In this document: positions 1 through 64,000 of the stretch, one piece after another | Layout: each line of letters opens with the position of its first letter | How positions within the stretch are numbered: position 1 is the first letter of the stretch | The notes under the pieces: generated by a model | Told to the model about the DNA's origin: nothing | The model's input: only the letters and a program-made list of their open reading frames with translations | The model's database searches: none | Assembly: GCF_032444005.1 (NCBI RefSeq) | Contig: NC_091287.1 | Location: forward strand, 509,702,001-509,766,000 | Length of the DNA stretch: 64,000 nucleotides | Source of the DNA: Ranitomeya imitator | Taxonomy: Eukaryota | Reading direction: 5' to 3' | Translations under genes and position numbers: made by a program

Positions 1-60
1 GAGCTACACTTAACTAAATCGCAAGATTGGTGACATCATTGCGCCGCGCTTCAGACATTG

Positions 61-215
61 CGCTATTATACTGTGTATAGGGGAGCTGTTGGCCTATTAT
101 AGTGTGTATAGGGAAATTGTGGGGGCATTATACCGTATTTAAGGAAGCTGTGGGTGCATTATAAGTTGTATAGGAGAGCTGTGGGGACATCATATTCTGT
201 ATAGGGTAGCTGTAC
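61..215. repeat. Degenerate minisatellite (CATTATACTGTGTATAGGGAGCTGT-like), probably part of an old non-autonomous element
   Basis: Four to five diverged ~30-35 bp units visible. Confidence 0.4.
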
Positions 216-1165
216 ATTGGGTGACTCCAGCAACATTAGGTGTTAAGTGGGCACTTACAAAGTATTCTTATAGTAGAAGCACTCAAGAGTCCAGTTACCA
301 TCAAAGGTCCACAGGGAGCATTATTCTAGGACATGGTTTCTTAAGGCATTAATATTTTCTAGGGGCAATTTTACTATCTAGCGGTCACAAAGGAGGCATT
401 ACATAAGGGACACAGTGGTGGCCATCATTATGTTGGATAGCAAGAGGAGTACTGTTATTGTACCAAACAGCAGGTGCAGTAATAGGGACAAATATGGCAG
501 CAGCGGCTCAATATTGGGTTGAGAGCAGAATGTGCAGAATGTGAGAAATCAGATGTGTCTTTATTGTGTTCTCTGCAGACGAGATGTGGCCACATGAAGT
601 GGTCACATTGGTCTGGGCCAAGTGGAAGAGATGAGAAAAGTGAACGACTCCATCAGAAGGTAACTTACAGCTAACGTTCCATCTATAACTGTGCTGTAAT
701 CTCTTATGTTCTGCAGGACTGGTCTCTGCCACCATATGTCATCGTTTGGTGGCAATATTGGTGTTGGTCATTGTGTATAGATTTTTTTTTTAGTAACAGC
801 TGGTTTATTTGCCGAGGTTCCACTATACCCACCCTGGATTACCAGTTATGGGCCCACCTAGATGTTTTGCCATTTCCAAGCTGAACAGCTAGCTATGCCT
901 ATGCACAGTATACAACAAGAGCTGTGGTCACTAAGCGGAAAAAGCTTTTTCTCCGGCCACCGAACCGATTCCCGTCCGTGGACCGCAGTGCTTTGTCCAC
1001 CAGCCCAGTTTTGCAGACCTTTCAATTACTCCCTACACGGAGCACACAACATTCATGACTGATTGCTGTGGTACATACAAGAAAGGGTTAAGTCCTGATG
1101 CTGGATGAGTTCTTTGTGGGCAGAATTAATGCACACTGCGCTCCAGACCCTCTGATGACAAAGCC

Positions 1166-1263
1166 AGCAGTCAGTGTCTCCTATGTGATTTATGTACAGT
1201 AGTCTCAGTGTCTCCTATGTGACATATGTACAGAAGTCTCTGTCTCCTATGTGATGTATATAC
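1166..1263. repeat. 32-34 bp minisatellite, 3 copies
   Basis: GTCTCCTATGTGA core repeated three times. Confidence 0.8.
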
Positions 1264-2119
1264 AGCAGACATCCCGCTGCTTGAGTTTGATACATACAAC
1301 ATGAGCAGTGATGAATTTCCCTACAAAATATATTGGAAACTGTGCTTCAGACTCACCTGGAACCTGGAAGACACAGTTATGAGCGGCAACATCAATACCA
1401 CAGCTCACCAACGAGAAGCAAATTAGGGAGTGTTCATTGTTTGATCAAATATAGTGGGATCATTTTCGAGTTGACAATTTTTATGTACGGCCCCTGAATG
1501 ATGGTATATCGAAGCGGCCCTTGGCATTAGAAGGTTCCTCATCCCTGCTCTAGATTAACCCCTTCATGACCCAGCCTATTTTGACCTTAAAGACCTTGCC
1601 GTTTTTTGCAATTCTGACCAGTGTCCCTTTATGAGGTAATAACTCAGGAACGCTTCAACGGATCCTAGCGGTTCTGAGATTGTTTTTTCGTGACATATTG
1701 GGCTTCATGTTAGTGGTAAATTTAGGTCAACAAATTCTGCGTTTCTGATAAAAACGGAAATTTGGCGAAAATTTTGAAAATTTCGCAATTGTCACATTTT
1801 GAATTTTTATTCTGTTAAACCAGAGAGTTATGTGACACAAAATAGTTAATAAATAACATTTCCCACATGTTTACTTTACATCAGCACAATTTTGGAAACA
1901 AAATTTTTTTTGTTAGGAAGTTATAAGGGTTAAAATTTGACCAGCGATTTGTCATTTTTACAACGAAATTTACAAAACCATTTTTTTTAGGGACCACCTC
2001 ACATTTGAAGTCAGTTTGAGGGGTCTATATGGCTGAAAATACCCAAAAGTGACACCATTCTAAAAACTGCACCCCTCAAGGTACTCAAAACCACATTCAA
2101 GAAGTTTATTAACCCTTCA

Positions 2120-3990
2120 GGTGCTTCACAGCAGCAGAAGCAACATGGAAGGAAAAAATGAACATTTAACTTTTTAGTCACAAAAATTATCTTTTAGCAA
2201 CAATTTTTTTTATTTTCCCAATGGTAAAAGGAGAAACTGAACCACGAAAGTTGTTGTCCAATTTGTCCTGAGTACGCTGATACCTCATATGTGGGGGTAA
2301 ACCACTGTTTGGGCGCACGGCAGGGCTTGGAAGGGAAGGAGCGCCATTTGACTTTTTGAATCAAAAATTGGCTCCGCTCTTTAGCGGACACCATGTCACG
2401 TTTGGAGAGACCCTGTGTGCCTAAACATTGGCGCTCCCCCACAAGTGACCCCATTTTGGAAACTAGACCCCCTAAGGAACTTATTTAGATGCCTAGTGAG
2501 CACTTTAAACCCTCAGGTGCTTCACAAATTGATCCGTAAAAATGAAAAAGGACTTTTTTTTCACAAAAAAATTCTTTTCGCCTCAATTTTTTCATTTTCA
2601 CATGGGCAGTAGGATAAAATGGATCATAAAATTTGTTGGGCAATTTCTCCCGAGTACGTCGATACCTCATATGTGGGGGTAAACCACTGTTTGGGCACTC
2701 GGCAGGGCTCGGAAGGGAAGGCGCGCCATTTGACTTTTTGAATGGAAAATTAGCTCCAATTGTTAGCGGACACCATGTCGCGTTTGGAGAGCCCCTGTGT
2801 GCCTAAACATTGGAGCTCCCCCACAAGTGACCCCATTTTGGAAACTAGACCCCCCAAGGTACTTATCTAGATGCATATTGAGCACTTTAAACCCCCAGGT
2901 GCTTCACAGAAGTTTATAACGCAAAGCCATGAAAATAAAAAACAAAAATTTCTTTCCTCAAAAATGATTTTTTAGCCTGGAATTTCCTATTTTGCCAAGG
3001 ATAATAGGAGAAATTGGACCCCAAATATTGTTGTCCAGTTTGTCCTGAGTACGCTGATACCCCATATGTGGGGGTAAACCACTGTTTGGGCGCAAGGCAG
3101 GGCTCGGAAGGGATGGCACGCCATTTGGCTTTTTAAATGGAAAATTAGCTCCAATCATTAGCGGACACCATGTCACGTTTGGAGAGCCCCTGTGTGCCTA
3201 AACATTGGAGATCCCCCAGAAATGACACCATTTTAGAAACTAGACCCCCCAAGGAACTTATCTAGATGCATATTGAGCACTTTAAACCCCCAGGTGCTTC
3301 ACAGAAGTTTATAACGCAGAGCCATGAAAATAAAAAAAAAAATTATTTTCTCAAAAATGATCTTTTAGCCTGCAATTTTTTATTTTCCCAAGGGTAACAG
3401 GAGAAACTGGACAACAACTTTTGGCGTCAAATTTCTCCTGAGTACACTGATACCCCATATGTGGGGGTAAATCACTGTTTGGGCACATGCCGGGGCTCGG
3501 AAGTGAAGTAGTGACGTTTTGAAATGCAGACTTTGATGGAATGCTCTGTGGGCGTCACGTTGCGTTTGCAGAGCCCCTGATGTGGCTTAACAGTAGAAAC
3601 CCCCCACAAGGGACCCCATTTTAGAAACTAGACCCCCCAAGGAACTTATCTAGATATGTGGTGAGCACTTTGAACCCCCAAGTGCTTCACAGACGTTTAC
3701 AACGCAGAGCCGTGAAAATAAAAAATCATTTTTCTTTCCTCAAAAATTATGTTTTAGCAAGCATTTTTTTTGATTCACAAGGGTAACAGGAGAAATTGGA
3801 CCCCAGTAATTGTTGCGCAGTTTGTCCTGAGTATGCTGGTAACCCACATGTGGGGGTAAACCACTGTTTGGGCACACGTCAGGGCTCGGAAGTGAGGGAG
3901 CACCATTTGACTTTTTGAATACGAGATTGGCTGGAATCAATGGTGGCGCCATGTTGCGTTTGGAGACCCCTGATGTGCCTAAACAGTGGT
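2120..3990. repeat. ~390-bp tandem repeat, 5 copies, inside the piggyBac-type element
   Basis: TGTGGGGGTAAA(C/T)CACTG recurs at 2290, 2672, 3067, 3460, 3849 (periods 382-395 bp). Confidence 0.9.
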
Positions 3991-3999
3991 AACCCCTCA

Positions 4000-4107
4000 A
4001 TTCTAACTCCAACACTAACCCCCCCACACAACTAACCCTAATCCCAACTGTAGCCATAACCCTAATCACAACCCTAACCACAACCCTAATTCCAACCCTA
4101 ACCCTAA
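4000..4107 (+). repeat. Degenerate (CCCTAA)n telomere-like tract, resuming at ~4806-4832 after two MITEs
   Basis: CTAACC/CCCTAA/CAACCC units. Confidence 0.7.
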
Positions 4108-4465
4108 GGCTATGTGCCCACGTTGCGGATTCGTGTGAGATATTTCCGCACCATTTTTGAAAAATCGGCGGGTAAAAGGCACTGCGTTTTACCTGCGGAT
4201 TTTCCGCGGATTTCCAGTGTTTTTTGTGCGGATTTCACCTGCGGATTCCTATTGAGGAACAGGTGTAAAACACTGCGGAATCCGCACAAAGAATTGACAT
4301 GCTGCGGAAAATACAACGCAGCGTTTCCGCGCGGTATTTTCCGCACCATGGGCACAGCGGATTTGGTTTTTCATATGTTTACATGGTACTGTAAACCTGA
4401 TGGAACACTGCTGCGAATCCGCAGCGGCCAATCCGCAGCCAAATCCGCACCGTGTGCACATAGCC
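4108..4465. mobile_element. Harbinger/Tourist-type MITE
   Basis: TIR GGCTATGTGC(C/A)CACG at both ends; TAA TSD at 4105-4107 and 4466-4468. Confidence 0.88.
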
Positions 4466-4474
4466 TAATTCTAA

Positions 4475-4805
4475 AGGTATGTGCACACGCTGCGGAAAAC
4501 GCTGCGGATCCGCAGCTGTTTCCCATGAGTTTACAGTTCAATGTAAACCTACGGGAAACAAAAATCGCTGTGCCCATGCTGCGGAAAAACTGCACGGAAA
4601 CGCAGCGGTTTACATTCCGCAGCATGTCACTTTTGTGCGGATTCCGCAGCAGTTTTACAACTGCTCAAATAGAAAATCGCAGTTGTAAAACCGCAGTGAA
4701 ATGCGCAGAAAAAACGCAGTAAATCCGCAGCGGTTTAGCACTGCGGATTTATCAAATCCGCAGCGGAAAAATCCGCAGAGGACCAGAATACGTGTGCACA
4801 TACCG
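4475..4805. mobile_element. Harbinger/Tourist-type MITE, related to 4108-4465
   Basis: TIR GGTATGTGCACACG / CGTGTGCACATACC; TAA on the left; GCGGA/TCCGC-rich interior. Confidence 0.8.
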
Positions 4806-5084
4806 AAACCCTACCCCTAACCCTATTCTAACATTAGTGGAAAAAAAAAATTTCTTTATTTTTTTATTGTCCCTACCTATGGGGGTGACAAAGGGGGGGG
4901 GGTCATTTATTATTTTTTTTATTTTGATCACTGAGATATAATCTATCTCAGTGATCAAAATGCACTTTGGAACGAATCTGCCGGCCGGCAGATTCGGCGG
5001 GCGAACTGCGCATGCGCCCGCCATTTTGGAAGATGGCGGCGCCCAGGGAGAAGACGGACGGGACCCCGGCTGGATCGGTAAGTA

Positions 5085-5400
5085 TGATGGGGTGGGGGGG
5101 GGGGTGAATCGGAGCACGGGGGGGGGGGGGGAATCGGAGCGCGGGAGGGGTGGAACGGAGCACGGGGGGCGTGGAACGGAGCACGGGGGGGGCTGGAATG
5201 GAGCACGGGGGGGGGTGGAACGGAGCACCGGGCGGGGTGGATCGGAGTGGAGGGGGGGTGATTGGAGCACGGGGGGAGCGGACAAGAGCACGGGGGGGAG
5301 CGGAGCACTGGACGGAGGGGAGCCGGAGCAGTGTACCGGCCAGATCGGAGGGCTGGGGGGGGGCGATCGGTGGGGTGGGGGCACACTAGTATTTCCAGCC
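5085..5400 (+). repeat. G-rich minisatellite (GGAGCACGGGGGG) inside the piggyBac-type element
   Basis: Repeated GGAGCACGGG(G)n units. Confidence 0.8.
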
Positions 5401-6588
5401 ATGGCCGATGATATTTCAGCATCGGCCATGGCTGGATTGTAATATTTCACCCGTTATAATAGGTGAAATATTACAAATCGCTCTGATTGGCAGTTTCACT
5501 TTCAACAGCCAATCAGAGCGATCGTAGCCACGAGGGGGTGAAGCCACCCCCCCTGGGCTAAACTACCACTCCCCCTGTCCCTGCAGATCGGGTGAAATGG
5601 GAGTTAACCCTTTCACCCGCTCTGCAGGGACGCGATCTTTCCATGACGCATATGCTGCGTCATGGGTCGGAATGGCACCGACTTTCATGACGCAGCGTAT
5701 GCGTCAAAGGTCGGGAAGGGGTTAACAGTGTCATGAAAACATGACACCTAGACACAGGTTCTCAATCTTGATCCGAGCTAGAAACAAATGCCTCTACTAA
5801 AAAAAAAAATTAAAAAAAAATTGTACATCTGCAAGCAAATAAAACAACGCTTATCTGCCGCTGCAGTAGTGTCTCCCTGTAATTGGCTGAAGGGATCTTC
5901 TGTATGAGAAAATCCAAGAAATACCACAATAATCAAGATTAGTTACATGCAAGGAGGAACAGAAAGACACTTGTTTTCAGTGTTAACCCTCAACAACAAT
6001 GTTTGTCCAGCTGCCATTTATTTTACACAGTAGCAAGCTTAAGCCGCAAGTCATGCTCATCATTTGGTCTATGCAGAACATTGCAGGGCCCCTGCTGTCC
6101 CGCTCCTTAGGCCGGGATCACACATGCGAGAAATACGTCCGAGTCTCGCATGGTAATACTCGGCATTGCCGCCGTCTCTCTGGGGCATAGCAATACATGC
6201 AGCCGCACGCTCCGCTCCAGAGAGATGGCGGCAATGCCGGGTATTAATCTGACAGCGGTATTTAACATGTCTAATCTTGCCCATCGGCATGTGCCACATG
6301 ACCGCAGGGTGCAGATGGGTTGACATGATAAGCCTGTGGTTGTCATTGCAGAACGGCTATGAGATTAGATGATCATTCTAACTTCATCTAGCGTGTAGCA
6401 CAGGCAATCTGATGATGGTGATTCTTGAATAAAGTAAGCAGTAAAAAAAAAATGTAACAATATAAGTCTGAAAGTTAAAAATGACCCATTCAAAATAAAA
6501 CAATACAAATTAAAAATGCACATATTTGGTATTGTTGCGTCGAGATATATCCGATCTATCAAATTAATGAATTCGATCTGGAAAACGT

Positions 6589-6742
6589 NNNNNNNNNNNN
6601 NNNNNNNNNNNNNNNNNNNNNNNNNNNNNNNNNNNNNNNNNNNNNNNNNNNNNNNNNNNNNNNNNNNNNNNNNNNNNNNNNNNNNNNNNNNNNNNNNNNN
6701 NNNNNNNNNNNNNNNNNNNNNNNNNNNNNNNNNNNNNNNNNN
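6589..6742. other. Assembly gap (154 N)
   Basis: Run of N. Confidence 1.
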
Positions 6743-7450
6743 ACGCCCGGGTGGCGAGCATTTGTATTGGTATATGGTCTCCATCCTGGTATGTGCTGCT
6801 CCCATCCTGCGTCCCCATCCTGTCATGCGCTGCTCCATCCTGCGCCCCCATTCTGACATGGGCTGCTCCCATCCTGCCACACTCAGCTCTGCTACATCTT
6901 CCACACTCTGCTCTACTACTTCTGCCACACCCTGCCTGCTACATATGCCACACTCTGCTCTGACCCGCTCGGCCCCGCTGCCTCTGACCCGCTCCCTCTG
7001 ACCCGCTCGGCGCCGAGTGCTGGGGGGCCTGAGCAGGCGGGGGACACCGGCGCGCTGTGGGGGTCAGGTGCCGGTATCGCCGCCAGCTCAGGCCCCCCAG
7101 CACTTACTATATTCACCTGTCCTCCGTTCCGCCGCTGCGTGCCGCCATCTTCCCGGTCCTCTGGCTGTGACTGTTCAGTCAGAGGGCGGCGCCGGCGCGC
7201 ATTAAGCGCGTCATCGCGCCCTCTGAACTGAAGGTCACAGGCCGAGGACCGGGAAGATGGCGGCGCGCAGCGGTGGAGCGGGACAGGTGAATATAGCCGA
7301 TACTCACCCTCCTGGCGGTCCCTGACTCTCCGGTGGAGATCGCGGTGTGCGTTCAGTGTTAACGCATACCGCGATCTCCCGGGAGCATCACTCTGAGGCC
7401 CAGACTGCGCCGGCACTTGCGCAGTCTATAAAGGCTTCGGACAGAGTGAC
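6743..7450. mobile_element. GC-rich non-autonomous element fragment (hAT-like), related to 13400-14350
   Basis: GCGCGTCATCGCGCCCTCTGAAC matches the reverse complement of ~13590-13630; carries a CCCATCCTG minisatellite. Confidence 0.5.
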
Positions 7451-7484
7451 GCTTGTTTGTTGTTTTGTTTTTTGTTTTTAGTAG

Positions 7485-7816
7485 CCGCAACATTGCAATA
7501 ACAGGCAATCAAAAGATGGGATCTACCCCAAAATAGTATTAATAAAAATGTCAGCTTAGCGCACAAAAATAGGTTTTCAGCCCCAGATTCTGAAAAATGG
7601 AGACGCTACGTTTCTCTGAAATCTGAAAATGGCTCTTTTTTTCACTGATTTAAATAAAGAATTGCTTGTACATGTTTAGTATCCATGAACTTGGAATGAC
7701 CTGGGGAATCATAATGGCCGGTCAGCAAAAAAAAAAAAAAGTCAACTTGCACTTTTTTTTTCTTTCAATTTCACCGCACTTTGCATTTTATTCCTGTTTT
7801 CTGGTAAAACCAATGG
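7485..7816 (-). mobile_element. Old internal fragment of the piggyBac-type family seen at 51390-52679 (also 6247-6588)
   Basis: AAAAATGGAGACGCTACG, GAATCATAATGGC and CAATTTCACCGCACTT match the reverse complement of ~51540-51950. Confidence 0.65.
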
Positions 7817-8264
7817 TAGCAATACATGCAGCCGCACGCTCCGCTCCAGAGAGACGGCGGCAATGCCGGGTATTACCATGAGAGACTCGGACGCATTTCT
7901 CGAATGTGTGATCCCGGCCTTAGTGGTCGAAAGAGACTTATTGGGAATTTTCACTGGCTGAAAGCACATGCTTTAACCTCTTCACAACCTTGGGGGGGGG
8001 GTTGTTCAGATTTTTGCTCCCTGTCTTCTCAGGCTTGTTTATTTTTGTGATACGAGTTTTAGTTTTAAATAACAGGTCAGCTGATCAAATCATTGAAGCC
8101 AGCATTGAGTGCAGGGATACAACCTGTGATATATACACACACACACGCATATTATTGAGCGTGAAGGGATTAAAAGGCGATTCTACGTCTATCAAAAGTT
8201 TTTTCCCCATAAACAGTACCTTCCCTTTCTATGGGTTGTCATTAGTATACCACAGTTATCTTAA

Positions 8265-8899
8265 AGGGAACCTGTCACCCCGAAAATCGCGCGTGAGGTA
8301 AGCCCACCGGCATCAAGGGCTTATCTACAGCATTCTGTAATGCTGTAGATAAGCCCCCGATGTTACCTGAAAGAGGAGAAAAAGACGTTATATTATACTC
8401 ACCCAGGGGCGGTCCCGCTGCTGGTCAGGTCAGATGGGTGTCTCTGGTCCGCTGCGGCGCCTCCCATCTTCTTTCCATGACGTCCTCTTCTGATTTTCAG
8501 CCACGGCTCCGGCGCAGGCGTACTTTGTCTGCCCTGTTGAGGGCACAACAAAGTACTGCAGTGTGCAGGCGCCGGAAAGGTCAGAGGCCCGGCGCCTGCG
8601 CACTGCAGTACTTTGCTCTGCCCTCAACAGGGCAGACAAAGTACGCCTGCGCCGGAGCCGTGGCTGAAGATCAGAAGAGGACGTCATGGAAAGAAGATGG
8701 GAGGCGCCGCAGCGGACCAGAGACGCCCATCCGACCTGACCAGCAGCGGGACCGCCCCTGGGTGAGTATAATCTAACGTCTTTTTCTCCTCTTTCAGGTA
8801 ACATCGGGGGCTTATCTACAGCATTACAGAATGCTGCAGATAAGCCCCTGATGCCGGTGGGCTTACCTCACCCGCGATTTTCGGGGTGACAGGTTCCCT
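8265..8899. mobile_element. Kolobok/T2-type palindromic MITE
   Basis: TTAA TSD at 8261-8264 and 8900-8903; TIR AGGGAACCTGTCACCCCGAAAATCGCG; near-perfect 635-bp fold-back. Confidence 0.92.
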
Positions 8900-9477
8900 T
8901 TAAATCACCTGAAAAAGGATGAGCTGCAATACCAGAGACAGCAAAGGTGCATGTGGCATAGTTTGACAGTATATAAAATAGATAATAAAGGGCAAAAAAA
9001 AAAAAAAAAATGTCCACTTCATTCTTTTCAGTGAATCGCAGGAATTTACGGAATTCGAATAAAATGCGACACTTGGCACAAATCGAACATCAAAACATAA
9101 ATCAGGTCTGAACAGGCGCTTACTTAGAGTCGCCAAATCACACACAATCAAACAGATAAGGCAGCACTCTGTAGCGCTATAGCATGCAAACATAAAATAT
9201 GAAAATTGAATTGCATTACTGCACTAGAAATATGAAAAATTGAGAATGCTTAGCGCATAAATTGGCCCATATCGCCCAAAATTCACACGGTCATGCAACA
9301 CATTGCATCAGCCATAGAAGACTCACAGATCTCAGGAGCAGTCATGCAGGCATCAGATCACAAGGTATAGCAATAACCTGTATAAAAGCAAAGGCAGGGA
9401 ATGCAGCAGCCATTTTGTTGTAAATCTGGAAAGAGGACGTCACAGCTCACAGCTTAGCCATAGAGATAAACACTTAA

Positions 9478-9893
9478 GGCTAGTTTCACACTAGCATTTA
9501 TCCTGGCTGTGGAGGGTTTCGGACTTCCTCTGAAGCCCCGCCCACTGCTGCACCTCTTCGTTCAGCTCCGTCTACGGCTGCATGTGCACCCTATCTTTAA
9601 CATTGGGTACGCAGGCCATGACGCTGTATGCGGATGCCGCTGCATGCATCGTTTTGAGGGTGCGATGACCTGCGCCGAACGCAACATGTTGCATTTTCGT
9701 GAAGATGCTGCACCGTCAAAACGACGCATGCAGCGGCATCCGCATACAGCGGCATGGCCTGCATACCCAATGTTAAAGATCGGGTGCGCACGCCGCATGC
9801 AGCTGTAGGCAGAGCTGAACGAAGAGGCGTGGCAATGGGCAGGGTTCACGGAGGAAGTCCGCAGCCCGGATAAACGCTAGTGTGAAACTAGCC
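9478..9893. mobile_element. Harbinger/Tourist-type MITE
   Basis: TIR GGCTAGTTTCACACTAGC at both ends; TAA TSD. Confidence 0.9.
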
Positions 9894-10202
9894 TAAGAAA
9901 ATGTATAGACAGTGTGCAACTGGACATCACTAAAGTTTGGCATGAGGAGGAAAACCGTATCATACAGATTTAGAGGTTTTTTTTGTTTTTTTTTTACTTA
10001 TACAGCATCAGATTCTATGGCGTTTTAGACTTAATCATCACTGTCCCCATTGGGCCTTACAATCTATATTACCCATCAGTAAGTCTTAAGTGTGGGAAGA
10101 AAGTCACAAATTATTTGCAAATGTTGCTTTTTGTTGTATCCAACCCCATAAAAAGCACGTAACGCAAATACAGCGTTAGTAATGTCAAAGTAATCTCAAC
10201 AT

Positions 10203-10250
10203 AAGGGCAGCAAAGTGGCTCAGTAGTTAGCACATTTGTTTGGCAGCAGT
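10203..10250 (+). mobile_element. tRNA-derived SINE head fragment
   Basis: GGGCAGCAAAGTGGCTCAGTAGTTAGCAC resembles an A-box-bearing SINE 5' end; no B box or body follows. Confidence 0.4.
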
Positions 10251-10452
10251 ATGGGGGGGGGGGGGCTTTATTCATCTCTTCAGGTAAGTTGCAGGCTTTT
10301 CAAATTTGTGGAGAATAAAAAATTTTTGGGGAAAAAAAAAAAAAAATTATGTAAACTAGTGAATTCAAATTTCAAATCATTCCCTCCACCAACAAAGCCA
10401 GTATATGCTGCCGATACATGCCTCTTCAAATATCTAACTGGCCAAAAATATA

Positions 10453-11908
10453 CACTGCTCAAAAATAAATAAATAAAGGGAACACTTAAACAGAATATAG
10501 CTCCAAGTAAATCAAACTTCTGTGGAATCAAACTGTCCACTTGGGAAGCAACACTGTTTGACAATCAATTTCACATGGAAATGGAATAGACAACAGATGG
10601 AAATTATTGGCAATCATCAAGACACCCTCAATAAAGGAGTGGTTCTGCAGGTGGGGACCACAGACCACATCTCAGTACCAATGCTTTCTGGCTGATGTTT
10701 TGGTCGCTATTGAATGTTGGTTGTACTTTCACACTCATGGTAGCATGAGACGGACTCTACAACCCACACAAGTGGCTCAGGTAGTGTTGCTCATCCAGGA
10801 TGGCACATCAATGCGAGCTGTGGCAAGAAGGTTTGCTGTGTCTCATCTTAGTGTCCAGATTATGGAGGGGCTACCAGGAGACAGGCCAGTACACCAGGAG
10901 ATGTGGAGGGGGCTGTAGGAGGGCAACAACCCAGCAGCCTGACCGTTACTTCTGCCTTTGTGCAAGGAGGAACAGGAGGAGCACTGCCAGAGCCCTGCAA
11001 AATGACCTCCAGCACGCCACAAATGTGCATCTGTCAGCACAAACGATTAGAAACCGACTCAATGAGGATGGTCTGAGTGCCCGACGTCCACAGACGGGGG
11101 TTGTGCTCATAGCCCAACACCGTGCAGGATGATTAGCATTTGCCACAGAACAAAAGGATTGGCAAATTCGCCACTGGCCCCCTGTGCTCTTCCCAGATGA
11201 AAGCAGGTTCACACTGAGCACATGTGACAGACATGACAGAGTCTGGAGACTGATATGCAGCCTGCAACATCCTTCAGCATGACCAGTTTGGCAGGGAGTC
11301 AGTAACGGTGTGGGGTGGCATTTCTTTGGAGGGCCACACAGCCCTCCATGTGCGTGCCAGAAGTAGCCCGACTGCCATTAGGTACAGAGATGTGCTCTCA
11401 AACAACTTGTGAGACCATATGCTGGTGCGGTTGGCTCTGGGTTCCTCCTAATGCAGGACAATGCCAGACCTCATGTGGCTGGAGTGTGTCAGCAGTTCCT
11501 GCAAGATGAAGGCATTGAAGTTATGAACTGGGCTGCCTGTTCCCCAGAATTGAATCCAATTGAACACCTCTGGGACATCATGTCTCGCACCATCCACCAA
11601 CGCCACATTGCCCCCAGAATGTCCAGGAGTTGGCGGATGCTTTAGTCCAGGTCTGGGAGAAGATCCCTCAGGAGACCATCTGTCGCCTCATCAGGAGCAT
11701 GCCCAGGCATTGTAGGAGGTCATACAGGCACATGGTGGCAACACAAACACACAACTGAACATCATTTCCTTGTCTTCAGGCATTTCCACTGAAGTTGGAT
11801 CAGCCTGTAATTTGATTTTCCACTTTGATTTTCAGTATCATTCCAAATCCAGACCTCCATGGGATAGTCATTTTGATTTATATTGATCATTTTTATGTTT
11901 TATTGTTT
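10453..11908 (+). mobile_element. Decayed Tc1 transposon, right end truncated
   Basis: TA then CACTGCTCAAAAAT...AAAGGGAACACTT terminus; transposase remnants; ends at a (GA)n run with no right TIR. Confidence 0.85.
10745..11757 (+). pseudogene. Tc1 transposase pseudogene (frameshifts, stop, deletion)
   Basis: [14 protein letters not shown]..., [35 protein letters not shown] spread over different frames. Confidence 0.9.
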
Positions 11909-11986
11909 GAGAGAGAGAGAGATATTCCCCTGGCAAGAAAAGGTTTCCAGGCATGCAAAAAAAGACGGATTTCGACAGGAGCTAAA

Positions 11987-12799
11987 TGACGGAAGTGTGA
12001 AAGGTCTAACTCGCCCTGTTCCTCAGGATACCTCAGATGGCGAGGATGCCGGGGCCACCGCCCTTGCCCTGTCTCCTAATTGCAGCCCTGCGTCTGTTCC
12101 CTTCCTCGACCCGGAGAAGAGAGGCGCTACCGTGTACCGCAGTACACTAACAAGACACACAGGAGAACAAAGACAAGGGTAAAACAAAATTCCACTCACA
12201 AATATATTCTCACAAATAACAGAGGTATTCACCAGAGTGTGAAGGACGGGGGAAGAAAATAAAGCAGGTAAGGATGAGGAATTACCAAGCATACAAACCA
12301 AGCAACAGTCGCACAATAAACTCCTCCAGCTCTCCAGACATAGTAACATAGTAACATAGTTAGTAAGGCCGAAAAAAGACATTTGTCCATCCAGTTCAGC
12401 CTATATTCCATCATAATAAATCCCCAGATCTACGTCCTTCTACAGAACCTAATAATTGTATGATACAATATTGTTCTGCTCCAGGAAGACATCCAGGCCT
12501 CTCTTGAACCCCTCGACTGCGGGGGGTCGCGTAGCTAGACACCAGCTCTTCACTCTCCAGGTCTATCTAGCAAGTGCTAACTCGGACAAGGATCTGGCCA
12601 GAAGGCCTAGCTTTTATAGGAAAGGAGTGGCTAACCTAGCACAGCGGAAAGCAGGGATTTCCACATGCTCGATTAATCCCTGTCCTGCTGAAAGAAAACA
12701 AACTTAAATACACCAGAGAAGTGCTTCTTTTCAGTGGCGAAACAGGAGCCATCAGACGCTGCGGTCTTCTGGTACTGCTGTTGCGGTAACTCCGTGACA
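11987..12799. mobile_element. LTR-like sequence interrupted by a CR1 3' end; left boundary uncertain
   Basis: Ends in GTGACA (TGTCAC on minus); CTATAAAAG TATA-like motif on minus; no TSD found. Confidence 0.45.
12339..12520 (-). mobile_element. CR1 LINE 3' end fragment
   Basis: (CATAGTAA)n tail followed by GGCCGAAAAAAGACATTTGTCCATCCAGTTCAGCC, typical of amphibian CR1 3' ends. Confidence 0.75.
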
Positions 12800-12946
12800 C
12801 CACACATCTCATATCATACCTCTTTATCACCTATTCCTTGCCCATAGAAAGTGCATTTGGTATCTGGGAGCTTTGACAACTTTTTAGTCGAGGTCTTCTT
12901 GGAGGTCTCCTAGGAGGTCTCCTAGGAGGTTCCCCCCCCCCCCCCC

Positions 12947-12980
<34 letters not shown>

Positions 12981-13399
12981 ATGTGTTTTGCTTTGAGAGC
13001 TGCCAATTCTGATTATGTCATAGAGGTCCAATCTAGTGCTTTGGCCAATATGAGAGACTGTGCAATATATACTGTCCAGTTAATACAATTGTTTAGTGTA
13101 TAAACAACATTAAACTTCAGGTACTAAAATAACACTGCCCAACATAACTGGGGAATGGAGTTGCATCTTCATGTCCAAATGGTGCCAAACGTGTGATCAC
13201 ACCGAGATGAATATATTGGGAAGATTTGGATTTTATGCACACCGCGCCTGGACACTCACCGACCTTCGGTGCTGGTAAGACATAGACAAGTATGGAAAGA
13301 AGCTGTAGAAATATTGAGAATTCTCTGGTTGAACAGCTTTCCTTAGACCATGCAACCATAAGAGCAACTCAAAAACTAGATTTTTCGTACACTTTCCGT

Positions 13400-14350
13400 C
13401 AGGGCTGGTGTCAGCACTCGGGCAAGTGCCGGGGCCCTGAGCAGGCAGGGGGTCCACTCGCCGTTGGAGACACTGGCTTGCTATAGTGCCGGCCCCCGCG
13501 AGTGGACCCCCGCCTGCTCCGTGCCCCGACACTTGCGATACTTACCTCTCCAGATTCCAGCGCTGCAGCGTCTTCCATCCTCTGACTGACGTTCAGGTTC
13601 AGAGGGCGCGATGACGTCACCAGTGCGCGCCCTCTGCCTGAGAAGTCACAGCACAGAGCAGGAAGACGCCGACGGTGAGGAGTCCAGAGCAGAGTCAAGC
13701 AATGATAGGTGAGTTTTTTTTTAATGTTTTCTTTTTTAATATTTGGAGCAATATATGGGGGGACCATATAAGGAGCATTATATGGGGCTAATATAGGGAG
13801 CATCTTATGGGGCCAATTTAATAGGGAGCATCTTATGGGGCCATTTCAATATGGAGCAGTATATGGGGCCAATAATATATGAAGCATCTTATGGGACCAA
13901 TTATATATGGAGCATTTTATATGGCCAATTATATATGGAGCATTATATGAGGCCCATTATATATGGAGCAATAGATGGGGCCCATCATGGGCCCCATGGA
14001 GAATTATATGTGGCTCACTATTCTGTATGGAGCACTATATGGGGTCAATTCCATATGGAGCAATATATGCGGCTCATTCTGTATGGAGCACTCTGGGGTG
14101 CCCATTGTACTGTATGGAGCATTATATGAGGCTCATTATTCTGTATAGCGGACTATACGGTCCGGTTTCTGAGCTAATGTAGAATGTACAATAGATATCA
14201 CTCATGTAATGTAAGAAGTGAAATCTTTGGCATTGTACTATACCTATATTTCTCTGCCGTATCGGTGCATTATGAATTGTGGTATGTGTTAAAGGGGCCC
14301 ACTGGGACTCTTTCGCCCAGGGCCCAAAGAAAACCTGGAGATGGGCCCTG
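13400..14350. mobile_element. hAT-type non-autonomous element with internal ATATGGAGC/ATATGGGGCC minisatellite
   Basis: CAGGGC...GCCCTG termini; 8-bp flanks CTTTCCGT / CTTTCTGG (6/8 match). Confidence 0.7.
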
Positions 14351-15037
14351 CTTTCTGGCCCATTCCATCACCACTTTATTTAAAAAAAAAACATGGAATT
14401 AACATCGAGAACTGTCACACTGTTTAATGTATTTTGAAAAGGGAAAAAAAAAAAAAAAAAAAAAAAAAAAGCATAGAATTCTTCCCATTTCTGTGCCTCT
14501 TAAAAATAAACCTATTAACTTGTACCTCTACAAGAGGCCAACTTTCAAAGTGCCATTAAGACGTCTGGCATATAGATTTCTCCGTGTCATATTATACAGA
14601 TCAGACACAAGGCTCTGAAGCCAAATGGTCTTTTCGGAAACACTTCAAATACACAACATGCAATGCAAATGTATTGAAGACAAAAAAAAATAAAAAAAAT
14701 CTATAAAATTGATGTTCGCATAACTATACATAGCAATAACAGGGCTCAGCTTACAGACACTTGAACTATATATCTCTGGAAAGATCCTGTGCTGCGGCTT
14801 CTGAGAGCAAGCAAACATTCCGACTGGCAAACCGTAGCAGTCAGTGTGCAGTAAATCAGCTCAGAGGGGCCCAAGCAAACACACAGCCCTGCGCTTTAGC
14901 TGGGCAACACATTCAGTAAGGCTTCCAGTGCTCTGTTGGAAATGCTGAAAACCATCTTTCATAGTACAATCCTACATTATGTGCACTCCTATCAGTGCCA
15001 ACCATCGCAAATAACTTACATTTTTTTTTTATATATA

Positions 15038-16673
<1,636 letters not shown>

Positions 16674-18670
16674 ACTGTCTGTCTGTCTGTATATATATTT
16701 TTTTTCCCACCTTTTCTCATTTCAAAATTATTGCAACAAACGTTAAAGCATATGAGACATACGATCATCAACTACAGTCATATGATCGCATCATGTCTGA
16801 ACATGCTGCTGTAACCCTTGCTTTGGTCGCTGGGCAGCATTGCGCTCACACTACAGTTCCTGCTGTACGCTGGCAGCGTGTGGACGTATGGGTTTCAGAT
16901 TGCTGAGACTACTTCCCCCCCCCCCCCCCCTTTTTTAACCATATTTGTTTTAAACAATGTTCTTTTCAAAAACCCTTTACAATTTATATGGAAGACTAAT
17001 TATTATTCAACAGGCCATTAGAAGGATACCAGCTTCCAATTGTCAGCAATCATTTAGGCAATACTGGATCCATCATAGAAATTGGGTACCAACTGCTTAG
17101 AGCTCCTTTTCGGAAAGAAAGCAGCATTTCCTATGGCCACTGTCATGATATCTCCAACACAGAATTACAGAATTTCTATTCAGTCAATTACTAAAATGTA
17201 AGGTTTTATTAATACTACAGACAGGATAGGACCATCCTGACCAACCTCGCAGTGTGATGGATTTTATGCTTTTTTGATCATAATAGCATTAACCAAGTAC
17301 CCAATGTTATTTACTATTACCATTTACTTGCTGAAGGGTATGTGCTTCAATGAGAATCTAGGTAGTTTCTGGACAGACTGGTATGGGCACCAGAAGTAGT
17401 TTAAAACTTTAGCAAAAGTCAGTTTCATGGATCAGAGCAAGCACAAGGCTTTTCTTCCACAGAAAACTTTGGAGGGCTTTCCATAATCGTATAATACAGG
17501 GTTTTACTCAAACTAATTGGTAAGGCCTCTACTCTACAACTTAATAAAAGAGTCTGTGATTGGACTGTTTATTACACGGGCCGCTCTGTACACACGGGGC
17601 ATTAACACAGGATCTGAAAGCCATTTAGGCATCTTGTTAAATTGGTTTTAAAGTAAAACATTAAATGAAGTGAAATGATCGATCTGATTTCCATTTCAGC
17701 CTGGATGCAATTGATTTCTCCTGAGTTAAAAACAGGACCTGAGCCAATTTTTTTTTTTTTTTTACTTTTTTTATTTCATTAAGAAAATTCTATTATACCG
17801 CATCTGAGATCATGTAATAGAGCCGAGAACGCCAGAGACATTTTTTTTTGTGGCCGATGCCCCACAGTGATTATTTAAACATTAGCAGATGTTGTAGAGC
17901 AAGCAGCAGGAATCTAGGAATGTTTTATATTCTCCATGAACAAATGTCAGGTTATGTCCCTTCTAGATTATAGTTCTCCATCCCTTATTAGACCTCACTT
18001 ACAAGACAGTTATTATGGATGTTTCTGCTGAGGAGAATGGTCCGCACTGCACATGAGCTGCATAATTACAGGTGGAGGAAAAACAAACACCCATTCTCAT
18101 TTTGCCATTTGAAACATCACTTTTCAGCACCTGTGAGGTTCTGCAGCTCCTGACAGAGCAGTCTATGAGAGACTGAGGGGAGAAGAGGCAAAGGAGAGGA
18201 AAGATACTGGGAGTGGAGCTGCGAGAGGGCTCACTCCAGAATCAGCGCAAGAAACCAGGGGCTGGAATCCTGAGGTTGTGGGGGCAACTGTATGCCCCAC
18301 AGCTGAAATCGGCGGGCAGGAGATTTCAAGTCACCTGTCCACCATTACACTCGAAGGCACAGCAGCATATAGAGCCCAGAGTCACCAAGAGTAGAGGTGT
18401 TCCCTGCCATGTGGGGGAGGGAGGAAAGAGAGAAAGAGAGAGACTTATATGAAGCATCAGGCAGTGAGGGACGCACACTACAGCGCAGTAAGGAGGGATT
18501 CCAAATCGCTTCCAGGCTGGCCTGACCTCACCATCACCCACCTGTGATCTGGACTGAGGCTGCATACTACCAGTAAGAGGTAAAGAGACTGCAACCTTGT
18601 GTCCTAATTCTTTCTGGCACCATACCATCTATCATCTTTGCCACTACACCGGGGTGCCCTGGGGGACTAA

Positions 18671-20177
18671 GGCTACTTTCACACTAGCGTCGTTTAGCCT
18701 CCGTCGCAATGCGTCGTTTTGGAGAAAAAAACGCATCCTGCAAATGGATCGCCCCCAGATGCAGGGCCACGGGTTACTCGGTACCGGTCCTCTGCTGGCT
18801 CAGTTCTGGGGATGTCACGGTGGCTGGACCCGGTCCGTGACCCTGCTAAGGGGCGTCCAATAAAGGTTGATGGTGCGTAGTGCGAGGAATAACGAGGACA
18901 CAAGGTTGCAGTCTCTTTACTGTAGACTTCAGGATCCTCAATCCAGAGCACGTTTAACAGGGCTATCGGAGACTGGCTGGTCTGATGGGCACTTCCAGAG
19001 TTTCCCTCGCAGATGGAAATCGTTGCCCACCACTAGCGCCTGTGTGTTGTAGTAGTACCCTGCTGAGCATTCGGAATAGTCCTCACAACTGCTGTTCTTT
19101 TTTCGTTTGTTCTTTACAGCTCTCTCTCTCTTTAGTTCCAGATGTTGCCAGTTTCTCGTCCCCCAGTATGTTTTGGCTAGGACGCACCCGTATGACGGGA
19201 AGGCTTGGAGGTCTTCCGGAACCCTAGAGATGCCCCTCTCCCAATATTGCCCCCTATGTCTTAGGAAATTTAAGGTAGACAGCCAACCTATAATTAACTG
19301 TCCTGCGGAGTTTGAAGTAAGGCCTAGAGTCAGTTACTTCCGCGGTGTTCCGGCCACCGGCTACGCACCTCAGTAGGATGTTGCCTCGGTCTCACGGCAC
19401 GAATTCTACTGGTACTCCTTTTTGCTTGATCTCGTTTACACTGTTCCACAATATCCTTCCTTTCTTGTCTCTTTCTTAGGATACCGCTGCAGGAGGTGCA
19501 GGTGCGGCTCCGTTACGTTCTGCTCTGTTCGCTAGGCACCTGCCAGGTTCCCACGCCTGACAGGGACCCCCCTGTGTCTTCTCCCTGCAACACCCCCTGC
19601 CACGGGATGTTGCTTGAATCCAACCCAGTCAGCTTCTACCTAACTTTCTATCCAACCCCTAGTTTTACCAGTGTGAGGAGGGGCCCAATAAATAAAGCCT
19701 TTTGCTCCCCCTAGTGGCTGGAGTGTGAAGTGTAATGTGTGCTGGTGATACCTGGTCAGGAGAATTCCTTCGGTGCCATCAGACGTACCATCACTCCCCT
19801 TAGTGGCAGAGTGTCATACTGCAACGACCAGATTTCTGGGGCGCTGCACAAAGATGCCTGCAGGATGCGTTTTTTCTCCATAGACTTTCATTAGCGACGC
19901 ATTGCGACGGATTGCCACACGTCGCATCCGTCAAGTTTTGGGGGACCGTCGGCACAAAAAAAAAACGCTACATGTACCTTTTTTTGTGCGTCGTGTCCGC
20001 CATTTCCGACCACGCATGCGCGGCCGAAACTCCGCCCCCTCCTCCCCGGACCTTACAATGGAGCAGCGGATGCGTTGAAAAACTGCATCCGCTACCCCCG
20101 TTGTGCTTTTACTTCATAGCATGCGTCGGCCTGATGCACTGCGACGGGTCCGTACCGACGCTAGTGTGAAAGTAGCC
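18671..20177. mobile_element. Harbinger-type MITE (~400 bp once the LTR is removed)
   Basis: TIR GGCTACTTTCACACTAGCGTCG at both ends; TAA TSD at 18668-18670 and 20178-20180. Confidence 0.9.
18745..19848 (-). mobile_element. Solo LTR (1104 bp)
   Basis: TG...CA ends with inverted termini TGGATCGCCCCC / GGGGCGCTGCA; 4-bp TSD CAAA at 18741-18744 and 19849-19852. Confidence 0.85.
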
Positions 20178-20570
20178 TAAGCTTTACCTGTGGGAAGCCA
20201 TATCCCTGCTGCAACAACATAATCCCCAGTGGACCCCTTTAAGCAGCGTCGGTCATCCCTGACCAAAAATACCACAGGTAGCGTCATGAACATTCTTTAT
20301 TCAAAACAACCTCTTTAAAGACCTTCCCTTTAACTTGGACGCCAAGGGCCATGAACCCATTACAAAGTGTCCCCTAGGCCCTAGTGGGCGCTCCATCCTC
20401 TGTTTGCCTCTCGCTGCTTCCTCTGCCAAGACCGGTGTTCCGTACCTCTAACTTCCAAAATGGTGGCTTTAGTAGCATAGGGAGTGCAGCGGCAAGTCTG
20501 AACCACACCTTCACTATTTTTCCTATGCTGTGGGATAGGTAAGGTAGGAAAGAAGATTTAAACTACCCAG

Positions 20571-20893
20571 TAGAGATGAACGATCCCGAACTTAAGAGTC
20601 TGACACTTATACCGGACAGTTACTGTCCGGCGCTAAATGCCAAACTTGGATTTTCCAAGGCTTAGTCCAGAACAGCCTTCGAAGTTGCAGGCAAAGTCCA
20701 GCTCAGCAAGAGTTTTGTTTTCCTTCCTCATACCCAGACCTAATGTCTGGGTCTCCATTGTTTTCAATGGGGCTTGGGTTCTGATTCAACTTAGTTTACA
20801 GTTCTGGTACCCAAACTTTGGAATAGAGTTCAAACTCTAGTGGCTTATTCCAAAGTTCAGGTACCAGAAATTCCACGAATCTGCTCATCCCCA
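20571..20893. mobile_element. Degenerate hAT-type MITE (TAGAGATGAGCGA family)
   Basis: TAGAGATGAACGA ... CTGCTCATCCCCA termini. Confidence 0.55.
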
Positions 20894-22219
20894 TTTACCA
20901 CTCCCCGTGCCATCTTAGAAGGAGAAGAGGAAAAAAAATGTCAATCTGGCTAGAGGAAGTCAGTGGAGGGAACCAGGTAGGGAGACTATACCTGCGAAAT
21001 GTATTAGAACTTTTCAGTCCCAAGGTTGAGCATCGCTTCAAAATTCTAAAGGATGACCGTTCATATAGCAATTTATGTCATGTTCCCTAGAATAGCAAAA
21101 AAACAAAACACATTGTGCAGTAAACTACACATTGCGGTGCAAAATTTTGCCTCACAATATTCACTCATACCTTGAGTTGGGGGGGGGGGGGAGGGAAATC
21201 AAGTCAAACAAACATTCTCAGTACAAACCATAAATTACTAAACAAGACACTAAAGAACAGGGTCTCCTGTTCCAGTCCCTCAGTCATAGCGCAGTGGCTA
21301 TACACGTACGGCTTTCTCCATGGACTTTGATCGGAACGCTGAAAGTAGTCAATATACCAGTAAAGGGACTGAGGAATCCTCTGCACAAGGTGGGGCTACT
21401 TCTAGTACTCAATTCCTTCTTTGGAACAAGACCGATATCGGGACTGCCATTTCATCTACTTTCAGGACTCCCACAGAAAGTCAATGGAAAGAGCAAAAGT
21501 CCCCAATTTAAATTGAAATTCATGAATACTGACAGAAAATAATGGCCACAATTCAGCAGAGTGTTTGACAGAAGCATGAAAACACACTTACAAGTTGTAC
21601 CACATTTGTGTGAATCGAGGTTGTTCAAACATTGTGACTTTTTGCATTTTTTTTTTTCAAGCCATTTTCACTCGACCTCTACCAAAATGTGAGGGATGAG
21701 AGGCATGATGTCACAAGTCCATTTCTTGAGCTGTTCGTTCCTTACACCAAATCTTATATTTGTGGTGAGGAGCACAGCCCATTTTAAATGCGCCTGATCA
21801 TTAAGAGCCATGCACCCCTTCATGAATCAGGCGCCTCTGACTCCAGCATGCCCCACCCATCAAGACCAGTGTGGATGTCACCTGTCTTGATGATTTGGAG
21901 CCAATGTCTTTCACGGTGATTGACTATTAATTGAGGTTTCAAAACACACAAAAAATGAATAATTTAAAATTTTACAGACCAAGTCAAATTAATGGTACAC
22001 TAGACAGATTGAGTGACCTTCACTAGGTTGAAATTCACTTCATAGGAGCCACAATCAGAACTGTTACTTCACATGGTCCTATACCAATCTGTCTTGACCT
22101 GCTCTCAAGGGCTTGGCCTCTCCAACAGTGACCCTTCTTTTCAATGACTCAGTGCACAAAAGGTAAGGACCAATATATTATCTCACTATGACAATACTTT
22201 AGACCTTTTCTACCACCTG

Positions 22220-22340
22220 CCCTGGTCTCGTTGAAACAACTTTGGTTCAAATGGGTGCCAAAAAAAAATAAAATTATACATTCCGTGCACTTTTTTTTGC
22301 CACACATTTGAACCAAAGTTCTGTTTCAACGAGACCAGGG
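22220..22340. repeat. Inverted repeat, probably a MITE remnant
   Basis: CCCTGGTCTCGTTGAAACA...TTTGGTTCAAATG / CATTTGAACCAAAG...TGTTTCAACGAGACCAGGG. Confidence 0.75.
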
Positions 22341-25300
22341 ATGGTGGTCATTTAAAAGTTAACAATAAGAAAAAAACGCAACCATGCTTGATAAGACATG
22401 CCCTATAACAGCAATAATGTGAACTAAAATGGTGCCAAAATTTGGCATAGACTTTGGATAACCAACTGGCAGAGGTGGAAAGTTATGTTAGAAAGTCTGA
22501 AGATTCACCAAATTTCTTGAACATGAACCACTTAAGAGTAGATAAGTTGACGAAGTGTACCAAATTAGATGACTGAAAAAAAATCCTTCCACCTAAAGAA
22601 CAGGAATTTTGCTAAGTGTGTATAAGGAATAATGGTTCTTGGCAGCACACCTTTCTGTATCAACAGGGCATGTGCATCTGAGAACAAGGATATTCTATAC
22701 GCACAGAAGAATCATCGCTAAAAATCATTCTGTGCAGATGGAAATATGGTTTTGCCCGTCTAAAAACAGGCTATTGCAGCAGTTCAACAGCCATGGATCG
22801 GCCAGTGTAAATGCACCAAAAAAAAATTAGAAAGCTTTAGTAAAAATCAGCCCCAATATTTGCAACCGTACTCCTGATTTGAACAAACAGCCATTGAACG
22901 TAGTCATTCTGCCCCCTGAATTTTGAAGGATGGGTTAGACTCTTCACAAAGAATGCAAAAATAAAAAAAATCATTTTTTGTCATTACCAACAGATACAAT
23001 CCCTACAAATTGAATCGTCTTCCGTTGGCCGTGCAGACAAATGAAAAACTTTTGTTCCCCCAAATTCCTTTAAAAAGAAAAGAGTTCCTAATAACTCAAA
23101 TAAAAGAAGGGGAATCAAGTAGGGATTTAGACAAAATGAGAAGAGAAAATGTTGACAGTGTATACCCACCCGTGAATGTGCTTACCATAAATATTGAGGG
23201 GCTTTTCGCAAAGTAATCAAATGTCCGCCATTGAGCAGATTCAACCCATGCTCCTTTGGTTAATCCACTTGTTCAGTTTGGTAGGAGATCAATTAAAACC
23301 AGCTTAGGTTATTGTAAATGGGACAATTCACACAAGTCGGGTTAGATCTCTATTCATTTCTCTCACTCACAATACAAATACTTAAGCCGGGCAGTAAAGC
23401 ATCTATCACCCTTCACCGTCTAGCCAGCACTTTAAGTAGTTCCACATTTAATTAAAGACACAGTATACCCTTTGTTGGCACAGATTGTCAGGTCACTTTT
23501 AAGCATTTGCAATCAAATTCAAGCCGGAGAAGAAAAAAAAAAAAAAGTTTAGAATTCTACAAAACATCTGTTGGAACAACTTCAAAATAAAAACTACTTT
23601 ATAATCTAATGTTTTAGTTACTCAAAAAAAAAAAAAAAAATTTACGAGACCTTAAATTGTATAAACCGTTTTGCTAGGGCATTTTATGAGAGATCGGTAC
23701 GTGTAAGTACTGGAAGGTTTATCACGAGCCCGAAAATAAATAAAAAGTTTAAAAGTGCAGGTAAGTAATGATCTGGTTACCAATAACAGTCAGACAATTA
23801 GATGTTGGTTGAAAGACATTTTGAATATGCATTCCCAAATCGAAGAATTTCTTACCCAGATGTAGAGTAAAAGTTGAAGTGTGAAACTATTTAGTAAACC
23901 AGACTGTTTGAGGGAAAATTATATTAGGACAGATTACATTTCGGACACTTGTCATTTCACCCCTGTCAAAAAACTAGGCACTTAAAGCCGTTTGTCAACT
24001 TTTTGATTAAGTTTTTTTAGTCACTTTGTACCCATGATAGACTATGTGGATCATTTTCTAACAGCCATTTTTTACTGTTAAGTATTTTTTTTTTTTTTTT
24101 AAACAAAATTAATTCAGAAAATAAGAAATCAAAAACATAATGCTAGCAATATGCCACAATAGGGCAATAAAATCTGAATTTCATGGGAATAAAGTTGACA
24201 AATTTAGGTAGAGGTCAACTCGCCACACAAGTTTTCTTTCATGCAGACTTGTGTCACCTATGTAATCTCAATTTTGGAACACTTTCCTTCTGGAAATGTA
24301 TTAAATTGATAACTGTACGTTACCATCCTTTTTGCTGAAACTAGACGCTTATGGCATTAGCTGAATTTGGTTGATCATTTGGATACTTTGCACAAACCTA
24401 TTGTATTTTATGCAAGTTATTCACACCATTACAGGGTACAGTCACTGCGAATTTATGTGGTGGTCAGGGAAAAAAAAATAAATAAAAATATTCGAGCAGA
24501 AGGCGTTTCAGGAAAAAAAAAAAAAAAACAAAAACAAAAATCGCTCCTCTTCTGAGTTTTGTAAACCTGAGAGAGGTTTTAATTTTTGGTTTTAAATAAA
24601 AGTGGTTGTGTTGTCAGAAACCAAAAGGTGAATTTCATAAATGTATATGTAATAAACTTAATCTTCTAATTTACTTGCAAGAGGATCGGAACACAGTAGC
24701 ATGACTCTCGGCTCCCGCTCACAGCAGAGCAAGAGCTGGGGGGGGGGAATCATTAGCTCTGGCATCAGATGCTATACGCTGGTGTGACTCCAGCCTAAAG
24801 TTTTATTTGTGTAGCCCAACATGCACTTGGGATTCTCAAACGAGACCTCATTAAGCGTGGGTGTGGCTGAGGCTGTGGTCACTGCCCCAGCTGCTGGTAC
24901 AACCCTGAAAGGAAGAGTCAGTGAAGTCTGTCTCAGGGGCTGAGGTAGTCACCACTCTACTGAGATTAATTCTGAAGCATGCCAACTATGCACCCCTTGC
25001 CTTGTTCTATAGTCTTTCGTATGTGCGCCAACATTGCGCTCCCTCACCAGCGCGAATATAAATTAATAAATTGAAACGAGAGAATGGGGCAAGCAGGGAG
25101 ACCAAAGACAATGACAACCCTAGTACTGACGGCACTGATGACGTCTCGTTTCAATGTGGTTAAGTTCATGTCAGGAGCTGGTCTTATTTTTCCTTTCCAC
25201 ATTAGCTTGTTTCTAATGTGTATTGATAGTGTGCTCTCTTGCCACTTGTCAATACTCCTTAGACCTTGCGAGTGAGTGCAATGAGCACATATGTCGTAGT

Positions 25301-25847
25301 TGGCAACTGGCGAATGCTCAGTGACTAGCCCAGCCCCTGAAAGACATCACTAATGACTCATTATTTTAGGGTGGCGACAGCAGTTGGGGGGGCATTGAGC
25401 GCAGCCCTGGAACCCTGATGACTTGTTTGACAATCACGAAACATCATCGGAAGTTAGAGTAGAGTAGACGGTGTGGAATTTCTCATTAAAGTAAATTAGA
25501 AAACTGGTTCAGTTATTAAAATGGGGTGCGCTCACAAAAAGTAGCCGAGATTCTCAGCCAGAAAGAGTTGGAGTGTGAGGCACTTTTTCCCCCCACCCAA
25601 CTATGACATGCTTATGCAGTGTGTTTTTAACATCAGCTTTTACATACAGTAATTCTTTGTCATTTCAAGCTACCTTAGTTTTCTAACTAATAAAACAGCC
25701 TTACATACAGATAACAGTAACTATAAATACATTAAAATTTAGTGCTAACACATTCCAATTAAGCAGTGTGGTGCAGTGACCAATGTGACAGCCAGGGAGT
25801 GCTGTGTGTGCTGTGTCTGCGCTGCAAGATGCGCTTGGTTGTATAAC

Positions 25848-26588
25848 TGTGGCGATGAGACAAAGTCCGGCAGGATTATAAATGGCCATTATGTGTGTCG
25901 CAGAGGAAGACACTCTGCATTGTCAGTCTAAAGTTATGTTGTGTTCTGGGACCTGTAGTCCCACAAGTAATGGTGTAGTTCTTATGGGAGACTGGCAGGG
26001 CTAGATATGAGAGATGGGAGGGTCAAACTAGCCACATACACCCACACTCCCACCCAGGGGAGTGGTTACAGGTATGTAATGTGGTTCGTGTGGGTTCCGG
26101 TGTGAGGATCTGAATGATGCAAGGCCCTGGAAGCCTATGTGGGAAGTCCTGGGGAATAGGATTCCTGAATAGCACATGGTTGGGTTTTGGCACTGAGTGG
26201 ACGGTCAGTGTTGGAGTCTCCTGGCAGTGGAGAGGTCCTGGAAGCGCTGACAGACCATCGACCTGGACAGTCCGTGTGGAGCAGGAGCTCCTGAGAGGTA
26301 ACCCCTGGTATGGGGAAAAGAACTGTGCGCAAACATACGACAGTTGTGGAACTGTGCAGTCACCTGGTCGCTGGAGAGTTACAGGCGTGCCTACTGAGTG
26401 CTTTGTTAAACCACATGTGTTAAAGCAACAGACTACGTGTAAGCTGGTGATGTACAACATGACATACGGTGCGGTTTATGACAATTAATAAACCGTATGG
26501 ATTGATTTGTGTGAGATATCGTGCCTGTATGCGTTATTCCCGTGCAAAGAGAGTGTTCCCCAAGACCCGAAGTAAGGGAAACGCCACA
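25848..26588 (+). mobile_element. Solo LTR-like element (741 bp)
   Basis: TGTGGCG...CGCCACA inverted termini; AATAAA at ~26487; no TSD detected. Confidence 0.65.
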
Positions 26589-26689
26589 GCAGGAACTTGT
26601 GCAGACAATGAAAACAATACAACATGGAGCTTCTCAGGCTATTAATATCAGCTCACAGAGTTGTATTTAGCCTTTACTGGTTATTAACA

Positions 26690-27770
26690 AGGGGTGATTC
26701 CCCCCGAAAAAAAAAATGTGGGGGTCCCCCCTATTTTGAATAACTAGCAAAGGCTAGGCAGACTGATCTTAACAGCCTAAGAAGGGTCCATGGTTATTGA
26801 TCCCCTCCCAGACAAAGAACATCAGCCCTTAGCTAGCCCAGAAATGGCACATTCATTAGATGCCAATACACACAAGTAAGTGGGAAGAGCCGAAGATGGG
26901 CGAAGTGGGATAATAGTATTGGGGTTGATGTCAACTTTGAATTGTCAGCGGACATTAAGCCCAGGGGTTAGTAATGGAGATATGTCTATAAGACACCTCC
27001 ATTTCTAACCACATCAGTTTAATTTAAAAACCAAACACAGAGCAAAGTCCTTTATTTGAACAAAGACTCCGCAACACCATTTTACCAATTTGAAAAAAAA
27101 AAAAAATAAATAATGAATACTCACTCATCCGCCAATAATCCATATGTCCCGTGATGAGTTGAACTCTGGGCTCGTCGCAGGACATATGGATTATTGGCAG
27201 ACAGATGAGGATTTTTGTTTTTAAAATTTTTCTTTATGCATTAAAGAATGGGTAAAAAAAGATGGTTGGGTTTTTTTGGTTAAATAAAAGGACTTTGCTG
27301 TGTGGGTGTGTTTTTTCCATTTAAATTTAAACTGACGGGATTAATACAAATACTATTACCCCAATTGCCTGTGCACCAGGGGAAGTGGGAAGAGCTGAGG
27401 CCTAGTGCCATAATGGACGCATCTAATGGATGCACCATTTCTGGTGTGGTTGAGCGGGCTGAGGTTCTTAGTCTGGGAGGGACCCAATATCCATGGCCCC
27501 TTCCTAGGCTGCTAATATCAGTCTGTCTTTCTAGCCTTTGCTGGTTAATAAAAATGGGGGGACCCATACATTTGTTTTCATTTTTGAGGGGGGGTGAGAA
27601 ATCACCTGTTAACAACCAGTAAAGGCCAAGTAGACCGCTGTGAGCTGATAATAGACTGGGAAACCACATGTTTATTACCCCCTTCCCAGACTTTAAACAT
27701 CAGCCCCTGCCAGCTTTCCCTAAGCTGGGTAATTAAGAAAAATATGGGGGACCCCACACCATTTTTCTTT
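26690..27770. mobile_element. Old fold-back non-autonomous element
   Basis: Arms at ~26700-27160 and ~27180-27760 are diverged inverted copies centred near 27165. Confidence 0.65.
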
Positions 27771-28859
27771 TGTTCCATCTATACTATTCGATTCTGACAG
27801 TTGTGAATTTACTATTTTTAATCTACGTTGAACTTGCCATGCATAGAGGATGAGCCAACAAGTTTTTTTTTTTTTCTTTGCTATTCAGCTAGGCGAGAGA
27901 TCGCCTGTTAATACAATTAATTTTATCTAGATACCTTGATGTGGTAATGTAGTTAGCAAAGGAACAAATCAAAACATGCACAGGAGATGGATTCTCTAAG
28001 GCCTCCCTTAAACGTATTTTATATGTCTGTAATATGGATCCGCAACACGGATGTGTAATGAAGCAGAATGCATCAATATTTTAAACGATATTTGCATCAG
28101 TATTTTTTATTGCTATTTTTTTTTTTTTAGCAAAATGCAAATAGATGCTTCTGTATTTTAAACACTTCCAATAGGCTTTGATGGCCGTATTGATGTCCGT
28201 AAAGAATTACATGCTGCGCTTTTGGTTTACATGAGTACTGTATTTCAATCCGTATATAATGAATGACTAATATGTCTGTCTGAAACAGGCCAAGTAGTCA
28301 TGGGGCCAAAAAAAACACATGAAATATATACACATGTCGCAAGAGGCACTAGTTAGTAACGAAAGTAGATGACACATCCACATGGTTATATGTAAAGGCT
28401 CAATTAGAAACCCCAGATGACGGGCATGTCGCAATAAGCTTAATTGGGGCATTTTAACAGAAGTCTCAACTTTCCAGTTTATTCTGATACATTGATGGCC
28501 AGATCGTTCACATGAATGATCATCAACTGACTGACAATTATTAAGCCAGATTCTTGCAGGTCAGCCTTTGGCTTTTTGACAAAATCTAGATGTTACGCTG
28601 CACATTGGATGCAATAGACTAGTCCCAGAAACAAAGGTTCTTCTTAGTGAAGGGAGAGCCTCCAAATATATTGCCGGCTAAACTTCTGAATCTGAGAAGA
28701 AAGTATCAAACCAACAATTGCTCCCCAATACTAGTGTTAACAGAACAAAGTTGTTCCTACTAATGGATAAATCAGACTAGACTATTAAAACGGTTCTGTG
28801 GTGGGACCAATCAAGGCTTCAGGCTTATTGGAAAGTTTTCTATTTTTTTTTTTTTTTAA

Positions 28860-29382
28860 AGGAACTCTGTCACCTGAATTTGGCTGGCTATGTAAATGCC
28901 CTATGTCCGGTCTGATGGGCGGTGTTTCCTCTTCTTTCATTCACCCCTTCCTTTCCTGCTGGCTGCAATATTTTCTTGAATTTCAGTAGGTTTCCTCCGT
29001 AGTTCACGCTTGCGCAATGCAATCTTGCCTTGCGCACTCGCAGTATGCTTTGCCCAACTGCGGGCAAAGCCGAAAGGCAGTGCGGCAGCACATGCGCACT
29101 AATATGTCCCAGAACACAGCGAAATACTTTTGGGACATAGCGCGCTGGAGCATGCGCACTAATGCTTTTCGCCTTTGCACACAGTTGGGCAAAGCATACT
29201 GCGTGTGCGCAAGGCAAGATTGCATTGAGCACGTGTGAACTACGGAGTTAACCTACTGAAATTCAAGAAAATATTGCAGCCAGCGGGAAAGGAAGGGGTG
29301 AATGAAAGAAGAGGAAACACCGCCCATCGGACCGGACACAGGGCATTTATATAACCCGCCAAATTCAGGTGACAGAGTCCCT
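28860..29382. mobile_element. Kolobok/T2-type MITE
   Basis: TTAA TSDs; TIR AGG(A/G)ACTCTGTCACCTGAATTTGGC; fold-back interior. Confidence 0.9.
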
Positions 29383-29813
29383 TTAAGGAAGCTCTTGGCT
29401 TGCCTACTTTAGACCAATATGTAGGGCCAAAATAATGACATGTCATTAAAAAGATGTTAATGGTTTGGCAATTTTGTTTCATCATTGTATAGCTGTTACA
29501 CTGTCATGTAATCAGTTTGCCTTTGGAAGTTTGTCTCTTCTCTCCCTATATCCTAGCTCTGGTGCAAGTAATCCCTCCTATCTTCCCCAGTTGGTGTTTG
29601 CCAGCCATCTTTCCAGGTTCACCTCTGTTTCACAATGGTCTTTTCATCTGCTGAAGCTCCTGCTGTTAATATTGTGCATAAGACAAGAATTCAGCCTGAC
29701 AATAAACCTCTTCTGAATCTTCATACATGCCTCTGCAGCAGAGTTAAGCCATCTGACAAAGTTCTTGGTAGGAGTACTGGTTCAATATAGACATCCACAG
29801 AAACGCTGCCTAA

Positions 29814-30812
29814 GGCCAGTCTCACACGTCCAGATAATTCCGGTACCGGAAAAAAACAAAAAAAAAACAAAAACAAATTCGGTATCGGAATTGTCCGTGT
29901 GCTGGTACGTTTCTGTGGCACATCAGTGTGGCACACGTGTGCCACCCATGTGCCCACTGGGTACCACACGCACTGTGCAGGAGACAGCGCTAAAGTTTAG
30001 CGCTGTCCCCTGCATCTGGTGCTGAAGCCGCGATTCATATCTTCCCTGCAGCAGCGTTTGCTGTAGAGAAGATATGAATAATCATGTTTAAAATAAATAT
30101 CCATGTGCCCACCCCCCCTCCCACCCCCTGTGTGCCTCCCCCCCCCCTCCCCGATACTCACCCGGCTCCCTCGCTGGCCGGTGCTGCTTCCTGTCCTGAC
30201 CGCACCTTCTACTGTATGAACGGTCATGTGGGGCCGCTCATTTACAGTAATGAATATGCGGCTCCACCCCTATGAGAGGTGGAGCCGCATATTCATGATT
30301 GTAATGGGCGGCCCCACGTGACCGCTCATACAGTAGAAAGTGCGGCCAGGACAGGAAGCAGCGCCAGCCAGCGAGGGAGCCGGGTCAGTATTTTAATAAC
30401 AGCGGGGGGGCGCACAGATATTTATTTTAAACACGATTATTCATATCTTCTCTACAGCAAACGCTGCTGCAGGGAATATATGAATCGCAGCTTCAGCACC
30501 AGTGGGGGGGGGGGGGGGGGGGGGGGGACAGCGCTTACTGTAGCGCTGTCTCCTGCACGGCACACGGACAACGTCCGTGTGCGGTACGTGTTTTACACGG
30601 ACACATTGACTTTAATGGGTCCGTGTAATCCGTGCGCTCCCACGAACACTGACATATCTCCGTGTTTGGCACACGGTCCGCAAAAAAAAAAAAAAAATCA
30701 ATGACATCTGCACAGATGCATTGATTTCACTGTGTCTACGTGTGTCAGTGGCTTCGGTACGTGAGGAAACTGTCACCTCACGTACCGGAGCCACTGACAT
30801 GTGAAACCGGCC
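29814..30812. mobile_element. Harbinger-type MITE (999 bp) with internal inverted repeats
   Basis: GGCCAGTCTCACACGTC ... GACATGTGAAACCGGCC; TAA TSD at both ends. Confidence 0.85.
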
Positions 30813-33800
30813 TAAAGAGGCTCACACTCACAGCCTAGCTATGGAGTCAGAATAACAGATAACGTAAAAAGATGCGCACTTTGGCAAATGCATCAATTAA
30901 AATCTACTATTCTCCAGATACTTCTTCATGCAGGGCCCCTTCACTCTGTGTGGACACACAGGATCCAAGAAGCACACATGCTCTTGTAGGCACAGTAACT
31001 CAGTCCATTGTCTTCTCGGATTTCCTTTTTTATAGGATAGCTCCCAGGCATCTGCAGAAGTCCTATAACTAGTCTGGTCTAAAGTGACAACGTACAGGTA
31101 CAGTAGCATCGGGAACCTGCAAGTGTAAGCCAGATGACCTGTGGATTCACAGCACTGCTAGAGATTGACATGGTGAGCCTACTTTACAGAAATCAGAATA
31201 AATGGAACTTGGAGGCCAGAAAAGAAGCCAGAGAAGACAAATTATGTCCTGAAAATTTGAGTTGAGCAGACAACGGTTTCTTGTATTAAGTATGTTGGCT
31301 GACCTTGGAGGGGTATGAACTTTTACTAAATATGGTACATTTTAGGACCCATCAAAAGCCAAATCCCCATTTCAAAATAGTCAAGCAAAACAATTTAGCC
31401 AAATATTATGGCACAGTTACCTTTGTGAATATTCCTTTAGTGCCCAAGGGATGAAAACATTTATAAAAGATGCAACCTACCAGCTGAGACCACAAGTCAG
31501 GTCTGCTCCACCTCCCCCCCCCAAAAAAAAAAAGTCTCAGACATTATTTAAAGCATTGTGCTCATGCCAGCAAAATCTGCAAACTAATGGTTTTACTTCA
31601 ACGTCAAACCCCAAAGAGTCTATTGATGCTACATACACATCATAAGACATTACTAAATCTTACACAGCTCCATTATTAATACTGTAAATCATTGTTCCGT
31701 CACGACTTGGAACTAGCAGACCTAATGCATTAGCCTAAAAACCAGGAAGGCTCAAGGTAGAGCCAGAAAGGAGGCTTAAAAGCTGCTTGTACCACTTTAA
31801 TGAGAAAAGAACAAAGAATTCCCATACAGCCGAGATGTTGAGACATTTCCATACAGTCCAAGGAAACAAAATGAGAATTGTCGTGATGATATTTTAATTG
31901 AGGAGATGCCTAGCTCCATCTAAGATGTAAGAAAGCCAAGTCTTTTCAGGCTTTTCGAAAGACAAAAAGGTTTATTGTCACTTATGCAAGAACCCGCAAA
32001 GGACACATACGTTGCTTTGTTCGAAAAGTCTTCAATTTGCTCGCTTTGGTGACTTCAGAAAGATGCGTTTATGGTTAATGGCTATGAAATTTGAAGGAAC
32101 GCCGTTACATTAACTCCTCACATTAAAGAAATGATTCGAAGTTCCATACATTTAAAGTTACATGAATTCAATCTGTAGTAAGAAGAGGTTAACTGATTGA
32201 GCCAAGTCAATCCTAGGAAATAAGAATGGTTTGTGAGTATTATCAATGTGGCTACCTGGGTGTCTTGGACTACAAAAGATCTTGAAATAAAAGTTTGGGA
32301 AGTGGAGTGTGGGGGGAGGGGTGGGGTGAGGAGAAGGTTGGGTGCCACTTACATTACGTGCAACGTCTACTTGGACTAGACCTCAGGACCACCTTTGGTG
32401 AATCCAATGAACCTATGAGATCGGTACATGTAGTAATATATACAAAGTGGAAGTAAGATTCCTTATACAAGAGCAGAGCCATGTCAACTTGTAATTCAGC
32501 ACATTCCCCCATACAGCAGGAACAATGGAGTTGCACAAATGATGGTCTCTATTCGGTAAATGGCTCAGAAGATCTAAGGTTTTCATTTCCTCTACCATTG
32601 TCATATCACAGTATTTGACTCGTCAAACTCATGAAACCAAAATTTACTTATAATAAATTTGAAGGGGTTTTCTCTAAGTGGGAGAAAAGTAGGAAATGAT
32701 TTAAAAAAAAAAAAAAGCCTCAGGCTTGATTCGTATGAAGTAAATTATCTCTGCTAATCTTTATGTTGGGGATTAAACACACCTACACACTACATGAGAG
32801 AGTCTGCCAAAGCTGAAGATTCGGTCTGGAACAGATGACCATGTGATGCACATTGAAGCCTCCCAACTTTCCCGGCAGTCACAGATGAGGATCGGGCAGG
32901 TTGACACTGCAATGCCCAATCTTAACATTTGAAAGGAAGCAGCTCTATCTTCTCTGCCCATTGAAAAGCCAGATTGTCAAGCCAACCTTGCCCTATTCGA
33001 AAGGGAATTCACAAATCAAAAAGTCTACTATGAGAGGGGAGAGTCTAAATATTGTTTTGGGATATTAAGACAAACTCCTGATCTAAATTCTAGTGGGGAG
33101 CATTTCCATATCTATTCTCTCTCCTTCCTCTCTGGTGTGCCCACCTGTTCTAAAAGATTACATTGAGTCTATCAGACTTGTGAACACTGAATAATCTTCA
33201 TCACTGCAGGACAAACAGGGACTACCAGAGTGGGGAGCATTACTTATGACCCCTTTACTTTTCCATAGTAAAGGGGGGTCATAAGTAATGCTTATTTTTT
33301 CATAACATTTCCTAATCTTTACTTAAGAAAAAAAAAATTATATATATATTAGTTCACTCTGGCATACAAATATTCGCTCATCATGGGTTTCCCCTACTAG
33401 ACAAATGAGGGTTGAACATAAGGAAGAGCTTAGCTTTACAGATGGCTGTATGATTTGACCTCCAGAAATCCCCCAAAACTACAATTTAAAATTAAAAAAA
33501 AAAAAAAGGGGGGGGGGTCTCAATAGAGTAGGTCTATGACCAATGTAGAAATGGCAACAGTCCTCTTTGTCTATTCCTAGTATTACAGTATTTGTTACTG
33601 AAGCCCCTTGGAGGCACTACACTGGAAAAGCGCAAAATGCAAGGTCAATCTGCAACCACAAATATTAAGTCCATCTAGATCATTGTAATGCATCATCATA
33701 AGTGTTGACATCTTAGCAGACACCATTTCTCATGCAAGTCTACCAGATTATTACAAACAGATGAATATTCACCAATTATTTCATAACTGCAAAAAGACAT

Positions 33801-34977
33801 TTCTCCAGTATTGTGCTAAGTAATGTGTAAAGCTCATGGCGTGTAGAGCCCACGTAGAGTGTTCATCTGAACATCAGAGGGAACTGAAGCTGGCAGCAGA
33901 GGCTTCGGTCATTGAGATTAATGATCCCCTTGCCATCAACAGTATTCCCAGCAGCAGACTCGTGTAGAGTTTGTCAGGAACGCCACACGAACTTGCTGCT
34001 TCTCTAAGGCAGGAACACTTCTTTTGTAGGAGATTAACAATGGCCACCCAAGCAGATAAAATATTTGCCATCTATACTCAGACACATGCCACCGTCACCT
34101 TTCAATGGAGAACATGTTCCAAACTTCGATCATCCCCATACTGGCTCCAGAAATTACACCTATGATACAAAACACTTAAATGAGGATGCAAGGAGCCAAT
34201 TCCTTGACATTGTCCTACCTCGCTCACGATTATGGACAGCATTTAAATATTACTTTGTAGATTTTCACTTTTCTTTACTGCCTCTATCTGAACAGCCTGC
34301 CAGAGAAACTCAACTAAAGAACAAGCTTTCATCGAGATCTATTTATTTAATTTAGCAGGTGATTACAGAAACCTTCATGGGGAAAAAGCAATATTTCGCT
34401 GGAAAGGGGAACAACACGATAGTGATCTAAGAGTGACTGCCTAGACCGTAGTCCAATAGAGTCTACAGTTACCAACTGGGACCTCCACTCTCTCAAAAAC
34501 CACATCAACGCATTACTTGATCATGTTACTTCTATGAATTTCAGGTTTTGGATCATTTTTTTTCCCCAGATCGAGATTTTCTGTGAGTTTTTACGCTAAA
34601 GCCAAAAGCTTCATCACAAGTTCTAAGAATGTGTGGTGGACTAGAAGGGGAAATGTTTCATAGAATCCTGCAAGCTTTAGTATACAGTTTGCACAAAGAA
34701 ATGCAACGAAAAAAAAAAAAAAAAAAAGATACATAACCATCAACGTCAAAGAAAAGCCTTAGTGACTCTACAGCAGATTTTGCCAAATAGAACCCCTACA
34801 AGGACAGTGTCACAGATTCCTTACATCTCATTTTATCTAGATAATTGTAGCTGCTACAACCAAGGAGGTTTGATTGATTGGCAAGTCAACAGATCTGATT
34901 ATTGCTCAGCATAACTAAACAGGTGCATCGTTAGTCAATCCACCCGCCATGCCGTGTTCTGCAACCAACACCTACAG

Positions 34978-35129
34978 CAGTGTTCCCCAACTTCGGTCCT
35001 TAAGAGCCAACAACAGGTCATGTTTTCTGTATGTCCTTAGTATTGCACAGGTTATAGTTGCATCACCTGTGCAATACTAAGGAAATCCTGAAAACATGAC
35101 CTGTTGAGGACCAGAGTTGGGGACCACTG
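34978..35129. mobile_element. Short hAT MITE
   Basis: CAGTGTTCCCCAACT / AGTTGGGGACCACTG termini; 8-bp flanks ACCTACAG / ATTTACAG. Confidence 0.8.
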
Positions 35130-35201
35130 ATTTACAGCATGGCATCAATCAGATGCTGGTAGAAGTACAACCTCCAAAATCCCATTCTTAAATATAAGGA
35201 C

Positions 35202-35441
35202 TAGTGATGAGCAAAGGTGCTGGTATAAGGTACTATCCGAGCATGCTCTGGTGCTAAGCAAGTGACTTTGGCATGCTCGAAATATATGTTCGAGTCCCTG
35301 CGGCTCCATGTCTTGCGGGCGTTCGACAGCCACAAAACATACAGCTGCGGGGACTCGAGCTTATTTTTCAAGCATACCAAAGTCATTCGGTTAGCACCCA
35401 AGCATGCTCTGACAACACCCTATCTGAGCAAGTTCACTCTA
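35202..35441. mobile_element. TAGTGATGAGCG-family hAT-like MITE
   Basis: Similar to the copies at 59577-60110. Confidence 0.6.
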
Positions 35442-36093
35442 GTAATGACGCCTGGTCAGTGGTCACTGTTTCAAGAAGAAGAGGAGGAGGAGGTGTCTAC
35501 CACGGTTTATGTGGTCTAATGGATTTCTCCATTGGATCTTCATGAGCAGCACAGAGGAACCACATAGCCTTTGTAAATATGTGAGCACCTCTTCTCCAGA
35601 AATGGAGGAGGACTCAACAGGGATCCTAGTGGTCACCCTAAAAATAGGATACTGGAACCAATTCTTTACAGATAAAGACAATGGTAGGATATTACTGTGA
35701 TATGCAAGTACACCCCACACAAAACCGCCTGCAGGCAATAGGTACTTTTAGAGTTACACATCAGTGACCTTCCCAGAGATCTAGACTGGAGAGGTTTGTA
35801 GCCCCTACAGGAGGATATAGTTTCACGATACAAGTGGAGCTACAAAAACATCCCTCAAAAACACTTGGGTGCATGAAATAAAAACTAGGTTCTCCATACT
35901 CATAACAGTAAAAATTAAAGGCGACATAATTTATGGAGATGAAGCCAGATTATCTGCGTTATTAGATGGGACTGCAAGAGCCTCCTACATACAGTATCAC
36001 TTGTTGCTCCATAGAATCTGACAATTCCAGCACTGCTACATTCATATGGTGCAGATATTGGGGTCATCACTTAAAAGGCGACAAGCACTTTAA

Positions 36094-36466
36094 GGCCAAG
36101 TTCACACTGGGCGTTTTTATGCTAATTTTCAGCTGCGTTTTAAAGCACCAGCAAATCCTATGAGATTTCAGAAATCTCCAACACATTTTGTCATCAACAT
36201 TTTGTGCTTTGCATGGTTTTTTTGGACATTTTTCACTGAAAGAAGTGATATACTCTTTCACTTGAATGGGTGGTGAAAAAAAATGCAGGTATCAGATTTT
36301 GATGAGTTTTTTTTTTTTTTTTGCCAAAACGTTATTTTATAGAATAGGACATTCCCCCCCAACACTAAACTTCATCAGCATGCACAAGAGAAATCTAGCA
36401 TGCTAAAATCACAGCAAAAAATGCTTAAAAAAAAAAAAAAAAAAAAAAGTTAGTGTGAACTTGCCC
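36094..36466. mobile_element. Degenerate Harbinger-type MITE
   Basis: TAA-GGCCAAGTTCACACT ... AGTGTGAACTTGCCC-TTA. Confidence 0.7.
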
Positions 36467-36469
36467 TTA

Positions 36470-36861
36470 GGCTACGTTCCCACAATGAGCTTTTGATGTT
36501 GCAGATTTTCTGCACCCATTAAGTAAAAGTGGTTACGTACATTTTTCTCTTTTTCAAAAAAAAAAAAAAAAAAAAAAAAATCTCATTGCGGCAATGTAGC
36601 CTTATTCCCCATGGGGAAATAACCTGGAGAAGACGGCTTAATAGAAAATAAAGGGTTCAAGAAGATATGAATAATCCTCAGTAGGAAAAGTCATAGGGCA
36701 GATGACACAAAACATAGAAGTATTACATGCCATTTTACAGGGAATAATCTTGCATAAAAATTTTTTAAAGAAGGTTGTCCACTTTTGCATGAATTTTAAC
36801 GTAATGGATGCAGAATATCTGCAACAGAAACTCGTGAAAAGTTTGTTGTGGGAACGCATCC
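36470..36861. mobile_element. Degenerate Harbinger-type MITE abutting the previous one
   Basis: TTA-GGCTACGTTCCCACAA ... TTGTGGGAACGCATCC. Confidence 0.7.
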
Positions 36862-36905
36862 GAATAGGGTTTCGGTAAAAATATTGCACCGTTTGCCTTG
36901 TAAAG

Positions 36906-36907
<2 letters not shown>

Positions 36908-36981
<74 letters not shown>
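36908..36981. repeat. (TA)n microsatellite
   Basis: ~37 TA units. Confidence 0.98.
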
Positions 36982-36983
<2 letters not shown>

Positions 36984-37170
36984 TTGCCGAAAACTCAATG
37001 TGGGAAGTTAGCGTACAGTGTATAATACTGGCTGCAGAATGCGAGTTCACACTGAGAATCCAAAAGGGAGAGTTCCTGACACTTTTCTCTGAGCTCCTCA
37101 CAGCTGATTTAGGACCACAAAACACACTGAAGTTAAATGCACAGGAAACAAAGCTAAATGGTGAAGAAGG

Positions 37171-37211
<41 letters not shown>

Positions 37212-38122
37212 GTGGTGGCACTAAAGTGTAAAAATGATTATTAGCCTTAAATATATACACATTTAAGCAAAAAAGAAAATAACAATAATAATGGACTGTT
37301 CCCAGAGGTGGACAATGCTATTAAGGCTCCTATCCATCACCACCTGAATAAAGCTCTTGGGTGTCAATGTGACCATGATAAGAAATCCCAGCCGTGATAC
37401 AAGTGCATTCCCACTAGATCCTAGGTTGTTACATGGCAATACTCCACCTATTGTCCCCACTGAGAAATGCACTCTCCTCCTAGGATAGATCCGCCAGTTT
37501 ACAGGCAGCAGCATCTCACACTGAGCCAGATGTGGGCAATTAGCAGCTCAGCTCTGCTACATCTCATAGTAAGAGCAGCCTGAGCTTTCCATGGTAGGAG
37601 CAGAAGTGCAGCCATGGAATTAGCACTACAGGGGGCTGTATGGGGGGGACCCCATATCCTCGCAGCCAGACCCCAAAACCATAAGTGTCACCCCAACACT
37701 GACCTCTTTTGCTCCTCTTCCAGCGGTTGGGTTGGCAGTGGCTGTAATCCACACAGTTCAGGATGATGAGAGCAAATGAAAAGAGTCTGAACTGCATTTG
37801 TGCAGGTGATCAGAGCAAATAATGGAAGAATGTCAATGGGACTGTCCTGGGGGGGCAGAGATTACACACTGAGGAGGGTGAACAGGGTCCAATCACTCAT
37901 CCAAACTTCCATCTCTGGGGTAAATCAGTGCAACCTGGAAGGACAAAAAGAAGAATTGACCTTTCCACCACTTGCACTCCCATTATCCCACCCTCAGCCA
38001 ATTAAGCACTTGGGACAAATGTCTTTATAGCGCTAATCTGCCTAATTAGGGAGGGGGGAGTCATTAAAGGGTCCCAGGGAAAGTCATCCACCTGCGACAC
38101 TTCCTCCAAAGGCTGGACTCAC

Positions 38123-38379
38123 CTTGTAGTCGGGGACCTGAGGGTCACATCAGTGGGTGGCACATGGGGTGCTGAAAGTTTGGAGACCAGCTGAGGTCCA
38201 GAGGTTGGGATCCTAGTTGGAGGTGCAACAATTTGGGATCCTGACAATTTCCATCCAAAGAGGGAGCAGTGGCTGGTGGACAGTGAGGTCTTGTGTGACT
38301 TGTGGTGATCTGCAGGCAGCTCTGATGCTCCAGTAATGTATGAAGTCCTCTGGTCCTCCGCAAACAGCATCCAGGAGTC
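38123..38379 (-). CDS. Candidate coding exon of an unidentified host gene (MLFAEDQRTSYITG...DVTLRSPTT)
   Basis: Non-repetitive; acceptor GCTTTATTTAG and strong donor AAG/GTGAGT; one of three frames is open across all 257 nt; no recognisable domain. Confidence 0.3.
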
Positions 38380-40305
38380 CTAAATAAAGCAATGCCCGGC
38401 ACAGTGATCCTCCCCCTGCTCCTGCTCCCTCCCCTGCCTGAGCCAGCACAGTGTGCACAGCCTGCACCTACACAACTCCCGGCAGCTGCTCCGGGCTCAC
38501 CACTTTAACCCTCTAATGCCCACACTGGCACCGAGTCTAGGAGATCGGAACAGGAGCCACTCCACCCTTCACCTTGTAGTACCACAGCTTTCAGCACACC
38601 CTGCCTGTGAGCAGCCCATCTGTCCTATCATTAAATGACTGCATGTGTTAACCCTAGGAACCCCTTGCATTGCGCACTGACCTCCATAGTGTGCAGCAGA
38701 CTGAATAGTCCAGCGTTCCCTGCATCAATCTGTCTGTCCTCATAGTACTGTCCGCTCATCATATGTCACCATTTCTGATAGTACTGTCCGCTCATCATAT
38801 GTCACCATTTCTGATAGTACTGTCCGCTCATCATATGTCACCATTTCTGATTGTACTGTCCGCTCATCATATGTCACCATTTCTGATAGTACTGTACGCT
38901 CATCATATGTCACCATTTCTGATAGTACTGTACGCTCATCATATGTCACCATTTCTGATAGTACTGTCCGCTCATCATATGTCACCATTTCTGATTGTAC
39001 TGTCCGCTCATCATATGTCACCATTTCTGATAGTACTGTCCGCTCATCATATGTCACCATTTCTGATAGTACTGTACGCTCATCATATGTCACCATTTCT
39101 GATAGTACTGTACACTCATCATATGTCACCATTTCTGATAGTACTGTACACTCATCATATGTCACCATTTCTGATAGTACTGTCCGCTCATCATATGTCA
39201 CCATTTCTGATAGTACTGTCCGCTCATCATATGTCACCATTTCTGATAGTACTGTACACTCATCATGTGTCACCATTTCTGATAGTACTGTACGCTCATC
39301 ATATGTCACCATTTCTGATAGTACTGTCCGCTCATCATATGTCACCATTTCTGATAGTGCTGTCCGCTCATCATATGTCACCATTTCTGATAGTACTGTA
39401 CACTCATCATATGTCACCATTTCTGATAGTACTGTCCGCTCATCATATGTCACCATTTCTGATAGTACTGTCCGCTCATCATATGTCACCATTTCTGATA
39501 GTACTGTCCGCTCATCATATGTCACCATTTCTGATAGTACTGTCTGCTCACCATAGGTCACCATTTCTGATAGTACTGTCCGCTCACCATAGGTCATCAT
39601 TTCTGATTGTGCTGTCTGCTCATCATATGTCACCATTTCTGATAGTACTGTACACTCATCATATGTCACCATTTCTGATTGTACTGTCTGCTCATCATAT
39701 GTCACCATTTCTGATTGTACTGTCTGCTCATCATATGTCACCATTTCTGATAGTGCTGTCTGCTCATCATATGTCACCATTTCTGATAGTGCTGTCTGCT
39801 CATCATATGTCACCATTTCTGATTGAACTGTCTGCTCATCATATGTCACCATTTCTGATTGTACTGTCTGCTCATCATATGTCACCATTTCTGATTGTAC
39901 TGTCTGCTCATCATATGTCACCATTTCTGATTGTACTGTCTGCTCATCATATGTCACCATTTCTGATTGTACTGTCTGCTCATATGCCACCAATTCTGAT
40001 AGTACTGTCCGCTCACCATAGGTCACCATTTCTGATAGTACTGTCCGCTCATCATATGTCACCATTTCTGATTGTACTGTCCGCTCACCATAGGTCACCA
40101 TTTCTGATAGTACTGTCCGCTCATCATATGTCACCATTTCTGATAGTGCTGTCCGCTCACCATATGCCACCATTTCTGATAGTACTGTCCGCTCACCATA
40201 GGTCACCATTTCTGACAGTACTGTCTGCTCATCATATGTCACCATTTCTGATAGTACTGTATGCTCATCATATGTCACCATTTCTGATAGTGCTGTCCGC
40301 TCACC

Positions 40306-40599
40306 ATTATTATTATTATTATTTATTTATTTATATAGCACCATTGATTCCATGGTGCTGTACATGAGAAGGGGTTACATACAAGTTACAAATATCACAT
40401 ACAGTAAACAAACTAACAATGACGGACTGATACAGAGGGGCGAGGACCCTGCCCTTGCGGGCTTACATTCTACAGGATTATGGGGAAGGAGACAGTAGGT
40501 TGAGGGTTGCAGGAGCTCCGGTGTTGGTGAGGCGGTAGCTCCGGTGTTGGTGAGGCGGTAGCTCCGGTGTTGGTGAGGTGGTAGCTCCGGTGTTGGTGA
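40306..40599 (-). mobile_element. L2 LINE 3' end, copy 1, in the satellite
   Basis: (TAA)n/(TAAA)n tail plus TGTACAGCACCATGGAATCAATGGTGCTATA stem; shares GAGGACCCTGCCC with the L2 at 54472. Confidence 0.85.
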
Positions 40600-41443
40600 C
40601 CACCATTTTCTGCTCATCATATGTCACCATTTCTGATAGTACTGTCCGCTCATCATATGTCACCATTTCTGATAGTACTGTCCGCTCATCATATGTCACC
40701 ATTTCTGATAGTACTGTCTGCTCACCATAGGTCACCATTTCTGATAGTACTGTCCGCTCACCATAGGTCATCATTTCTGATTGTGCTGTCTGCTCATCAT
40801 ATGTCACCATTTCTGATAGTACTGTACACTCATCATATGTCACCATTTCTGATTGTACTGTCTGCTCATCATATGTCACCATTTCTGATTGAACTGTCTG
40901 CTCATCATATGTCACCATTTCTGATTGTACTGTCTGCTCATCATATGTCACCATTTCTGATAGTGCTGTCTGCTCATCATATGTCACCATTTCTGATTGA
41001 ACTGTCTGCTCATCATATGTCACCATTTCTGATTGTACTGTCTGCTCATCATATGTCACCATTTCTGATTGTACTGTCTGCTCATCATATGTCACCATTT
41101 CTGATTGTACTGTCTGCTCATATGCCACCAATTCTGATAGTACTGTCCGCTCACCATAGGTCACCATTTCTGATAGTACTGTCCGCTCATCATATGTCAC
41201 CATTTCTGATTGTACTGTCCGCTCACCATAGGTCACCATTTCTGATAGTACTGTCCGCTCATCATATGTCACCATTTCTGATAGTGCTGTCCGCTCACCA
41301 TATGCCACCATTTCTGATAGTACTGTCCGCTCACCATAGGTCACCATTTCTGACAGTACTGTCTGCTCATCATATGTCACCATTTCTGATAGTACTGTAT
41401 GCTCATCATATGTCACCATTTCTGATAGTGCTGTCCGCTCACC

Positions 41444-41737
41444 ATTATTATTATTATTATTTATTTATTTATATAGCACCATTGATTCCATGGTGCTGTA
41501 CATGAGAAGGGGTTACATACAAGTTACAAATATCACATACAGTAAACAAACTAACAATGACGGACTGATACAGAGGGGCGAGGACCCTGCCCTTGCGGGC
41601 TTACATTCTACAGGATTATGGGGAAGGAGACAGTAGGTTGAGGGTTGCAGGAGCTCCGGTGTTGGTGAGGCGGTAGCTCCGGTGTTGGTGAGGCGGTAGC
41701 TCCGGTGTTGGTGAGGTGGTAGCTCCGGTGTTGGTGA
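41444..41737 (-). mobile_element. L2 3' end, copy 2
   Basis: Same sequence as copy 1, 1138 bp downstream. Confidence 0.85.
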
Positions 41738-42910
41738 CCACCATTTTCTGCTCATCATATGTCACCATTTCTGATAGTACTGTATACTCATCCTATGTCA
41801 CCATTTCTGATAGTACTGTATGCTCATCATATGTCACCATTTCTGATAGTGCTGTCTGCTCATCATATGTCACCATTTCTGATAGTACTGTACGCTCATC
41901 ATATGTCACCATTTCTGATAGTACTGTCCGCTCACCATAGGTCATCATTTCTGATAGTACTGTCCGCTCACCATATGTCACCATTTCTGATAGTACTGTA
42001 GACTCATCATATGTCACCATTTCTGATAGTGCTGTCTGCTCATCATATGTCACCATTTCTGATTGTACTGTCTGCTCATCATATGTCACCATTTCTGATA
42101 GTACTGTATGCTCATCATATGTCACCATTTCTGATAGTGCTGTCCGCTCACCATAGGTCACCATTTCTGACAGTACTGTCTGCTCATCATATGTCACCAC
42201 TTCTGATAGTACCGTACACTAATCATATGTCACCATTTCTGATAGTACTGTCCGCTCACCATATGTCACCATTTCTGATAGTACTGTATGCTCATCATAT
42301 GTCACCATTTCTGATAGTACTGTGCGCTCATCATATGTCACCATTTCTGATAGTACTGTACACTAATCATATGTCACCATTTCTGATAGTACTGTGCGCT
42401 CATCATATGTCACCATTTCTGATAGTACGTACTCTCATCATATGTCACCATTTCTGAAAGTGCTGTCTGTTCATCATATGTCACCATTTCTGATAGTACT
42501 GTCCGCTCATCATACAGTATGTCATCATTTCTGATAGTGCTGTCTGCTCATCATATGCCACCATTTCTGATAGTACTGTACACTCATCATATGTCACCAT
42601 TTCTGATAGTACTGTCCGTTCATCATGTCACCATTTCTGATTGCACTGTCTGCTCATCATATGTCACCATTTCTGATAGTACTGCACCCTCATCATATGT
42701 CACCATTTCTAATAGTACTGTCTGCTCATCATATTTCACCATTTCTTATAGTACTGTACGCTCATCATATGTCACCATTTTTGATAGTACTGTCCGCTTA
42801 TCACATGTCACCATTTCTGATAGTACTGTCTGCTCATCATATGTCACCATTTCTGATAGTACTGTATGCTCATCATATGTCACCATTTCTGATAGTGCTG
42901 TCCGCTCACC

Positions 42911-43181
42911 ATTATTATTATTATTATTTATTTATTTATATAGCACCATTGATTCCATGGTGCTGTACATGAGAAGGGGTTACATACAAGTTACAAATAT
43001 CACATACAGTAAACAAACTAACAATGACGGACTGATACAGAGGGGCGAGGACCCTGCCCTTGCGGGCTTACATTCTACAGGATTATGGGGAAGGAGACAG
43101 TAGGTTGAGGGTTGCAGGAGCTCCGGTGTTGGTGAGGCGGTAGCTCCGGTGTTGGTGAGGTGGTAGCTCCGGTGTTGGTGA
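42911..43181 (-). mobile_element. L2 3' end, copy 3 (one 23-bp unit shorter)
   Basis: 271 bp versus 294 bp. Confidence 0.85.
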
Positions 43182-44208
43182 CCACCATTTTCTGCTCATC
43201 ATATGTCACCATTTCTGATAGTACTGTCCGCTCACCATAGGTCACCATTTCTGATAGTACTGTCTGCTCATCATATGTCACCATTTCTGATAGTACTGTA
43301 CACTCATCATATGTCACCATTTCTGATAGTACTGTACGCTCATCATATGTCACCATTTCTGATAGTACTGTCCGCTCATCATATGTCACCATTTCTGATA
43401 GTACTGTCCGCTCATCATATGTCACCATTTCTGATAGTACTGTCTGCTCACCATAGGTCACCATTTCTGATAGTACTGTCCGCTCACCATAGGTCATCAT
43501 TTCTGATTGTGCTGTCTGCTCATCATATGTCACCATTTCTGATAGTACTGTACACTCATCATATGTCACCATTTCTGATTGTACTGTCTGCTCATCATAT
43601 GTCACCATTTCTGATTGAACTGTCTGCTCATCATATGTCACCATTTCTGATTGTACTGTCTGCTCATCATATGTCACCATTTCTGATAGTGCTGTCTGCT
43701 CATCATATGTCACCATTTCTGATAGTGCTGTCTGCTCATCATATGTCACCATTTCTGATTGAACTGTCTGCTCATCATATGTCACCATTTCTGATTGTAC
43801 TGTCTGCTCATCATATGTCACCATTTCTGATTGTACTGTCTGCTCATCATATGTCACCATTTCTGATTGTACTGTCTGCTCATCATATGTCACCATTTCT
43901 GATTGTACTGTCTGCTCATCATATGTCACCATTTCTGATTGTACTGTCTGCTCATCATATGTCACCATTTCTGATAGTACTGTCCGCTCATCATATGTCA
44001 CCATTTCTGATAGTACTGTCCGCTCATCATATGTCACCATTTCTGATAGTGCTGTCCGCTCACCATATGCCACCATTTCTGATAGTACTGTCCGCTCACC
44101 ATAGGTCACCATTTCTGACAGTACTGTCTGCTCATCATATGTCACCATTTCTGATAGTACTGTATGCTCATCATATGTCACCATTTCTGATAGTGCTGTC
44201 CGCTCACC

Positions 44209-44502
44209 ATTATTATTATTATTATTTATTTATTTATATAGCACCATTGATTCCATGGTGCTGTACATGAGAAGGGGTTACATACAAGTTACAAATATCA
44301 CATACAGTAAGCAAACTAACAATGACGGACTGATACAGAGGGGCGAGGACCCTGCCCTTGCGGGCTTACATTCTACAGGATTATGGGGAAGGAGACAGTA
44401 GGTTGAGGGTTGCAGGAGCTCCGGTGTTGGTGAGGCGGTAGCTCCGGTGTTGGTGAGGCGGTAGCTCCGGTGTTGGTGAGGTGGTAGCTCCGGTGTTGGT
44501 GA
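44209..44502 (-). mobile_element. L2 3' end, copy 4
   Basis: Copy 2 + 2765 bp; carries the TAAGCAAA variant. Confidence 0.85.
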
Positions 44503-45675
44503 CCACCATTTTCTGCTCATCATATGTCACCATTTCTGATAGTACTGTATACTCATCCTATGTCACCATTTCTGATAGTACTGTATGCTCATCATATGTC
44601 ACCATTTCTGATAGTGCTGTCTGCTCATCATATGTCACCATTTCTGATAGTACTGTACGCTCATCATATGTCACCATTTCTGATAGTACTGTCCGCTCAC
44701 CATAGGTCATCATTTCTGATAGTACTGTCCGCTCACCATATGTCACCATTTCTGATAGTACTGTAGACTCATCATATGTCACCATTTCTGATAGTGCTGT
44801 CTGCTCATCATATGTCACCATTTCTGATTGTACTGTCTGCTCATCATATGTCACCATTTCTGATAGTACTGTATGCTCATCATATGTCACCATTTCTGAT
44901 AGTGCTGTCCGCTCACCATAGGTCACCATTTCTGACAGTACTGTCTGCTCATCATATGTCACCACTTCTGATAGTACCGTACACTAATCATATGTCACCA
45001 TTTCTGATAGTACTGTCCGCTCACCATATGTCACCATTTCTGATAGTACTGTATGCTCATCATATGTCACCATTTCTGATAGTACTGTGCGCTCATCATA
45101 TGTCACCATTTCTGATAGTACTGTACACTAATCATATGTCACCATTTCTGATAGTACTGTGCGCTCATCATATGTCACCATTTCTGATAGTACGTACTCT
45201 CATCATATGTCACCATTTCTGAAAGTGCTGTCTGTTCATCATATGTCACCATTTCTGATAGTACTGTCCGCTCATCATACAGTATGTCATCATTTCTGAT
45301 AGTGCTGTCTGCTCATCATATGCCACCATTTCTGATAGTACTGTACACTCATCATATGTCACCATTTCTGATAGTACTGTCCGTTCATCATGTCACCATT
45401 TCTGATTGCACTGTCTGCTCATCATATGTCACCATTTCTGATAGTACTGCACCCTCATCATATGTCACCATTTCTAATAGTACTGTCTGCTCATCATATT
45501 TCACCATTTCTTATAGTACTGTACGCTCATCATATGTCACCATTTTTGATAGTACTGTCCGCTTATCACATGTCACCATTTCTGATAGTACTGTCTGCTC
45601 ATCATATGTCACCATTTCTGATAGTACTGTATGCTCATCATATGTCACCATTTCTGATAGTGCTGTCCGCTCACC

Positions 45676-45946
45676 ATTATTATTATTATTATTTATTTAT
45701 TTATATAGCACCATTGATTCCATGGTGCTGTACATGAGAAGGGGTTACATACAAGTTACAAATATCACATACAGTAAACAAACTAACAATGACGGACTGA
45801 TACAGAGGGGCGAGGACCCTGCCCTTGCGGGCTTACATTCTACAGGATTATGGGGAAGGAGACAGTAGGTTGAGGGTTGCAGGAGCTCCGGTGTTGGTGA
45901 GGCGGTAGCTCCGGTGTTGGTGAGGTGGTAGCTCCGGTGTTGGTGA
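45676..45946 (-). mobile_element. L2 3' end, copy 5
   Basis: Copy 3 + 2765 bp. Confidence 0.85.
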
Positions 45947-46973
45947 CCACCATTTTCTGCTCATCATATGTCACCATTTCTGATAGTACTGTCCGCTCAC
46001 CATAGGTCACCATTTCTGATAGTACTGTCTGCTCATCATATGTCACCATTTCTGATAGTACTGTACACTCATCATATGTCACCATTTCTGATAGTACTGT
46101 ACGCTCATCATATGTCACCATTTCTGATAGTACTGTCCGCTCATCATATGTCACCATTTCTGATAGTACTGTCCGCTCATCATATGTCACCATTTCTGAT
46201 AGTACTGTCTGCTCACCATAGGTCACCATTTCTGATAGTACTGTCCGCTCACCATAGGTCATCATTTCTGATTGTGCTGTCTGCTCATCATATGTCACCA
46301 TTTCTGATAGTACTGTACACTCATCATATGTCACCATTTCTGATTGTACTGTCTGCTCATCATATGTCACCATTTCTGATTGAACTGTCTGCTCATCATA
46401 TGTCACCATTTCTGATTGTACTGTCTGCTCATCATATGTCACCATTTCTGATAGTGCTGTCTGCTCATCATATGTCACCATTTCTGATAGTGCTGTCTGC
46501 TCATCATATGTCACCATTTCTGATTGAACTGTCTGCTCATCATATGTCACCATTTCTGATTGTACTGTCTGCTCATCATATGTCACCATTTCTGATTGTA
46601 CTGTCTGCTCATCATATGTCACCATTTCTGATTGTACTGTCTGCTCATCATATGTCACCATTTCTGATTGTACTGTCTGCTCATCATATGTCACCATTTC
46701 TGATTGTACTGTCTGCTCATCATATGTCACCATTTCTGATAGTACTGTCCGCTCATCATATGTCACCATTTCTGATAGTACTGTCCGCTCATCATATGTC
46801 ACCATTTCTGATAGTGCTGTCCGCTCACCATATGCCACCATTTCTGATAGTACTGTCCGCTCACCATAGGTCACCATTTCTGACAGTACTGTCTGCTCAT
46901 CATATGTCACCATTTCTGATAGTACTGTATGCTCATCATATGTCACCATTTCTGATAGTGCTGTCCGCTCACC

Positions 46974-47267
46974 ATTATTATTATTATTATTTATTTATTT
47001 ATATAGCACCATTGATTCCATGGTGCTGTACATGAGAAGGGGTTACATACAAGTTACAAATATCACATACAGTAAGCAAACTAACAATGACGGACTGATA
47101 CAGAGGGGCGAGGACCCTGCCCTTGCGGGCTTACATTCTACAGGATTATGGGGAAGGAGACAGTAGGTTGAGGGTTGCAGGAGCTCCGGTGTTGGTGAGG
47201 CGGTAGCTCCGGTGTTGGTGAGGCGGTAGCTCCGGTGTTGGTGAGGTGGTAGCTCCGGTGTTGGTGA
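46974..47267 (-). mobile_element. L2 3' end, copy 6
   Basis: Copy 4 + 2765 bp; carries the TAAGCAAA variant. Confidence 0.85.
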
Positions 47268-48962
47268 CCACCATTTTCTGCTCATCATATGTCACCATTT
47301 CTGATAGTACTGTATACTCATCCTATGTCACCATTTCTGATAGTACTGTATGCTCATCATATGTCACCATTTCTGATAGTGCTGTCTGCTCATCATATGT
47401 CACCATTTCTGATAGTACTGTACGCTCATCATATGTCACCATTTCTGATAGTACTGTCCGCTCACCATAGGTCATCATTTCTGATAGTACTGTCCGCTCA
47501 CCATATGTCACCATTTCTGATAGTACTGTACACTCATCATATGTCACCATTTCTGATAGTGCTGTCTGCTCATCATATGTCACCATTTCTGATTGTACTG
47601 TCTGCTCATCATATGTCACCATTTCTGATAGTACTGTATGCTCATCATATGTCACCATTTCTGATAGTGCTGTCCGCTCACCATAGGTCACCATTTCTGA
47701 CAGTACTGTCTGCTCATCATATGTCACCACTTCTGATAGTACCGTACACTAATCATATGTCACCATTTCTGATAGTACTGTCCGCTCACCATATGTCACC
47801 ATTTCTGATAGTACTGTATGCTCATCATATGTCACCATTTCTGATAGTACTGTGCGCTCATCATATGTCACCATTTCTGATAGTACTGTACACTAATCAT
47901 ATGTCACCATTTCTGATAGTACTGTGCGCTCATCATATGTCACCATTTCTGATAGTACGTACTCTCATCATATGTCACCATTTCTGAAAGTGCTGTCTGT
48001 TCATCATATGTCACCATTTCTGATAGTACTGTCCGCTCATCATACAGTATGTCATCATTTCTGATAGTGCTGTCTGCTCATCATATGCCACCATTTCTGA
48101 TAGTACTGTACACTCATCATATGTCACCATTTCTGATAGTACTGTCCGTTCATCATGTCACCATTTCTGATTGCACTGTCTGCTCATCATATGTCACCAT
48201 TTCTGATAGTACTGCATCCTCATCATATGTCACCATTTCTAATAGTGCTGTCTGCTCATCATATTTCACCATTTCTTATAGTACTGTACGCTCATCATAT
48301 GTCACCATTTTTGATAGTACTGTCCGCTTATCACATGTCACCATTTCTGATAGTACTGTCCGCTCGGCATATGTCACCATTTCTGATAGTACTGTCTGCT
48401 CATCATATGTCACCATTTCTGATACTGCTGTACCCTCATCATATGTCACCATTTCTAATAGTACTGTCTGCTCATCATATGTCACCATTTCTGATAGTAC
48501 TGTACACTCATCATATGTCACCATTTCTGATAGTACTGTCCCGTCATCATATGTCACCATTTCTGATAGTACTGTCTGCTCATCATATGTCACGATTTCT
48601 GATAGTACTGTCCGCTCATCATATGTCACCATTTCTGATTGCACTGTCTGCTCATCATATGTCACCATTTCTGATAGTACTGTACACTCATCATATGTCA
48701 CCATTTCTGATAGTACTGTCCCGTCATCATATGTCACCATTTCTGATAGTACTGTACTCTCATCATATGTCACCATTTCTGATACTGCTGTACCCTCATC
48801 ATATGTCACCATTTCTGATAGTACTGTACACTCATCATATGTCACCATTTCTGATAGTGCTCTCCTCTCAACATATGTCACCATTTCTGATAGTGCTGTC
48901 TTCTCCTCTTATGTCACCATTTCTGATAGTACAGTACCCTCATCATATGTCACCATTTCTAA

Positions 48963-49096
48963 TAGTATGTTCCCATGATGAGATTTTGGGGAGTTTTGAT
49001 ATTACAGATTTCCTGTGCAATTTCTGCACTTAATAAGCAAAATAGGTTACTTGCAGCATGAAAAACTCACCAAAACCTCATTGTGGGAACACAGCA
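48963..49096. mobile_element. Short degenerate Harbinger-type MITE at the right edge of the satellite
   Basis: TATGTTCCCATGATGAG ... CTCATTGTGGGAACACAGCA-TAA. Confidence 0.55.
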
Positions 49097-49136
49097 TAAA
49101 CGTTCCAACATGAATTGCGTCCATGCATAGCTTTAA

Positions 49137-49329
49137 GGCGACGTTCACACTGAAGTATTTGGTCAGTATTTTACATCAGTATTTATAAGCCAAAACCAGG
49201 AGTGGGTGATAAATGCAGAAGTGGTGATGTGTTTCTAATGTACTGTTCCACTGATTGTTCCACTCCTGATTTTGGCTTACAAATACTGATGGAAAATACT
49301 GACCAAATACTGACCGTGTGAACATGGCC
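49137..49329. mobile_element. Harbinger-type MITE
   Basis: TAA-GGCGACGTTCACAC ... GTGTGAACATGGCC-TTA; CAGTATTT/AAATACTG internal inverted repeats. Confidence 0.8.
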
Positions 49330-49332
49330 TTA

Positions 49333-49879
49333 GACCTCCTTCACACATCCGTGTTTCCAGTACATATGTCATCTGTTTTTTTGTTCACAGATTACATTAC
49401 ATTATCACTTATGTTGCTGTGCACGTCTGATTTTTTTCAGCAGCATGGATGACCACGACCGATACAAGTCTATGGGTCCATGAAAAACACATACAGCACA
49501 CGGATGTCATCAGTGTACCATCCGTGTGTCATCAGTGGGTCATCCGTGTGTCATCAGTGGGTCATCCGTGTGTCATCAGTGGGCCATCCGTGTGTCATCA
49601 GTGGGTCATCCGTGTGTCATCAATGGGTCATCCGTGTGTCATCAGTGGGTAACCCGTGTGCCGTCAGTGTGTTGTTTGTGGGTCATCCATATGCCGATAG
49701 TGTCGTCAGTGTGTTGTCTGTGTTTAACATTGCAAAGTATAGAAGAAGTTTTGTAATTTCTTTCTTTGACCATACTGATGGTATACACAGCCACACAGGT
49801 GACACATTGATGGCAAACACTGATGGCACTGGTACCAGTTTTTCACGTATGTGATTAAACATGGATGTGTGAAGGAGAT
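49333..49879. mobile_element. Degenerate Harbinger-type MITE with a 22-bp tandem repeat (GTGTGTCATCAGTGGGTCATCC, ~6 copies at 49500-49660)
   Basis: CTCCTTCACACATCC ... GGATGTGTGAAGGAG termini. Confidence 0.7.
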
Positions 49880-49957
49880 CAAGGAAGTTGTTAACGAGTT
49901 TTGACATATGTTAGTAGCGGTACAGCTGCATAGACGCTCATCACCCAGAAATCTTTA

Positions 49958-50097
49958 GGCTATATTCCCACAATGAGTTTTTAGTGAGTTTTTTTATAAA
50001 CTGCGTATTTTTTTTTTTTAAAAACTACAAGTAACCTATCTTACATAATGGGTGCGGAAAATCTGCAACATCAAAAGCTCATGGTAGGAATGCAGTC
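49958..50097. mobile_element. Short degenerate Harbinger-type MITE
   Basis: TTA-GGCTATATTCCCACAATGAG ... CTCATGGTAGGAATGCAGTC-TAA. Confidence 0.6.
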
Positions 50098-50976
50098 TAA
50101 GGGCTCATATAGACGTCTGTGAGACACGGGCCAAGCACGGACTTCAATGCATGGACTGTCCGTGGGTCTCCCGACCGGACCACAACGCCCTCATATATGC
50201 TTATGAGGCTATTGAGCTTGGGTTGGGAGACCCCCAAACAGTCAATGCATTGCACTCCATACTTGGACCAATTTTCACGGACGCCTGTAAGAGACCTCTT
50301 TGGCCGTGACACAGGTCACACCACCATAGCTTGCTATGCGTCACTGCCACTTCACACAGCAATACAAGTGGATGGAGCCGTAATGGGACCCCAAGGGGAC
50401 TGTGATCAGCAAGATGCAAAAGTATCAAACCGGTTTAGATTTTTTTCGACTTGCTGGTCACAATGCAACGCCATTCACTTCTATTGCTCTGTGAATTGGC
50501 AGTGACACCTGACAAGCCCTGGCGGTGTGACACGTGTCCTTCAAGCCCCAGTCTTATATGTTAATTTTTTAATTTTTTTTAGAGAGAGAGAAGAAGCCAT
50601 TTCCAAATCAGGGGAGCATAGCAGCCAAGGCCTATGGACCGTCCCCACTCGCAACCTCATTAGAATATGGCTTCTAAACTAGATTTCTTGTCACTAGCAC
50701 ATCGGATCTCTACCAAAAAAAGGGATTATTTTTATTGGGGCGGGGGTGAAATCCTACACAGTCAGACCACTGCAGCTAAATGCTGGGGAATGTGCTGACA
50801 GGTTCCATTTAACTACTTTCTTTCCGTTACATTTTTTACCAATTTCCCAGTTTTTGTGGTTTTTGCTAATGTGATACTGGCTGGTTAGAAATCTGTGTCC
50901 AGTACTGCAGGTAGGGAAATCCTATAAATGCCTATTATTACAGCATTACAATGGGCAGCATATATTGCCCCATTAA

Positions 50977-51172
50977 GGCCGGGATCACACATGCGAGAAA
51001 CACGTCCGTGTCTCGCATGTGAAATCCAAGCTCTGGTGCCGGCACTGTGGAGTGGAGCGTGCGGCCGCCTAGCAACACATGGAGCCGCACGCTCCGCTCT
51101 GGAGTGCCGGCGCCAGAGCTTGGATTTCACATGCGAGACACGGACATGTTTCTCGCATGTGTGATCCCGGCC
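50977..51172. mobile_element. Young palindromic Harbinger-type MITE (196 bp)
   Basis: TIR GGCCGGGATCACACATGCGAGAAACA; TAA TSD; near-perfect hairpin. Confidence 0.93.
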
Positions 51173-51197
51173 TAAATGTGGTACTATAAATTTCAGC

Positions 51198-52820
51198 AAA
51201 TCCAAATAGAAGATAGATACTCCAGCTCCGATAAAAATGTGAAATCTTTATTAATCCAAATGGTTAAAATAGAAAATCCTTACATGCGATGGACCAAACA
51301 GGTGTTTGCAACGGTATTGGCAATACCATTGCAAACACCTGTTTGGTCCATCGCATGTAAGGATTTTCTATTTTAACCATTTGGATTAACCCCTTCATGA
51401 CCTTGGGATTTTTCGTTTTTCCGTGTTCGCTTTTCACTCCCCTCCTTCCCAGAGCCATAACTTTTTTATTTTTCCATCAATATGGCAATGTGGGGGCTTA
51501 TTTTTTGCAGGACGAGTTGTACTTTTGAACGACAACATTGGTTTTACCATGTCGTGTACTAGAAAACGGGAAAAAAATTCCAAGTGCGGTGAAATTGCAA
51601 AAAAAAGTGCAATCCCACACTTGTTTTTTGTTTGGCTTTTTTGCTAGGTTCAATAAATGCTAAAACTAACCTGCCATTATGATTCTCCAGGTCAGTACGA
51701 GTTCATAGACACCTAACATGACTAGGTTATTTTTTATCTAAGTGGTGAAAAAAAATTCCAAACTTTGCTAAAAAAAAAAAAAAAAAAAAAAATTGCACCA
51801 TTTTCCGATACTCGTAGCGTCTCCATTTTTCGTGATCTGGGGTCGGTTGAGGGCTTATTTTTTGCGTGCTGAGCTGGCATTTTTAATGATAGCATTTTGG
51901 TGCAGATACGTTCTTTTGATCGCCCGTTATTGCATTTTAATGCAATGTCGCGGCGACCTAAAAAACGTAATTCTGGCGTTTCAAATTTTTTTCTCACTAC
52001 GCCGTTTAGCGATCAGGTTAATGCTTTTTTTTAATTGATAGATCGGGCGATTCTGAGCGTGGCGATACCAAATATGTGTAGATTTGATTTTTTTTTTATT
52101 GATTTATTTTGATTGGGGCAAAAGGGGGGTGATTTAAACTTTTATATTTTTTTTATTTTTTTCACATTTTTTTTTACTTTTTTTTTTTTACTTTTGCCAT
52201 GCTTCAATAGCCTCCATGGGAGGCTAGAAGCAGGCACAACCCGATCGGCTCTGCTACATAGCAGCGATCTGCTGTTCACTGCTATGTAGCAGAATTGCAG
52301 GTGTGCTGTGAGCGCCGACAACAGGGTGGCGCTCACATCCACCGGTGATCAGTAACCATAGAAGTCTCTAGGACCTCTATGGTTACTATTCTGAAGCATC
52401 GCCGACCTCCGATCATGTGACGGGGGTCGGCGATGACGTCATTTCCGGCCGCCCGGCCGGAAGCGGTGGTTAAATGCCGCTGTCTGCGTTTGACAGCGGC
52501 ATTTAACTAGTTAATAGGTGCGGGTAGATCGCGATTCTGCCCGCGCCTATTACGGGCACATGTCAGCTGTTCAAAGCAGATGACATGTCCGGGCTTTGAT
52601 GCGGGCTCACCGCGGAGCCCTGCATCAAAGCAGGGGATCTGACCGCGGACGTACTATCCCGTCCGAGGTCAGATAGGGGTTAATAAAGATTTCACATTTT
52701 TATCGGAGCTGGAGTATCTATCTTCTATTTGGATTTGCTGCTGCTGGACGTCTGGGTCAGGACGAACTCCCGTGCTCCGTGCCTGCTGGTCTGGGTGGTG
52801 GTTTATATACATGTGTCATA
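51198..52820. mobile_element. Fold-back retroelement insertion (Penelope-like, 5'-inverted), ~330 bp once the nested piggyBac-type element is removed
   Basis: 15-bp direct repeat ACTATAAATTTCAGC at 51183-51197 and 52821-52835; 51194-51319 is the reverse complement of 51321-51389 plus 52684-52740; the family assignment is inference. Confidence 0.6.
51390..52679. mobile_element. Non-autonomous piggyBac-type element (1290 bp)
   Basis: TTAA TSD at 51386-51389 and 52680-52683; termini CCCCTTCATGACCT / reverse complement CCCCTATCTGACCT; left end nearly identical to that of the 1559 element. Confidence 0.88.
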
Positions 52821-53704
52821 ACTATAAATTTCAGCCCTCCCTGTCCATTCATTGACCTACAGCACATTGCTTTACTCCAATTACTGCCCATTATTGTGGT
52901 GCTAAAGTTTCAGCTCCCAGTTATATTTTAAACCTCTAGGTACCAATATGAAAACTTCAGCTTAGGGCCCATTCACATGACAGTTTTTCACATAGAGTAG
53001 TGTCCTGTCTGTCAGTGTTTTGTTATGTTCTATGTGGCCATTCACTTGTTTTTTTTTTCCTGGGTCGGAGAAAAAAAATGGACAGCACAGTGATGGCATC
53101 CCGATGCAAATGGATGACAAGTGGGTGGTAAAAATGGACATGTGGTCCAAACGCGAAGACTGATCAGATCCATCGCACTGATGAAAAATAGTCTGTTTTT
53201 CCCCAACGAGAGAAATCACTGACCTAGGAATTCAGCCTATAGTTGGTTTCACGCATCACTTTTTTCTCATTCGGTCTATGGTTTTCTTTGTTTTGTTTTT
53301 TCAGCACTTTTAGTCCGGCGTCACACTAGCGAGTTTTACGGACGTATGAGAGGCGCAGAAAATACGAATTGCATACGGTACAGTGATTCTCTATGGCCCA
53401 GCTCCTACCTGCCGTATTTTAAGGATCCATATTATGCTGTCTTGTACGGCCGAAGAAAATCGCAGCATGCAGCGTTTGTCAGCGTATTGCGCAAAAAATC
53501 CACCAATGAAAGTCAATGGGGGTGAGAAAAATACGGATTACACACGGACCAGCAGTGTGACTTGCGAGAAATACGCCAGACATCTCCAGGTGCCAGGAAA
53601 TGTGCCAAGCCCTCAATCAGGAAGCTCAGACATGCTAATTAGCTGAAAAAGCCAGACAGACATCCCGGAAGTCTGGCACTCGCCTCCAGGGAGTTGCAAG
53701 CAGC

Positions 53705-55997
53705 ATGGCATCCATCATTAACGTGGATATGCTCCTCATCCTGGTCCAAGAAAGGCCAGAAATCTGGGACCAGCGGGATCCAAACTACTCCAACCGGGCC
53801 AGGAAAGAGGCAGCTTGGAGGACCATCTGTGGGAACCTATTCCCAGATTTTGACCAACGCACACGTGCGGAGCAGAAACAACTTTGTAAGTACACTCATG
53901 TTGCGACATTAATTAACCTTAAAAAATGCTTGACCTACATGATTTCATGCCAATTTTTGGGGTGCTTAGTCTGGTATTTTTTTTTACATTTTTTTGACAA
54001 AAACAAAGATGCTGAACATGAGAAAGTGTTTACGTACATACATAATATAGATGTTGCGTTGGGTACTATTTTTGTTAGCGCCAGACTAGTACAGAGGGGC
54101 GTGGACCCTGGCCTTGTGTTGTTTCATTTTATTGTGTATAATGCTTTTTTGCTTTTAAGCAATTTAAACTTTAGGAAATTCATTTAAGAAGGCATTTTTT
54201 TCACATCGTTAAAATATGATCAATCAATGCCAACTTTTTAAAGCAATGTGCAGAATGAGCTTATAGAATATTTTTTACCATGTCATTGTAGTGGAAGATT
54301 CTATGACACGATGGCGCAGCATCAGAGACCAATATCGCCGGGAAAAGCAGCAGCGGGCAAGAAGTGGGTCAGCAGCTCCACCAAAAAAGCGAAAGTACAT
54401 ATACTAACATCGACTTTCCTTTTTGGATCCCAGTATGGAACTAAGACCGTAAGTAAAAACATCACAACACAATTATTATTAATATTATTATTGTTATTAT
54501 TATTTTTGATTGTTGTAGCGCCATTTATTCCATGGCGCTTTACATGTGAGGAGGGGTATACATAATAAAAACAAGTACAATAATCTTAAACAATACAAAT
54601 CATAGCTGGTACAGGAGGAGAGAGGACCCTGCCCGCGAAGCCTCATAATCTACGAGGGATGGGTGAGAATACAGTAGGCGAGGGTAGAGCTGGTCATGCA
54701 GCGGTTTGGTTGATCGGTGGTTACTGCAGGTTATATGCTTGTCGGAAGAGGTGGGTCTTCAGGCTCTTTTTGAAGGTTTCGATGGTAGGCGAGAGTCTGA
54801 TGTGTTGTGGTAGAGGATTCCAGAGTAGGATTCATACACGAGATAAATCTTGTATACGATTGTGGGAAGAGGAGATAATAGGGGAGTAGAGAAGGAGATC
54901 TTGTGAGGATCGGAGGTTGTGTGTAGGTAATTACCGGGAGACGAGGTCACAGATGTATAATAAACTTATGTCAGCAAATGACTCAACTATTAATTTTTTT
55001 GTTTTGGTTTATTGTTTAATAACAGAACACAGTCCAACCTCACTGAGAGGGAGACCGGGTCGGAGTCGGAGGGTCTCATCGATCCCATTGGTGTTGAAGA
55101 AGAGGTGGCAGGTCCATCTTTGACCTCTTCTACCTCCATCCTTCCTTGACCATCGGCTTCTGCATCACAAGAGACAGCAGCAAGTGTCCAAGATGCAGCA
55201 CCACCACCCTCAGCAGCACCTGATTCTGGAAGCCAGGAAGAGCATGGTCACAGCAGCAGCCCTACTGTCCCACTGGAGTCCTCCCCACAGGCAGCTGGGC
55301 CTTTACGCAGAGGCCGCAGAAGGAGAGAGCTGCAAGCCAATAGGAGGGATGTGGATGCTGGGGTCCTCAATTATTTGGCCAGGGCAGCCATGGATGATGG
55401 AGAGGAGGCCTTTGCTCGCAGCCTTGCCCGGTACCTTCATCCCCTTCCTGTGAGGTGAGGCTACGTGTGAGAGGGTGTATTCAAATCCTGATTGATTTAT
55501 GCACCTCCCCAAATGACCCCTATGAAGTTTTGGAATTTATTGAGAGAAGGCAGCTTTCACCACATAACCTCTTGCGCCTTCCACGACCTCAACAGGTGCA
55601 TGGTCAATCAGGATTTGAAGCACCTCCTCCACGTGTGCCTACACCTCAACCCCTCCCCACCCATAATCAACCAAGGCCAGCACCATACTATATGGCAGCC
55701 TACAACCAACCTTCCCAATATGGCCACTTTTCCAGACCCAGTGCTGTAGGCTGGTCCCAATCTGGGTTTGGACGACATGGCCATATTGGGGATGGCTATG
55801 AATCCAGCCAATATGTTCAGCAGCATGAGGGGCAAAGACAATTCCCTTATGGCCAATACCCAACTGGCCAATATGAGCAAGGCCTTTATTTAGATCCGCC
55901 ACATACAGCATCCACACAGGGTGAAGGACAATTGGCCCAACAAAGGCAGGACCCTGAGCTGCCGCCATCACCTCCACCAACTTACAGAAATCTGTAA
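53705..55997 (+). pseudogene. Harbinger Myb/SANT-like MADF-BESS DNA-binding protein, 3 exons (53705-53885, 54292-54448, 55026-55997)
   Basis: LILVQERPEIWDQRDPNYSNR...AWRTI and TRWRSIRDQYRRE (MADF); DGEEAFARSLARYL...VRLRVRGCIQILID (BESS-like); GT-AG introns in matching phase; stops at 54405 and 55147, frameshift near 55450. Confidence 0.85.
54472..54957 (-). mobile_element. L2 LINE 3' fragment in intron 2 of the MADF gene
   Basis: (TAA)n tail; minus strand encodes an ORF2 C-terminus RSSQDLLL...LWNPLPQHIRLSPTIETFKKSLKTHLFRQAYNLQ*. Confidence 0.9.
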
Positions 55998-56338
55998 GCC
56001 AAAGTTATTTTTGTTTATTTTTTTGCAGCATAACCATGTTTTGCTTAACTTTGTGCTGTAATTGAACTTTGTTCTGTTGTGGTTTAAAAAAAAACGAAAA
56101 CAAAAACAAAAAACCATATGAAACAAATATGGTTTAAAGTTAAGACCAAAGGGCTTCTGCAATAAGTAAAAAATGTTGTCAAAAGCCAATTGACGTTTGT
56201 GGGACAATCATTCTTACATCACACACACATATGCTCTGTTCATAAACATCTGGTAATTAAGTAAATACAACACACAGAGTACAGTTTCTATAGGCATAAA
56301 ATATTTTATGGTGATAATATATTTTGAAAATAAGGAAA

Positions 56339-58666
56339 TCACAACTGAGAAATAGCATTATCTTGCCAGGGAGTAGCACCCTGAGGAGAAACAAAATAAT
56401 TTGTGAAAATATCTCTCACTTTTATTCCAGAAAGGGGACGGCGTGGAGGAAGGCGATGTGGTGTAGGCCTACTCACATTGGGCAACATTTCTTTACCAAT
56501 AACAGATGATGGGCAATCATGAAGTCTAGTAAAATTGTGCAAAACAACACACGCTTTAATCATGTCATTAATAGTAGCCTCACTCAGCTGAATGGCAGAC
56601 TGGAGGAGACGCCATTTGGCACACAGAATCCCAAAGGCACACCCCACCAGTCTACGCGCCCTGGAAAGCCTCAAATTAAAAACACGCTGCCGGTGATCCA
56701 GGTTGCGCCTGGGATAAGGCCTCATGACATTCCTTGTCAATTGGAAGGCCTCATCTCTCACAAGAACATATGGCACTGCTTCAGCATTGGAGCCTGGGAG
56801 TTGTTGTGGTGGTGGGAGGTCTAACTGGTTGTCACGTATCCGCCGACCCATAATGGAGGAATTGAACACCCTAGAGTCTCCTGTTCACCCATAGGCCCCA
56901 ATGTCTACAATTATAAACCTGTAGTTACTGTCAATTACAGCTAACAGAACTACAGAGAAAAACTGCTTATAATTGTAGAATTGGGACCCAGAGTTCGGCG
57001 GCTTACGTACCCTGATGTTTCCCATCCAGGGCTCCAATGCAGTGTGGGAAGTCACAAGTGTCATTGAACCCACGGGCTATTTTGAGCCAATCTGCCATTT
57101 TTGGCTCAGGCATGAAAACATCATGTAGTTTCGCCCATATTTCAATACATGTTGAGTGAACAATGCCAGAAATCGTGGAGCGACCAATGAGAAACTCCAG
57201 GTGTAGTCCCGCATAAGACAATCCAGTTGACAGGAAGCTAAAAGGACACAAAAAAATCATATTAATTATGTAACAATAGTTTTGATAAAACATGAGAAAG
57301 CGCAAGCATGTTGTTTACTAAAAAACACAGTAATATCATAGAAATTAATCGAGATTTACCTAGTGTACATAAGTAGAACATTAAAAATACATATTTTCAT
57401 TTTGGTTTTCTCCAAAGTAACACATATATTTTAAAATAGCTGCTAGCAAACAACCCTGAAAAAAAATCATCATCAACATACAGTATGTGAAGATGTTGAA
57501 TACATACCATAAGGTAAGGAGAAGACGCTCCTCTGCGGATATGCTTTTTCGCATCCTGGTGTCCTGATACATGAGTCTCCAACAAGATATCAAATGTTGG
57601 TATTGTCATTCGACAGTATAGGTAAAACTTATCAGGATGTGCACGCAGAGCTGTATAGAGCCTCTGGAAATGGCCTTTAGTGAGGTGTTGGGTCAAAAGA
57701 GGATGCACCCACTGTTAGGAGTCGAGTTCCCGCCGCTGCACAGGGGGAATCTCGAACCATGTCTGCTGCGGTCTCCCATTCTGCATCGGCCGCAGTGGAG
57801 CCTGCTCAGCAGAGACGTCGGTCCCAGCGTCTCACTGAATCTGATACTGTGCAAAGAGTTACTGCTGCCTCTCCAGGCTCTACTATTGTACCCTGCACTG
57901 GTCTGCTGCGAGCAGGCTTTTCTGGGACTAAGTCCTGCTTTGCCCACACTGAGCATGCCCAGGGTAAGACCTCTCAGTGGAGATCAAGGGTCACATGCTC
58001 AGGTACTGCAGCAACTTCCATTAGTCCTCCAGGAAGGCCCTGTACCTGATCAAGTTCTGTGGCAGCCTTCCATTGGTCCTTGTTGGAAGGTCCTGTAGGT
58101 GCTACAGCTATAAAAGGTTCTCATGACCGCATGGCCATGCGCTAGTATCAAATATGTACGAGCTCAGCGCCAGTGTGGTCGTGTGTGTGGTCAGGGACCG
58201 GCTTAAATAAACCCCTAGAATGCTGGCGAGGAGTTTTGTGTATGCAGTCAGGGACCCGGCTGAAATAAGTCATTAGAATTCCGGCTCCACCGGAGAGGAG
58301 CTGCATGTTGGTTGGACTGCATGACCACTGTCGGCTCTACACAGTAGCTGTGTCGCCTGTGAGCTAAACAGGGCACAGCGTTCTCTTTACTACGGGCTCT
58401 GTGAAGTAACAGAGTCCGTTTGTACTAGTTTGCTTCGCCGCCTTGCTTAGCAGCAGGTTCTTTCCTGCACGGTAGATCCCGGGTTGCGAACGCACCTTTC
58501 TCAGCTAATAAATATATTCAGTGCGTTCCGCCAAACCCTATCACCCACTTTCTTCTTCTCCTCCTTCGCGGATCTACAATCGCAGGGTATAGCTGGCAAA
58601 CCGACGTGACAAGACCCAGTTAAACAAAACCCGCTGAGTTGGGGTGAAGTGCAGTAGGTCAGACAT
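56339..58666 (-). pseudogene. Harbinger (HARBI1-like, DDE_Tnp_4) transposase pseudogene; intron 57507-57238; interrupted by a solo LTR
   Basis: RRRRKW/VHPL, ISAEERLLLTL/FLSTG, FPHCIGALDGKH, FYNYKQFFSVVLLA, RDEAF, RARRLVGCAFGIL, ACVVLHNF; frameshifts, TGA at ~56885, catalytic E read as G. Confidence 0.93.
57713..58543 (+). mobile_element. Solo LTR (831 bp)
   Basis: TGTTAGG...CCCTATCA; 5-bp TSD CCCAC at 57708-57712 and 58544-58548; TATAAAA at 58109, AATAAA at 58507. Confidence 0.92.
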
Positions 58667-59576
58667 GGTGCAAACGTTACCACAACACACCAACAGATGC
58701 ACAATCACAAAATGACCATTTGGAGTGGTGGAGTGTGCCACCTGTTGTAGAGGCCTTAAATAGGGTTGCTGATGCTGATTTAAATTAATTTCAGCCTCCA
58801 AAACCGTTAAATGTCCATTTTGTCAGGTTGCGTGGAAAAAACGCATTACGGATGTCGTACAGATTACATACGCAACATGACATGCGCGACCACACCTTGC
58901 CAACGGATTACATACGGAACACTATTTTTGGATTTTTTCTGCGTATTACGGCTGTAAAAAACGGACCATATTTCCCTACGCTGAGTGTGACGCCAGCCTG
59001 AATCCATTTTTGGCCTTCCTTTAAGTTTTTACAAACCTTGTTGCATCTGTTTTTATTATATGAAGAAGAAAAATCCCTAGCTTCTCCTACCCATTAAGAT
59101 ACGGCGGGCACACGGATAACATCGGATTTACGGTGGCCCCAGCTCTACCACTTCACCCGCATGTAAGCTAAAAGAGTCAGACGTTTTAGGCAACAAAACA
59201 TTTTGATGGCTGGCACAAAAATCCCTTAATAAATTTTTCCCATTATTTTAGTTTGTGGCATTTTTTGCAAAACATATCAGGCTGTGGCTATGGTATTTTT
59301 CTCCAGAAATTTACCTCGAAAAGGCTACCAAAACACTTGGAAAAATGGCATACAAATGGATATTTCATAAAAAAAACAAAGCTTTTTAATATGCCATGTC
59401 ATCATGTGAAGGAGCCTTAGTGCAGTTGTGTCATCACAAACATTGGTAATGTATTACTAGCATATACCACTGACCTTCATTACCCCAGATAATGGCTGCA
59501 TAAAAATAGCAGTAATGCCAGGAAAGTTCTAAGAACCTTCATCTACTATCTGTTTCACTCATCTTTTACTAGGTGA

Positions 59577-60110
59577 TAGTGATGAGCGAGCGTGCTCAGA
59601 TAAGCTGCTAACGGAGTGTCTTCAGTGTACTCAAAAAATATCTTCGAATCCCCGGAATTGCATGTCTTGTGGCTGTTCGACAGCCACGACACATGCAGGG
59701 GATTGCCTAACTAACAGGCAATGCAACAGCAGGGTCTCAAACATACCGTAATTCTCGAGCACGCCGAAGACACTCAGTTAGCACTCAAGTTAGCACCTTA
59801 TTCGAGCATGTTTGGTCATCACTAGCAATGAGCGAGTGTGCTTGTTCCTCGGGTTTTCCAAGCATGCTCAGGGGCTCTCTGAGTATCTTGGGCGTGCTCG
59901 TAGATTATGTTTGTGTCCCCGCAGCTGCATGATTTGCTGCTGTTAGACAACCTGAACACATGCAAGGATTGCCTGTTTGTTAGGGAATCCCTACATGTAT
60001 TGAGGTTGTCAGCAGCCTCATATCATGCAGCTGTGGGGACTCAAACACAATCTACGAGCACGCCCAAGATACTCGGAGATCACCCAAACATGCTCGGAAG
60101 ACTCGAGTTT
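59577..60110. mobile_element. Two abutting TAGTGATGAGCG-family hAT-like MITEs (59577-59824 and 59823-~60110)
   Basis: TAGTGATGAGCGAG ... GGTCATCACTA followed immediately by TAGCAATGAGCGAG. Confidence 0.6.
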
Positions 60111-60265
60111 TCTCTTCTGGGAGACCATATGGATGACTATTGACCATGATGAGACCAAAAAACTTTCACATCTACACTTCACTTATTCTAATGGCAAATC
60201 AGCAGTGAAATCAAGAGTGGCAAGGTAGTCACCAGCATTTGACTTCAGCATCTTGAGCAAACTTA

Positions 60266-60666
60266 GGGCATCATTCACACATCGGTGATTTCTTTCAGAC
60301 CCCAAAAATGGTTTGAGTTTCATCAGTGTTTTTTATCAGAGTGTCATCAAAGTTCGGTCACTGTCAATTATTACCATTAGAATTTGGTCAGGGTTTCATC
60401 AGTTTTTCTCAGATGAAAAAACAAACAAAACTGATGGAGGTTTCTTAAGGTTGTCCGCTCAAATGGTCCATGAAAAGTGGACATCACACGGAAGGCATTT
60501 GGGTGCTGTCCAGTTTTTCGGCTTTTTTTTGTCATGGATCCATAAACGAGATGATCCTTTTGGCATTGGTGAATTCAATCTTACTCTTGGATCAATATCA
60601 GACAAGTCTCCGAGCTGTTGTATGGACCACTCGGTCCTAGGAAAAATCAGTCATGTGAACTAACCC
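60266..60666. mobile_element. Degenerate Harbinger-type MITE
   Basis: TTA-GGGCATCATTCACACAT ... CATGTGAACTAACCC. Confidence 0.45.
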
Positions 60667-62089
60667 TGTACGAGAGTGCTATCTGTGAAAAACATTAAAT
60701 CTGGCTAAGCCTGAACCCAAATATCAACCCATGTATTGCAGAAGGTAAAAGTCATAGTGAAATTCATTGCATTTACTGATTTGCATGTGACAAATTAGCA
60801 GTCAGGGTCAAATTTTGCTGCAGGTTCTACGAAAGAAGATTTTCTTGTTGGAAAACCTACTGTTCAGGCTGAGTTCACACATTGCTGCACAACAAAGTCC
60901 AGATGATGGCATGCAGAATGCTGCAATAAATCCCAACTGCAACATGTGAATCCAGTCTTCAAAGGAAGAATTGATAAATTACCATTACCAGAGAACATAA
61001 GTCCATCCACTTGGGCTAGTCCTTTAATTCCAAGCATGGCCATGGCATTGAGGAGCCTGCACCCCCCCACTCCACAGCGGAGATGGAGGTCTTGTTTACA
61101 TAAGCAACGCTTTTCAATGCCTATTTTTATTATGTAAATGAGCGTTAGATTGTGCGCAGCCATATAATTGGATTAACATGAAAATACAAACATCCCTGCA
61201 AGACTAAGCAACGGACACTCGTAGGTAAAAGAAACAATCGCGGCCACATCAACATCTGAGCATTTAAGCAGCATTTGGGGAGTGTTTTAAAGAGTGGATG
61301 TTAATGAATTAAGTTTATAGAGCATGACAAAGGCTCGGGGTGGTATAATCAGCTTGCTTCCTCAATGCTGGGCAACTAAGAGGAAATTTAATGGATGCTA
61401 CACAGGAGAAGTGAGGCTCATTTGGAAGCTGAAGGGGTTTGTTCTGGAGTAGTAAAATATATTAGATATATTACAGAACATTAGATTTTGATCGCTCCAG
61501 TGATGCAGTCAGCATTTGTACAGAATTGATTAGGTGATATCACTATGTAAAATTGGATCTTACCTCATCCCCTAGGACATGCAAAAAGGACTTCTTAAAT
61601 GGGTTGATGGATATAAAGTTTTCCACTTCAATGCCATATTAAAGTGATCCTCATGTTTTTTTCCCTATGGTATAAATTGGGAGTCCGATTAATGGGATCA
61701 CATTGAACTCCTTTCATCTTTACTATAAGGGGTGACCATAGACAAAACTTGTAAATACCCCTAGAGATGACATGTCAATGACGGTGCTTTTAACTTCGTA
61801 TAGGACTTGGAAGAATGGGTCCCCCCCCCCCTAGGCTATAGGATTGGCAGCATACTCTAGAGCAAAAAGCAAGCTCTTCACTAGGAACTTCGTTATCAGA
61901 TTTTGGGATTCCAAAGATCCTGACCAGACTTTTATGCAATATAAACTTTTGATGGAAATGGTAAGGCACCTTGAGCTGATAGGAGGGTTTTTGGACCCCT
62001 CTGTTAATTACAATAGTAACCAAGGTCTGCAACTTTTGCATCCTGTAGCAGATTATGATATCGCCTAGAAGCAGACACACAACAACTTA

Positions 62090-63690
62090 GTGGAGTGCAG
62101 TATAAGCCTCCGACAAACCCTAATAACTCCACTTTGTGGCTATAACACCTTCCGCTCTTCTGGGAAGATTTTCTGCAAGATCTTGGAGGTGTCTCTGGGA
62201 ATTCTTACCCATTCATCCAGGACAACATTTGTGAGGTCAGACACTGATGTTGGAGGAGAGGTCCGGGCTCACAACATGTGTTCTAGTTCAATACCAAAAG
62301 CTTCTGGTGGGGTTGAGGTTGGGTTTCTATGTGGTGGGTCAAGTTCTTCCACACCAAACTCCCCCAACCATGTCTTTATGAAACTTGCTTTGTGCACTTG
62401 TGATGCAGGTGACCGACCGCAACACACAGAAAACGCAAGGCAGGGACAGTCAGTGAACAATATAACATTGCTTTTAAATGCAACAGTAATGTACAGTAAT
62501 CTTGGACAGTTTGTAATAGTAACAAGGTAAATCGAACAATAAACCAGATACTGCTATGAGTAGATAAGCAACAGAATTTCTTCACTGTGCAATTCTGAAG
62601 GGATTTACCACGTAGGTGCTCTCGCTCTCTCTCTGGAATTCTGGCCCTAGCAGGGATCACCGGGTTTTCCCGCTAGGTCTCAAGTCTATTAATGCTCGTT
62701 GAGCATTCCGTGTCTCAAACAGCCCCCTCCAAACCTGTCATCTTTACATTGTCCAACCCCAGAATCATGTGCCCAAGGTGGAAGTTACTGCCCTGCTCAT
62801 TCGCGCTGCCTCACTGCAGATGCCATCATCTCCTCGCAGATCCTCGCGGCTTGACCCTCGATGAATATCTGCCAGACCTGAAGCGGAGAGGACTGCGACT
62901 CAAAAGACCAGTCTCTGGGACCTCTCAAGCATGGTCTGACCCTTAACAGGAAGTGGCAAGCACACTGGTGGTGTAGACTTCCCGATGAAGTCACACTGAC
63001 TCAAACACACTGTTTGGTGAGCAAGGTTTTTATACCCCAGCACTTTGATCCGTGTGTCACCTGGCCAGGACCAGTACATTAAGCTGCCCACCCCCTCAAA
63101 CCCTTCCGGTCCAAACTGGTTCCACTTGATTACACCTGGCCAGTAGATGGCGGTCCATCCTCACTATGGCCACAGCCTGCAAGGATTCCCCAAGGGTATC
63201 ACTACTTCCTCTTACATACTTTGAACAGTCATAGGAAACAGAAAAGAGCCTTCTCCAAACTGTTACTACAAAGTTGTGAATCTACAATTGACGAAAATGG
63301 CTTGTGCTTAACATTAACATTTCACAGGAACTAACGGCTGATGCTGACCCCTGAAAAACACCCCATAGCATTATTCCTCCGCCTCCAAACTGTACAGCAA
63401 GAACAATGCAGTCAGGCGGGTAACTTTCTCCTGGCTTTGACCAAACGTGGGCTTATCGGTGACCACGCTTTGTAGCGTAACAGGGTCTCCACTTCATGTC
63501 TGAGTTGCTGCAGTTCCTTCCACTTCTCAATAAAGTCTCTTACAGGTGAGGGAGGAATATTTATGAGGGAAGACATGACATGAGCAGACTTGATACATTG
63601 GTGGCTCCTAATACAGGACCGCATTGGTATCAGTGACCTCTCTACCACCATCCATTCTGTCACATTTTTGATGGCAAGTAGCATGGCTAG
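62090..63690 (-). pseudogene. Old Tc1 transposase remnant split by a solo LTR
   Basis: Minus strand gives KTWLGEFGVEELD (cf. WF..FGVEELDWPAQSPDLNP) and SSLINIPPSPVRDFIEKWK (HTH-like). Confidence 0.75.
62399..63216. mobile_element. Solo LTR (818 bp) inside the Tc1 remnant
   Basis: TGTGATGC...CTCTTACA; flanks CACT / TACT; Tc1 sequence resumes on both sides. Confidence 0.65.
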
Positions 63691-64000
63691 GGCCTGGATG
63701 TTATACGCCGGATTGAAGGGCCTGGATGTTATACATCGAGGTAATGGAACTGGATGAAAAACCTGATTTTAATGATTAAGACATGCTTCAATAATGAAGC
63801 ATCCTTGTATTCAAAAGTTGCATTATAGATGACAAATATATGTAGGGCAGCATATTGATTTCATACAATAGTAATGAGTTTAATACTGCACTGTATAACT
63901 TTTCCAACACCAGATATTTATGTCAGACATGTCCTAAAAGTCAGATTTTTAGAGGCATCTACCAATCCCTAATATATGCTGAGCGCTTTTTCTCTGTTAG

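Follow-up and report, generated by a model that had tools for sequence, protein, structure and literature searches.

The 36-bp satellite array and its six inserts

The 64-kb stretch of frog DNA analyzed here (the window) contains a tandem array of a 36-bp satellite that is interrupted six times by the same transposon fragment. The array was recovered as a single call by Tandem Repeats Finder (period 36 bp, 285 copies with the inserts included, 78% matches), and its limits agree to within one nucleotide with the span of 38742–48966 given in the first-pass annotation. Over its 10.2 kb, monomer segmentation distinguishes 239 segments, consisting of 216 monomers of 36 bp, six insert-bearing segments and 17 segments of other lengths; 52 of the segment sequences are distinct. 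The monomers have a mean pairwise identity of 91%, and adjacent pairs are 92% identical. The CpG at monomer positions 12–13 has decayed in 135 of the 216 monomers. The monomer was not found elsewhere in the 64-kb window. All of the coordinates are collected in Table 1.

Table 1. Features of the satellite array and of the related LINE sequence, in window coordinates
Feature	Position	Strand	Remarks
36-bp tandem satellite array	38742..48967	+	Tandem Repeats Finder and monomer segmentation
Older tandem duplication, ~1.15 kb	39438..41783	.	satellite block and insert, twice
Insert copy 1, long	40306..40599	-	3' UTR, stem-loop and tail 40306–40513; minisatellite 40514–40599
Insert copy 2, long	41444..41737	-	identical to copy 1
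Insert copy 3, short	42911..43181	-	23-bp minisatellite, 2.7 copies
Insert copy 4, long	44209..44502	-	G at 44311; A in copies 1, 2, 3 and 5
Insert copy 5, short	45676..45946	-	identical to copy 3
Insert copy 6, long	46974..47267	-	G at 47076; identical to copy 4
2765-bp unit 1	41176..43940	.	long insert, 32 monomers, short insert, 28 monomers
2765-bp unit 2	43941..46705	.	mosaic: left part like unit 3, right part like unit 1
2765-bp unit 3, partial (0.62 unit)	46706..48424	.	passes on the right into array sequence that is not duplicated
Putative interval of the last unequal exchange	44312..44765	.	unit 2 coordinates, from the table of variants
Diverged relative of the insert	54487..54930	-	same 3' UTR, stem-loop and tail; broken LINE ORF2 end precedes

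Two other readings of the array were considered and set aside. Open reading frames of up to 534 amino acids run across the array, but we do not regard them as coding because a stop-free 36-bp period yields them mechanically. Among Rfam models compared with positions 38000–42000, an archaeal C/D-box snoRNA aligned to the minus strand of the monomer (E values of 1–7) and a lncRNA model also aligned (E value of 1.9), both at chance level.

The insert occurs in a long form of 294 bp and a short form of 271 bp (ending at start + 293 and start + 270, respectively). The 23-bp difference corresponds to one copy of an internal 23-bp minisatellite, which is present in 3.7 copies in the long form and 2.7 in copies 3 and 5. 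The tail faces the low-coordinate end, as in copy 1, and the minisatellite lies at the truncated end. Compared with the satellite monomer in both orientations, this minisatellite has no similarity beyond that of shuffled sequences (89 of 300 shuffles were as good). The insert sits within a single monomer, where three to five target bases have been lost and there is no target-site duplication. Each copy has a single CCATGG site, and no other site occurs between 37612 and 52214, so that the NcoI ladder of 1138, 1467 and 1298 bp proposed earlier is correctly predicted.

In all six inserts the adjoining 30 bp on the left and the junction on the right are the same, and a search of the whole 64-kb window found both junction strings at these six sites exclusively. 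In the assembled sequence the six inserts descend from a single insertion, since their junctions and truncation point are identical. This bears out the origin first proposed for them, and the six start positions and the spacings (1138, 1467, 1298, 1467 and 1298 bp) reported with it are exact. Six separate insertions of an L2 element that targets the satellite would account for the presence of several copies and for little else; the shared truncation point and junctions refute them, and the order of the flanking monomer variants agrees from insert to insert over hundreds of bases. We assign this explanation practically no probability.

Identity of the insert

The insert is the 5'-truncated 3' end of a LINE, in minus-strand orientation. 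Both the minimum free energy and the centroid folds contain a stem-loop with an 8-bp stem and a 7-nt loop directly before the tail. On the strand of the element the tail reads (AAAT)3(AAT)6, short tandem repeats in place of poly(A).

Additional evidence comes from a diverged relative located downstream of the array, which is 72% identical to the insert over approximately 200 bp (E value of 8e-19). The stem is kept in the relative through a compensatory change from A-U to G-C on both sides, in a comparison of two distinct sequences. The frame upstream of the relative's 3' UTR encodes a 36-amino acid ORF tail with 461 protein matches, and the matched segment is formed by the last 35 residues of long proteins. 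When the domains of such C-terminally matched long proteins were scanned, RVT_1 was present in four, three of which also have an APE-type endonuclease domain (Exo_endo_phos). Continuity with the ORF2 C-terminus is thus seen in the 72%-identical relative and not in the truncated insert itself. A literature search for the ORF2-tail motif returned no match. Similarity between the 23-bp minisatellite and the ORF2 end of the relative is at the level of shuffled sequences (1317 of 2000 scored as well).

In L2-clade LINEs the ORF2 protein recognizes a 3' stem-loop of this sort (PMC4176376, PMC1636434). The insert resembles the stringent-type tails of UnaL2 and ZfL2 described in these studies (PMC1636434, PMC4176376) in having its stem-loop directly upstream of a short-tandem-repeat tail, and in the preservation of the stem by compensatory change in the relative. 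It differs from UnaL2 in that it is a fragment without reverse transcriptase and has no match to the corresponding Rfam model: the UnaL2 3' element gave none up to an E value of 10 in positions 38000–42000. The insert likely belongs to the L2 clade, judging from its architecture and from general features of L2 elements as opposed to a reverse-transcriptase tree. A SINE that had borrowed such a LINE tail could also have been the source. Of the L2 3' stem-loop and tail that the first-pass annotation ascribed to each copy, the stem-loop, the tail and the derivation from a LINE 3' end are therefore upheld, and the L2 label is likely from the architecture.

Nested duplications in the array and a mosaic unit

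The insert-bearing part of the array contains tandem duplications of different age. In the older, 1.15-kb duplication the lag between matching positions is 1174 on the left and 1138 on the right, a gap of one monomer. Exact runs at the lag of 1174 cover 39438–39717 and 39756–39947, and identity at the lag of 1138 extends over 39792–40681 with an exact run of 783 bp (39863–40645). The two halves, aligned over 1134 bases, are distinguished by four substitutions and one indel of 36 bp. At a lag of 2765, positions 41176–45659 match 43941–48424, which corresponds to 2.62 units and includes 3219 consecutive bp without a difference. The 2765-bp units are approximately 99.9% identical, with one to four differing sites away from the edges, and blocks of 1321 bp and 1444 bp recur unchanged from one unit to another. 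These lag identities agree with the earlier description of a 1138-bp duplication followed by a two-insert unit of 2765 bp repeated nearly three times. These exact runs of 783 bp and 3219 bp contrast with a monomer identity of only 91% in the same array. All of the duplication joints hold the 36-bp phase, and monomer segmentation found no hybrid partial monomers in the array except at the insert.

The three units are told apart by a small number of variants, including the G at 42001 and 44766 versus the C at 47531 that had been correctly reported. In the table of variants, unit 2 has the state of unit 3 at 43976, 43991, 43996 and 44311 and the state of unit 1 at 44766, 45452 and 45482. As assembled, then, the duplications are nested and the middle unit is a mosaic. 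Such a mosaic is exactly what one unequal crossover between these two groups of sites, in the interval given in Table 1, is expected to leave.

The history that we propose begins with the entry of a 5'-truncated, minus-strand LINE 3' end of the L2/CR1 type into one satellite monomer. Unequal homologous exchange between out-of-register monomers flanking the insert would then have duplicated the insert-bearing blocks, and the most parsimonious series of insert numbers is 1, 2, 4 and 6. The final step was probably one crossover between two misaligned arrays of 1.6 units, from which the 2.6 units of 2765 bp now seen would result. The product would be a small composite repeat, formally of higher order, made up of the satellite, the LINE fragment and the 23-bp minisatellite. 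Upstream of inserts 1, 2 and 4 each block is a mosaic of the others, and a distance tree of the older duplications was rejected because one-monomer shifts confound the distances. For these same reasons we make no claim as to the order of the first two duplications. From this pattern we infer that the mechanism was crossover, that the events took the order given and that the array is neutral.

The copy number may in part be a product of the assembly, with a true locus of four inserts (1.6 units) or fewer and an assembler that looped once too often. Units 1 and 2 are indeed identical over 3219 bp, as are the 1321-bp and 1444-bp blocks between units, and a loop in the repeat graph would give the same mosaic unit 2 as a crossover. 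However, the array is only 10.2 kb long, so ordinary long reads would span all of it, and fixed differences separate the three units in a consistent nested pattern. Additionally, monomer indels, the 23-bp indel and substitutions separate the older duplications, and no assembler would invent these. We consider an extra loop unlikely. The first-pass annotation had favored recent unequal crossover over assembly duplication; the variants do fit recombination, but its dismissal of an assembly loop was overstated given that the same mosaic is expected from one.

Real duplications could also have arisen by template switching or slippage during replication, or by rolling-circle copying of an excised circle followed by reintegration, in place of unequal crossover at meiosis or between sister chromatids. 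These routes likewise yield in-phase tandem duplications and are indistinguishable from unequal crossover by sequence alone. A rolling circle would, however, be expected to produce many identical units of one length, whereas three periods of different ages are present, and a reciprocal exchange gives the mosaic unit 2 as its simple product. Copying of this kind seems to us about as doubtful as the assembly loop. The locus is probably an interstitial satellite array with a captured LINE 3' end that was amplified by unequal exchange as a neutral by-product.

Higher-order structure, significance and known composite repeats

The array had been described as a centromere-like higher-order repeat. 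The formal organization is present because the insert was amplified within larger tandem units: neighboring monomers are diverged (91% identity on average, 92% between adjacent monomers), and the identity of the units, at approximately 99.9%, is far above that of the monomers. Likeness to a centromere is not supported beyond this form. In place of a homogeneous array of many units there are 2.62 units following the older 1.15-kb duplication, and in place of a large satellite domain that dominates the region there is a 10.2-kb array set among ordinary transposons in the 64-kb window. On its left the array borders sequence that is single-copy in the window, and on its right it borders MITEs; the window also holds Tc1/mariner and Harbinger elements.

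A transposon that carried the array was rejected as an explanation. An inverted match between the two flanks is provided solely by a MITE family of approximately 140 bp whose members are each complete in themselves, and no terminal repeats bracketing the array were found in the flanks.

That the array is centromeric or otherwise functional, or is becoming so, with selection maintaining the higher-order unit, is suggested by the formal structure and by nothing else. Against it are the small size of the array (10.2 kb, 2.6 units), the presence of a Tc1/mariner transposase ORF and a Harbinger DDE ORF within 15–25 kb on either side with MITEs abutting, and the confinement of the monomer to this array in the 64-kb window. 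The heavy decay of CpG also fits a methylated and unconstrained repeat. We regard a functional role as highly improbable and consider that the composite arose neutrally from the dynamics of the array.

The locus offers a compact and fully readable example of a satellite that absorbs a foreign insertion into its repeat unit. Because a single insertion marks the units, it serves as a built-in marker with which each unequal exchange becomes visible, and the last one can be placed within 454 bp. The locus may be of use in teaching, and as a population marker since individuals should differ in copy number, which the NcoI ladder would show directly. There is a slim chance that the composite is of consequence beyond a local accident. 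Minus-strand satellite transcripts ending in the L2 stem-loop and tail might be copied in trans by the L2 machinery, in the manner of a SINE, and seed the satellite elsewhere; alternatively, the array might be a young chromosome-specific satellite, possibly a pericentromeric one. As we read it, the locus leaves what is known of satellite evolution and centromeres unchanged.

The array shares with higher-order repeats of the alpha-satellite type the arrangement of diverged monomers (91%) inside near-identical multi-monomer units (~99.9%), attributed in both to unequal exchange. However, the frog monomer is 36 bp and not nucleosome-sized, there are 2.6 units and not hundreds to thousands, and the array lies interstitially among transposons and is known here from its sequence. 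A parallel in composition is provided by the bovine satellites 1.711a and 1.711b, in which a satellite and an insertion sequence are amplified together. In both cases a mobile-element fragment was apparently inserted once and co-amplified in a longer repeat unit, but the bovine examples are genome-scale satellites whereas the frog example is one small array.

Composite repeats in the human genome are tandem arrays of a unit with at least three repeat types, including a transposable element and a satellite (Hoyt et al., bioRxiv 10.1101/2021.07.12.451456). The frog unit similarly combines three types head to tail (the 36-bp satellite, the LINE 3' fragment and the 23-bp minisatellite) and, like the human elements (Hoyt et al.), evolves in tandem as one. 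It differs from them in being a single 10-kb locus of 2.6 units described at the level of sequence. Composite repeats of transposable element and satellite are already a known kind, and the frog locus is a clean but ordinary case of array growth.

The 36-bp satellite array and its inserts

The segment 38742-48967 was recognized by Tandem Repeats Finder as one 36-bp array. In our own segmentation 216 monomers measure exactly 36 bp and a few deviate in length; there are 52 distinct segment sequences, and the mean pairwise identity between monomers is 91%. The most variable monomer positions are 12-13, a CpG that is kept in 81 of the 216 monomers and has mostly decayed to TG or CA. Such decay is the customary mark of a methylated, unconstrained repeat. 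No occurrence of the monomer outside the array was found in a search of the 64-kb window. Immediately to the left of the array, 38728-38741 resembles monomer positions 7-19 (motif CTGTC...CTCAT); this hints, as an impression only, that a short direct repeat at this site may have expanded into the array. On both strands, at 38740-40367 and elsewhere in the array, stop-free ORFs reach lengths of as much as 534 aa. They are generated mechanically by the 36-bp period, and gene finders may annotate them as proteins.

Non-satellite segments interrupt the array at 40306, 41444, 42911, 44209, 45676 and 46974 (copies 1-6; spacings 1138, 1467, 1298, 1467 and 1298), as the first-pass annotation had listed. 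Its proposal of a single amplified insertion is also borne out. All six inserts share their left flank, and at the right junction of each a 13-base monomer end carrying an additional T meets a monomer of 23 bases, without its first 13. In a window-wide search both junction strings were found exclusively at the six insert sites. Because the truncation point is identical in all six, the inserts stem from a single insertion with later duplication. Shared junctions and a common truncation point exclude six independent insertions. The sequence CCATGG occurs once per insert and is absent elsewhere in or near the array, in agreement with the earlier annotation.

In copies 1, 2, 4 and 6, which are 294 bp long, an internal 23-bp repeat occurs 3.7 times; in copies 3 and 5 it occurs 2.7 times, which shortens them to 271 bp. 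One substitution distinguishes copies 4 and 6 (G at 44311 and 47076). Read directly from the sequence, the insertion point lies within one monomer, of which 3-5 target bases were removed; the junction sequence contains no target-site duplication.

Identity of the insert

The insert, which may resemble the mammalian L2 3' end, terminates on the minus strand in an (AAAT)3(AAT)6 tail. Immediately before the tail, both minimum-energy and centroid folds contain an 8-bp stem with a 7-nt loop. A diverged relative at 54487-54930 has 72% identity to the insert (E 8e-19), and its stem is kept through a two-sided change from A-U to G-C. Farther upstream the relative runs into a disrupted reading frame, whose end lies a little over 170 bases short of the tail. 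A search of 1.84 billion proteins with the C-terminal 36 residues of this frame (54724-54831, minus strand) gave 461 matches at E ≤ 0.001, and in many of these the aligned region is the extreme C-terminus. A domain scan of eight long matches identified RVT_1 in four, three of which also have an APE-type endonuclease. In one further match RVT_1 is joined to a host VWD domain, and the remaining three have host domains only, consistent with gene models that acquired a TE-derived end. Because the frame of the relative matches the C-termini of RVT_1/endonuclease proteins, we assign the insert family to LINE 3' ends. The relative itself lies within a stretch annotated as a Harbinger (53313-58998); it is an insertion nested in, or adjacent to, that element and should be removed from its model.

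In stringent-type L2-clade LINEs a stem-loop is followed by a short-repeat tail, and the stem-loop is recognized by the ORF2 protein (PMC4176376, PMC1636434). The insert has this architecture, which makes L2 its likely clade. The Rfam UnaL2 model had no match in 38000-42000. The insert fragment is very short, and it may instead be a piece of a SINE with the same tail. For the 23-bp minisatellite of the truncated end, comparison with the ORF2 end of the relative and with the satellite gave no significant similarity.

Higher-order structure and duplication history

With L and S for long and short inserts and I0-I6 for the intervening satellite stretches, the layout of the array is I0 L I1 L I2 S I3 L I2 S I3 L I6. 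At a lag of 2765 bp, 41176-45659 aligns onto 43941-48424, giving 2.62 units, within which 3219 bp in a row match exactly. Between successive units, the I3-plus-insert blocks are identical over 1321 bp and the I2-plus-insert blocks over 1444 bp. The segment 39438-41783 is an older duplication, about 1.15 kb in size, with a lag of 1174 at its left side and 1138 at its right; 783 bp are exact. The 36-bp phase is preserved at every duplication joint, which is exactly what homologous exchange between out-of-register monomers would give.

Few sites differ among the three 2765-bp units (41176-43940, 43941-46705 and the partial 46706-48424). Unit 2 agrees with unit 3 at 43976, 43991, 43996 and 44311, and with unit 1 at 44766, 45452 and 45482. 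Position 47531 shows the usual monomer type; the G found at 42001 and 44766 is therefore derived. If a 1.6-unit array self-paired with a shift of one unit, one crossover would yield unit 1, a hybrid of the left part of unit 3 and the right part of unit 1, and then unit 3. This predicted order is the order observed, and we infer that the last exchange lay inside 44312-44765. The same mosaic would result if an assembler had made one pass too many through a near-identical repeat. The array is just 10.2 kb, and ordinary long reads would span it entirely. We think it unlikely that the last unit is such an artefact. The older duplications are regarded as real because monomer indels, the 23-bp indel and substitutions separate them.

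At least three duplications are needed to derive six copies from one insertion, and the shortest copy-number path found would be 1, 2, 4, 6. In one early step the insert and its upstream block would have been duplicated together. In the other, the exchange partners would have been the monomer just upstream of the first insert and one that lies about 1.1 kb downstream of the second, giving the order I0 L I1 L I2 S I3 L I6. The single out-of-register crossover of this 1.6-unit array would be the final step. We claim no order for the first two duplications, since the blocks upstream of the inserts are mosaics of one another and one-monomer shifts distort their distances.

Surroundings and comparison with known repeats

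Transposable elements and inverted repeats around the array
Feature	Position	Strand	Description
MITE, about 140 bp, three copies	36463-36602, 48975-49127, 49927-50104		inverted-repeat ends of about 20 bp
Tc1/mariner transposase ORF, 361 aa	15371-16456	+	Tc3/Sleeping-Beauty-type HTH domains and DDE_3
Harbinger/PIF ORF, 176 aa	56339-56869	-	C-terminal half of DDE_Tnp_4 nuclease
5'-truncated LINE 3' end (relative)	54487-54930	-	broken ORF2 tail, 170-nt UTR, stem-loop, AAT-rich tail
Hairpin-like inverted repeat	49154-49311		52-nt arms, 94% complementarity
Hairpin-like inverted repeat	50961-51188		105-nt arms, 90% complementarity
Hairpin-like inverted repeat	51251-51389		69-nt arms, 99% complementarity

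To the left of the array, 37210-38741 has no second copy in the window. The right flank begins with the MITE family, the second copy of which abuts the right end of the array. No terminal repeats bracketing the array were found. The three hairpin-like inverted repeats are probably MITEs, and the Tc1/mariner transposase ORF looks intact. At 49505-49672 a 22-bp unit with an 11-bp sub-period is repeated in tandem 7.5 times (92% matches), and 6589-6742 is a run of 154 N. The surroundings are ordinary interspersed-repeat DNA and not a satellite domain. Of the centromere-like higher-order repeat proposed in the first-pass annotation, the higher-order form is present, but with 2.6 units only and in this ordinary setting. 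We consider it most improbable that minus-strand transcripts ending in the intact L2 stem-loop and tail spread the satellite by being copied in trans, or that the array is a young chromosome-specific satellite.

Bovine satellites with a co-amplified insertion sequence are the classical case of such a structure. The merit of the frog locus is its clarity, as the insertion marks every exchange. Among described structures, it comes closest to the composite repeats of complete human assemblies, in which at least three types of repeat, TEs and satellites among them, form the repeating unit (10.1101/2021.07.12.451456). The frog locus is a small member of this kind.
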